Assembly: GCA_037379345.1 (NCBI GenBank)
Contig: CM074511.1
Span: 8,308,001 to 8,372,000 of the forward strand
Direction: 5' to 3'
Source of the DNA: Perna viridis
Lineage: Eukaryota
Length of the DNA stretch: 64,000 nt
Under the pieces are notes generated by a model, which saw only the letters and a program-made list of their open reading frames with translations, was not told the DNA's origin and ran no database searches. The translations under genes were made by a program, and so were the position numbers. Positions 1 to 64,000 of this stretch are shown one piece after another (within the stretch, counting starts at the first letter, position 1; every line of letters starts with the position of its first letter).

Positions 1-1592
1 AAAGTAAACAGACAAAGATTGCACTTGATATAAACAGCACAATATACAAATCCTCGTGGGAATAACACGATTTCTCCACTCGAGATAGTTAAAACTATCG
101 TAATCCCCGAGAGCATTGGAGGTGAATCTGTTTCTCTCAAGAAATCTGTAGAAAACTCGGAAGTGTGTAAAATGACGGGAAAACTCTCCCAGAAATTTTA
201 TCACCGCTCGGTGGTTAAAAAACGTACATTTTTAATCACCTGTTTAGAATGGAGAGAAATGTGGTTGCATTTATACTTCTAAATTAACTAACCTGTTACG
301 AATAGAAAGAAATGTATATAAAGCTGGTGCTAAAAGTGACCAATAGTGTCCTCGGTTTCTGTTGAATTTCACTTGTAACAGTATGCGGTACCTTTCCTTT
401 AGTGTATATAATATTATGTATCTTTATCAAAGTTGTGTAATATTTTGACCAAACACCTAAATGTCAATATGGACTTGTAACAGTACTTTACGACAAGGTG
501 GTCGTAATTTATGTCAAGCTGACCAAGAGTTAAATACCCGATTAAATTTTTAATAGATTTTCCATACAAGTTTGCGAGCTACAAATAGATCTCTGCTTGG
601 TCAGTAGTTGAAAACAAGAACATTGTTTTTTAACTAGATGATGGACAAGTCTGTTACCTCATTGAATTAAACTTAAAAAGATAAATTTGTCGTCTGTTAA
701 TTCTTTTATCCTTATCATAATATCAGGACCGCAGGTCCAGAAAAAGATTAGGAATTGCCCGCTAATTGCTACAACACTCACGGAACCTCATTAAGGAGCC
801 TGTACTACATAAAGTTTGAAAATACTTGATTTATGCACTGAACGATGTGGTCCTTGGGTTTAAAAGCCATTTGACCAACACCGCCACCGTTACAATTTTT
901 AAGACCTCGAGACATCGATAAACCGGTTTGAAAAAAAGTTGTGTGAGCATTTCTTGTTGTTGAATTCGTGGCATTGTGTCTATTTGTTTTACTCTTCATT
1001 ATCAGGGATGAAAATGGGTTGTGCTAAAGTTTTCTATTTTTGTTTAAAAAAAACAAAAATAATGATGACGTTGACCTCAGTTGACTATTGTGTAGTTCCA
1101 GATAATTTTTTTTGCGATATCATCAGATTGTTTCGTTTTTACTTTCAGTTTATTCATATGTTGCTTGAGTATGTGGGAGCAACTATTTTGGTGTACCTGT
1201 GAATAGTAATGTTTTGTGGCCAGCTACAGTCTGCCATGTTGTGTGAGGGTTTCCTCTTAATTCATTGAAGACCCATGGGTGGCCTCAAGCTGACATTTTC
1301 ATCCCGGGTTGTTGCCTCTGACATATTCACCATACTCATTCTCGTTATAATTAGTGTATGATTCCAACAGATATGATAAGTTGCTATGGAAAAAAATAAT
1401 TACCTTTATAATCATTTGGCGATGAACTCAGTTCAACGATTAGTGTCATGTCCACGGTAATGAATGCATAGAAGACGTCACTAGAACTGCATGTTACAGT
1501 TTCAACAGTCAAAGATATATGTTATCGTTGCGCTACAGTTTTTGTTGGTTAAATTGAATTGGTTTTTAAGTTCATCTGTACACAGAGATAAT

Positions 1593-1759
1593 GATTGTTT
1601 AGCAAGTAGTTAATTGTACCGAGGGTCATTTAGCAATATATGGACAGGTATGTCGTCCCGAAAATATTAAATGGACCGCCATATAATTTTTAAGGGCGAC
1701 ATACCAGTCCATATAATGCCATTTGACCTTCCGTACAATTAACTACTTGCTAAATAACC
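1593..1759. repeat. Palindromic non-autonomous element, about 165 bp
   Basis: tttagcaagtagttaattgtac (1598) and gtacaattaactacttgctaaa (1733-1754) form a perfect 22-bp IR; pairing continues inward. Confidence 0.8.
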
Positions 1760-3334
1760 TTCATCCAGTTAACAAGCTTCATTCAAAAAGGTACTCAACT
1801 GTACTGTGTGATGCTGAAGATATCATTTTTCTACAACATGCAAGCCAATTTTGTCTTTTTTAGCTGTGTCATTTCAAATTTTGCAAATACATGTACACTG
1901 AAATTCCCAAGGAAAAAGAAATATATATGTACAAAAATACAACTGTCTCAAGCACAAACACTGTCAATGAAAATAAACCACGCCTACCGGTCCAATATAA
2001 TTTCCAGCCGGTCCATATCGATTCCAACCACTCAACCGTAATTTAGAATTAATGCCACCATCCCGAACTACATGATAAATAACTACCAACGTCAGTCGAT
2101 GACTGAGTTTAGGCGTAACTTTTACATTTGGAATTAAGGGTTTTATAAAGAAAATGATTGATAAAGGTAATTGTTTTAAAGGTTACTTGTTTCGGAATTT
2201 GAAACTTATAAATTAAATTAACTTTTTGGCAAATATAACGTTTACGTTTTGAGCGACAATTAGATATATGTAAAAATTAAGAAAATTTTCTTTTATCGAA
2301 CTCTTGTTTTGATGTGGACCTCTTCCTAAGGCATTGCAGATTATGTATTGTGTGTTGGTCTTTCTGGACAAATCGGAAAGCCAGGTTCAACATCAAGCCC
2401 GTATATAATGGGCGACGTTGGCCGTCTGGTACATGTACCAACTTCCCTGTCGTACTGTTATTTTAGGTTAAGTATTATTTTTGTAATTAATTTTGTATTA
2501 AGGTATTCCATTTTAGGAAACTTGTACCTCTCGCACACTAACAACAATTGATCTGTATCACCGTGGCAATGCCGGTCAAGAGTTACAAAATCGTAACTTA
2601 CGTTCTCATGCCAAATTGTGCATTCCATTTACACGTACACTGTCGATGAGTGAGCTAGATAGTCCTGTATTGATTTGCGCGATTATCACGTGCCTTAAGG
2701 TGTGTTTGAATTTCTAATGAAGCAAAAATGTTTTGTTACATTGAATTTCCTTGTGTGACCTCGCATATCTGTTGTGACATTGTGTTGGTTTTTAATACAT
2801 TTCTCCATGGACATAAAATAGTCAATAGATAGCGCAGTAAAAAAAAAGGATTTCAAATATGTTCGATTAATTATTTTCCATTGGCAAGGGAAGTTAATAA
2901 ATCAAATTGATTCGATGATAAAATAGGAAATTGGTCGGTGAGGTTTACATAAAAATTATATCTGTTCCGTTTTGCCGTTTGTCTTCTTTTGTCAAGGAAG
3001 GCTATTTATCTGAACTTGACTTAGAGATCGTCGTCAAGTGGAATTCAACCGGAAGTGGATATTGCCACATGGAACGGCCTAAATATTCCGCGGTCTGTTC
3101 TCTTTACAATCCCCCTTTTCCACTTTGCAAATTTACGTTAGTATATCGGTCCGCCGCCGATCAATATGTGATGCTTTATTTTTCGCAAGAGATGGAAGTA
3201 TTATGACATCAAAGCTTTTGTAATATTTTGTTGAACTGCAATATTTTTATGATTATGTGCTTATCTTAAACTATTTGAATTTTGCCTTAGCGAGCAGGAC
3301 TATTTTTTCTAATTGACCTGACGCAGGTCAAACA

Positions 3335-3595
3335 CGGTACCTCCAAAAACCGAAAACAATATGGCGTCGGAAGGACAAGTGACTAATTTCAAAGTACTGA
3401 CGCCATATTGATTATTACAGACTTTCGTTAGGTATCTAGAAAGTGCTGGAATACTAATAAAAAACTTATCTGCAAGTGTGTTTAAATTACACAGTGAGTA
3501 ATTACACCACCCTAAAAACGTGTTTTATTGAGGTTTTCGGATTTTCAATCTGGTTTTCGGTTAACACCGAGGTTTTTGGTTATTCGAGCAACCCG
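3335..3595. mobile_element. MITE with 8-bp TSD (hAT-like)
   Basis: gtcaaaca at 3327-3334 and 3596-3603, imperfect cgg..aaccgaaaac TIRs, internal 12-bp IR caatatggcgtc/gacgccatattg. Confidence 0.7.
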
Positions 3596-3753
3596 GTCAA
3601 ACATTCACAAGAAGATGTTGGAAGTTTTTAATGACGGATTTTTTTTACCTGCAATGAACACTCTTTGAGTTGTTAGTATATTGTTAATGTCTACCACTAC
3701 AAGATGGGTTCTGTAGGTTTGAAAGTGTTAATTGTTTGTCAATTTTACCAAGG

Positions 3754-4038
3754 CAGGGGCGTAGCTGCCTATACGCAGATACGCAGTTGCGTACTTTCGG
3801 AAAAAGTAACAAAAATAAAAACACACATTTTAAAGATGAAATAAAGGTTATTTATCTCATATGCATACCATGAACGTAGTATAGGCTCTGAAAAACTGGA
3901 TCCAAAATCGTTAAAATTCAGGAGTTTCCCTCAGGGCTTTGCCTTGCCGGACTCACTGGGGGCCTTGAGCGACCCCCCCCCCCAAGATCCCTCGCCGTAA
4001 TTTTGCGTACAACTAAAACAGGCCTAGCTACGCCCCTG
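3754..4038. mobile_element. MITE with TIR CAGGGGCGTAGCT and 5-bp TSD
   Basis: Perfect 13-bp TIR; caagg at 3749-3753 and 4039-4043. Confidence 0.85.
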
Positions 4039-4189
4039 CAAGGAGTTAAATATAGATTCCTATCATGCATGGATACTGTAATAATCTATTGCGAATGTCG
4101 GGAGCTTCTCATAACGGATTTTCGGAGCTGCAATATACGTTTTTTGTGATGTACAAACAACGTAAGTATAGTTTTAATGTTTATGATTA

Positions 4190-4351
4190 CAGTGAGGGTG
4201 CAGGGGGGGGGTTGCATCCCTCATATTTATGGGAAAATTATAATTTTCATGTGTAAAATTGACAAAAATGGCAAATAATGACCTAGCAACCCCTTTTTCT
4301 GAGGAACCCAAGCCGCCACCCCTCATTTTCAAGTGTGTGGATCCGCCTCTG
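4190..4351. mobile_element. Truncated CAGTGGCGGATCC-family MITE
   Basis: Shares aaaatggcaaata..ctag..tttttctgaggaac and the ggatccgcctctg end with 12628-12813. Confidence 0.6.
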
Positions 4352-4439
4352 CCAGATGGGTCCTGAAGGTTTGAGAAAGTGTTCTAGTGTTTGTAAATTA
4401 CAGGTACATGTATTTTTGTGAACAGTTTTGATAAAAATA

Positions 4440-4604
4440 TTTTTAGTGGAGTCCGAGTTGCTCATTTACTTTTGTTACTTTGTATGTATGATTTTAGTTA
4501 CTTTATGTTCTTTGTTGTGAGTGTCTGTTTTCCATGTCTGGTCTTTGTCCCTGGATTACATTCTTTTGATTACCGCTATAACCTTGGTTCCCTTGATTAC
4601 TCTT
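4440..4604 (+). mobile_element. Naiad 3' UTR/pLTR fragment
   Basis: agtggagtccgagttgctcattt...gattactctt, near-identical to 39357-39520. Confidence 0.8.
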
Positions 4605-4952
4605 ACATATGCTAAGGGTTTTCAAGTTGTTCTATATTTTATACACTTTGTACTGTTAAATACATGTAAATCCTATATAGATATCATGTGTGTTTGATTT
4701 GATCACAGAAATTTAAAATGCAAGCAATGTGTACGTGTACATGAATAAAATACGAATGTATATTAGCAAACAATATGAAGTATTTAAACTAGAAAATAAA
4801 CATTTGAATCATGGAATTGTTAAATTAGTATGATTTCGAAAGCAGAATTATAAACAATGTCTGTTTCAAAGGTAAGAATGAAAGGCAGAAAATTAGATCT
4901 TAATTGCTCCCCTTTTTTCTATGTCACATGAAGTCATGCAAATTTTTAGAAA

Positions 4953-5710
4953 TTGCCTAGACCTATATTGCATACTGTACAAATGTATATCACACCCCTA
5001 GACCTATATGGCATACTGTATATCACACCCTTAGACCTACATGTATATCACATACCCTATATCACACCGCTGGACCATATCGCACCCTTAATCATACATA
5101 ATATGCACATCATATACTGCATATCACTCCCCTAGACCTACATATAAATGGCATACCCTAGGCCTATATCACACCTCTAGACCTATATGGCATACAATAT
5201 ACCACACCCTTAGACCTACCGGGTATATGGCATACCATACATCACACCCCTATACCTACATGTATATGGCATACCATATATCACACCCCAAGACCTATAT
5301 TGCATACCCTATATCACATCTCTAGACCTACATTGCATACCCTATATCACACCCCTAGACCTATATTGCATACTGTACAAATGTATATCACACCCTTAGA
5401 CCTACATGTATATCACATACCCTATATCACACCGCTGGACCATATCGCACCCTTAATCATACACAATATGCACATCATACACTGCATATCACTCCCCTAG
5501 ACCTACATATATATGGCATACCCTATATTACACCCCTAAACCTGTATGGCATACCATATACCATACCCTTAGACCTATCGGGTATATGGCATATCCTACA
5601 TCACACCCCTAGACCTATATTGCATACCCTATATCACATCTCTAGACCTATATTGCATACCCTATATCCCACCCCTAGACCTATATTGCATACCTTATAT
5701 CACACCCTAC
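4953..5710. repeat. Minisatellite of about 32-bp units with a higher-order duplication (offset 365 bp)
   Basis: Unit atatcacacccctagacctatattgcataccct; the unique variant atcacaccgctggaccatatcgcacccttaatc occurs at 5061 and 5426. Confidence 0.9.
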
Positions 5711-5750
5711 ACAGAACACACTTGAAGTATAATTTAAATATATGTTTCGA

Positions 5751-5893
5751 TGAACATGACATGCCAAAATCTGTATCTAATGGGGTATCAATCCTCGACC
5801 TATATCACCCCGCGACCAACAGCCCTAAGTGGTTTGACATAGGAGTCTTGTGTTGATACCACATGTGATACAGATTTTGGCATGTAATATTCA
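5751..5893. repeat. Palindromic non-autonomous element
   Basis: Perfect 19-bp IR acatgccaaaatctgtatc (5759) / gatacagattttggcatgt (5867), with inner ggtatcaa/ttgatacc. Confidence 0.75.
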
Positions 5894-8800
5894 GTATGGA
5901 ATGTACATGTGTATTATATCCATATACAATTAAGTCATAATTGATTATCAATATGGTTCTTTTTTAGTGCATTATCAAGATATACATTTAGAATGCAGTT
6001 CTTAAAGTTAGATGCATGATTTTTATGGCAAACGAAGAACACAGTCAATTAAGTTAGAAATTCTATGTCCATGAAAGTGGATTGAAAATATGATGGATAT
6101 CATTGCACCCAAAAGTAGACCTTTCCTAAGAGCTGATTTTCAGGGACATTCATACATGAACAATGTATTAGGTAAGTGAAGGTATACATAAGTTTGTTCA
6201 TTTGTTTCCAATGTACACAATGATTTAAAATTTTCAGAACTGGTGATAGGTCTACTGTAAACATTGCTAGTGTAGAATAGTTGTCATATGTCTTAGCAAA
6301 ATTTGGGGTTTACATTTGTAAGTCTGCGAACAGGAAATTTATACTGAAAACTTCAAAAATACATGTGCATGTACTCTAACTATGTTTACTGGCATATGCA
6401 GTACAGTATTAATTAAAGATTTCATACATGAAATTATGATATTTGTAATATAAAAATACATGTATCAAATTTGTTATTTACTTTACAGTGTGACATTAAT
6501 TGCTCATAAATCAACACACAGGGATGGATCCAGATATTTTGAAATGGGGGGTCCAGACATCATTATAATTCATCAGGTAACTAGAAACCATACATAGGAG
6601 AAGCCCTAAAGCAATATCATTGGTAAACTTTCCAGTTTCTGTATTTAGAAGTTTTGTCTAGTGCATGAAATGGCTTGAATTTATTGTTTTAAACTCACCA
6701 CTTCAAACCACTTTAATGATCTTCCTGGTTATGAGGGGATGTTGTTTTAACAATGACCACCTGTCAGTCAGGTGAAAAGTAACCTATTCTACTCTTACTT
6801 AGGTTACCTGTTATTAACAGTTATTGAAACAAAGATGTGCTCATGAAGTACACTGTATTACATTTTTGTAAAGTTTGTTATGTTTTATTTTTAAGATAAA
6901 TTTGAATTATTTTAGAGAAAGAAGTGCTTATATTTTCTTAATTAAGACAGCTGACAGAGATATTTTAGGAATAACATTTCAGAACACTAAAATATAATAT
7001 ATAATTATTGTATTAACTTTTTATAATGTAGGACAGAAATTATAATGCTACAGAAATACTGTTTGCAAAATTTCAATCAACAAGTACTGAATAGGTGGCT
7101 TAAAAACCAGTAAAAACCTGGAACAATGATAACCACCCAACCTCTATTTTTGCCTGATTTTGCACACAATTATATGTACATGTAAGAATATTTCTGATTA
7201 AGAGGAGGTTTCTGTACTTCCATATGATGTGGCTAAAATACATATATATTTTCATGCATTTACATATTGTAACATTTTGCAGTTATCAAAGGCACTGTTA
7301 TCACCTTTTCCTTGATTTCTTTTCAGTGGTAATCCCTTTTGTAGTTTCACTAGATGTAGTGAGAAGAAAGCAAAAGCAAAATGAACTATGTCAACAACTC
7401 TTAATAAAAACTGCAAATATGAAGTCTGATTTCGTAGCACTTATTTGTTGGCAAAACATAATAGTTACTTGTATTTTAATATAATACATATCGGTGAAAC
7501 AATCATGCAGAAAAAAATGAAAGAAATGCACATACGTTATTGAAGGCAGACAGGTATAAAACACTCTCCTTAAGCGCAATAATGATGCATCATAAAAAGT
7601 AGTACTCATGGGTTCACTAGTAACCTTTTTGTTTTGGAAAGTAGAAAAGATGGATTTATATTCAAAGTGCATTTGTTATAAAGAAAGACAAAATATTTCC
7701 TGTATTCACTTCATCTCTTTATCCTTGACTTTACATCTTGATTGGAATCTTAAATTGCTAAAATATATGAGGTACAACCAAAGTTTTTTTTTAGTTTAAA
7801 GATTTTTAAACTGCATAGTAGTTTGATAACAAGAGTTTGTATCCTTGTTTGAATACAAAAATTCCTAGAGAAAGGTAATTATTCATTGTAAAAAAGTGTA
7901 TAGTTTTGATATTTTCAACTCAGGGCCTAATCTAGACAACAATGATAAGGATAAGCTTTAGTAAATTCTGTTTGAAAACTAACAGTATTGACATATTTGT
8001 TCATTTAATCTATTACAAATCACTGTCAAAGAGAGCACAAACAAGGAGAAGGTTTTTTTTTGCTCATTTCTCCCTTTAGATTAGGTCCTTGGTCAACCTA
8101 GCTCCCCTAGTCCACAGGATTCATTTCTACTTCATGCATCTCCAACCCGAAATTTCAAAGTATGGATTTTTTCTTACTTTGAAAATCCGTATAATATTGA
8201 TAGTCAGTGATTCACAGTGGAGATCATATTTTTGAAGAAATGCTGGTTTAGGTGTAAAGTGTCAAGAAATTTGAGGACATAAACGTACACAGCCAGAAAT
8301 ACCAAAAACAATAAAAGAAAAAAAGATCCATAAATGCATTAATAAACAAGCAGTATTGATATGCATTTCATTAAAACAGATGTTCTCTATAAAATGACTA
8401 AGTTTTTAGCTTACAAGTTGGTTACTTGAATATTTATTAGGTCTCCCTTGACTCAGTGCCTCGTCACTTTGATTTTTATTTCGTTTTATCCCCTTTAGGT
8501 CATTGTGTATTATTTAGAACTCCACCCCACTATCAAAATGCAGACAACTAATATGTAGATGAGTCGGGCTGCATATTTGATTGTTCATTTATGTGTTCTC
8601 CATATTGAGGATAATAAAGAATACATAGTAGGAGCAAGCTCATGTAGATAAATACATGTCCCTACACCTAAATCATACCGAAATCAAATCGGGGTACGGA
8701 AAACTGATCATTTGTACTCTTTCTTGTACAAACATGTTCTTTGAAGGAAGTTTGGAGTCGAACATTTTTCTTTTGGGTGGATAAAAATTGCATGTCACTA

Positions 8801-9001
8801 TCTATAAATGGTCTTTTTCCTCATGCACATTTGTAATAACTTCTACCCTAAAAAATTGAATTATTTTTCATTGTGTCTTACGTTATGCACTCCTTGAAAA
8901 CATGACATACTGTATCTTCTTTTTGGAAAATGTCAATTTATTAGCAGGACTAGATACTGCTTCAAACTGCTTTAACAAAAAATGATATATTTTTCTTACT
9001 T

Positions 9002-9150
9002 TTTATTTTCTAGTACGCCGACGACATTGTCCTGGTGGCAGAGTCGTCCACAGGCTTACAGAAAAATTCAAATGCATTCAACACATATTGTAAAAACTGG
9101 AGGCTCAAAATTAACATCTAAAAATATTTTGATTTTTCTCATGTGGCAGA
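9002..9150 (+). mobile_element. LINE RT fragment
   Basis: YADDIVLVAESSTGLQKNSNAFNTYCKNWRLKINI* from 9014. Confidence 0.8.
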
Positions 9151-10244
9151 CAAGAGTCAAAATCTGAAGTTTTGGTTAAATGGCATTACTTTGGAATTTT
9201 CCTAAAAAGGACAGTGTGATAGGACAGTGGTTAGACATTCTTGATTAAATAATGTTAGTCTTTGAGAAAGGGAGGAGTGTGTATGGACATTTTTAGACTT
9301 TATAACTGATATTTTCTTATGTGAACTTTTGATTAAATTAATATGTATAAGGGGTAAAACAACTATACAAACCATGAGAACAGGTACAAAATATCTCCAA
9401 ATACATAATGAAATTCTAACAGGAACAGATTATCACCCTGTTATGTTTTGGTGCCTGACCTTTCGAACCTGGTTGTAAGTTGCTTTAATCATGTGTTTGA
9501 TTTGTTTACTGTTCAGTATGGCTGTATCATATGTGCAATTAGCTAGCTTGTCGCATTCTTTTTCATTTATTATTGAGAGTCATGTTTTAAGATCTTAAAA
9601 AAAATGGATAACCATTTTGGGAAACAAAATCTGTTATTTTTTAAAATTCTGCATTTAAGTTAGAATTTTGGTTTATCATTATGATCAATTCTAGATTTAA
9701 TTTTTTTTTGTTCATGGTATAATTCTTCAAGTATGTATTTAGCATTTGCTAAAGGAGTTTTTTTGTGATCTGTCAGAGAAAATGGATGAACGATTTAAAT
9801 TTTAATAGTGAATGTAAGGTAGTTGTGTAATTGTTGACACACGCTTTGTTATGATTGATTCAGAGCAAGAATGGACATCAGATTTATGCTTCAAACAAAT
9901 CAGGTATTAGATGTATTGCGGATAGCAAAATAGTGATGTAAGTTTACACATTTTTTATGTTCCTGATAAGTTGTGAAGTTATGAATCAGGAGGACGTTTT
10001 GCGAAAAAAATATTTAGTTACAGTAGTGCGTGTTCATAGGTCAAATATATTCTGGTCGATGATTTTTTTTCTTCTGATGGTTTCTATAAAATCTTATTCT
10101 TTCTTTGATATTCCCTAAATGCAAATTACTATTCACGGAACTTCACTTTTATTTCAATTGTGCATACGTGATTTTATTTTTTTTTGTTATTGTCAGCTCC
10201 ATTTGTCGTTGCGTATATACGAGAAGTGGTCGGTTGTATTTAAT

Positions 10245-10706
10245 TAGTTGAAGCTGTTAGGTATATGGCTTCATGGCAGTTCGCGCGCGTTGTTGTTTTG
10301 TTTAGTTGAAGCTGTTAGAAGTATGGCTCCATGGCAGTTCGCGCGCGTTGTTGTTTTGTTTAGTTGAAGCTGTTAGAAGTATGGCTCCATGGCAGTTCGC
10401 GCGCGTTGTTGTTTTGTTTAGTTGAAGCTGTTAGGTATATGGCTCCATGGCAGTTCGCGCGCGTTGTTGTTTTGTTTAGTTGAAGCTGTTAGGTATATGG
10501 CTCCATGGCAGTTCGCGCGCGTTGTTGTTTTGTTTAGTTGAAGCTGTTAGGTATATGGCTTCATGGCAGTTCGCGCGCGTTGTTGTTTTGTTTAGTTGAA
10601 GCTGTTAGAAGTATGGCTTTATGGCAGTTCGCCGTTATTATTTTATTTATAGTTGGCGCCGTTAGATGTATGGCTATATGGCAGTTGGCCGTTATTATTT
10701 TATTTT
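10245..10706. repeat. 58-bp tandem repeat, 6 near-perfect plus 2 degenerate copies
   Basis: tagttgaagctgttagRWRtatggctYcatggcagttcgcgcgcgttgttgttttgtt at 10245, 10303, 10361, 10419, 10477 and 10535. Confidence 0.95.
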
Positions 10707-12239
10707 AACGTAGATAACGTTGTTTTTATGTTACAAGAGGTAACGGTGTTGACCGAGGCAATAAGAAAACACAGAAATGCGTATGTAATTAATGAGGTGC
10801 TTCGTAAAGTTTTGTGAAATATTAAGTTGCTTTAAATTGGTTATACAGATTCTGTTTTGGTGTTAGAAAGAATATGTCAACGTGTATGGGTTGCAAAAGT
10901 TGGTTACTTTCTTACCATATAGTTATTTTTAGGTATGGTCATTATGCTTTAAATTTTGCTACGCATACCTTAAAAATGCTTATAATTCATTTAATCATTC
11001 TACTTATGACAGATCACAGAAATATTTTTATTGAATTTCTGAATGCATAGGAGTATTTTTGAAGATGATTTTTTTAAATCTTTACGTAGGTAAATTGTTT
11101 TTGGGAGTTGATTTTTTTTTTATAAAAATTGTTAGGGATTATTTATTTATTGGCGACAAGTTAGTTTTTGCAGATATAAATGGTTGGTCAAAATGAATAG
11201 AGATGAGTCTTATGCACATGAAGTTGCTGAAACTGGGTAATGGTGTGGTCTGATGGAGATTGGCGATGAGATATTGACATTATTGCGAGATACACAAATT
11301 ATTTGAAGCAGGTGGTTGATCATGGAGACAGTCTCTAGGATGGATACAGTATACCAGATGGCGTGGACGTGGCAGAGAATATTGGCGAACCAAATGGTGA
11401 CTTGCAATGCTGTCTTGAGGCGAATCTGAAGTCTTCCATTTAATCAGACGATGATTGACTTTTTAATTTATACAATCAAACTTTCACGTATATATACTCA
11501 TAGCAGCGACGGGATGTCAGAGATCATACATAACCGGATTATGGTCTGTTAACTTTCAAATATTCAGGAGTAGATGGTTGGCTTCATTATTTGGGAACTA
11601 ATGGGGACGGACATTGGGCATTTCAATCATTCATTGGAGCATGTTTGCTGATCAGAAGCACATAAGGATGGTGATGGACATTTCGTAGTATAACCAGACA
11701 CGTAGTATTATAGACATTTCATATTCAGTGTAGCTGTACGTTTGGTGATGGTGACTTTCTAAAAATAGCAACTGGACATTTACAGGAGTACTACCACAAC
11801 GCAGAAGTACGATTAGCGGCCTGTTTGCTGAATTATCTGCGATAATTCTTTGAGAAAGGGAGCAACAACCATTAAGATGACAAAGGTGCATGAGGAAAAT
11901 GGTAGTTGTACAGGTTCATTTATAATTAAGAGGGTAATATCAATAAATAAATGAACCTTAATGGTTGTTTATGTATATGGGTATGTCATATGTAGATGTA
12001 ACACCTTTTTGATTTGTACAAGTATGTGGTTAATATTAATTTGTTTTATCATCTGTCCCCATTAGAATTTCATTATGTATTTGGAGATATTGTGTACCTG
12101 TTCTCATGTTTTGTATAGTTGTTTTACCCCTTATACATATTAATTTAATCAAAAGTTCACATAAGAAAATATCAGTTATAAAGTCTAAAAATGTCCATAC
12201 ACACTCCTCCCTTTCTCAAAGACTAACATTATTTAATCA

Positions 12240-12600
12240 AGAATGTCTAACCACTGTCCTATCACAACAGGAAACTTCAATAAATCTATTGAAAAGCGGG
12301 AAGAAAAGGCTAGAAAAGCAATGTATGAAGTTCTAAAAAGAGGGAGAACACATAATTTGTCAATTAAGTGTCAAATCTACTTTTTCAATAAAATGTTTAA
12401 ACCTATTACTGGGATGTTAGCAAACCAATATCATGCCCAGGACCTTAATTACATGTGGGAACTTGGCATAATGCCAGTGAATATATTCATGTTAATTTAA
12501 GAATGGTATATTTTCGGGCGCGTCTATTAAATGGAAAAGAAGAAATCTTCTGATGTCTTATTTAAATTATACATTGGAGACAGTTGTGGGTTGTCTTGTT
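12240..12600 (+). mobile_element. LINE ORF2 post-RT fragment
   Basis: GNFNKSIEK..EKARKAMYEVLKRGRTHNLSIKCQIYFFNKMFKPI, typical of the LINE RT C-terminal region. Confidence 0.6.
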
Positions 12601-12627
12601 TAAAATATGTAAAGAAAATATGGGACG

Positions 12628-12813
12628 CAGTGGCGGATCCAGAGGGGCGCAGGGTGTTGGCAACACCCCCGCCCCCGGTTTTATTGTAAAATTGGTCACT
12701 TCCATGTGTAAAGTTCACAAAAATGGCAAATATTGTCCTAGGACCCACTCCCTATTTTTCTGAGGAACTCCGACTGGCATCCTTCCTTTTCAAATTGTCT
12801 GAATCCGTTCCTG
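12628..12813. mobile_element. MITE with TIR CAGTGGCGGATCCAG and 5-bp TSD
   Basis: cagtggcggatccag / ctgaatccgttcctg; ggacg at 12623-12627 and 12814-12818. Confidence 0.8.
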
Positions 12814-13795
12814 GGACGATACTGGCTACATATATGTATAGCTATACCAAGCAGTTTTCAAACCCCGATTGGCTAATAGCTGCATTAAAAATAAAATTGA
12901 AATAATTGTCTTCTGGTACACGCATGTGTCTGACGTTTAAGTATTTGGCTTGTCCAATTTTTTTTTCAAGAATGGCAGACTATTATCCGAAACTTACCTG
13001 AAGCTGTAAACTATAACTTATTTCAAACCGAATTCAGATTTGAAGACCGATTAAAAATTCTTGAAGACAAGAATCTATTTAGTTTTTGCGCTTCCATTGC
13101 AGAACCACAAACCATAGATTGCTTATCGAAATAGATTGGTTGACGTGAACACCACTGTAATAAGTGTAATTGGAGACGAATTTAATTACCTTATGCAGTG
13201 CAACTTTTTTCAGTGGAAAAAGAAACAAAATTTTTAAAAAAAAAAGTACTAATATCTGAAAATACCGAAAACTTGTAATACCGGTAATAAATGCATCACA
13301 AAAACAGATTCTCTCTCGGCGCATCTTCGTAGTTAAACCTTCTTGTAATTATAGGTCTCTGGAAATTGTAAATGTTTCCTGATGTACGAATGGGTGAGTT
13401 AGACATTAGTGTCTTGTTTTTATTATATTTATTTTGTAATGTCTCTGTATCATTGTATTCATGGTTCACGAGAATAAAATATCTATTTTTCTTACCTTAT
13501 TGATTTCACTCCGGTTGGTGTAGTCATTCGATTAGGTTAACAACGGAATAATTCAGTACTCGTGTCATTCAAGACATGACTAAATATCCTCGAACTCAAA
13601 GTGTTTGAGCGACAATTTAATCTCATTACAATAGGAAATATATTATGCGGATTATGTCTTTTGATTCATCAATGCCATTCTAGTTTTATCGCTCTTACAT
13701 CCGCGGGGTTTGTTAATCAGGTTAATCTAGTTGATTAAATGAACAACGGTTTTTGTTATTTTTTTCTTTCTGCAAAACAATGAAATATCAACACC

Positions 13796-14463
13796 TACGG
13801 GGCGCTGAATGGGAGTTTTGTGGTTTTGTACTAAAAATTCAATTTTGAACAGACAAAAGTGAATTTTGTTCGACAAAAATGACTTCCGATTAACAAAATT
13901 TATAACATACTACAAATTTTCAATTTTGTTTCATAAAAGTCAATTCTGTGTCACAAAGTTCAATTTAGTGACACAAAATTCAGTCTACTTTGTGTCACAA
14001 AATTCAATTTTCAAAATTAAATTTTTCTCAAAAGTCAATTTTGTATGCGAATAAGTTTACAGATTTTTTTGGAAATGCAAATGAATTGTCTCATCACGAT
14101 TTGTGAGAAAGTTTCTCATTGGATATAGTGATTGCTACGGGGCGCCGAATGGGACTCTTGTGGTTTTGTACTCATAATTCAATATTGTACAGACAAAGGT
14201 GAATTTTGTTCAACAAAAATGAATTCTGATTAACAAAAATTATAATATAATACAAATTTTCAATTTTGTATCACATAATAGTCTTTTGTCTCACAAAATT
14301 TAATTTAATAAATTTCGTCATTACAAAATAAAGTGATCCTAAAACAAGTCTGTGTAACATTGTTTTGTTCCACAAAAATGACTTTGTTATGACGAAATTT
14401 AATTTTGTGTACACAAAATTGTTTTTGATTACAAAAAGATCAAGTCCCACTCGGCGCCCCGTA
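13796..14463. mobile_element. Composite MITE with two left ends, one right end and internal ~21-bp repeats
   Basis: tacggggcgc(c/t)gaatggga at 13796 and 14136, inverse agtcccactcggcgccccgta ending 14463, acacc on both outer flanks. Confidence 0.8.
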
Positions 14464-15639
14464 ACACCTGTATAGTGTCGATACTCTCTCAAGGGAATGA
14501 AGGTAAGATGTAGGTAAGTTATAACATGTGATAAATCTATTTTATTCTGGTAGGTTATATAGTGCATATAAAAGAAATCAAAGGCGTGCAGCATAATTTC
14601 GGTTTAAACTTCTTCATAGCTCCATAGAGATTGTTTGCAAGTACAAATATCTGGAGTTGCCAGTTATTAACGTTATAATAAATTTCATTAATAATTAGTA
14701 ACACAATTACAATTAAATATATAATTACAAGATAGAACATACAAGCAAGAACATCATAATTCATAAAGGAAGACAGATTGCTGATGAGAGTCCATAGCAA
14801 GTCATACACATGGATACTTTTATCTATTTTATTCAATCTATTGCTTTATTACAAATGTAGGTTTGTGCAATTCCTGTGTATATCCAAGTACAAAATTAAG
14901 TTATCTATAGTATATCATATAATATATGAATAGTCTACCAATGGACCTTCAGTTTCATAATATGCAGATAATACTTAAAATAATTCATAAACGATATTCA
15001 ATATAATACCACCAAATATATTAGTGTGCAAGATTGTTTTTTAGTTTCAAGTAATAATTTTAATATAGGATGAGAAAATAATGTTTATTCGGATAAACAG
15101 AAAAAGAAATAAGATAGTTTGAGCAACTAAAATACTAGTAATCGAAAGAGTTAACTTGGAAAGAATGTCAAAACAGAAAGAAAACAAGTACTATCTATAA
15201 AAAGCGATAGCCGCTCAGAAAAATTTTACTTCGAAGTTTCTACATTTCTTTCAAGAAAATTAAACATAGCACGCAATTTAAAATTTTCGATAGTTTTTTA
15301 GAAAGCAATTTCAAATTTTCGATACCGTTTTATGAACGCCACTAAGTTAACAGTATTTGGCCAATCGGGGAAACAGAATTGCGATCAGGTGACTAGCGTT
15401 TCCATAGAAGAGCGTCCTTAAGGTCAAAGGGTAAAAAGCGAAACTATACCGACTGCGTAAAAAAAAAACAAAAACAAAAACTGAAGGAGCAATCAAAACT
15501 ATGTATCGTCGCATCCATTAACCATGAGCTTGAGTCGTCGCATCCATTAACCATGAGCTTTAAAGTTTAAATGTAATATGAAAACGATGTTGCATCTGGA
15601 AACAAAACTGTTTTGGTAAATCAGATCTACGGTAGATAA

Positions 15640-16280
15640 TGCATACTATTCAAATCGTTTTGAATCTGCTATACAATTGTGTACACTAGCTGTGATGACA
15701 ATATTATCATCTGGAGACAGGTTACTTGAACCACAAAGTAATATAGGTAAATCAACTATAATATTATCAAAGTTTCTAAGGTCATGAAATAATTTCATGC
15801 GCTGTCTGTCGTAGAGTGGACAAGCACAAAAATAGTAATACATGTAGTTACCTTCAATATCATAACCACATGCACAACTGGAGCTCTTAGACACGTGTGT
15901 CCTGTACAGGTATTCATTCAAATTGCTAACTTCATTACGAAGTTGGCAGTGTAAAATATTCAACTTTTGAGGACCTACCAAATAGTGACTGGCGGTTTCG
16001 TGAAATCACTTGAATGAAGACAGTGACGTCACATTTTGTATGTCCTTATCAAAGTTGTTCCATAGCTCAAAGGCATTAGGAAAGAAGCTAGTATTCTTAT
16101 ATGCCTTAGTATCATATCAGTAATATTAAAGAATCTCGGGTTCCTGAGAGGATAATTCTCACCAGTATTGACGAAAGATGTAACATACCCTGATAAGTAA
16201 CCCGGAAGGTACCCACCAAGGGATTTATTCACAAAAAAGCTTCTGCCTTTTGCGTCGTTCCCTTAGAAAGTCCCACCCTA
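15640..16280 (-). mobile_element. 3' end of a CR1-group LINE ORF2
   Basis: LHCQLRNEVSNLN..L....SSSCACG...YYFCACPLY..QR and upstream LGW...RRK; frameshifted. Confidence 0.75.
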
Positions 16281-17937
16281 TTATTATTTTTATAGTATAA
16301 CAAAACAGTTTCCCCATAGAAAGTAATTTAAGTCAGCGTGCAATCAATTTCCATATTGCACTAGTGCAAATATTATTATGACACGAAATAATACTAAGTT
16401 TCTATAATTAAAAAAAGAACGATAAAGAGGTTAATTTTCCATCTTCAAATGTAGGTGATGATAAGCGAGGTCAGATCTTCTGATCCTTCGTTTATCACCA
16501 TAGACTAAGTTCACCTCTATAATTAGAAAATTATCTTTGTGTGTGTAATTTCTTCACGTAGTTTACGCGATGCTCGTCTGGTAGAGTGATTTCCAAACTT
16601 GACTATATGCTTTGACAAACTTAATTAACCGCGTGTCAATTCGGAAGTGAGGAAGCACATTTATTCTTTCTTCATTTTGGTCTTCAAATAAGGATTAATT
16701 GTAAAATCAAGTATGATTCGGAGAAGTGGTATTCCTGGGCGGATCGGAGCGGCAGGTTCAACATCTGGGGCCATGTCAATGAAAGTATCCTAAGTATAAC
16801 TAAATGGTGGATATATTGAAAAGGGGTGCGATATATCTAATTTATGATATATGCGGATCATGGGTAAATTTAACTCGAATAATTCAAGCCCTCACCGTCA
16901 TCGATTTTCTCCGACTCACGAGTCAATGTAGCGTTCGATAGTGAGTGGAATATAACTACTGTATTATTCGGGTTAGGGTAAATTCTACAAAAATTAACAC
17001 TATTACGATTTTTTTTTGTCGTTAACGTATTATAGTATAGTTTAAACTTAATATCAATCTATGGTCAATTAAAGTCCATAGTTTTGATACACTTAAAAAA
17101 TCGAGCAGAGGTCCGCTAGATGACATGTGTTGCGTGAATCATGAGTAGTAAGGAAAGGAACCAAATTTTTTCAGAAAGTGCAATTCAAATTACTTACTGG
17201 AGTTAAGAATATTTCAACATAGTATCTAATGTTACTACTATTAAGTCGACTTCAATTAATTGAATATTTCCTTACTTTATCTAAATATATATATGATGTA
17301 TGTAAAAATTAGACTTCGTCATCATAATAATTTAGCCAATGAACATGGAATTTTATTTCTTATTTAAGTGGCATCTTGACTATTTAGTCTAAGACCTTGA
17401 AAAACGATTTTGCAATTCTCTTGAAAACTAAAGCAAAACTAAATCCATGTTTTAAAAAACGAAATTCTTTTAAGTGTCAACCTTTAATTGTTTATCATGG
17501 GATAGGGTTTTCATGTCTGATAAAATTAATGCATCTATTAATATACAAAATTTAACATTGATGCACTTCACATATTAATAAGGATAATATTTATTTTACA
17601 TTGGTCAACCAAACACTAAATTGATCGTGACAGAGTCTAGTAATCCAATTCGTCATTTACTAACTATAAAGTGCAGAAAGAAATTAATTGTCAATCTACA
17701 TTTATTGTGTTGATGATATATTCAGCTGAATGGGCACAATTCATTAAATAACACTATAACAATAAAGTTGAAAATGATAGCACTTTCCGTATATCCGTTA
17801 CATCATTCATATCCTGCATTATAAAGCTAGAACATTGTTGCTTCTTGGAGATAATTCGACTGTCTTTGTGGATATAAACCACTAAAATTCCCCAAAATCT
17901 TAACACAGGGTTAGCCAATCACTTGCCAACGTCTTGG

Positions 17938-19440
17938 TTATTGTGATCCATTCACAGCCAATATTCCATTTGAAGGACATTCTCTGGAAAATTTCACACC
18001 TGCTTCTGTGGACGAGATACGTAAGATCGTTCTAAAGGCTCCTAACAAATCGTGTGAAGTGGACCCTTTCCCAACATCATTAGTGAAATCATGTATTGAC
18101 AGTCTATCACAAGTCATAACTGATATAGTTATTAAGTCTTTAAGGGAGAGCATTGTACCAGATGATTTCAAGAGTGCTATTGTGCGACCTTTTTTGAAAA
18201 AGCCCGGCCTCGACAAAGATGTAATGAAAAACTATCGGCCAGTGTCCAATTTGCCGTTTGTGTCAAAAGTTTTAGAAAAAGTCGTTGAAAGTCGTTTTGA
18301 AAGTCACCTGTCATCGAATAATCTTTATGAACCTGTTCAATTGGCTTATCGAGCATACCACTCCACTGAAACAGCTCTACTGCGTGTGCACCATGACATT
18401 TCCGAGGCACTTGATATAAATTGTTGCGCTGTGCTAATCATGCTTGACCTATCGGCCGCGTTCTCCATCGACGCCTGGAACATTCTTTTGGAATATGTGG
18501 AACAGCTCTTAGTTGGTTGAATGCGTATCTTAGAGACAGAACTCAGGAAATAGCAATTGATGCTACACTTTCTGATGAGATCGAACTTGAGTATGGTGTT
18601 CCCCAGGGATCTGTTTTAGATCCAAACTATATTATATATTCTCAAAGCCGATAGGTGAAATGTGTAGACGGCATAACATGTGTCATCACTGCTACGTCGA
18701 TGATACGCAAGTATATCTATAAGAAAAATGAAGATAAGACCGAACTGATTATTTTCGTACCAAAACATAAAGCCAAAGACCTTTCGAACTGTAGTCTTCG
18801 TTTTGGAGGAAACATCGTTAGTAGTACTGATTGTGTTAAGAACTTAGGAGTCTACTTTGACAAAACACTCTCACAAAACAGATCAGTGCAATATCAAAAT
18901 CTTGCTTTCATCAGATTCGCAATATTGATCGTATTCGTCGTTACATCACAGAAGACGCATGTAACACTCTTGTTTGCTCGATGATAACATCAAGACTTGA
19001 TTGCGGGAATGTACTTTTATATGGACTCCCAAGTGGTGACATTTAAAGGCTACAACGAATTCAAAATACCGCAGCTAGAGTTATATTAAGGAAAAGGAAA
19101 TCAGATCATATCACTCCAGTGCTGAAATCTCTCCATTGGCTTCCTGTCTTACCGTTGTCAATTCAAGTTGTTGTTGTACGTTTTCAAAGCTCTTACAAGC
19201 AAAGCTCCGTTTTACATCCAAGAACTGATTAAAAATCTATTAACCGTCCAGATCGTTATCTCAATCTTTGTTAGAAACACCAACTGCCCGAATAAAGTCA
19301 TGCGGTGAAAGACGATTTGATAGATCTGCTGCCTTTCATGGAACGCTTTGCCAAATGATTTGCGGGACACAACAGTGAGTGTGGATATTTTTAAAAAGAG
19401 ACTAAAAACCCATCTTTTTAAGCAAGCATTTATGTGATAA
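17938..19440 (+). mobile_element. 5'-truncated L2/CR1-group LINE ORF2 (RT), decayed
   Basis: [91 protein letters not shown]; stops and frameshifts. Confidence 0.93.
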
Positions 19441-20304
19441 CTTGTATCTGTGGATTTGTGATATGACATATATTTTATTTTATTTATTTATTTTTTTTTT
19501 TTGAATGTTTCTAAATATTTATTACCATACTTGAATGTTTTCCATGTACGTTTAAAATTTTATTTTGGTTTATTTATTTTATATTCTTTTAATTTTCAAT
19601 ATATTTTTATACTCTGTACAAATTCCATTCCAATCAATTAGTTATTTTCCCTTTGTCAATTTCAATTTTATTTTATTTTTTATTATTTTTTTTTTTTGTC
19701 GTGTTATTTTTATTTTTGTAATTTGATGTACTTATATCTATTTTTATATATGCATGTTGTATACAGTGCTTTGAGTATATGTACTATAGATACAGCGCTT
19801 TATAAGAGATGTTATAATAATAATATGAGTGACGCTGACAATCAGCTGACTGTTCCTATACTTGGTTTAATTTTCGTTTTCGTTCTAACATTCATACTCA
19901 ATACTGGTATACCCGGTTTGCACTCATATGTGTTATACATGACGAACTGAGGTGTTTCTTAACGTCATTGGCTATCATTGGGATCTCTTACGGATGGCGT
20001 AAAGCATTAAAGCGTTTACACAGTCCCCGGGCATAGTCAAACTCGTGAATGTTGGTCTTTGTGTATTCGGGAAATTAGTTGTCATGTGATCACATTCATT
20101 CATTATATTCATTAAAATCAATGCATTATCACGTGATTTAGTTTCGATCGGTGACCTGTGATTCAATATATCATATGCACGCAATATACTGCGTTGTATA
20201 GCCTACAGCAGCATTTGCTGAATCTTTGACCCAGCAAAATACTTTTTGGGATAAAATCAACACTTTTCAGTGCACGGGAGACAGACATTGGTGCATGATT
20301 AGGC

Positions 20305-20564
20305 TGTGGACTAAGTCTATTACATGTTTAGTCTGCATACTTCGTTTTCGTTGTATCTTTATGGCATATTTCATTTCAAAAATATCATATGAAAATTAAA
20401 ATCCCTACCTACCGACCCTACAAAATTTTAGAATAGTGCTCGGAAACATAACATTATTTTTTCGGCCTTGGAAATTTCTCTGATATTTTTGAAATGAAAT
20501 AAGTCATATAGATACAATGAAAACGAAATATGCAAAAACTAAACATGTAATAGACTAGTCCACA
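20305..20564. mobile_element. Long-TIR (about 80 bp) MITE with an unrelated fragment in the middle
   Basis: gtggact..gtctattacatgtttag...tatttcatttcaaaaatatca pairs with tgatatttttgaaatgaaata...ctaaacatgtaatagactagtccac. Confidence 0.8.
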
Positions 20565-20999
20565 TCCATTCTAATTCTAATGAAGAGTAATTGACAGGCT
20601 TCATAGGGAATTGAAAATGGAGCATGTCAAAATCCCAAATTTGCCTATATATATACTTTATGGTTATAGTTGACCAATCATTATTAAATTTTGATATTTT
20701 ACTAACTACTAATTAATTATTGCTTCTATTTATTTTTTTAGTTTATGGCCCCTACCATTTTAAAATTAGGGCCATCCATGTAACTGACAGATACCACACT
20801 GTCGATTTCTGTTTTTAATCTAACAAAAACTGAGAGCCCAGAATTTTACCAAGCTAACCTACATAAAGTGAAATGCCCAATCCTTATTAACATGACATAA
20901 CTGTATTGATATCAGTAGATATTTAGTAACACATGTTAATATATATTTATAAACATGTGCATAATTCAATTATAATAATTGATTTCAGTAAATAGAGTA

Positions 21000-21228
21000 G
21001 TTTTCTGGACGATGCAAACATGCTCACCCTATCGGTGCACCTGGGCCATGCTCCCAGTTTTAACTGGAGTCCGAGTTTCTCATTTACTTTTGTTACTTTG
21101 TATGACTTGTATTATTTTAGTCACTTTATGTTCATTGTTGTGTCTGTCTGTTTTCCATGTCTGGTCTTTGTCCCTGGATAACATTCCTTTGATTTCCGCT
21201 AGAAGCTTGGTTCCATTGGTTACTCTTT
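21000..21228 (+). mobile_element. Naiad 3' UTR/pLTR fragment (diverged)
   Basis: ggtgcacctggg..catgctcccag..ggagtccgag..ttactcttt. Confidence 0.75.
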
Positions 21229-21658
21229 CAAGACAAAATATATGTATGTTCAAATTTGCTGTTTGGACAATACCAGTCTGTGTCCATACTTGCACCTCGG
21301 GCAATACCAGTCTGTGTCCACACTTGTTTTTTGTCAATATAAACCGAACCAATAAGGGAATGAAATTTTCTAAAGATTTAAATATCAAATCTAATCACAC
21401 ATGAAAAAACCCTGATGGGCATAAAAGTAGGCTAATAACAAATAATTCATGTAAGTCAATCACCGAGTAAGGGTATAACTGGCATAGTTTTACTAATAAT
21501 TTTATACTTAGAAATTAAGGGCTGCATGAGGAAAGTGATTAATACGAGAAATGCAAACTACCTGTTTTGGAATTTAAAATTTGGCAAATATTTACGTTTA
21601 CATTTGAGTGATGAATATTATATTATGTTATATATTTGTAAAATTTACGAAACTTAGC

Positions 21659-22092
21659 TAGGTCTCACTAACCACTTTCGGGTCAAATCGTCACCCCCTA
21701 TGTAGGACCAAAAAACACACTGAACATAGATCTATGTATTGTAAGTGCATTATTCGTGTGTATTCTGATCAAAAGTAGTCAAAATAAAGCTGATATTGTG
21801 TTCTTTAAAATCATATTTGTAATTTACTACAAAAGTGTATGAAAATTGTTTACAAGCAGAAGAGGTAAAAATGTGGATTTTTAGTATTATTTATTCAAGT
21901 AAATTTTGTGAAGAATTTCTACGATCATTGTAGCATTAGTACAATGTTTTTGAAAGCCTTGTTTTCTAAGCTTCGTAATGGTATGCACCTTTAAGATGTC
22001 ATTTGTTCTGGGAATTCGCAGTGAAACTTTGAAAATTACTTTTTTTAACCTTTTAAAGTAATGGAAACGTTAGAAGTGGTTAGTGAGACCTA
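21659..22092. mobile_element. MITE with TIR TAGGTCTCACTAACCACTT
   Basis: Perfect 19-bp terminal inverted repeat. Confidence 0.85.
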
Positions 22093-22289
22093 TGAAGTAT
22101 AATTTTTAGAAGATTCAGAACGACAGGTTATAAACATCAAGCCTTTTATATTGGGCGATGTTAGCCGTTTCGGGCGTCACAGCAGCCTAGCCGCTGGAAG
22201 GGCTTACTCTGACCGATTCATTCGATCATGTATTCCGAAGTCTGATCATGAGCTCCTCTGGTTTTACCAACGCCGACCACGAGAGATTC

Positions 22290-22395
22290 TTTTTATAAGG
22301 AACTAAACTGTCCATGGCCAGTGCTCGATAACGATTAATACTAGCAGTCATTATCGAGCACTGCATGGTCAAGGGAGTCTAGTTCCTTATAAAAA
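22290..22395. repeat. Nested mini-palindromes
   Basis: Outer 16-bp IR tttttataaggaacta/tagttccttataaaaa; inner IR cagtgctcgataa/ttatcgagcactg. Confidence 0.75.
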
Positions 22396-22646
22396 GTGTG
22401 AAATAAAAGGGAACTTTTCTGTCAACAATTTATTAGCTGGGAGAAAAGTAATACCCATACTCTAATAAAAAAAAATTAGCCGGAAATATTGAAAAATTCT
22501 ATAAGTTGTCATTTTTTATGTTTGAAAAGGATTCCTTCTTACATCAACCGACTGCATTCGATGGTGGAATACACTTTATCGTGTAACAATGATCACATGA
22601 TAGGATACTATTTGTCGATCATTTATGGTACAATTCATCGTTTCGA

Positions 22647-23960
22647 TTACTTATGATACCATTCGTCGATCACTATGAAATCGTTTTCACAACTATCAAC
22701 TTCGTCGATGTTATCTTGAAATTGTTCCTCGTTGTTGACATCAATACAAGAACGCGTGTTACCTACATAGTCCCTTATAAACGGTTTTGTCTCACATTTG
22801 ACGAACTCTTTATTCCAGTATTCAATGTCGGTTTTCCTCACTGTTGGTTCTTGTTTGAAGTTCGGTTCATTAATCTTACGCCTATGGCCATATCCACCAA
22901 ACGTCCCACATGGTTCACATTTTATACAGCGCATGTTTAATTTCTCATGTTTGACGACATTTCCTTGGTATCCAGTATCAATTGTTTCTGATTTGATAGC
23001 AACTTTTGTGAATTCGTAATCATCGACCGGCTCCGATTTTATCTTCTTTAAGTCATATTTCAACACTATATTGCTACTGTCAATACTCTTATTTTTGTTG
23101 TTGTCTAAGACATTTTTGAAAATGTTTTTCATTTTTGTCACCATATTTGCCGTGAGAGGGGTTTCACTATTGCACAAAGGAGGGTATAGTTTTCCTCTTT
23201 TTGGCGTTTCCTTTTGTTTATGAAAGGTTTTACTCTGAAGGATACTCTTAAAAGGGACCGAAACTCTATGGTCGCACGTTTCATATTTAAAAGACGAATA
23301 TAAAGCCAATGTTTCACTACACGAAGAAAGTCTAGCCTCTGCATAACACGTATTTAAAGCTGTATCAACACAAGTTGAAAGTGTAACATCAAAATAGAAC
23401 GATTTTCTTCTTTCGGTTGTTTCTTTTTCACGACGACTTTGTTGCTTTTGAGATTTAGAGCTTTGGCGGATTGAACAATCATTTTCAGCTTTACGACTTT
23501 GTTGTTTTTGAGATTTAGAGCTTTGGTGAACTGAACAATCATTTCCATCTTTACGATCTTTCACTATGTCCTTCTTCCATCCTTTCCTGGTATGATCACT
23601 ACATTGTTTACTTTTTCGTTGTTCCACTTTGCTATCAATGTTCTTTCTTATATTCTGTTTACATTGGAGATCCTTTATATGTGTACTGCGTTTCCTCTCC
23701 GTATCGACAATTTTGTGATTTCCATGTTCAGACGAGGAAATGACAGCACTATGTCTATTACTTGATTTTTTTATATACTTGCCGCTCCTGTCGTGTGAGA
23801 CATTCTCGTCACAATTTTCTTCTTTGCTGTATTGGTGTTCATGTAGTTGTTTGATCTTATCTGTCACAGTCGACAACTTGGCATCTGTACAATAGCCATT
23901 CTGTAGTACGGCCCTGTCGATAATGACGAGTACATGGATCTCAGTATATTTCTCAGCCAT
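22647..23960 (-). CDS. Intronless 437-aa hypothetical nuclear protein with SUMO-site cluster and terminal SIM
   Basis: 1314-nt uninterrupted ORF in AT-rich DNA. TATAAATA at 24007-24014, AATAAA at 22429-22434, and an in-frame 60-nt tandem duplication. Confidence 0.72.
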   Translation of the reverse strand: MAEKYTEIHVLVIIDRAVLQNGYCTDAKLSTVTDKIKQLHEHQYSKEENCDENVSHDRSGKYIKKSSNRHSAVISSSEHGNHKIVDTERKRSTHIKDLQCKQNIRKNIDSKVEQRKSKQCSDHTRKGWKKDIVKDRKDGNDCSVHQSSKSQKQQSRKAENDCSIRQSSKSQKQQSRREKETTERRKSFYFDVTLSTCVDTALNTCYAEARLSSCSETLALYSSFKYETCDHRVSVPFKSILQSKTFHKQKETPKRGKLYPPLCNSETPLTANMVTKMKNIFKNVLDNNKNKSIDSSNIVLKYDLKKIKSEPVDDYEFTKVAIKSETIDTGYQGNVVKHEKLNMRCIKCEPCGTFGGYGHRRKINEPNFKQEPTVRKTDIEYWNKEFVKCETKPFIRDYVGNTRSCIDVNNEEQFQDNIDEVDSCENDFIVIDEWYHK

Positions 23961-24006
23961 TAGTTATTCTGTTCGGACAGTCTATGTCTGTACTACTGAC
24001 ATGTAC

Positions 24007-24014
24007 TATTTATA
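24007..24014 (-). promoter_or_regulatory. TATA box upstream of the 437-aa ORF
   Basis: TATAAATA about 47 nt upstream of the ATG. Confidence 0.45.
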
Positions 24015-24359
24015 CATCATTACACTGTCTGTCCAAGTCTGTTACCAGGAAGCCGCCTGATCAATTATTACTAGGTGTCAATAACTCACAATGCAAGCTC
24101 TTGGCACTGTCATCATAGTGTCATTTCTTTTTGACAATACCATTAATTATCTAATGTAGTCGTTATTATGTGTTAATTAGTTTATGACATTAATTACTTC
24201 CTGGATAAATTATTAAGTTGACCCGACGCCGCGATAACATCTTCTCGTTAATTAACTACAAGATAGTGCTAACTAACTAAGGGGGTTTTTAACGTCCTTG
24301 ACTACCCTGTCGGGTCTCGCACGGACGGTTCACAGGTGCTTGCTATCAAATATATATAA

Positions 24360-27040
24360 AAGCTAAGCATCAACTAGCCAATTTACACTCTTCACGTTGA
24401 CGTACTCCCAAACAGAGTGGGGAAACGCTCTCGGACCCATGGGTCTGGGAGTAGGCCAGAGCGTCAACAGAGCAGCCCAGCCGCTAGTAGGACATACTTT
24501 GGCTGAGTCTCGTAAACGCAGATTTAAGAGAAAATCCAACTTGAAACAAATTTCCACTAAGGCAATGGTCAACCTCTCATTTTTTTCTCTATCTGAAACT
24601 GAAACCAGGGTTTTATCTAAAGGTTTGAATTTCTGTCCTACTCCTAACAATATAGATGAAGTTCAACTTGAAGATGACCTAGACAAATTTGCTAGATCCC
24701 TCAGGCTCAAGGAACATTTTGCTAACAAACATGAAGACCAGGATATGGACCCTGACAGTTCTGACTCCGACCATGAAGATCTATACACTCGAAAATTCAA
24801 AAAGAAAAATGAGCTCCTAAACCGAATAAATGTGGCACGCTAGAAAATGTTATTGACAAAATAAAATCAGATGTCAAATACTTATCCAACAACTACATTC
24901 CATCTTTCTTCAATATCACTCCCGATGAGAAAAAAAGCAATACAGTCGTTGAAAAACTTTGACGATATAGTTATAAAACAAGCAGACAAAGACAGTGCCA
25001 TAGTAGTCATGGATAAAAATAACTACATCTCCGAAGCAATGCATCAACTTTCGGATGAAAGATTTCATAAAAGGCTACTCAGCGACCCTACTAAATCTTT
25101 CAGTGAAAAAATTACTTCAGAATTGATCAAAATGTACAAGGACGGCAGCATTACTGAAGAACAGTTAGAATACCTAAAACCAGAGGATCCAAGACCCGGA
25201 CGTTTTTACCTTCTGCCTAAAATTCACAAAAAAAGATGTCCCTAGACGGCCCATAGTTTCTGCTAATAGTCACCCAACCGAAAAAAATTCTGAATTTGTT
25301 GATTACCATCTCCGACCCCTTGTCCAAAAGCTCCCGTCATATTTAAGACACCACGGACTATCTGATGAAAATGGAATCAATGAATCCTTTACCTCCCAAA
25401 ACACTTCTGGTGTCCCTTGATGTCACTTCACTCTATACTAATATCCCACACGATGACGGTATAGAAGCCTGGCATTCATGAGATATTTTGGACCCCCCTA
25501 CTGACTGCCTAGTAAATTTACTCACTTTAGTTTTGAAGTGTAACAACTTCATTTTCAACAACGAACGCTACCTCCAAATCAATGGTACAGCTATGGGAAC
25601 GAAATTGGCGCCTTCGTATGCTAACATCTTCATGGGTAAATTAGAAAATCGAATCATTTTTCAACATCTTTATCGAAACCCCTCTCTTGGTTTCGATTCA
25701 TCGATGATGTTGACATGAAATGGAATGAGACTAAACAAAATTGAGACAAATTTATCACATATGCCAACAATGTTCATCCATCAATCAAATTCACCCATGA
25801 AATTTCTGACACTAAATTCACATATTTGGATACTACTACGTTTGTAAGAGACGGTGAAATGTTAATGGATATTCACAGCAAACCAACTGATAGTCACCAA
25901 TATTTATCTCCCAATAGTTGTCATCCAAAACATTGTACTAAAAGCATTCCATGCAGCCAGGCACTTCGAATTCGGCGCATTTGCTCATCTGACGATACCA
26001 CCAACAAAAGTCTAGATGAACTCCGTGGTCATTTGTTATTATCGCGTGGCTATAAATCAACAGATATAGATCGGAGATTTGAACGTGCTAACAACATCAG
26101 ACGTAAAGATCTCCTCGAGTACAAACCCAAGAAAAAGAACAAAAGGGTTCCTTTTGTGCTTACATACCATCCAGCCTTTGGGAAACTCTCGCAGCTACTG
26201 CATTCACATTGGGAAGACTTTCAAAAACATCCTAAGCTCTCCAAGCTCTTTCCTGGGGCCCCGGTCCTGGCATTCCGTAGACCTAGGAGCCTAAGAGATG
26301 CCCTAGTAAGAGCAGATATTTCATCTTAGCCCAAACAAAATACAGCGGACGAGTGTCGACCATGTGGAGATAAAAGATGTAAGACATGTACCCAGATACT
26401 GCACACCAAAACGTTTAAAAGCTACTGCACTGGAAAGGAATTTGCCATTTTTTTGCGACGTGACTTGCAAAACCGAAAATACCATATACCTTCTCCAGTG
26501 CCGATGTGGTATGCAGTACGTTGGCGAAACAGAACAACCTATCAACAGGCGTATCAATGGTCATCGCAGTGACTACAAATGCAAACCAGACCTCCCTCTA
26601 AGTCGCCGGACACACCCAGGAGGACCTCACAACATTGTTGTTACGATCATAGAACATAATAAATACTGGTCAGAATGTAAAAGAGTGTCTCGGGAAAGCT
26701 TTTGGATGAAAAAAAAATACAAACATCTTCTCCAGATGGAAGAAACGAGAGAAAAATAATCCATTTTTAGGTCTTGGTCTAAGGGTGGTACTAAATGCTA
26801 TACATCAACACGCCGTACTACTATATTTTGACTTTTCTTAATTGTTTTCAAAAGTTCAAGACCCCCTTTGTTATTTTCATTCAGGTTCCTTATCATTTGC
26901 TTAAGTGTGCCTTTGATAAAAGTACAATCACCAACAGTGTGCGTGATTCAGCGTCTGAATCTGTTTTGATCTTGAACTTTATGAGTTTTATGCTGAAGAC
27001 GGATATCAGTTATCCGAAATATTCAATGTAAATTTACCAT
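24360..27040 (+). mobile_element. Penelope-like retroelement, Neptune-type (RT plus C-terminal GIY-YIG), frameshifted
   Basis: [83 protein letters not shown], a Cys-rich linker, and TCKTENTIYLLQCRCGMQYVGETEQPINRRINGHRSD; several frameshifts. Confidence 0.93.
26984..27033 (+). ncRNA. Degenerate minimal type-I hammerhead ribozyme in the Penelope 3' UTR/pLTR
   Basis: CTGAAGA-c-GGATA(tcagt)TATCC-GAAA-TATT core; stem I only partly paired. Confidence 0.6.
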
Positions 27041-30000
27041 CTTTTGGTGGTGTTAAACATATTTAGACGTTTATTTAATTTATCTTATGTTTCGCATCGT
27101 TTTTAACGATCCATCACCCCGTAAGAGCGATTGTTGACTTTTATTTAGACGATTAATTATATATATATGCAAATAATCATACTGTATGCTTTACGGGTCC
27201 TTAAAAATATATACATAGGCATTTAATAGACTAGAGGATGTCCGCGAAATCGCGATCAATTGAGCTACGTGGATATACTATTAATACTAATTTGACGAAT
27301 TAAAACAAAATGTGTAATCGTTGTAAAGGATCTACGATCATCTACCATACATCAATGGTGTACAGTTTTGTTCAAGTTGCTTATGTGGTTTAAGAGGATT
27401 TTACCTTTAACCTTTCAAGGGAAATGGTTTTCCTTTGACTTGTTTTGTTTGTTTTTTTTTCTTTTTTTTTTGCGCGCAGCGCGCAAAAAATATGTACTTT
27501 TCTAATGCATGTAAGCGAATTATTTTTTTATTTTTTTATTCACATTACTTATTTTTTAACTATTCCTTACCAAATTAACTTTTCTCTAAAGTCAGGATCG
27601 AGATATTTTTAACGACCAAAGAAAAAACCAAGCCTCCGGAAATTAAATGGTGCGTCCCTAAGCAAAATTTCATGCCTCATGCCAATACACTTTACTTAAC
27701 CTGGGACTAAGAAGCTGTTTTATTGGTCCCAGGTTTAATTTGACCCAAGGGTATGGGAGGAGCTGATGTTTTACGACGATGACGACACCGACAAACGCAG
27801 AGAAAACTTTGATATCGCCCGTTGAGGAAAAAAAATAAACTCCATTAAATTCACTTGCAATAAACAATATGACTGCTCCAGACATGCGTTTCGTTAATGA
27901 AATATTTTTGCATCGATCGATTAGTTCAAGATTAGCAGTCTCTACATGTAAACCTGGTGCTATTAGCTGGTTATCCTGAGGCTTCGCCCAAATTTTCACT
28001 CCATGGCCAGTGGGCAGCAAGAGAGTAACATTGATTTTTATTTTATCAAGAATTCTACTCATTTACACGTTATAGGGGACCTTCTTGGTCTTGGTTTGTG
28101 GGATTTAACGTTTCTTCATTGTTGATGACCCGTATACAACCGCAATACGCTGAAGAGGCATAAATGTCCTGTTTCTTGATATCGGTTATTTTCAGTGCTT
28201 CGTGGGAGTTTCGTTCAGACGCACATTCACTCCGCAACCATCCTTTTAAATGTTTATACAAATATGTGATCAACCTCCAAACTGGGACTTGTTCGCTCTT
28301 AATTTTTTAATGGTTGACTGCGAGAAAATTCGAAAGAGGACTTTCTAGCATTTCGTCCTATTATTCTGCGAAATTTTCTGTTAGTTATCAAAGACATGGT
28401 ACATGACAAATTCTTAAATTTTAAATAATTCAATATTTTACTCAAAACAATGGGTAGGGAGTTTACCAGTCATGCCAGTTTATACATAAAAAGGGGGAGG
28501 GGTCCGGACTTCGGGTGCAGATGGAAGGGGGAATGTTTACTTCGACACGCTCTGCGCCTTTCCATGTCTGGACAGTTTTGTACCTCAGAAAAATGGTGGA
28601 TTTCGTTTAATTAAGCAAAATAATGAACGTACAATACTCGTGTAACACCTGTACACATTATCCGGACAGTACGTCGAGTGAGCATGCAAAAGCGTATTAT
28701 AACACACGGACCAATGACGGTCTCCGCATTGGAATATTCTCCCAAAAATTCGCGTTTTCCGTAGAAAAAGATTGATTCTAAGACAAATTTTGGAAGTACA
28801 CAACACTACAGTTATGCCTCATATCACAAATATATTCGACCTTGTATGGTTTCAGAGGAGTTGCGGCTCAAAGAAATCAGTCTCTTCCTTTAGTAGTATA
28901 GATGACAACATTGTTACTGCTTTTAACATTAAGTATAACTGCCACACCCATTTGTACTGATTGTATGGTCTGTTCTTTGACATGGAACAGAGGTCATAGA
29001 GGATGAAGTCAACAAAATGTTGCATGATAGTTTTGAAAAGCCGGCTTCAACTTGAAACCTGGCGAATTGTCTTGGAGTAACCAATTTGTGCAATACACAA
29101 TTTTGTCAACCCTGTTATTATTAACTTCCTAAACGAAAAATTTGTTATGAAATACGGTTTTAATTGTCTTATAATATGCATTATCGTACTGCCATGGTCT
29201 GGAATATGTATGAGCCGACATGTCCGGCTTTGGAAAGGAAATTTGGGTTGCCATGGTCCGAAATGTCTTTGGGTCGAAATGTACGGTATTGATAAGCTGA
29301 TCACGCCATTTTCGTAACCATTCGGGCGCCATGTTTTGATAATCCTCATCTTGGAAAACGCTTAGATTTGATTTGTATTTAATCATCGAAGCCAGCTAAT
29401 GTTTCCTAGACTGGTGTGGTTCTCAATTGCATTTATCAAGTATACGAGAATGAAGCTGCCATGATGCTCCCGATTTTACATGCACAAACCGGTATTGATG
29501 GTTTTTCTGGCAATAAGTATACTGAACCCAGTTGATTATACAACCATATTAGTGATAATAAAAATGTTTTTAATCAAAGTACTCATGTACTGAATCAATT
29601 TATATCAATCGTTTAAATTTTACGCCTCAAATAATCGTCAAATTGCAAAAATACGGAATAAAAGGAAAGTACGGGGATCGAATTATCTAAAGTATCTAAA
29701 CACAAGCTTATTGTTGTAAATGGTTAATACTGGACTCTTTGTTTATAATTTTTAATTCACTATTCTGATTACGAAAAACATTAAAAAACACACACACACC
29801 AAAATTCATGATGCATCGTAGCAGCACTAGTTTGCGTAATGTTCAGGTGCGATATTGGTTTACATGGAACACCTTGATGAATGAACATAAAACTATCCGA
29901 CATACTGCATAATGGAACTACAAACTACTTGTTGGCCTTTCCCAGTTTCTAAATTTTCCGGTCGAAATTCAATTTATCGACCTCCAGGTCTGTTAAATCA

Positions 30001-31302
30001 TTCAATTATTGAAATAAACCATATCATTAGATACATGTCCCTCTCAACAAGCTACATTTCTCGGTTGATAAGCCTTAAAGCTCAAGTTATTCCATGGATA
30101 CCTATATATATATATGTCAAAGAGCTTAGTTTCTTAGCACCTAGTTTTAGAGACACATACATTAACATAAACGCCAAAGTCTTAGAGTGTAATTTCAACA
30201 ATCGTGTCTGGTGCAGGAAATATTAGCCATGCACTTGTAAGGCCCTGGAGCACTTAAAACACTATTATCATAGCCAGAGACATAGCCAAATAGAATGATT
30301 ATTGCAAAAAGTAAAACACCATACCACAGACTTACAATTCCCTGGAATTCCTATGCTATCGTCATCTCCGAGCTCTCGATGTCACGAGGCGGTAACCGTT
30401 ATGAAAATAAATGATACAGTGGGTGATACATCAGGATGGTTTCGGAGGTAGTACTACTCTTTTGTTAAAAAAAAATTGCAAAAGAATGAGCGGCAAATGA
30501 TATACTGAAACCCCTTTCTTTATATAAATTTCTTGACGTGAACCACTGTCCGTTTTCTTTTAATATTTGGATCCATCAAGGCCTGTATGAAATGTCCGAA
30601 GACAGCTCTTCCAATTGGTACTTTCAAAAGTTCCCACGGCTTCGTCTCTGTTCCTCATCTCAGCTTCAATGGTTCTCCTCCATATTGTTTCACGTCTCTT
30701 TCTCTTTCCTTTGCCGCCTGATGTCCAGTGTACGGCTACTGTGGTATGAGAAATATTGTCTTTTCTGACATGGTCTATCCACTTTTATTTTCTTCTCAGC
30801 AGTATTGTTGCCATGTCAAGTTGGTTGCATTTTCTCAATAGTTCTACATTACTGGTGGTATTGAGTCAGAATATTTGCAAGATACGTCTTAAACAATATG
30901 TATGAAATGTTGACAATTTCATATGGTCTTGCACTGTCATTTTCTAGCAGTCAGAGCCGTACAAGAGTGTTGAAAGTATGCAACTCTGATATTGTTTAAG
31001 TGTGATACCCCACCAGTTATTGCAGTTGTTGAGTTCCCCTTTCTTTAGTATTTCGATAATGCTACCTTTAGACCAGTCATCGAGTACTTTGTTGTTCCAA
31101 ACATGTTCCAATCAAGTTAGAAGTATAGTTGGATTTGCCTTGAACAATTCAGCATTCAGGTTGTCTAGACCTGGCGCTTTTCCGTTTTTCAGAGACTTTA
31201 TATCTGTAACTATTTCATCAACTGTTGGTGGAGTTATGTTTACTTCCTAGTCATTTTCTGATTCAGATATGTCAATTATTTTATCAGGTGGCGGTCTGTT
31301 GA

Positions 31303-32204
31303 AGCTGCATTAGCTGCCAAATTTGTTCAGTTTTGATTCTACTGAATTTTGCTGATTCAATGAAATAAGTTTGATGTAATACAATTGAAGCAATAAATGT
31401 CGATAATGCCTACAGAATATTGTGAAAACAACCTTTTTGCTTTAATCAAAGAAGATCGATAGCTCTGATCTAATTATTTTTCGCCATTACTTCCGAAGAT
31501 TGCCGACAGGACATTTACCTGGGTTAAAACTAATTTCACCTTGGTAAAAAAAAATTACCATAACGGATACACAGGTAAGCACGTGTCTTGTTTACCTTGT
31601 TTACATTTCATTTCAACTAGTTCTAAGTTAGTTTTCAAATAATTAATGACAATTATTGACCAGATTTGTACCATGTTATATCACAATACGTAAATTTCAA
31701 AAGGACCATTGCGTTACATTTGAACTTTTACGGCTTGAGCCCGTCGGTCTGCCTTGCCGTTGATTAACCAGTCTCGCTTTGCAATCAGATTTTTGTTTAA
31801 ATATCGACCCTTACACCACATGCGCAGATTAAGGACACCAGCAGTTACATGTATACGAATTTATCTAGGTCGGCTTTTTGTCTTGCAAGACAATAGACCC
31901 TTTTGTGGTAAGCTGGTGAGCATGCTTAATATACACTTCCGCGAGGTAGGGCTTGGGTTGAACAAAAGAATTTTCCTCGCGGAAGTGTACATTGAGCATG
32001 CTCTACGCATGCTCATCAACTACCCCAACGTTAGCACAAATGGGTCTTTAAATGTATCGACATCTATTTCATGTATTTAATGCATTTTATTTGTGGATAT
32101 CATATGAAATTATACAGGAAAAGTACAATTTAGTACAAATAATTCAAAATTAAGGCATATTTAAACAGAAACAAAAAATTACGAAAATGACAGCTAATGC
32201 AGCT
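31303..32204. mobile_element. TTAA-targeted (Kolobok-like) non-autonomous DNA transposon inside the RTE
   Basis: 14-bp TIR agctgcattagctg/cagctaatgcagct, flanks ttga/ttaa; removing it restores the RTE frame QKILNRPPP. Confidence 0.85.
31894..32048. mobile_element. Palindromic MITE nested in the Kolobok-like element
   Basis: 29-bp IR gagcatgcttaatatacacttccgcgagg / cctcgcggaagtgtacattgagcatgctc with 2 mismatches; outer agaccc..ttgtg / cacaa..gggtct. Confidence 0.75.
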
Positions 32205-33560
32205 TTAAGTATCTTCTGAAAGTGTTCTTCCCATCGTGCTTCTTGTTCACTCTCTGTAGTAAGAAGGTTGCCATTTTTATCTTTCACGGGCATGTTGGTG
32301 TTCCCTCTGAATTTTCCACTGACTAGCTTGGTTAACTGGTAAAGTTGACCTTGTTAATTCTTTCTTTTCAGCAGCTTCTTCTTGTTTAGCTATATCCTCT
32401 TTGTATGATCTTTTATATTTCCTTGCTAGTTTCTTAACTTCCTTATCAGCCTTTCTGCAATCATCTTTATTTTTATCTTTTAGCCTTTGTGACTTTGCGT
32501 CAAGTTCTTTCAGTTTAATGTTCCGTCTTTTATCAATAGCATCCCAAGTGGTAGAAATAAACAACTTTTTCATTGCTCTGCTGGTTTTAAAGCCTAGACA
32601 GTATTACCTTGTTTTTTTGTCATATATATCTTTGACACAATCCCAAATATTGTTCACATCTTTGTTGTTGCTAAGATTTCAAAACGGTTTCTGAGCTAGG
32701 TGACAAAAGTGTTCTTTACGATTTTTTAGTTTGTCTATTTCAAAACGTTTACTGGATGTGGGTGTTTTGCCAGTACTCCGCAACTTAACTTTCAACAAGG
32801 CAACGACAAGATGGTGATCACTGCCCACATCTGTACCTCTTCTCACTTTAATATGAATCAGCGATCTTCTCCATTTTCCGTGAGTTAAAGTTTTCCAGTT
32901 TCGTACATGGTACGTACATTCCAGAATCCAATTGTGGTTTTGCTGGTAGCGTCCTCATGGTTTTTACCACCAGCAGTCATACTGTTCGGTTGAAGATTTC
33001 TGCGCACAAATATGGCTGAATCGTCTGCTGTTTTTGTAACATAATGACTTTACAAAGACAGGGTTGTTGGCCCAATGCAGTAATGCTAAATCCCCAACCT
33101 GGAGAACCTAGGAATTTGTGATCAAGGTTTCAATCCTATAGATTGGTTGCCTATTCAGGACTGACGAGTGACCCTCATCTGGCCGGGTATTTACCCATAG
33201 CGGGGGGCTAGGTTTGCAGGGCATATCTACTCGCCGGTGGGCCTAGCATGCCGTGCATCTAGGGGCTTAATCTTCCCCGGGACCCTGTGGTACCGTGAGG
33301 AACCAGTTACCTCCTGACACTTCGCGGAGGATACCACATTGGTCTTACTGTATTAGAGGCTATAATTGGCAGGAAAGACTGACTCTATCGGCTTAATGAC
33401 GTTTGGAGCTCGTCAGCAATGGCGTTGCAATCGTCCGATTGAAGAAAAACATGACAGAAAAACACGAACAGCAGGCATTAGGTTGCTCGTAAAAGTAACC
33501 ACCTTAACTATAAAAAAGGAGAAAAACTTCAGCACACAAGTCAAAGTTAAAAAGAAGGAG

Positions 33561-33802
33561 AAAGAGTAATCAATGAAATCAAGATTCTAGCGGAGATCAA
33601 AACAACGTAATCCAGGAACAAAGACCAGGCATGGAAAACAGACAAACACAACAAAGAACAAAAAATTACTAAAATAATACATACAAAGTAACAACAGTAA
33701 ATGAGCAAATCGGACTCCAATAAAAAAACTAGGAGCATGGACCAGGTGCACCGGTAGGATACGCGTCCTCTGCTTTTCTTAAACACCCGCCGTATTGCTC
33801 AT
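33561..33802 (-). mobile_element. Naiad 3' UTR/pLTR fragment
   Basis: Reverse complement of the same repeat (gagcatggaccaggtgcaccggtagg). Confidence 0.78.
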
Positions 33803-34379
33803 GAAAGTCAAAATATGTTTTTGATTGAAAATATTCGGACACAAAAGCCCCCGCTGTAGCCTTCAATTTCACAGCTGTTACCACTTTTGTCCAATGAAAT
33901 GCCAGGCTGTCAGCTCCATCGGTTAGGTTGCCATAATTAAGCATCATCAGTGTCTACTACCACACCATGATACTCGGATCTTAAAACTGGTCCTTTCAGT
34001 TTAATAAGATTTCATCTACTTTCTGTTCAGACAATCTTTTAGAAATCCTGGGATCTTCCTCCTTTAAATAATACTTAGAAAATCATGAAAGCTGAAATTT
34101 GATTGGCTGTTTAGAAAGGTCATTTGAGCAGAAAGTAGAATGGAGTGGTGTTATATCCTACATTTGTGACTAAATGGAACAATTAGTAAGTTAAGTTTTA
34201 ATTGCTCAGTTTCCTTCAATTTTAATCAAATTTTCAATCAAAAAATTAGAAATAAGCTTGGAGGAGAGGTAAAATATAGTAAGTTGACATTACAACGCCG
34301 AAGAACTGATAAAGGAGAAAATGTGTTAAATTTTGTGGCCTTAACAATTTTACCATTACAACAACTACGTTCACTCATG

Positions 34380-35990
34380 AAGTTAACCACCTGTACTCAT
34401 GGTGAGCATAAAAGTAAAGGAGACCAAGTGAAAATAAATGGATGCTTCAAACGATTCTAGCTGATCGGTTAATGTTATGAGACATGCAGACGTGGAAAGT
34501 GATCAAAACATACTAACGGATAAGCTAAAACTGCATAAAGTACAAGGTAAATCAATACCATCAAAGAGAAAGGAGTCCTGTAAAGAAAGTCACGTTACAA
34601 CTGAGAAACAGATTTTATGTCCTCATTGAAAATGAAGAGCAAGATATAGAAAATCAAAATCTATGAAAATATACCATGAAACCGCACTAACAATCATTTG
34701 TTCCAGAAATAGGTCGAATCAAGAATGAACAAATGCAGGTGGAAAATTGTAGACGAAAGTAAAACTTTGAAAAATAAGATCGATAAAAAACAAGATAGAT
34801 GGATCAAGATCATTGATGGTTAAAGAAAACTTGTGGCAACATTACAGTACGTAGCAAAGACAAAATCTGAAAAAAAGGGTACGAAGATGGGCAAAAACAG
34901 TGGTTTGTAAAGCTTGCCACCGAAGCTGGAACAGCAGCCTGTAAAGAAAACATGAAGGCAGTTTATCACATAACTTAAACACTATATAAAAGGATAAACC
35001 AAAATAAATGGAACATATCAATCAAAACGAAATAAAGTCAAGATGAAAATACCGCCGCCATATGCAATCGAGTTAGTGAAAAAAGAAAGCGAAACACCAC
35101 CAATAAACGTAGGACATCCAAGTAGATCAGTCATTCAGGAATTTAAAAATGGAAAAGCACCTGGAATTGACACCATAACCCAGAAACGTCTTCTAAACAA
35201 ATTCACAAATAGTTCACAAGTGCATGGAATGATAAAAAGATACCAACTGATTGGAAGAAAGGGTAAATAGTTAATACTACCCAATCTCATGTGCTCTGGA
35301 AACTGAAAACTGGAAAATTTGCAAAACCCTATTCCCAACAACAGCCAAAATTATGGACAAAATCACAACTAACAGAGTAGACGAAGAACATAATAAACAT
35401 TTAAGGGAAGAACATACAGGATTTAGAGAAGGACGAGGTACAACAGAAAAAGTTTTTACTCTCAGAAACACCATTGAACTTAGAGTAGAATGGAATTCAA
35501 ACCTTTATATGTTTCATTGATAAGAGAAAGCATTTGATAGAGTCCATTTAGAAACACTCGGAAAATCATAAAACACTAGTCCTATAACATCCCAGAATAG
35601 CTGATTCAATTAGTGCAGTGCATGTATACGTAGACATCAAATATGCTATAGTAACATCAAATGGAACTACAAAATGTTTAAAATAAAATATTGTGTAAAA
35701 CAAACTTGAAACATGTCCCATTTGATTTTCTCGTATATAAAATGGTTTGAAGAGTCAACAGCAGAGAACAACACAGGAATTATAGAATTTCACCACCAAA
35801 TTCGATGATCTAGACTATGCTAATGAAATTGCATTACTTCCCGGAGAAAAATTACGAAAAAAATTAATGGTGTCAACAAATATGTCCACTCCACAGGCAC
35901 CAAGATCAATACAACAAAAATTAAAGTGATGAGATCCCATGCCGACACCAACCAGCTGAAAAAAATTGCACAGAACAGAAAGAAATTGAA
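34380..35990 (+). mobile_element. Second RTE-clade LINE, highly decayed
   Basis: KNGKAPGID, REEHTGFREGRGTTEKVFTLRN, KAFDRVH, DDLDYANEIALL. Confidence 0.8.
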
Positions 35991-36084
35991 GATGCCTAGT
36001 CATGCACTAGATGTAGTACCCAGGAGCAGTAGTCACAAACATATGAGGAACCAATAGATACATAAGAAGACGACTTGCCTCGTC

Positions 36085-36866
36085 AAAGTAACCTATAACA
36101 AACCTGCTTTCAAAAACGACTAAATTTAGTTTTGATTAACAACATATTTGTTCAGTGTTGTGGACCAGTTTTTCTACTGAGGATCGACTATCCAATAGAA
36201 ACCCCTCTACTTGCTGAACTATCCCTTCACTCCTATGAAGATAACTTTATAGCTGAACTTATCCAAAAGAAAGAACATCATTGGTCAAGATCCTTTGATC
36301 TCAGCTTCCGCAATATAGATGACGTTTCATCTTTAAACAATTTTTTTAGATTCGCGGATTTTGTACATCGTCGCATGTACCCCCCCTAAGAACTTGATGT
36401 AAAGAATACTACATACGCTACGATCAGCCTCATATCTTGACCTACTCTTAAAGATCGATGGAAAGGATAAACTCATGTCCAAATTGTACGACATACGCTA
36501 TGATTTCTCAATCCGTATTGTCAACTTTCCTTTCATCTGCGGCAACTTCCCCTTAGCACCTGTGTATGGAGCTTTCATTTCACAACTCATGTGATGCCAG
36601 AGTTTGCTGTTACGATGCATACTTTTTATTGTGCTAGACCTCTTACAATTAAGCTTCTGAAACAGAGTACGTTGCTACAAGATTAAAGTAATAATTACAG
36701 GTGTTGAATGGTCGTCATCATGAACTCGTTAAGGTATTTCTACCATTATAAACGGTTTGATCACCGCATCATAGTTTTCCTTTCCTCTTTCGTGTACCCT
36801 GGACGTAATATTTCTCGAGAAATTCGGCGGGTGTTTCTAAAAATATACAGAGGACGCTTACCCTAC
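36085..36866 (+). mobile_element. Naiad-type Penelope-like RT C-terminal fragment
   Basis: LINNIFVQ, PLLAELSLHSYE, SFRNIDDVSSLNN, SASYLDL, LYD.RYDFS.RIVNFPFICGN; runs into the shared 3' repeat. Confidence 0.8.
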
Positions 36867-38087
36867 CACAAGAGCTTCAGGAAAACTTAAAAGCTACTGG
36901 TCAATAAGGTTACAAATGAGGTTAGGGTTTGAAAGAATTAGAATTAATATAACAAGAATAATATGAAAACAGTTGTCAGCTGCCAGGTGGATGCACAAGG
37001 AAAAAGGAAAAAGAGAGCGAACGTCGAGGAGAAAGAGAACACCTTGGTTTTCAACCACGGACTGAAGCAACCACAACCAAAAAAAGACATTGGAAAGGAC
37101 TTGATCCGATCCTACAGAAGAGACTGAAATAACTCAATTCTAATGGATGGAATAATGTGGTTCACGGTATCAACAGCCTTTTGAAAGCACTTCACGCAGA
37201 GATTCGTTTACTACAGTGTCTTATATTATCTCCAGTTGGAAGGGCTATATATTATTGTAGAAATTAGAAATTGTGACAATGTGTCATATGTTTTATAGCC
37301 TTGAAATCCTCAATCTTTAGGTCCTGCGATACCCTTTTGTATTTGAAAATTTTTGATGCATTTGGTGAAGTATTTTGAATATGAAACGATATCATATGTA
37401 TTACAAGCCCAAGGTTAGATATTGGTCCAACAGCCTTTTGATAGAGTTCCAATATCAACCAAGTGCTAATAACGCATATGATATTTTAAAAAGACATGTA
37501 ATGGTCTTTTTATCATAGGCTTCACAATAGGATTGTAAAATAAAGGCTATTTATATATTTGACAACAAAACATCTATGTTCAACAATTTAATAAAACATT
37601 TTGTACAACAAAACAATTACTTCCGGTAATTTCATAGCAGTTACGTACTACGTAAAAAGGTGCGATATCATTTACCGACAACCGTGTAATATCATTCCTT
37701 AACAATTAATATTTTGATATCAACCCGCTTATGCAATCTTGGAAAATAGCAAATTTTGCCCTCTTATTTGCTTTATCATACAGTAAGAAATAATAATTAT
37801 TTATTCTAAGTATATGATAATATAAAATATCCTTACACGATCAAATAGATGACGCTTCAGCTGACCTGAAAATCCTTATCTATGAGACCCCTTAAGTTCA
37901 AACAAAATGCTTGGAAACCAGTAATTAGTGCAAAAACAAAGACAAAAACAATTCATATGACAGGCATACGGACACCTAAGAAAGTTATGCATGTAAATTG
38001 AAAATATTTTCTACGTGCATATATTCATGTGCCTTGATTTATCGTATTCGATCTATTCATTTTCCACCAACACAATACTTAAGCACT

Positions 38088-38539
38088 TTAGTAGGGTTTT
38101 TTCCTTGGACGACCACGTTTCCTATTGTACCTAGGCCATTCCCCCTGTCTCCTTTCTATACATTTGATATAGTGGTGTTCGTCGCATCTTGGACGCATGA
38201 TTACAACCCACGACACAGTAATATGCTCTAATTTCTCGTCCTGTCCCATATCTTTCAGGTAACTACCGACATCTTGTGCGTCGTATCCCGCCAGGTGGCT
38301 CAGCAATCTCTCTCGAATGCAGTCTTGTGATTGGCCAACGTAAATGACGATCCCTCGTTCCTGGATAGTAAAAATCCCTTTGGTTTCCGGGTCTGGTAAT
38401 TTATTTACAGGATATGACTGGTCAATTAGTGATTGACATTTATATTCTTTGCAGCCTCTTTTTGGCTGAAATTGAGATGAAATTTAGTCATGGAAGGAAA
38501 TTAAAAACCATTTTCTTAAACATACCAACCTTTTAGCAT
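38088..38539 (-). CDS. Small stand-alone GIY-YIG nuclease with C-terminal AT-hook (spliced; 5' exon uncertain)
   Basis: The frame is open from 38465 to the stop at 38088: ...LPDPETKGIFTIQERGIVIYVGQSQDCIRERLLSHLAGYD...ITVSWVVIMRPRCDEHHYIKCIERRQGEWPRYNRKRGRPRKKPY*. It shows the GI(F)-x9-YVG, R-x-R-L-x-x-H, catalytic E and YN pattern, then RKRGRPRK. One model is join(38530-38539, 38088-38392) = 104 aa. AATAAA at 37800-37805. Confidence 0.75.
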
Positions 38540-39019
38540 GTCTTATTTAAGTACCACTTTAGATAAAAATCGTACAAAAATGTTATAGTCATCAGAAATT
38601 AACATGTGGCTTTTCATATAACTTCTGCTCTTATGAGATGACAATAAATAGAATGTACTGTTGAGTTCATAATTAAGGGAGATAACTCTATAAATGACAC
38701 TAAAATACAATAGAAACTGTTGGATTTTCAATGTGGAATATCTCCTTAGAGCGGACAGATACATTTCATCATAAAGACCTATAAGGCAATTTAATAACAA
38801 ACGTAATCAGAAACTGAAGTCTTTTAAGTCGCTAATCGTCAAATAATTTATGCCACTGATTTTGGCTTGATTTCCATCCGAAATGTCACGAATACGATAT
38901 CTTCCAAAATCGGGTGACTTCCGCAAGAATCTTGGTTCCCTTGTTATGATTACTCTTTCGTCACCGTGATGACCCGAATGGTTCTCAATCAAAACAACTG
39001 GTTTCCAGGAAGTGCGGGT

Positions 39020-39790
39020 AATGTATTTTACTGTCACAGTAATGTTACAGTACTGTTATTTACGGTAATGTTACAGTATTGTTATTTACTGTACTATTTC
39101 ATTACTAAATTTTAAAGTGCTTTTCCATTACTGTCATTTACAGTAATGTTACAGTATTGTTACTTACAGTACTATTTCATTACTGAATTTTAAAGTACTT
39201 TTCCATTACTGTCATTTACAGTAATATTACAGTATTGTTACTTACAGTACTATTTCATTACTGAATTTTAAAGTATTTTTATGAGCAACTCGGCGGATGT
39301 TTCTAGAAAAGCAGAGGACGCTTACCCTACCGGTGCACCTGGTCCATGCTCCCAGTTTTTAGTGGAGTCCGAGTTGCTCATTTGCTTTTGTTACTTTGTA
39401 TGTATGATTTTAGTTACTTTATGTTCTTTGTTGTGTATGTCTGTTTTCCATGTCTGGTCTTTGTCCCAGGATTAAATTCTTTTGATTACCGCTATAACCT
39501 TGGTTCCCTTGATTACTCTTCCATTACTGTCATTTACAGTACTGTTCCATCACTAAATTGTACAGTACTGTTCCATTACTGAATTTTACAGTATTGTTCC
39601 ATTACAGAATTTTACGATACTGTCCCTTTACTGAATTTTACAGTACTGTTTCATTACTGAATTTCACAGTACTGTTCTATTACTGAATTTTACAGTACTG
39701 ATCCATTACTGAATTTTACAGTACATTTTCAGTACTGTGTGTGTAACAGTATCATTTCAGTAAGTTAAATTTTAAGTACAAGTACGGTAA
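39020..39790. repeat. ACAGTACTG-based satellite array (22-bp and about 67-bp periodicities)
   Basis: Repeated cattactgaattttacagtactgtt units. Confidence 0.88.
39279..39520 (+). mobile_element. Naiad 3' UTR/pLTR fragment inserted into a satellite
   Basis: Near-identical to the reverse complement of 40793-40945 over their shared part; interrupts a satellite unit at a T-run. Confidence 0.8.
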
Positions 39791-40792
39791 TACATTTCAC
39801 TAAGTATGCACTGTGTATTTATCAGACCTAAAAAACTGACAAAGTATATTTGAAGATGCATAGACATTTTGATATATACATATTTGACTTTGTTATTTTT
39901 AAAATGTGACGTCACAATGTTTTAACGTCATCAACTCCTTGACGTAAACCATGCAAAGAGCATGTCCTGGAGTTCTGGAAAGAAAATAGAAATATTTTTT
40001 TGTGAAATTGGACCCTACTGATATTATAAGATATCCGTTGATATCTATATGCCAAAAAAATATATGTTGTACACACGGTCCAAGAATTAAAAGATAACTG
40101 CAGAAGGGATGTGTACGTTCTTCAGTCACTTTTCTTATAGACAAAAGTACTTCGTTTGGTGTTTTACTAATAACATGATTACAGGAGTACCCACTTTGCA
40201 TATAGGGGATCAATAGACATGCCTTCTTACTATCATCCTATTTCAGTTTGTTCTTTGTACAATGTCCAAAGTTTTTGAGGGACATGTTTGTTCGTATACC
40301 TATGCATACATAAGTATTTAAATGATAAAAACCGAATACAGGGAGATCAGTCTGATTTAAGACAAGTCCATTCATATTGAACAAGTTGCTGGTAATTGAT
40401 GAATGGTTCAAATATATAAATAATATTTCAGCAACTGAAGGTTTTTGATCTCGGAACCTTTGGCTGAAGTGAGCAAAACAGGGGTTACCAACCCGCAGAA
40501 CATCCTCAGTATTTGGAGATTATCCAACTATACGAATATCATAGCGTTTTATAACGTAGAAACGGCTTGTCAAGCTTTCCTATAGATGATGTTGGAATGT
40601 GATGTCGGCCCTAGATTTCATGATTTTGTTGTCAATGAGATGCTTACACTCCAATAAAGAATTTGCCCCTCTCCCCTCCAAAAAAAAAATAATAATAAAC
40701 GTGTTCCTTTTTCACATTCAGTGGTCGTTTTTTACGTTACATTTCATTTTCAAGTTTGGTGCTTTTATGAGTAATTAACAGTTGGTTGTCCA

Positions 40793-41394
40793 GAACTAAA
40801 CATAAAGTAACTAAAATCATACATACAAAGTAACAAAAACAAATGAGCAACTCGGACTCCACTAAAACTGGGAGCATGGACCAGGTGCACCGGTAGGGTA
40901 AGCGTCCTCTGCTTTTCTAGAAACATCCGCCGAGTTGCTCATAATAAGTCAAGGCCGGGGTAGACAAACGAGGAAAAGAAAACTATGACCCGTTGAAGAA
41001 ATCAGTTTTCATGGTGCTGGTGGATACACCATAACGATCCACGAGTTCATGGTGACGACCATAAAACTTCTGTAGTGATTACTTCAATCTTGTAGCAACA
41101 TAACCCTGTTCCAGAAGCCTATTTGTTAGAGTTCTAGCGCGATACAAAAAGTCTGCGTAGTTTCGGCAAGCTCTGGCATAACGTATGACTTGTGATATGA
41201 ACATTCCATACGCAGGTGCAGGGATGTTGCCACAGATGAAAGGAAAGTTGACAATTCTGAATGAAAAGTCATCACGTTTGTCGTAAAGTTTGGTCAATAG
41301 TTTTCCTTTACCATTGATTTCTAGGTGTAGGTCAAGATATGAGGCTGACTTCACAGTGTCTGCAGTATCCTTTATCTCAGGTTCTTTTGGGTAG
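40793..41394 (-). mobile_element. Naiad-type Penelope-like RT C-terminus plus 3' UTR
   Basis: SASYLDLHLEI..KLYDKRDDFSFRIVNFPFICGNIPAPAYG.FISQVIRYARAC, with no C-terminal endonuclease; followed by the gagcaactcggcggatg... repeat. Confidence 0.85.
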
Positions 41395-41404
41395 ACCAGA
41401 TGTT

Positions 41405-41735
41405 CCTAGTAAACATTACTGTAATTATACTGAAAAAAAATGTAGTACTGAAACTATACTGAAAACTTACTGAAACATACAGTACTGAAAATATACTGTT
41501 TAACACAGTAATTAAAATGCTTTTTGTAAAAGACGGTACTGAAAACGTACTGTAAACTTCAGTAAAGAAACAGTACTGTAAATGAAAATAATGGAATAGT
41601 ACTGTAAAATCCAGTGATGAAACTGTACTATAAATGACAGTACTGTAACATTACTGTAAAAGACAGTACTGTAACGTCACTGTAAAAGACAGTACTGTTT
41701 CAGTAGTCATTACTACAGTACAGTTTCAGTACAAA
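41405..41735. repeat. Inverted copy of the ACAGTACTG satellite
   Basis: Its reverse complement is collinear with 39020-39790. Confidence 0.8.
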
Positions 41736-44700
41736 ATAGAAATGTGTTAGTTTAACGTTGGTAAATTATTGGTAGTGTATATATAGATCGGGTCCTGATA
41801 ATGTTTATAGCCTATATAGTCAATTGCAACGAGCCCGTGTCTGAATCGAGAGACTGAGTTCAGTGCTAACCGATCTTTTTATCTTTTAATGTAAACTTCC
41901 CGTTCTCATACAAGCAAAAATCACATGTTGAACACGTGTATGATATTTAAGAGGTACACTTTGATCTCATGTGAAGCTAGAATTGATGGTTTGGTTTTAC
42001 CGCACCAATCAGCAGCATAATGTGGTGTGGCAATATTATGCAAATCATATGCGAATGTAAAGTATTGATATTACGAATTACGAGTGCAAGCAGTCACTAA
42101 CAATATTAGGGACTTAAAAATGTATAGCCTTTTTTTTATTAGTGTATCGCATATTATAGAATTTGCATGATTCTTACAAAGACTGCTACTTAATATTCCT
42201 GAATTTAAAGGTCAAAACGACTGGCGTTCAGTTATTGAATACAAATGTAACCCATTTTTATGTTCAAGAATTCACGATATTCTTGAAAACTCGAATTTTA
42301 TGCAGTTTATAATTTGTGATTCCTTTTAATTTCAAGTTACTGTTGTGAAATACTTTGACAGATTGGCAATCTCTACTTATCAAGTCTATAAACAAAGACT
42401 TGTGATACTATCATTCCATTGTTTTACTGTCCCGCTTTGTGAGAGGCGTACAGTGACCATAGTGTTCATCTGTCCGCCTGTTCTTCCTTCGTCTGCACAT
42501 GTCCAAAAAAGAGAAGGGACGATAAAGGCTCTAATATGCCTAACTAATCATAAACTGTTGAAATATGAAGACTTGAATCCATATAACAAATGAGAAAACA
42601 TAAAGACTTCCGACATCTTATATGCATTATGAGATATCCTATGAAATTTAAAAGATAGCTAATAAAATGTATAAAATATCTCGTATGTTTTTTAAGATAT
42701 TTATAGCATACTTCTGTCAAAATATTAAGTGGCTGACTGTTATGTGTAGTTTCAGACAAAGAAATAACGAACAAAGGTGTATGAACATTCGGTTATCAAT
42801 ATTGCCCAAAAATATCAGCTCCCTTGTAGTTACATAAACGTATGTGAGACTGCAAAGAATTGTTAATTCTTTGGTGTTTTTTTTTTCGAGCATATTTACA
42901 CTAAGAAACTGACAACTATAACCATACCCAAGATACAACTGAATATTTTCACATATGATAAAATATGTAATTATGAATGTATTCACTAAATATGAACTTG
43001 TTTTTTGGGTGTAGACACCATTTTCTTGTATAATGCGCAGATTATAAAATCGTAAGATTCAATTTTGACTGAAGAGACAGCAACTACAATTTATACTTGA
43101 CCATATGTCACTGGGTTGGGGAGCGAGTTCAATTTTCCGTGTTGTATAAAGCTCATTTGAAATGTACGACACGAAGTGTCGATAGAGTCAACATATAAAG
43201 CCGGAAGGTGATCAACGATTCAAGGCCTTGGCTGAAAATATGTCTTCACGTTCGGTCATAGTCAAAGGTACAACAATTGTGTCGTGTCCATTTTGTTTGA
43301 AGTTATTCTGTATGTATTTAAGTTTGTTTATTCCCATGCCAACTAAACTAAATTTTTCGCCATTTTATGTCAGTTAACTATAACTGCAAGAATTAGACCA
43401 ACAACTAAATCAAACACCAGAGTTATCACGTAATTATATTGAACAATGAAAATACAAGTATTTTGTTTCTGCATGGTTCTGCATTTGACGGACAAGGTTC
43501 GGTGCTTTGTGATATCCGCTGTGAATTACAACCGGACGGACCCAACACAGTGAATTAAAAAACCGGAACTAATATTGACACCCACCTTGAAAATACATTT
43601 GCCGTGAACGTGGTCTACTATTTGTACCAGACTGAGATACATGCTTAAAAGTAGTATGAATGTTGATATCATTGACTTAATAGTAGATTTATAATTTGAT
43701 TACTTTAAGATGATTATATATACATTTATAATAACAATAATGTTTCTTTTTCGTAAACAAATTATTATTATGACCTTCGACATGTTGAATGCTGGAAATA
43801 AAGCATAACTGCGGAAGATAAAATTTGAGTAACAGACTGTTTAATTGTTTGTAGAGTTGTATAATTTCTTATTTTTATTTAAAGTTTCGTTTAAGAGTGT
43901 TGTTGGATAATTGTCGTCGTATTTGTGAAAATGTTTAGATGGTACCGATGACATACGCAAGTCCAATACAAAATGCCCTTGTACTCACCTCCATGGGGTA
44001 GGGCCCGCAAAAATCACCCCTTAACACAAGAGGTGAGGTGTGCGCGCTCATGGAAACCTACTCACAACACCCGGGTCCTAAACCAGAAGTGTACCCGAAA
44101 GGAATACAATTGTAGTAATTTTTGTACTTGTTTCCCTTCAAATTTACGAGCATACACCAACTATAGACTATTATAGTAACTACTGAGCTAGGAGTGTATC
44201 CGTAACCACGCACTTACTATTATAATGAGCTGAATGACAGAAAGAAAATATGAAAAACGCGTAAAAGAAACAGAATAAAAAAGATAACACTCTAAACGAT
44301 GAAAAGTCATAAACCTTTGTTATTTAGTTCATTTTTATAATTTGCAACTTTATTAACCAATGGCAGATACCGTTCCTATCGTTAGAAGAAACTACTACGG
44401 ACTGGGGATCGATGTCTAACCAACGTTTCAAAGTATCTTTTCAATAAAATAGGGCAAAATTTTTCATAAAACTTAAGTAATTAAGGTTTTTCTTATAAAC
44501 GTACTAAAATAATTCTACAAAATTTTGGCGACCAAAAGGTCGCGTTTTAAGTGTATTGTAAGAAGACAAGGTTTCAAAGTTATGAAAATTAGCGTTCTAC
44601 ATGCACCGCCTTTATAATTGGAATGCATACCATGTTTCGAAACTCAATTTCATATCCGATATCAAATCCAAATCACTCAGAAACCACAAACTGTTTACCT

Positions 44701-46508
44701 CCTGAGATGATTTATTTTTAGGTGGAAATTCCCAACAGTTTTGTTCTTACATTTTATTTGGGGAATCACCTTTCTCTATATATAAAATGTTAAATCTACA
44801 TTTTACAACTTAACAAAATGTCTTACTGGAAAGCAAGCTTGGCATTCTGCATACATCATTTCACCTGAACAATTTAAAATTGAGATGGAAAATGGCCATA
44901 CAATATGGCGGTAATTATAAGTTTTTATACTCCTTTAGTTTCGGGATTTCCCTTATTTGAATTGTGACATTTAAGGTATTTGTTTGTATTGTACAAATCG
45001 AATTACTAAATATGTTGCCATAGCGTGTCTGGCATACATATTAGACAAATTCAATCCAATCAAGTCTGTGGCAACAAAAATGGGTCACATTCGAATCATA
45101 GAAATCAAAGTTTCAAGAAAATTTGAAAATAATAAATTTTTATCACAAATGTTAATAACACTACATTAAGAATTCGCATGTATATTAATTAAACTGTATT
45201 ATTTTCGATGGCAGTCGAGTCACTAAGGATTTTCCTTGTTATCATAAGTAGTGGTTCATATCAGAATTGCGATGGTTTCACCTAAATTTTGTTTTTTATC
45301 TATAAGCATCTAGATATATTGATTAAACGTATGTAGATAAAAGCTTTCCTTAAAATTATTTAAATACTTTAAATTTCGATCTAGTGACAAGACTAAAATA
45401 AGTATCTTGATGACGATACCATTACAATTTTTGATATGAATCGCCTCGGCTAATATATAGTGTCACAAAGCATCTTCATGCTTCTTGTGTATTTTCATCT
45501 AGATGCTTATGAATTGAAATTATTAAGATGATTTCATAGCATACATATATTTTAACTTTATCTAGATGTAAAACCCGTGCAGATGAAACCGTATAAATTC
45601 TATAGAAATCGCAACCCCTAAAAACCGGACTGTTTGATTCGTACAAGAATCTGCACTAGAGTTTTCAGTGGAGTAGGTAATACGAACAGTATATAGTCTT
45701 CCTTGTTTCTCCGGTGTATTATATGTGCATCCCAATATTGTAATATAACACTCCATCAAGTTGTGGGCAACACATAAAAGCGCCGAAGTCCATCAGTCGT
45801 TATTTCTACATTTTATACCCAAACTGGTATTCAAGACAGTATGCACATCTCAGTGTGGTTATAATACATCCCAGTTTCATTACAATGTTGAAAGCTGCAT
45901 AGAAAAGTTGTGGACGGGCAGACAGACAGGATGAAACCTATATAAACCCCCAAACTTCGTTTGTGAGATAAAATAGAAGATCTTAAGACCAATTAGTGCT
46001 TGCCTACATATATAGTCTTATACTTTATGGTAAGTTGACCGATGAACTTTTGAAAAATGATTACGATACAATTCACTTTCCTTATTCCTAAATTTGTAAT
46101 ATATACAGGTACAACACTGCTGATAATTATTTGGTCAATACAGGAATTATTTATAATCAGTCACTTCATCCCACATTCGTTGATAACGATGAGTAAAAAT
46201 TTTCTCCTTGATTTTTTTCAGAAATCGAACACCTTGCTAGCTTCCTTGTTTGATAATGGGTCACCTGGGTCAAATATTAAGTATTACGTATTTTAATGTT
46301 TTCCATTACAAGGATCTACTTCAATTCTCAACGAAAGTGACAAGATCCCTTCGAAAAAAATCATTTTATTTCTGTACAGTAACTACCTGACAGCAACCTT
46401 TTTCAGTTTCAATTCATATGTTAGAGCAGTACGGTACTTATATTTTAAGTATTTTGTGAAGAATGGCAAACATAAAGAAAAATGAACAAAGTGTGTATAT
46501 ATAGTGTA

Positions 46509-47125
46509 TTTATTAACTGACACAGCTTGGTATAAATAAGCCACTAATCTTTCACAATTTTTTTCAAAAACTAAGGCACCATTTCAAATAACTTCGCCGA
46601 TGTTTTGCACACAAATATCAACACAGCCAATATGTTTTAATAATCCTCGTTGCATATAGATGACAAGCATAAGAAACTACCGAACAGGTAGTAATGTTCC
46701 AAAAATCACAATGCCTTTACAGACATGGGGTGTCTATGAATTGTCCCTATAGACATATACTGTAAATATATAATTTAAATAAAACAACAATATAATTATG
46801 TGTAACAATTAACATTTTCTATTGCACTTATCCTGTTTAAAGGAAAGGTATATTAATTACATCAACATAATATCATGACAAACTAAAACATCACCATATC
46901 CGTAAAATGCGTGTTTTTTTTTCAATACAAAGTTCATTCTTCTAACTTAAAAAAAATATCTAAAGGGCAAAGATAAACAGAAGATATAATATCAAATTAC
47001 AAACATGAATATTCACCTGCAATTAATGGACCTTATGTAAATTTAAGTATTCCCTAAGAATGCATCATAAAATACCATTGTAAGCAATATAGAGGGCTGA
47101 AATGTGGCTGAATTCAACACGTCTC
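46509..47125 (-). other. Probable last (3' UTR) exon of Dab with AATAAA
   Basis: Strong acceptor ttttggttttgtttctctaattacag before 47125; AATAAA on the minus strand at 46509-46514. Confidence 0.5.
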
Positions 47126-48824
47126 CTGTAATTAGAGAAACAAAACCAAAAATATCATAACAAACAAGCAAACAAACATCAAGTAAACACAGTACACAGA
47201 AATTACAGACAAAACAATTAATGCAGAAACTGAAACAACCTTGCTTGATAAGTTTCTAATAGTCCAACTGGCAATGACTGAAATCCAGCACTCCTTCTAA
47301 TGATTTATTCTTTAATCGCCTACCAGTAAAATTCTTTATTTCTTAACTTCATTAATTTATTGTCAGATTCTAGTAAGGCACTTGTTTTGAGCAATGGCCT
47401 ATTGGTCCCAGATTTATTACTTTATAATAAAAGTCATAAAAATCAGTAAGATAACAAAGATGAAATTGAAGTGATATTAAATTTCATTTCATTATGATTA
47501 CACATACAGTTATAAGAACTGTACTATCTTTTACTTATTTTAGTAAGCAAATTCATCAACAACAAAAAATGAACCATTTGGTAAAGCTATGTCTACATCC
47601 AATAGCAGAAAGAAGGAATCTTTACTGACTATAATCACCATCAAATACCTTCAAGAGAGTTATAAAGCCTTATATTGTTGCATAGGTTTAAATATTTCTG
47701 TTGGGAAAGAAATCTAATTCTTTCCATCTATCAACACAAAAAATAGCAAGTCAAAAGAACAACCTTTATCAAGGAAGTTCTATGTGAGTATTTCAACCTA
47801 TACAGAAAAAAAGACATAAAAACAACTGTAAGGTTTGTGTAATTCTGAACTTCCTATAAAATACTGAATACAGTAAAAATAAAAATGATATAAACAAACT
47901 AATATGTGGTCACATGCAGTAATACAATAACAAAGTAGAGAAAAAAACATGTGTATTACATTGTAATCATTTTCTATATTGCATTTACTTAAAACTTGGT
48001 TCAACAGGCATTTGACCATTGACATCTATCATACATGTAATTACAAGTACTAGTAAACATTAAGATGATGTACAGCAAATAGTTGGTCTGTGAATAGTCT
48101 TTGGGTTCAAACATTTGCATAAATTGATTTGCCTACATTAAAGTGAACAGACATAGTGAGGGAAATCATATTGTAAAGTGAAACACAATAACTTGTATAC
48201 AATGTTAGACAAAAGTAGGTTATTTCAGTGAACACTGGTATCTATTAAAGCTGTACCCTGTCTACTTGTGTCAAGATGTATCTATGGCTGGAAAATAAGA
48301 AATTTAACAATCATAAATGTAATTTTTTTAGTAATAATGAATATGCTTCTCTATACTCTACAGCTTGCAGCTTTTACAGTGATGAAAATAATGGGTAAAT
48401 TCTATTCAATTGCTTACTGGATTAACATAAATCATTATAGGAGGAAGCTGTTATAAGGTGACCTACATAGTCAAGACAGAAATTATCAGCAGTATTCCAG
48501 TAAGTTTGATAGGGCAAGATGTCAAACTGGTGCTGCTTTCTGTGAATTAACTTCAAAAATGGTTCTCTTCCTTTTTACTGGTGATGTCTCTGTGTCAGTT
48601 TTATGTAAAAATAATGATAACACAAAGTAATAGTGCACTACAAAAACGAAGAGATTACTTATAAATGGCAGTACCTATCACTTCCAGTAAAATGTTCAAG
48701 GCTTGTATTCATAAAAGATCTAAAATTGAAAATTTAAGTGATCTGATTGGTAAAAATTTGAATTGAGAAAAAAATTCATGACATTGGGCTGTGAGATCTG
48801 ACCTAGGTCTGTAAAACTACCTAC

Positions 48825-48869
48825 CTATTTAAAGAAGGTATCAAATGGGTCATTGGCAGGTGGTGGCTG
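48825..48869 (-). CDS. Dab: Dab terminal coding exon ([14 protein letters not shown])
   Basis: tttacag acceptor, in-phase DPF motif, TAG followed directly by a gtaggt donor. Confidence 0.78.
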   Translation of the reverse strand, partial: QPPPANDPFDTFFK

Positions 48870-51800
48870 CTGTAAATAGATGATAAATATTGATTTTTTG
48901 TTAAAAGTTCAAATGGCTTTACATTATTATCTAACTTCAAACTACTTAAAAAAAAAAAAAAAACCAGTTATCAATGAAATGGAAGATTTGAATGAAAACT
49001 TTGTAAGTCTTCAGTTTCGCTGTTACAAGTCAGCTATGGAAAATTCATATATTTAAGTATTTCTCCATCTAAGAATCAGGCAAAATGTGTAAAAGGGTGG
49101 TACATGGAGGAAAAAAAACACTGAGATTTTATTGCATTAACCAACCATCCAAGTGTATATAAATTTGCCTTTATAAGATATTGATAGGTCAAGTCTAGTT
49201 GAAATGCACTATGGACAAATGGTGGTAAAATTTTCCTGCACTTTTTCCTTACGCAAGAAGTAAAAAAAAATCTGTCATAAATACTTAAGAATAAATTTAA
49301 ATAACTTTTTTAGTTGTTCTCTAGATCTATTGAATACATTTGAGGAAATAAAGACCAAATTGAGAAATATGATATGCCACCCATTGCCTGATTCTTACAC
49401 AGAATGGTACTTAAATTAATACTTATTAATTATAATAAAGTGTAGAATAAAAACTATGTGAGTTGAAGCATTTTCTTCAATATAACAAATAAGCAATCAT
49501 CAGTTGGAAAAATGCACGCATGAATTCATAAATAATTGTGTTGTAAAGATTTGATGTACAAAAACTAATTCATTAAGTAAATTAAAAGCAAAAAAAAATA
49601 TCTTCAGACTGATTAAAATAGGCAATGACAACAAAACATACATTTGCATGCAAAAGAAGTATTCAGGTGCAGGTAATTTCACAAAGCAGTAAACTCCTGT
49701 AAGAGGAATAGGTGAACAGGTTTTCAAAGGTGGTGAAGAAGTAAGCAATAAATACTTGTCATTTGTCAGCAATATTGAAGGAATTTATATTAAAATGTTC
49801 AGAAAAAGAAAATGGTTTCATTCAAAGAAAAGGAAAGCACCTGATTATATTTCAAAATAGTTAATAAACAATAAGTACCAGGAAAGCAAAAATATAAACA
49901 AAAAGGTACACACTTAAAATTAGTCAAATTAGTAATTTATAAATAGTAACATACTTACATTTGTTACAACAGGCTTGGGGGAAACTTTCATATTTTTCTG
50001 AACACCATTACTTTTAAAATTGAAGGTATCGCTGGTATTTTTATCAAAAGCAGCGAAAGGATCATCTTTACTATCTAAATGTTCACTTTTCTGTCCTTTT
50101 AATTGACTAGAGAATGCTGATGCAAAAGGATCACCAAAACTGTTGTCAAATGCTTTAGAAAATCCATTTGATGAATTGAATGGATCACAGTCTGCAAATG
50201 GATCACTGTTCTGAAATGGGTCCTCAATTACAAATTGCCCACTTGAACATGAGGATGTTGAAGAGTTCATACTCACTTTATCTTCAGCAGCAGTTGACAA
50301 ATTATTATTTTCTTCCACTTTTTTACGAGTATTGTCATTTGAGTTACTATGACTAGAAGCAGCATGAGATTCTTTTAATGTTGCATCACCTTGACCTTTG
50401 CTTTGAGGTCGGGGTCTTGGAACAGGTTTTATGCTTGTTGATTGAGATTCTGGTGGTAAATTCCTTGGTGGCAGTGATGGAGCAAGTTTATCACAGGAGT
50501 TTTGCAGGTGGGGTGCAGAAAGTGCAGGGCGCGGTGGGGGAGCAGGTGGAATAGCTGCAATTTTGTCCACTTTCCTTTCTGGTGGCAATGGTGGTGGTGG
50601 ACCTTCTGGTGAAGGCATATCAAAATTGTCACTGTCACTCCCTTCACTTCTTTCTGGTGACATTGGCCAAGCATTAGCTTTTTCAGAAAATGAACCCCAA
50701 TCATTTGGTTTTTTTGGGGAAGACCATGGATCTGGTTTTGACGATGACACTGGCCATTTATCACCACTTGTGGTAGAGTTTTTAAATGCCATTGTTTGTG
50801 ACTGCATAGCTTTTGAAGGATTGTTTACATAGGAAGTATCAAAAGGATCATTACTAGCAGGAGTTGTTTTGAAGTTACCAGCTTCAGGAAGGTTGAAGGA
50901 ATCAAATGTGCCAAAGGGATCTTCAAAACTTGCCTGTTGAGTTGGTTGAGTGGCTTTTACCAACTCACTCATTGGTTTTTTAGGTGAAGTATTTTTCTCA
51001 GCAAACAGCTGTTTTGGTGTTTTGTCGGTACTTTTTGTTCCAAGTTCACACAGGTCTCCAAAAGCATCGGCAGGAGGTTTTGGTGAGTCTCTTCCTCCTC
51101 CCTGTGTGGTTAATTTGACTGGTGCCAATACAGATTCACCAAAGGGATCACTGTTACTGCTTGTCTGGGGGGTAGAGGTCTGCATTCCAAAAGGATTTGC
51201 AGCTGTTGATGCTGGGGCTCCAAAGGGTGCTGATCCAAAACCACCTCCCTAAAAAGAGATAAAAACCATTTAATTTTACTTACATTAAAGGCAAATATAG
51301 TATATCTGTAAGTGCGATTGTTTATTCATGATAAAAAAAGATGTAGACATGTGAGTCTTTGTCTAGATTTACCTATACTGTTTGCACAGTTCACAAATGG
51401 ATGTAACTGTAAATGAGGAGTTGATGGTACTAATCAATCACAATGCATGGCCATTAAAACTTATAAGTAATTTACTAATACTTGTGTGTTTTTGCTACAT
51501 GAGTACATATCAGATAGGGATGTCTATTATTTCTGTTTCACTTTTCTAGTTGACATGACACGATGGATAGTTTTACCATAGGATTCTGTCCAAATGGTGC
51601 TTGCTGCCCTGGCATGGGCTGTCCTCCAAAAGGATTAGCAACTGGAGCAGCACCAAACCCTGGCTGGGGCTGTCCAAATCCTGGCTGAGGAGCTGGTTGT
51701 CCAAAACCTGCCTGGGGAATTCCTCCTGGTGGTACAGGCTGTCCAAAACCAGCCTGCGGAACTCCACCATGTGGTCCAGGCTGTCCAAACCCAGGCTGAG

Positions 51801-54800
51801 CTCCAAATCCAGGCTGAGCCCCAAAACCAGCATGGAGCATTCCAGGATTCTGAGCAGGCATTGTGGGTGTGTTACCAAATAGACCTAAAATAGCATTTTT
51901 ATCAACCGGTGAAGCTGGTTTAGTGCCAAACAAGTCCATATCCTGAAGGTCTGATGAAGCTGATGTAGTGGGTGCTTCAGGGGCAGGAGTAGCAGAGCCT
52001 CCCCAGGGATCATTTGACGGTGGTGTAGTTTGTTCAGCCTCAAAGAAGGTTTCGAGTTTATTCATTTGTTCAATACCCTACAATGAAAGCAAAGCAAAAG
52101 CTAATGGTAAATTCATATTGAATGATTTGTGTGGCTCGAAAGGTAAAGACAATAACAATCTTACACTGCTAACATTGGTGTATTTATCACAAATCAATTT
52201 TACCAGTGAGAAAAAAAATTGAACACCATTGCAAGACAGAATCAAGACACTAAAGGGTAAGATTTCAAACGCTCTGTGGAGTACATTAGTACAGAAATTC
52301 AGAATGTCATCTTTGCTGAAAAAGATGTCATAAAACATTTTATTGTGATATAACAAAAGTCCCATGGTTATTTTACCCATGAGTAAGATAAGGAAATCTC
52401 ACATAGCCTTAAATATGAAAAAAAAACAGAACAGTCAGTATTTTCTAAAGCCACCTGCTATGAAAAGAGTCCAAGCTGTAGTTCTTTCCATAGACAAAAT
52501 CAATATCACGAACACAATAACTATGTTAAAAGACGATTTACTAAAATTTCAGGTACAAATGAATATCAAAGCTTGGATCATCTAAGTACACCACTTCTTT
52601 GCACATAAGAACACGTCATTTATGGCAACTTACAAAGTGTCCACCTTTAGACCGTTGTCTGTTTTGCTTCTGTTATCCCTTAGGCGGAAGTTTCCATCAA
52701 ACTTCAGGAAACATAATAACGTAATTTAGTGAAGGTTAACGTTAGGAAAGATAGAATCACAACATCACCTATGAACTTATGAAGCATTTAAATTTTAACC
52801 TGTCTCATATTGTGTATATACATGTATTATTACAAATGTATATCTATTTTTTGGTTATTACACGTGTGATTTCCATGTAATCAAATAATCAAATGTATGT
52901 AAAACATTACATTACATGTATGGAGTTCCTAATGCCTTTTTTAATTGTTGTATATAATATTTTTATGAAGTAAATTTACTTTTTATTAATAAACATAATT
53001 CTGATTGAACTATAAATCAGTGATATGGAATCCATCTCTGTTGTGGCAATTAATCCATATATACAATTGATTAAGGTCATCTACACAAATGCCAAAATCA
53101 AAAGCCCAGATTGAAAGGCAAAAAAGTTACAGCCTGGACAAGATTTGTCACTGAAAAAACAAAATTTGACCTTGAAGTCTAAGTTCAAGGTCATAGGCCA
53201 CTACCCATGGTATGAAACACACAGTCTTTAGGTGGTTTACTCACATGACAAATATCAAAAGCCCACATCAAAAGACAAAAAAGTTACAGCCCGGACACAA
53301 GTTTGTCACTGAAAAACAGAAAATTTGACCTCCAAGTTAAAGTTCAAGGTCATAGGCCACTATCCATGGCATGGGATACATTGTCTTTAGGTGATCTACC
53401 AACATGCAAAATATCAAAAGCCTACTTTAAAGGCAAAAAAAAAAAAATAAAGCTCAAACACTTGTTTGCCATTGAAGAACAGGAATTTGACCTTCAGGTC
53501 AAAGTGCAAGGTCATAGGCCACCATCCATGGTACGTGACATATTGTCTTTATGTGATCTGCCCACATATTTGGTTTAAAAAGGTGTGTTTTAATTAAAAA
53601 AACAGACTTCTCATCAATGAAGGAAATATAAGTATAAATTATTTGATATATCTTATGAAGCACTCCATTTGATTTCTGGATAACAAACTAACCTGACCAA
53701 TTGTTTCCAGTTCACTTTCTAAATCAACCAAAGAACTTCCTTGGTCTTTCACTGGTTTGTTATTCTGAGGAACCTGAAGTAAAAGAAAATGTAGTTACAA
53801 TTGTAGACAAAATATCATATCTTGTGAACAAAGCACACTTATAGTCAGTTGAAAATAAAAACAAACCATGTACTGCTTTGCATCTTTTCAGATATAATTT
53901 TACATTTAAACCATAATTAGATGAGAAAGTAAGTATTTTTTTTTTTAAAGTCAAATTCATATAAGTCAAGTAATAAAAAGAATAAAAGTTTACAAATATA
54001 TCATCATAACACCACAATTGAAGTTACACGAAACAGACTACTTATCATTTTAAATTCTCAAATGTATTAAATAGCTAGAATACTGTCAGGTTCAGGTATA
54101 AAACAAAAAAAAGCTGTGAGCAAGTAAACTTTTTTCATGGGGTTTAATCATATGAAATCCTTTGGTTAGGTTATCTCTCCTTTTCTTGCAGGTATCTACT
54201 AATTCCTTCATGTACAGCAACATATGATGCCCAAACATTCAATAAAATTTTATCAAAATTCAAACTATGATGTAAGATTGTCTCCCTTTGGAGGCTTCAG
54301 ACAGTATATTTATTTATATATATAATTATTATATATATTATATATCTATATGTATGGACAGATGAACAAATAGATGGTAGGATGGTCAAACAGACTGACA
54401 GATTGCTTTCTTTATATCTCACTAAGTTTGTGGGGCTATAATAAGGGTACCAATTGTGCTTAGAAATAGTGAAGAAAACAAAAAAAATCTTAAATCGTAT
54501 AATAACAGAACATTGTGACTGCAATCAAAACATAATTGTGTATTACTAAATATTAGACTAAATCAACAACATGAATAGTAACAACAACTAAATCCCAACA
54601 ACATTAAAACTCACATCATAGATGGGTTCAGAAATCTCATCATACCCATTGTAAAGGTAAAGTTCCTATAGGTTAAGTTTACAATAGTTATTATTATAAT
54701 GAAATATTCCTTTTAACAAATCAAAGCAAGAGTAAACACAGGAAATTATCATTTTCACTCTGTTATGTTTTCTTCTTTGTATCTGCTATTAATTTTACTT

Positions 54801-57800
54801 ACATGGAAGGCTAGATTATAAGGTAAGCTTTCCTACAGGATTTTGATAATAAGACAAAGTATAAGCTACTATAGAGTTCTAATTATAGAGCCAACTGTAC
54901 TTTATGTTTTTATTTCTTTTAATTAGAATACTTTAACCGTCCCCATTCAAAAGTTCTCTTTATATCTTTCAACATAACTTCCATGTATATTTAATGTGAA
55001 AATATCTCCCTTTTAAAAAAGTGAACTTCAGTTAGTAAAATAAGAAACTCATTCCAAACCAAACCATGCACCTCCATACATTCTATTTAACTACTGAAAT
55101 TAAAATAAGGGTGGTAACTCAACCACATCAGGAATGACTTACAGCATAGACAGGTTCCTCATCTGTGTTTGATTCTGTATTTAAATCTCCATCTAGTTTT
55201 ATCACTGTAAGATATAAGTCAGTTACTGAGCATTTTCACAAACCCAAATACCTATAAAAGATCCCTACTCAATTATCACTTAAATTTTACTATCAGAAGT
55301 GTAGTGAACAAATTCTTAACTTATTTTAAATTTACCAGAAAAATACCAATGAAAAAACAAACTAGAAACAAATTATAAACATTTGCAAGAATTTAACATT
55401 GTTTGAATCTGCCCATTATTCTAAAACAAATATACCATGAAAAATAGAAGTCAAATCACATTATAAAAATTTGGTATGTGTATTATCAAGTAAAGACATT
55501 TTTCTAGTTTATAAAACTAAAAAAAATCATTACAGAAAACTTACATTAGATAAAATCTTAATGGAAAAGAAAGGGTGGAAAGTACAGGAGTCAGTGACCC
55601 CCTTCTTATCCAATAAGTTTACTTAATATACTTAGATTAAAACCTAGTTTTTCATTGGATGAAAATTTCAGGTGCAATTTTTATGTGGTATTTTTCACCA
55701 TATCTGTTCCTTTTAGATTTGACATCTTACTGCATTGACTACCCACCAAACATTACACCTTTCAGCCATAATAAAGTAATTCCTTTGACACTAGTCAAAG
55801 GGGGGTAAGTCACAGAATTCAATACGCTTCTCTATTGACACTAGTCAAAGGGGGGTAAGTCACAGAATTCAATACGCTTCTCTATTGACACTAGTCAAAG
55901 GGGGGTAAGTCACAGAATTCAATATGCTTCTCTATTACAGCTTTTAATCAAATTCACATTATTATCCTTAAAGTGAAGTTTAGATGGTTATTTCTGAAGA
56001 TTTATTCTATCCTCTACCTGTTAGTGTCTGATCATAACAAACTTCAACATTTACTGACTTCTATCTATTCTGTGGCTTGACTTTAAAAAAAACATTTTAT
56101 TTTGAGTTTTAGTCCATACTTAATTTAATAAAATGCTCTTAAAATGTCCTATATTCGAGATACACATATTCTTATGCAGGTCCAGCTGTAATAAATGATA
56201 ATATTTTCAAATGAACGCATTTTTTCCATATTTTATTCCTTTTGATATCTTCAAGTTAATTTTTATTACTGCACGATTTATTGCTTTGTTATATCAAGTT
56301 CAAGATCAATTCAACATTTTCAACAAATAATTTATGAATAGAGCATGTTTTTGGTGATTTTTCGTTGCCTTAATCTAATTTTTCCAATACTGGATGTTTT
56401 TCCACTATTTCCAAGTTGTATGCTACCCTTGCAGTATGATACTTCGTTAGTAATGAATCATTTCACCCTTATATCAATTTTGGTCATGAACATGTCTTCG
56501 TGTTGTTATTTGATTTTTTGTTTATTTTGAAGAAGTGTCTTCTTTATGTTACCATAGATTTTATTATTTTTGTAGTTAAAGCCTTTCGGAGCTTACTTGA
56601 AGGTGTGTTTACCAAGGGTCCAGAAATTTTGACAACCCATGCTGGTCATTTTATCAAACTTCAGCAGACGTTTGTGCCAGTCTTGCTTAGATCGAAAAAC
56701 TTTTAAAAAAAAAACTTGTTCATGTACATGTAGTTATTTTAAGAAAAATATTGGAATTTGTGTTATTTTATTACATACTCTGTCTTTTATAAAATATCTG
56801 AATGAGTGAACGAGTTCGGTTTGACCACATGTGGATGTTTCAACATGTAAACAAAACATTATATCTCTCTGACTTTTTCATCACATCAGCAAACAGCCAA
56901 AAACTTCTGAGTGATGAAAAAAAAGTTATAAAAGTTATTATTTATAAAAGAAAATCTCGAATACATTCTGTATATTGATTTAAATGGGCTGTTGGCTACT
57001 GCGTTAAAAAGATTCAATCGGCAAATTAATAATTACTAACTATGACTGATTCGTAATTTCAGCACCATATGTGCTTTCATTACCTCTGTAAGATCGGCGG
57101 GAAAATGATCGATGGACATCTCAATCTTTTTCTTCATAAATCAAGTAATAAATGTAAGAAAATTGCCCAAGTCACTTCAATTAATTCGTTTACACAATGG
57201 GGCTGCACGTGTATCGTTAATGCAATTATGCAATCAACTGATCAGTTACCGGTAAATCGCATGTGGCTGCACATTGGCTAAAATTGACATCCACCTGTCA
57301 ATTAATTTCCAATAAACAATTAGGAGACAGGTAGACAGGATGTTTATACACTAATAAAACCATATAGACTGAAATTTATAAGGGTTGACAATTTTTTATG
57401 TCCGATATTGGAAAATGCTTGTCCGATATTTGCAAAATTTGTCAGTCAATGACCGGCATTTTTGACCGTTTCCAGACCCATGGTGTTAACACTTGTTGAA
57501 AACCTTTCAGTCATCTCTGTAAGTATTTACTATTTTCATAGGCATCATACCATGGTACATTTGTTACTTTTCACAATATCTGTTCTATTTTCCATTATTA
57601 AAACTTAGATCCACTTCAATATTGAATAGCTGTAATGCAAATATCATCAAAACGAAACATACTAAATGATTGGAAAATGATTCTCATAAAAATTCAAGCT
57701 TGTAAGGCTATTGTTTTTGAAGAAGTTCGGCCATAATAGCACTCCACAGAAAATGATTCCTGTAAAACGGATTGCATCTATAGTTGCTCGCCTTGAAATT

Positions 57801-60800
57801 TTAATAAAATGAATAGGAAATAGTGTCCTATCAGCTTAGCCATTTTTGTATTAAATTGACTAGGAATCATGAGATATACATTACTCTGTCAATTTATTGC
57901 AATGTAATAAAGTTGTCTGAAACATTAACAATGTTATTATTTAAAGTTTTGGGCAGTCAATCACAGCGGTTACATGACGTGTGTCTGCTATACACATAGA
58001 AAATGGGCTACTTTATTGTTCACTTCTTTAACTCTGATTTGTTCAAAAACTAGGTTATAATTTAAGTATCTAAAAATAATAAGCAGATATGATGCTTGCA
58101 ATTTTTACAATAATTTTTGTTATGACTGAGGCAAATGGAGGAAGAAAGAAACTTAAGTTTTCCTCACTACAGGAATGGTTTAGAATCACAGACAAATGAC
58201 AAAATTTATGTTACACCTAATCTTTGTTCCAATCCTGGTAAAATATTCATAACATTTAAAACCATACCATTGGGATTTTCTTTTTCTTCTTTATTTTCAC
58301 CTCCTTCTTGTTTCTTCTTTGCAGCTTCCATTTCTTTCTTCTTTCTTTCAAATATAATTTGAAAGAGATCTCTTAACGTCAAAACAACTGCTTCAGACTG
58401 TAAGTCATTAAAAAAAAAAAAATAGGTGAAAAGATAATTTCTATTTACTGTCTTTTTTTCCCTGTTATTTAACTTTATTTTTATTTTGTCAAACTGTCAG
58501 TATATAATTTTACTAACTTAAAACACAATCTGATAAGTAAAACAATGAAATACATATATCTTATAATTATTGAACTATAATTATTTTTAATATTTCCCAA
58601 GATCTGTTTTTAAAGCTAACTAAACAAAGACAGATACAGAAAAAGTTTAGCAAAAGTAAGTAATTTTGAATATTTTTTCAATCTGAAAAATGAAATGTCA
58701 TGAAACTTCACATATTTTTTGTTAAAAAAAATTGTCTCAGTCAAACCTACAAGATCTCTATTTAACTACATAGCTGAAACAACCAGACTAGAAAATTTCT
58801 ACATGCATATCTATTCAAAACACTAAAACTTTGTTTGCATGAACTATATACCACTTAAGCAGAGGTGTTCAACTAATTATGCCCAACTAGTTATTTTTAA
58901 AAGGCCTGTCAGAATTCAGAAAATATTCATGCAATTTATTTACAAAATATGTTGATTTAAAACAATAAATACCACAGAAGATTTACAAGAAAGTTGAATA
59001 GATCTATTCTGCATCAAGTATTGTATAGTTTTCAGTTATAGCTTAACTGTGTCTAACGGACTGAATAACAGCCAATTGTTTACTGTAATATCAGATTATA
59101 TTTGGTAATCAAGGAAACATTCAAGTATAATGTTCCTGTAAATACATGTCAATTGGCAGGAAATATATTGACAGATTTGATAACATCATATACATACTGC
59201 TTTTTCTGTTTTGATTCCATAAAATTTGTGAACTTTATCCTCAGTACTGTAGATATAACCAAAGGCCCTAGAATCACTCATGTCCCTGGAGATAAATGAA
59301 ACTTTGTGCACCGGGTGGGAATGTTCCACAAACTGAAAAAAAAAATACAATCCATTTATACATACAGCATTAATGTTTTAAGTACCAAAGATTAATCAAT
59401 ATATTGCAATAACTCAAAAAATGTCTGACAATTATAATTTAACTTGAACCATGTTTTACATTCATATATAAGATTTATACCATGTCTGGCATCTTAAAGT
59501 TTTACTTGCACTATGTCTGACATAAACAGAATTTCCCTAACACCACATCACATATCTAAAATATTGACTAACACAGTCTGAAAATGTTTACTTACACAAT
59601 GCCTAATATCTATAATTGTAACTTACACAATGCCTGATATCTGTAATTGTAACTTACACAATGCCTGATATCTATACTGTAACTTACACAATGCCTGATA
59701 TCTATAATTGTAACTTACACCATGCCTGATATCTATACTGTAACTTACACAATGCCTGATATCTATAATTGTAACTTACACCATGTCTGATATCTATAAT
59801 TGTAACTTACACCATGTCTGACATCTATAAGTTTGATGCCCTCCTCTGATACATTGATGATTATTTTCTGTTTGTGTACACCTAATGATTTGATTTCTGC
59901 CTTTAATTTCTGTATTTTCTCCTGACACATCTTATCTCCCCTTGCTTCTGGTACTTCTTCAACTCCAATTAATTTGGCATTAAAACTTATTCCTTCTCCT
60001 TTAAATCTGTCAGGATCATTTTTATCTGAAATTTTCATTGATATAAAAATACAAATAAACATAAAAAAGAAACTAATAAATTTAATATTGATTTTTAGTT
60101 ACTTGTTCTTCATGCATGCAAATTCAAGCTAATAATACTAACTGCTAATTATTCCTTTGGCGGCAGATAAAAGTTAGTCAAATGAAGACATAACACGGGA
60201 CTCTAGAATATGTGTAAGCTGGATCAAATGATGTAGACCATATTCCATAATGTAAACCTAATTTCATGGAGGCTTTTTTAAATTCATTTTTTTTAACTTC
60301 ACAGTGATTAATCTAGTAACAAATAATGACAACAAATATGACAAGCATTTACTTTAGTTTATTTAATATCCTCACACAAGGAGCAATCAAATTCTTCACA
60401 GGACACAGCTTAATACGACCACAGAAACTGTATCCCTGAACAGTTGAGGCAAGATAAGACTTCGACCAGAATCTAAGTGACCCATTTTGGGCCCTATTTC
60501 TTAAATTGTTCAAGTCACAACCTCCAAAATCGATCCAAACATTCCTTTCAGTGTATGACTCTTTGTTGTACAATGTCAAAGAGATCCAATTCCTTTTACC
60601 CAAATAATATCATCCAGAAATTGCATGTTTCTGGCTCCTTTGTGGCCTCTAATACTTAATTGGCTTATGTGACAAATGCCAAAATCAATCAAAACTTCCT
60701 TTTGTGCTATGACACTAAGAAGTACAATTCAAAAGAGATCTATGTACTCAAAATCAAGTTATTGTCCAGACATTAGAAAAAACACTTGTTTCTAGCCTCT

Positions 60801-61619
60801 TTTTAGTCCCTCAGTCCTCAACAGTTCAAGTCTAAACCCCCAGAATAAATCCCAGTATGACCATAGTGAAATAATACTCTAAACATAAGTAAGCTTCTGA
60901 TGACAACAGCACCATACCATTATATGACTGCAAATTTTTTGCAGTTGTATAAAAAATAAATGGCTCAAGAATATTAATTGCTTGGCCTTAAAAGAACAGA
61001 GCTCAAGGTCTCAAAAGTTTGAAAAACAAATTACAGTATAACACCTTGACCTTTGACCCCAACATTTCAATGAATAAATCCCTGCTTACATCATTTCTAA
61101 CATTTATATCTGTGCAAGTTAAGCTAAATCTATTTATTCAAGCTATGTAACAGAAACCAAAATTTTCAATAGTTTATATTAGTCATGGTGACCTTGACAT
61201 ATGATCTACTGACACCAAAACTCAAAGGTGTATCTCTTGTCATTCATTAAGGCAGACTAAAAATAAGTGGTGAAAGCAAGTAAAGACCCAAAATTATATT
61301 CAATAACCACCCTTTTTCTGGCAAACGAATGAAAATTTCAGAGTCAAAATAAAGGAAATGCTCAAAACTGAAAACATTTAATAACATAAAACCTTACATT
61401 TCCTTCCAAAGAATTGCATTGTACTGTTGAGAATTCCTATAAGCTTAGACATATACTGGTAAGCAACTTACCAATTTTTTTATTGACTCTGTAGACTAGG
61501 ACACTTTTGGTTGAGTTTGTTGTTGTGGAGGCAGCTGTGGTTGGTGTTGGTTCGGTTATAGTTACCGTGGTAACAGTTGGTGTCTCTGTTGCAGGCAAAG
61601 CCTCTTCAGTTGCTGACAT
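48825..61619 (-). CDS. Dab: Disabled-family PTB/PID adaptor (DAB1/DAB2-like), 10 coding exons, about 885 aa
   Basis: Manual join with GT-AG boundaries and consistent phases: 61472-61619, 59811-60025, 59198-59332, 58268-58397, 55143-55204, 54615-54665 (symmetric cassette), 53693-53773, 51577-52077, 49959-51248, 48825-48869 = 2658 nt. The PTB domain ([29 protein letters not shown]...[23 protein letters not shown]...[24 protein letters not shown]) is diagnostic of Dab. The tail carries many DPF, NPF and DPW endocytic motifs and proline-rich segments. Confidence 0.93.
49959..51248 (-). CDS. Dab: Dab large disordered exon rich in DPF and proline
   Basis: tttttag acceptor, AAT|gtaagt donor, 1290 nt open; overlaps ORF 49929..51185. 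Confidence 0.92.
51577..52077 (-). CDS. Dab: Dab exon with GFGQP repeats, DPW and NPF
   Basis: ttgtag acceptor, ATG|gtaaaa donor, 501 nt; overlaps ORF 51538..52065. Confidence 0.88.
53070..53570. repeat. About 160-bp tandem repeat x3, Helentron/HINE-type, in a Dab intron
   Basis: aaggtcataggccac at 53187, 53346 and 53508, with tttgacct..aaggtca motifs. Confidence 0.8.
53693..53773 (-). CDS. Dab: Dab exon ([27 protein letters not shown])
   Basis: cttcag acceptor, CAG|gttagt donor, 81 nt, phase 0/0. Confidence 0.85.
54615..54665 (-). CDS. Dab: Dab putative 51-nt cassette exon ([17 protein letters not shown])
   Basis: tatag acceptor, gtgagt donor, symmetric phase 0/0, open frame, tyrosine-rich. 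Confidence 0.6.
55143..55204 (-). CDS. Dab: Dab small exon ending in EEPVYA
   Basis: ttacag acceptor, gtaagt donor; converts phase 1 to phase 0 as required. Confidence 0.8.
55785..55936. repeat. 50-bp tandem repeat x3
   Basis: Units starting ttgacactagtcaaag and ending gaattcaatacgcttctcta at 55785, 55835 and 55885. Confidence 0.95.
58268..58397 (-). CDS. Dab: Dab PTB C-terminal helix exon ([22 protein letters not shown]...)
   Basis: ttacag acceptor, gtatgg donor, conserved LRDLFQ motif. Confidence 0.93.
59198..59332 (-). CDS. Dab: Dab PTB domain exon ([17 protein letters not shown]...IKTEKA)
   Basis: 135 nt, phase 0/0, ttttcag acceptor and gtatgt donor, conserved SFISRD..D.RAFGY motif. 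Confidence 0.95.
59590..59829. repeat. 30/31-bp tandem repeat x8 derived from a Dab exon/intron junction
   Basis: acttac (GTAAGT on the minus strand) at 59590, 59621, 59652, 59682, 59713, 59743, 59774 and 59805. Confidence 0.95.
59811..60025 (-). CDS. Dab: Dab PTB domain exon ([12 protein letters not shown]...IDVRHG)
   Basis: tttcag acceptor, GGT|gtaagt donor, canonical Dab PTB N-half. Confidence 0.95.
61472..61619 (-). CDS. Dab: Dab first coding exon (MSATEEALP...VNKKI)
   Basis: Acceptor tttcag (exon starts 61699), ATG at 61619, donor G|gtaagt, phase 1 matching the next exon. Confidence 0.8.
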
Positions 61620-64000
61620 TTTGATTTTGAGATTTTTTTTAAAACAATAAAGCTTCACTTGTAACTAATTTATCTCAGATCACAAACTATAACAGACACC
61701 TGAAATGAAAAATCAAATCCATTGTAACATCAATAAATATATAAGGAAATAAATGCTAAACTGCTATGAAAGTTAGTAAATGAAACAGTGACAGTGTTTA
61801 TCTTCCTTTTCCACATGTTAGCTATGACATAAAAGACATTTTTGTCATGTCTGTCAAATATATTATTACAGTAAACATTCAACTTTGACATCATTCTATA
61901 CTTTATTCACAAGTCTACCTGAAGTTGTGTTACATCTTCTTACATGTACAATGTACTTTAATACCATGAATATATCATTCTTTTGAAAAAAATCACATCT
62001 TGAAAGAAGCTAGGATTCATTGGTGTAAAAAATACCAAAGTCCAATTGTTGTAAATGCAGTTAACTTTTTTTTTTTAATCAGTATACATTTTGTAACTAT
62101 AATTTTTATTTTGGTATTTACACAATTTCAATGAGTCCATGATATGGAAATAAAAATATTTTATAATATTCTATTTTAAACCTAACAAAATGTGAAAGAT
62201 GGACTCCAGAAATAAAACAATGTATACAAAAAAAAAACAATAAAGAAAAAACACACAAACATCACAAATCAAATATGATACAGCAACTGCACAACTGTAC
62301 ATAAAAGTTCATCATAATAAAGTACATTAAAATTTAGAGCTTCATACATCTTAAAAGTACATTACAACTAAGAGTTAACTACTTGTAAAAAGTACATTAC
62401 AATGAAGAGTTACATAAATGTATGAAGTACATTTCAATTAAGTAAAGTCTTTACAATTTAGAGCTACAATTGTACAATCATGTGTAACAAATACTGGCCA
62501 CAAGCAAGTACACATTGTGTTTTGTAGTTAACACCAATATATAGCAGTAAACAATTATGAGATATGATATATTTAATCTCAAATGTCATTCATATTTTAT
62601 ATCATCCACCTATTTTCTCCTATAAATGGATTTGGTCACCATACAGTGTTACATAACTTATTGAACATAATACACCTTTCTGGTTATCTGATGTCACACA
62701 CAGTCCCTCAGGGGCCATGAAAATGTAGCAATGTTAACAATCTAGTGACAAGAACATATCTTTATGGCTACTTTGTTTACAAATTTGACAAGTCAAGGAT
62801 GTTTAAATTCTTTAATTAATTCATGGCTGTGGCTAGAAATCAGATTGTTTTTACTACATTGAAGTCATATTTAGTACTAGCTATTGTGTTAAGAAAAATA
62901 AATTGACTTCAATTTCCACATAAACATACATGTATGGCTTACTGTACATAATGTTTTCTTCCAATAAAGGAAATATAATGTTATAAATCCTACTGATGTG
63001 GCTAAGACTGGCAGAAATCTGAAATGCTTACTGTCATTACATGTACAAGTAAAATGCATGTTGGAAGAGGATTAACAAAATCAATCTTTATTTCATATTA
63101 ACCATTTGGTAATTATAAAATTACATGTACTTACCATATGAAATATATAATTGACTTGTTCAAGAATTTTCACAAGAAATTGATGTATTGAAACACCTTT
63201 GATGCATAATAAATTGAAACTCTTCTACATCGTTTTTTGTAGTTCTAAGGCTATTAGATTCCTTTTCACTTGACTTTATGGTAATTTCTATACCTTAAGG
63301 AAACAAGAAGTACATGTACATCCCTGTAAAGAATGAACAACTCTGCAAAGTAATGAAAGTAAAATGAGAAATAATCAGACAAATTAAATTAGCAGGAAAT
63401 CACTAGGCAAATACCCCTAAAAGCCTGAGATACATGCCTTACTTGTGTTTGATCCTTAAAGTCACATATAGTGAATCAGAAACAGATTAACACATGCAGC
63501 ACACACAAAAAATAATTTGAATATCAACATAGAAAATCATAAAGGAGTATGTTCAGAAAATGTCAAAATCAGCCCAAAAAACTAACGCATTTCAAATAAA
63601 TTTGATAATTGCATACATACAAGCTGTCAATGCCTGTCTTGCACTAAAATTGTAGATGGAAATAAAGCAAAATTAGAAAATTCTGCCAAACGTGTTAAAA
63701 ATAGCTTATTTAATGGGTCATTTTTATTTAGAATATATAGAGCGCATTTGTCAAACTCTTTGATATTTATACAAAAATAGCCTTCTGTACCATCACAACT
63801 TCAGACAAAATATTTTGTTGTTCATAACTTGCGCTCTATATTTTTGGATTAAAAAACTCCCTAAAATCTTCTCATTTTTGTGAAAATTCTTTGAAAACTG
63901 TGTAGAAGTTGCATTTTGTGCCCTCCTTGTGAATAAATCATGACACAATAGCATGTATTTTCTGTATTTTAGTATTCAGATAAAATTTTAGCTTTAAAAT

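What the first reader, a model, noticed from the sequence alone, without database searches (positions are those of the whole stretch)
38088..38539. Hidden stand-alone GIY-YIG nuclease fused to an AT-hook
Seen in sequence: the 72-aa ORF in the track extends upstream without stops to 38465. This reveals KGIFTIQERGIVIYVGQSQDCIRERLLSH...PRCDEHHYI...WPRYN followed directly by RKRGRPRKK. Established: GIY-x(9-11)-YIG plus conserved Arg, Glu and Asn define the GIY-YIG fold, and KRGRPRK is a canonical AT-hook. The well-known animal GIY-YIG proteins are SLX1, ANKLE1 and Penelope endonucleases. This one lacks the Penelope CCHH/TC..C pattern seen at 26460-26580 and has no linked RT. Inference: it is a compact (about 105-130 aa), intact, spliced host gene for a nuclease tethered to AT-rich DNA. 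It could act in defence against foreign or satellite DNA or in repair, and may be of prokaryotic or mobile origin. The first motif Tyr is Phe, so catalysis may be altered.
Basis: partly seen in the sequence, partly recalled or inferred. Interest (0 to 1): 0.85.

Follow-up and report, generated by a model that had tools for sequence, protein, structure and literature searches.

The report
Small mussel GIY-YIG protein with AT-hook
This is a real, expressed two-exon gene of a bivalve that encodes a 126-residue protein made of one UvrC-type GIY-YIG nuclease fold and one AT-hook. The tyrosine that normally starts DNA cleavage is replaced by phenylalanine, so the protein probably binds DNA more than it cuts it.

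Summary
On the minus strand a stop-free frame runs 38483..38091 and carries GIF-x9-IYVG, Arg, His, Glu, Asn and RKRGRPRKK.

RNA contigs and strand-specific reads show a transcribed last exon (37581-38465). It is spliced at the predicted acceptor, and an upstream exon supplies only the ATG, giving 126 aa.

The AlphaFold model is confident (pLDDT 86). Its seven best PDB matches are all GIY-YIG folds, and the family profile hits UvrC (E 6e-6).

It is not a transposon fragment. The genome has 8 places, 5 of them intact, with a conserved intron position. dN/dS is about 0.1-0.16. hhalign found no specific link to the window's Penelope-like endonuclease (probability 12.8%).

Relatives are small uncharacterised proteins of mussels, ark clam, oyster, abalone and a coral.

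In every sequence I could score, the AT-hook and the Tyr-to-Phe change at the GIY general base occur together. The same change abolishes cleavage in ANKLE1, which still binds DNA, and in CMoRE.

The best reading is a DNA-binding, catalytically weakened or rewired GIY-YIG protein.

A promoter block with a perfect kappaB-type site is conserved with Mytilus trossulus, which hints at immune regulation. Function is untested.

The parts
38088..38465 (-). Coding part of exon 2: 125 codons (PKRGC...KKPY) plus the stop at 38090-38088
   Evidence: Translation. RNA contigs end exactly at 38465/38466. The acceptor tttcag| lies at the same phase-0 position in 4 paralogs and in M. trossulus.
38118..38384 (-). 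GIY-YIG domain (residues about 28-116 of exon 2): G30-I31-F32, Y42-V43-G44, R53, H57, E96, N114
   Evidence: AF2 model pLDDT 86.4 with strand-strand-helix...strand-helix order. Foldseek top hits are UvrC GIY-YIG. VIA-align top 7 are all GIY-YIG folds, Z 8.6-4.0. Profile against PDB finds UvrC at E 6e-6.
38370..38372 (-). Codon TTT = Phe32, in the column of the GIY tyrosine (UvrC Y19)
   Evidence: Alignment columns. HMM alignment to 1ycz. All hook-bearing relatives in which the first motif could be scored have F, and relatives without the hook have Y.
38097..38123 (-). AT-hook RKRGRPRKK (R115-K123) in a low-confidence C-terminal tail
   Evidence: RGRP is invariant in the 5 paralogs and present in 11 of the 12 nearest database relatives, P0001-P0012; the twelfth, P0009, is a fragment that ends before this region. 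pLDDT is 52 for the last block. Pfam AT_hook E 0.0034 in one member.
37581..38087 (-). 3' UTR (transcribed; AATAAA at 37805-37800)
   Evidence: X1 contig covers 37581-38465 and X13 contig covers 37629-38466. Stranded raw reads have depth 2.5-5 only with the first mate on +. Sequence.
38466..41311 (-). Intron of the transcript form seen in run X1 (GT..AG on the minus strand, 2846 nt, filled with repeats)
   Evidence: Joint 38465->41312, ends CT..AC on the + strand, one contig of depth 29 with 43 letters on the far side.
41312..41354 (-). Repeat-derived first exon (3' end); its last codon ATG (41314-41312) is the start codon, preceded by an in-frame TAG and followed by GTAAAG
   Evidence: Joint; sequence. 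The piece belongs to a repeat with more than 2000 candidate copies at 94-95% identity.
44631..44700 (-). Candidate ancestral first exon ending ...AAC ATG|GTATGC (ATG 44633-44631). Inferred, not covered by the reads laid.
   Evidence: It is the only ATG|GTRNG in 11.5 kb upstream. It mirrors M. trossulus AAA ATG|GTATGC. The region is single-copy in the genome.
44709..44734 (-). Conserved promoter block TGGGAATTTCCAC..AAAAATAAATC: a kappaB-type decamer (44724-44733) plus a TATA-like run, about 100 nt upstream of the candidate ATG
   Evidence: 24 of 26 bases identical to M. trossulus at the equivalent place, blastn E 1e-5, while 4-fold sites are randomised. Pattern scan.
44943..44952 (.). Second, palindromic kappaB-type decamer GGGAAATCCC, 219 nt further upstream
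   Evidence: Only 4 distinct sites occur in 64 kb, and two of them are here.

Best explanation
A genuine, low-copy, expressed host gene of a bivalve. Exon 1 contributes only the ATG. Exon 2 (38465-38088, minus strand) encodes a stand-alone UvrC-type GIY-YIG domain followed directly by one AT-hook, 126 aa in all.

It belongs to a hook-bearing group whose only named members are Mytilus. That group sits within a family of roughly 120-150-aa GIY-YIG proteins found in molluscs and at least one coral.

In this group the GIY general-base tyrosine is Phe. The YIG Tyr, Arg, His, the metal-binding Glu and Asn are kept, and the ancestral C-terminal 'RG(N/D)xC' has become 'KRGRPKK'.

Most likely mechanism (inferred): the nuclease fold still docks on the DNA backbone through its Arg, Tyr, His, Glu and Asn pocket, the AT-hook anchors it in an AT-rich minor groove, and hydrolysis is absent or greatly slowed. 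That makes it a DNA-binding pseudo-nuclease or a very slow nickase rather than an efficient endonuclease.

Shown here: gene structure, transcription, fold, family, selection, and the link between Phe and the hook. Inferred: DNA binding, loss of activity and the biological role.
For: Transcription and splicing:
- 14 transcriptome-sized runs hold 0.64-0.68 of the 1301-nt probe, which equals the exon-2 share.
- Stranded reads lie on one strand only, and a GT..AG joint sits at 38465.

Fold and family:
- pLDDT 86.4, pTM 0.81.
- UvrC, EndoII, I-TevI, Eco29kI, PD-T4-3, Hpy188I and the GRXS16 N-terminal domain are the top structural hits. Z falls from 4.0 at rank 7 to 3.0 at rank 8.
- Profile against PDB finds UvrC at E 6e-6.
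- 24 of 42 relatives hit Pfam GIY-YIG and 26 of 42 hit NCBIfam UvrC.
- The ESM Atlas neighbours are GIY-YIG clusters.

Host gene:
- 8 genomic places, 5 intact, with a conserved phase-0 intron.
- dN/dS is 0.155 for L003 against L005. Window against M. trossulus gives dN 0.18-0.20 with dS saturated at about 1.7.

Impaired catalysis:
- F32 aligns with UvrC Y19.
- The GIY Tyr is the general base (PMC3045582).
- ANKLE1 Y453F is more than 50,000-fold down yet binds DNA at nanomolar affinity (PMC10287932).
- GIY Tyr-to-Phe abolished CMoRE nuclease activity in vitro (PMC12923530).
- Eco29kI Y49F, a tyrosine-to-phenylalanine variant, is deposited as an 'inactive variant'; I did not align it to F32.
- Wherever both features could be scored, F and RGRP co-occur.
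Against: - No biochemical data exist for any member.
- Strict conservation of E96, N114, R53, H57 and Y42 across paralogs with saturated dS is what one expects of a working active site.
- The hook group also gained an invariant His-His right after the metal Glu (E-H-H-Y), which could supply a replacement base.
- One AT-hook alone binds weakly, and RKRGRPRKK could simply be a nuclear localisation signal.
- The Phe-hook link may be one event on one branch. The tree does not resolve it, so it is not independent evidence.
- Expression is low, at depth 2.5-5.
Confidence: 0.55

Rival explanations
1. An active minimal endonuclease or nickase tethered by the AT-hook. The active site is rewired so that His57 or the clade-specific His97/His98 replaces the missing tyrosine hydroxyl. 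It cuts foreign, satellite or damaged AT-rich DNA.
For: All other catalytic residues are invariant under purifying selection. The E-H-H-Y motif is found in the Phe/hook group only. GIY-YIG domains normally need a small accessory DNA binder (PMC1564403). In beta-beta-alpha-Me nucleases a His sits at the spatially equivalent general-base position (PMC3045582).
Against: Tyr-to-Phe at this position gave no detectable cleavage in ANKLE1 and CMoRE, whereas His-to-Ala in ANKLE1 cost only 150-fold (PMC10287932, PMC12923530). I could not measure whether H97 or H98 reaches the active site, because no model coordinates were available.
Confidence: 0.3
2. A selfish or mobile gene: a free-standing homing-type GIY-YIG, or cargo of a transposon or virus that spreads among marine invertebrates, rather than a domesticated host gene.
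For: Patchy distribution across mussels, ark clam, oyster, abalone and a coral, with lineage-specific near-identical copies in Haliotis and Oculina. Members also hit group I intron endonuclease and phage endonuclease models. The locus is surrounded by repeats, with a Penelope-like element 11 kb away.
Against: Only 8 places in 723 Mb, diverged 41-63%. The spliceosomal intron position and the ATG|GT first-exon design are shared with M. trossulus and are plausible in two paralogs. The promoter block is conserved with M. trossulus and the promoter is single-copy. There are no repeats bounding the gene and no relatives in viral contigs.
Confidence: 0.08
3. A decaying or non-translated transcript: an expressed pseudogene, or repeat-driven read-through without protein function.
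For: Low read depth. One observed first exon is repeat-derived. An out-of-frame upstream ATG lies in the candidate ancestral first exon.
Against: The 125-codon frame is intact. dN/dS is far below 1 against orthologue and paralogs, with motif residues invariant. The model folds confidently. No coding variant was seen in 4 runs.
Confidence: 0.04

Closest known systems
N-terminal GIY-YIG domain of bacterial UvrC/Cho (PDB 1YCZ, 1YD6)
   Same: It is the best sequence-profile hit (E 6e-6) and among the best fold hits. It has the same motif order, GxY...YxGK/Q...R...Y/H...E...PxxN, including the C-terminal Asn typical of the UvrC lineage (PMC1564403). One abalone relative is even auto-named 'uvrABC system protein C-like'.
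   Different: There are no UvrB-binding, EndoV-like or HhH domains; the whole protein is 126 aa. It is eukaryotic and spliced. Phe replaces Y19. An AT-hook tail follows. The 2006 census lists no eukaryotic UvrC-like members (PMC1564403).
ANKLE1/LEM-3 and SLX1 (animal GIY-YIG nucleases)
   Same: They are animal host genes with a GIY-YIG catalytic fold and the same catalytic residue set (PMC10287932).
   Different: There are no ankyrin/LEM or RING domains. SLX1 is only a weak structural match (Z 2.2). No ANKLE1- or SLX1-specific Pfam model was hit. The natural Phe equals the ANKLE1 Y453F dead mutant.
Penelope-like element endonuclease (example at 26364-26759 of this window)
   Same: GIY-YIG superfamily, and abundant in the same genome.
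   Different: The PLE EN has Cys-rich insertions and is fused to an RT. hhalign of the family against the window's PLE EN gives probability 12.8% over 33 columns, which is only the generic motif. This gene is low-copy and has its own intron.
I-TevI-type homing endonucleases and T4 EndoII
   Same: A small GIY-YIG catalytic domain that relies on a minimal appended DNA-binding element (PMC1564403). Fold matches are Z 6.9 and 7.5.
   Different: There are no NUMOD or zinc-finger/HTH DNA-binding modules. It is not in an intron or intein or a phage genome. The general-base Tyr is lost.
HMGA-type AT-hook
   Same: Core R-G-R-P flanked by Lys/Arg on both sides, in a disordered tail.
   Different: A single copy is fused to a nuclease fold. 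It evolved from a pre-existing 'N-x-(K/R)-R-G' end of the domain. The held literature has no paper describing a GIY-YIG plus AT-hook protein.

Membership tests
GIY-YIG nuclease superfamily | GIY-YIG fold: three-stranded sheet with flanking helices | tested here: met
   AF2 pLDDT 86.4. The top 7 of 48,161 PDB representatives are all GIY-YIG folds, Z 8.6-4.0, and rank 8 scores 3.0. Foldseek gives UvrC at probability 1.00.
GIY-YIG nuclease superfamily | 'GIY' and 'YIG' motifs 9-11 residues apart, both with Tyr | tested here: not met
   The sequence has G-I-F-x9-I-Y-V-G. The YIG Tyr (Y42) is present, but the GIY Tyr is Phe32 in this gene and in all its hook-bearing relatives in which the motif could be scored. 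More distant relatives have GIY. So it is a member by descent and fold, with one catalytic hallmark lost.
GIY-YIG nuclease superfamily | Conserved Arg, Tyr/His, metal-binding Glu and (UvrC lineage) Asn | tested here: met
   R53, H57, E96 and N114 are invariant or nearly so over 42 sequences. They align to UvrC R39 and Y43.
GIY-YIG nuclease superfamily | Significant match to Pfam PF01541 or PF20815 | tested here: inconclusive
   The protein itself scores below threshold: PF20815 15.8 bits against a cut-off of 22.4, and PF01541 13.1 against 22.6. 24 of 42 relatives match PF01541, best E 1.9e-8.
GIY-YIG nuclease superfamily | Metal-dependent DNA cleavage | not testable with these tools
   This needs recombinant protein. 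Published Tyr-to-Phe data predict a strong loss (PMC10287932, PMC12923530).
UvrC/Cho excinuclease | C-terminal C4, UvrB-binding, EndoV-like and HhH domains | tested here: not met
   The protein ends 11 residues after the Asn. Domain definitions are from PMC1564403.
Penelope-like element endonuclease | Cys-rich (CCHH-type) insertion and fusion or linkage to a PLE reverse transcriptase | tested here: not met
   There is no such insertion between the motifs. hhalign probability is 12.8% to the window's PLE EN. There are 8 genomic places only.
AT-hook | R-G-R-P core flanked by basic residues, outside a folded domain | tested here: met
   R-K-R-G-R-P-R-K-K lies at residues 115-123. RGRP is invariant in the paralogs. 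Tail pLDDT is 52. The Pfam AT_hook model is too short to be decisive (1 member, E 0.0034).
AT-hook | Minor-groove binding to AT-rich DNA | not testable with these tools
   This needs EMSA or footprinting with netropsin or distamycin competition.

The most novel reading that the evidence does not exclude
This is an immune-regulated DNA-targeting effector of mussels. A Rel/NF-kappaB-driven promoter switches on a minimal GIY-YIG/AT-hook protein. The promoter has a perfect GGGAATTTCC site plus a TATA-like box, conserved with M. trossulus, and a second kappaB-type site 219 nt upstream. The protein would bind, or with a His-rewired active site nick, AT-rich foreign DNA such as viral genomes. The Tyr-to-Phe change plus the His-His and AT-hook gains would then mark a functional shift in an invertebrate-specific branch of the UvrC lineage.
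Probability: 0.15. Interest if true: 0.75.

Novelty: new variant of a known kind. Interest (0 to 1): 0.5.

Why it matters
Animals were thought to have three kinds of GIY-YIG proteins: SLX1, ANKLE1 and Penelope-like element endonucleases. This gene belongs to a fourth kind, so far uncharacterised: tiny stand-alone UvrC-type domains in molluscs and corals that exist in databases only as 'uncharacterized protein'.

The mussel branch is a natural experiment. The general-base tyrosine was swapped for phenylalanine at about the same time as an AT-hook and a His-His pair were gained, and everything has since been kept under purifying selection.

If the protein is inactive, it is a clean case of a nuclease fold turned into a DNA binder. 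If it is active, it shows a new way to run GIY-YIG chemistry.

At 126 aa it is easy to express and test. The conserved kappaB-type promoter gives a direct hypothesis for when it is used.

Tried and rejected
- **High-copy transposon fragment: rejected.** A protein search and a profile search of the 723-Mb genome found 7 and 8 places.
- **Derivation from the neighbouring Penelope-like EN: rejected.** hhalign probability is 12.8%.
- **Close viral or prokaryotic donor: not found.** Pattern-based scans of IMG/VR and GTDB contigs gave no tblastn-confirmed relative. The first try with the wide alignment failed for lack of a conserved stretch. These scans only see close relatives, so this is a weak negative. 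The all-against-all profile search found only 61 proteins at E<=1e-3.
- **Pairwise dN/dS between most paralogs: not computable.** dS is saturated. Only L003/L005 (0.155) and LWL85 for window/M. trossulus (about 0.11) gave numbers.
- **Tree to show one origin of the Phe+hook group: poorly resolved.** The hook sequences fall in one 19-row part of the tree together with a few GIY sequences in a polytomy. One origin is neither shown nor excluded.
- **Pfam on the repeat fragment that supplies the observed first exon, and on the Penelope-like ORFs: no hit** at E<=0.01. The repeat remains unnamed.
- **Literature:** no paper in the held library links GIY-YIG with an AT-hook in one protein or describes this family. 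The Mytilus 'GIY-YIG DC' transcript of PMC6215123 cannot be tied to this gene.
- **Earlier scan notes:** nothing relevant.

Full report
**What is in the sequence**

- On the minus strand the frame is open from 38483 to 38091 (131 codons), with a stop at 38090-38088 and an upstream stop at 38486-38484.
- The 72-aa ORF in the mechanical list is only its tail.
- A polypyrimidine tract and tttcag precede CCA (Pro) at 38465, so 38465 is an exon start and 38466-38539 is intron.

All protein searches and the fold used exon 2 alone, by reference (window:38091-38465:- or window:38091-38483:-). The joined Met-plus-exon-2 protein was never typed or searched.

**It is a transcribed, spliced gene**

- A 1301-nt probe (37600-38900) is held by 20 public runs from 9 studies.
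- 14 transcriptome-sized runs hold 0.64-0.68 of its words. That equals the share of the probe lying in exon 2 (866 of 1301), whereas larger DNA-like runs hold 0.85-0.93 (the reading of the shares is my inference).
- Strand-specific raw RNA reads cover 37694-38481 at depth 2.5-5 (X21) and 0.03-1.5 (X22), only with the first mate on the + strand. In the usual stranded libraries, where the first mate reads the strand opposite to the RNA, that means a minus-strand RNA.
- A 928-nt contig (X1) covers 37581-38465 without a single difference and then jumps to 41312. The skipped 2846 nt end CT..AC on the + strand, which is GT..AG on the gene strand.
- The upstream side reads ...TAG AAA TCA ATG|GTAAAG, so the first exon gives only the start codon after an in-frame stop. 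The protein is Met plus 125 residues, 126 aa.
- A second contig (X13) covers 37629-38466 and has 76 further letters that did not lie on the 37300-43200 stretch.

**Two candidate first exons**

- The 41312 exon lies inside a repeat with more than 2000 candidate copies at 94-95% identity. It looks like a recent exonisation.
- The M. trossulus orthologue (LOC134708481, 134 aa, 70% identical) has exon 1 = ATG CAT CAT AAA ATG|GTATGC, a 731-nt phase-0 intron and the same acceptor.
- In the window, the only ATG|GTRNG in 11.5 kb upstream is AAC ATG|GTATGC at 44633-44631.
- About 100 nt upstream of it lies a block with 24 of 26 bases identical to the equivalent place in M. trossulus (blastn E 1e-5). 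This holds although 4-fold degenerate sites between the two genes are randomised, with 7 of 23 identical.
- The region is single-copy.
- I therefore infer an ancestral first exon at about 44700-44631 and a 6.2-kb intron bloated by nested repeats. This exon was outside the reads I laid, so it is unconfirmed.
- Either first exon gives the same protein.
- The candidate exon also holds an out-of-frame upstream ATG.

**Fold and family**

- Alone, the protein only grazes Pfam: PF20815 E 0.014 and PF01541 E 0.12, both under threshold.
- A profile of the five paralogs, scored against 1.84 billion representatives, found 61 proteins at E<=1e-3, mostly 110-170 aa.
- In a 42-sequence alignment the more distant members show a textbook GIY...YVG(R/K/H)S..R.RL..H...E..Y..C......P..N..RG pattern.
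- 24 of 42 hit Pfam GIY-YIG (best 1.9e-8) and 26 of 42 hit an NCBIfam UvrC model.
- The profile hits the UvrC GIY-YIG domain in the PDB (1ycz, E 6e-6), then T4 EndoII and I-TevI.
- AlphaFold2 with this alignment gives pLDDT 86.4 and pTM 0.81, with strand-strand-helix-helices-strand-helix and a low-confidence tail.
- Foldseek ranks UvrC GIY-YIG domains first, at probability 1.00.
- VIA-align against 48,161 representatives ranks seven GIY-YIG folds first: the GRXS16 N-terminal domain, EndoII, UvrC, I-TevI, Eco29kI, PD-T4-3 and Hpy188I, with Z 8.6 to 4.0. It then drops to Z 3.0.
- ESM Atlas neighbours are GIY-YIG clusters.
- The GIY-YIG fold is therefore established.

**Residue map** (exon-2 numbering, from the HMM alignment to 1ycz and the columns)

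| This protein | T. maritima UvrC |
|---|---|
| F32 | Y19 |
| Y42 | Y29 |
| R53 | R39 |
| H57 | Y43 |
| E96 | the metal-binding Glu (by column) |
| N114 | N88 (by column) |

**Host gene, not a transposon piece**

- The 723-Mb assembly has 8 places. Five are intact, dispersed along contig 1 at 8.3, 41.7, 43.9, 48.7 and 67.2 Mb.
- One broken copy sits in tandem with the 41.7-Mb copy. One copy on contig 11 is split into two matching pieces and carries a stop.
- The intact paralogs are 57-63% identical to the window protein. All have an acceptor at the same phase-0 position.
- Two of them have a plausible ATG|GT first exon about 700 nt upstream.
- L003 against L005 gives dN 0.042 and dS 0.274, omega 0.155. 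All other pairs have dN 0.2-0.36 with dS saturated. Window against M. trossulus gives dN 0.18-0.20 and dS about 1.7.
- The family shows only the generic motif in common with the window's Penelope-like endonuclease (hhalign probability 12.8%).

**Who has it**

- Named relatives are 'uncharacterized protein' in Mytilus trossulus and M. galloprovincialis.
- Others are 'GIY-YIG domain-containing protein' in the ark clam Tegillarca granosa, and proteins of the oyster Saccostrea and of Haliotis species, one auto-named 'uvrABC system protein C-like'.
- The coral Oculina patagonica also has relatives. Many more come from unnamed transcriptome or metagenome assemblies.
- Some Haliotis proteins embed the domain in longer proteins (331 and 892 aa) with no other Pfam domain.
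- No close relative was found in viral or prokaryotic contig collections by the pattern-limited scans.
- The 2006 census of the superfamily lists no eukaryotic member of the UvrC-like family (PMC1564403).
- I found no paper on this family.

**The key twist**

- Every sequence with the RGRP hook in which the first motif could be scored has G-(I/L)-F. This covers the five paralogs and P0001-P0007, P0010 and P0011.
- Sequences without the hook have G-I-Y, with two exceptions, G-I-H and G-V-F. They end ...N-x-(K/R)-x-G-(N/D)-x-C instead.
- The hook group also has an invariant E-H-H-Y (E-D-H-H-Y in P0006), where the others have E-G-x-Y or similar.
- The tree places the hook sequences together but does not resolve a clean clade. 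The co-occurrence may therefore be a single historical event.

Published evidence on this tyrosine:
- In human ANKLE1, Y453F has no detectable activity, more than 50,000-fold down, and is used as an inactive protein that still binds DNA at nanomolar affinity. H498A costs only 150-fold (PMC10287932).
- In the defence nuclease CMoRE (the chain listed as PD-T4-3), all the active-site mutants tested, Phe and Ala changes of the two conventional tyrosines included, lost in-vitro nuclease activity (PMC12923530).
- Eco29kI Y49F, a tyrosine-to-phenylalanine variant, is deposited as an 'inactive variant'; I did not align it to F32.

So the natural Phe32 predicts strongly impaired hydrolysis. Against that, Y42, R53, H57, E96 and N114 are invariant after saturation of silent sites. 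This suggests that the pocket is still used, either for binding the DNA backbone and a metal, or for chemistry with a substitute base such as H97 or H98. I could not inspect model coordinates to test the latter.

**Most likely mechanism**

- The AT-hook is a disordered basic tail with an R-G-R-P core. It evolved from the ancestral R-G end of the domain. It would anchor the protein in AT-rich minor grooves, while the GIY-YIG fold docks on the backbone.
- Cleavage is absent or very slow. I give 0.55 to this whole reading, most of its uncertainty lying in that last step, against 0.3 for an active, rewired nuclease.
- The tail could also serve as a nuclear localisation signal.
- Identity as a real GIY-YIG plus AT-hook gene is near certain. 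The activity state and the biological role are inference.

**A lead on regulation**

- The conserved upstream block is TGGGAATTTCCAC followed by AAAAATAAATC. It contains a decamer fitting the Rel/NF-kappaB consensus GGGRNWYYCC, which I recall from established knowledge, next to a TATA-like run.
- A second, palindromic site (GGGAAATCCC) lies 219 nt further upstream.
- The whole 64-kb window has only 4 distinct such sites, against 2.3 matches expected by chance on both strands. Two within 230 nt is unusual, though this was noted after the fact.
- Depth differs about five-fold between two samples of one study.
- This makes immune-inducible expression a testable idea, not a finding.

**Verdict**

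- It probably overstates the case in calling the protein a nuclease.
- Prokaryotic or mobile origin remains unproven.
- This is a new variant of a known kind: an uncharacterised invertebrate branch of the UvrC-type GIY-YIG lineage with a natural general-base substitution and an AT-hook.

Noticed in passing
window 40850-41403 (minus strand): A fragment of a very abundant repeat, with more than 2000 candidate copies at 94-95% identity and heavy RNA depth. It has an open frame (...LYDKRDDFSFRIVNFPF...) and no Pfam hit. Its internal AATGGTAAAG supplies both the start codon and the splice donor of the first exon seen in run X1.
   Followed up: partly
window 39270-39525 and 40850-40990: Two copies of a short element in opposite orientation, sharing the string MSNSADVSRKAEDAYPTGAPGPCSQF in translation. 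RNA depth is extreme, about 700-1200 on each strand in the raw reads. They are flanked by tandem 'cagtactgtaa'-type repeats at about 39040-39300, 39540-39760 and 41430-41760. This is probably a transcribed SINE- or MITE-like repeat.
   Followed up: no
window 38621-38957 and 41888-42193: Non-canonical 'joints' in several runs (38621->42142, 38689->42158, 38957->41888) suggest that these two pieces are halves of one older repeat, split by later nested insertions inside the gene's intron.
   Followed up: no
window 24397-26759 (+): A Penelope-like element in several broken frames, ending in a GIY-YIG endonuclease with Cys-rich insertions (…CDVTCKTENTIYLLQCRCGMQYVGET…). It is unrelated to the gene studied beyond the generic motif.
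   Followed up: partly
window 38091-38465 (-), residues C5, C10, C49, C102: Four cysteines are invariant in the five paralogs (G-C-x4-C near the N-terminus, D-C-(I/M)-R-E-R, and (K/S)-C-I). More distant relatives instead keep an N-terminal Cys, C-x-E, the Cys after the Glu helix and a C-terminal G-(N/D)-x-C. This may be a structural metal site or disulfides that were remodelled when the AT-hook replaced the C-terminal Cys.
   Followed up: no
window 49929-52065 (-): Long Pro/Ser-rich and Gly/Gln/Pro-rich open exons of a neighbouring gene on the same strand. Another first-stage note on this window, at 59590-59829, speaks of Dab. It lies upstream of the GIY-YIG gene's candidate promoter.
   Followed up: no
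G000:C1:41676183-41678105 (L004, L006/L013) and G000:C11:31306962-31308332 (L014, L015): One paralog has a tandem neighbour broken by a TGA. The contig-11 copy is split into two matching pieces about 1 kb apart and carries a stop, so it is a pseudogene or a copy with an extra intron.
   Followed up: no
P0022 (331 aa) and P0036 (892 aa), Haliotis: In abalone the same small GIY-YIG domain is embedded in longer proteins with no other recognisable Pfam domain. Several near-identical loci exist, which points to a lineage-specific expansion worth a look.
   Followed up: partly
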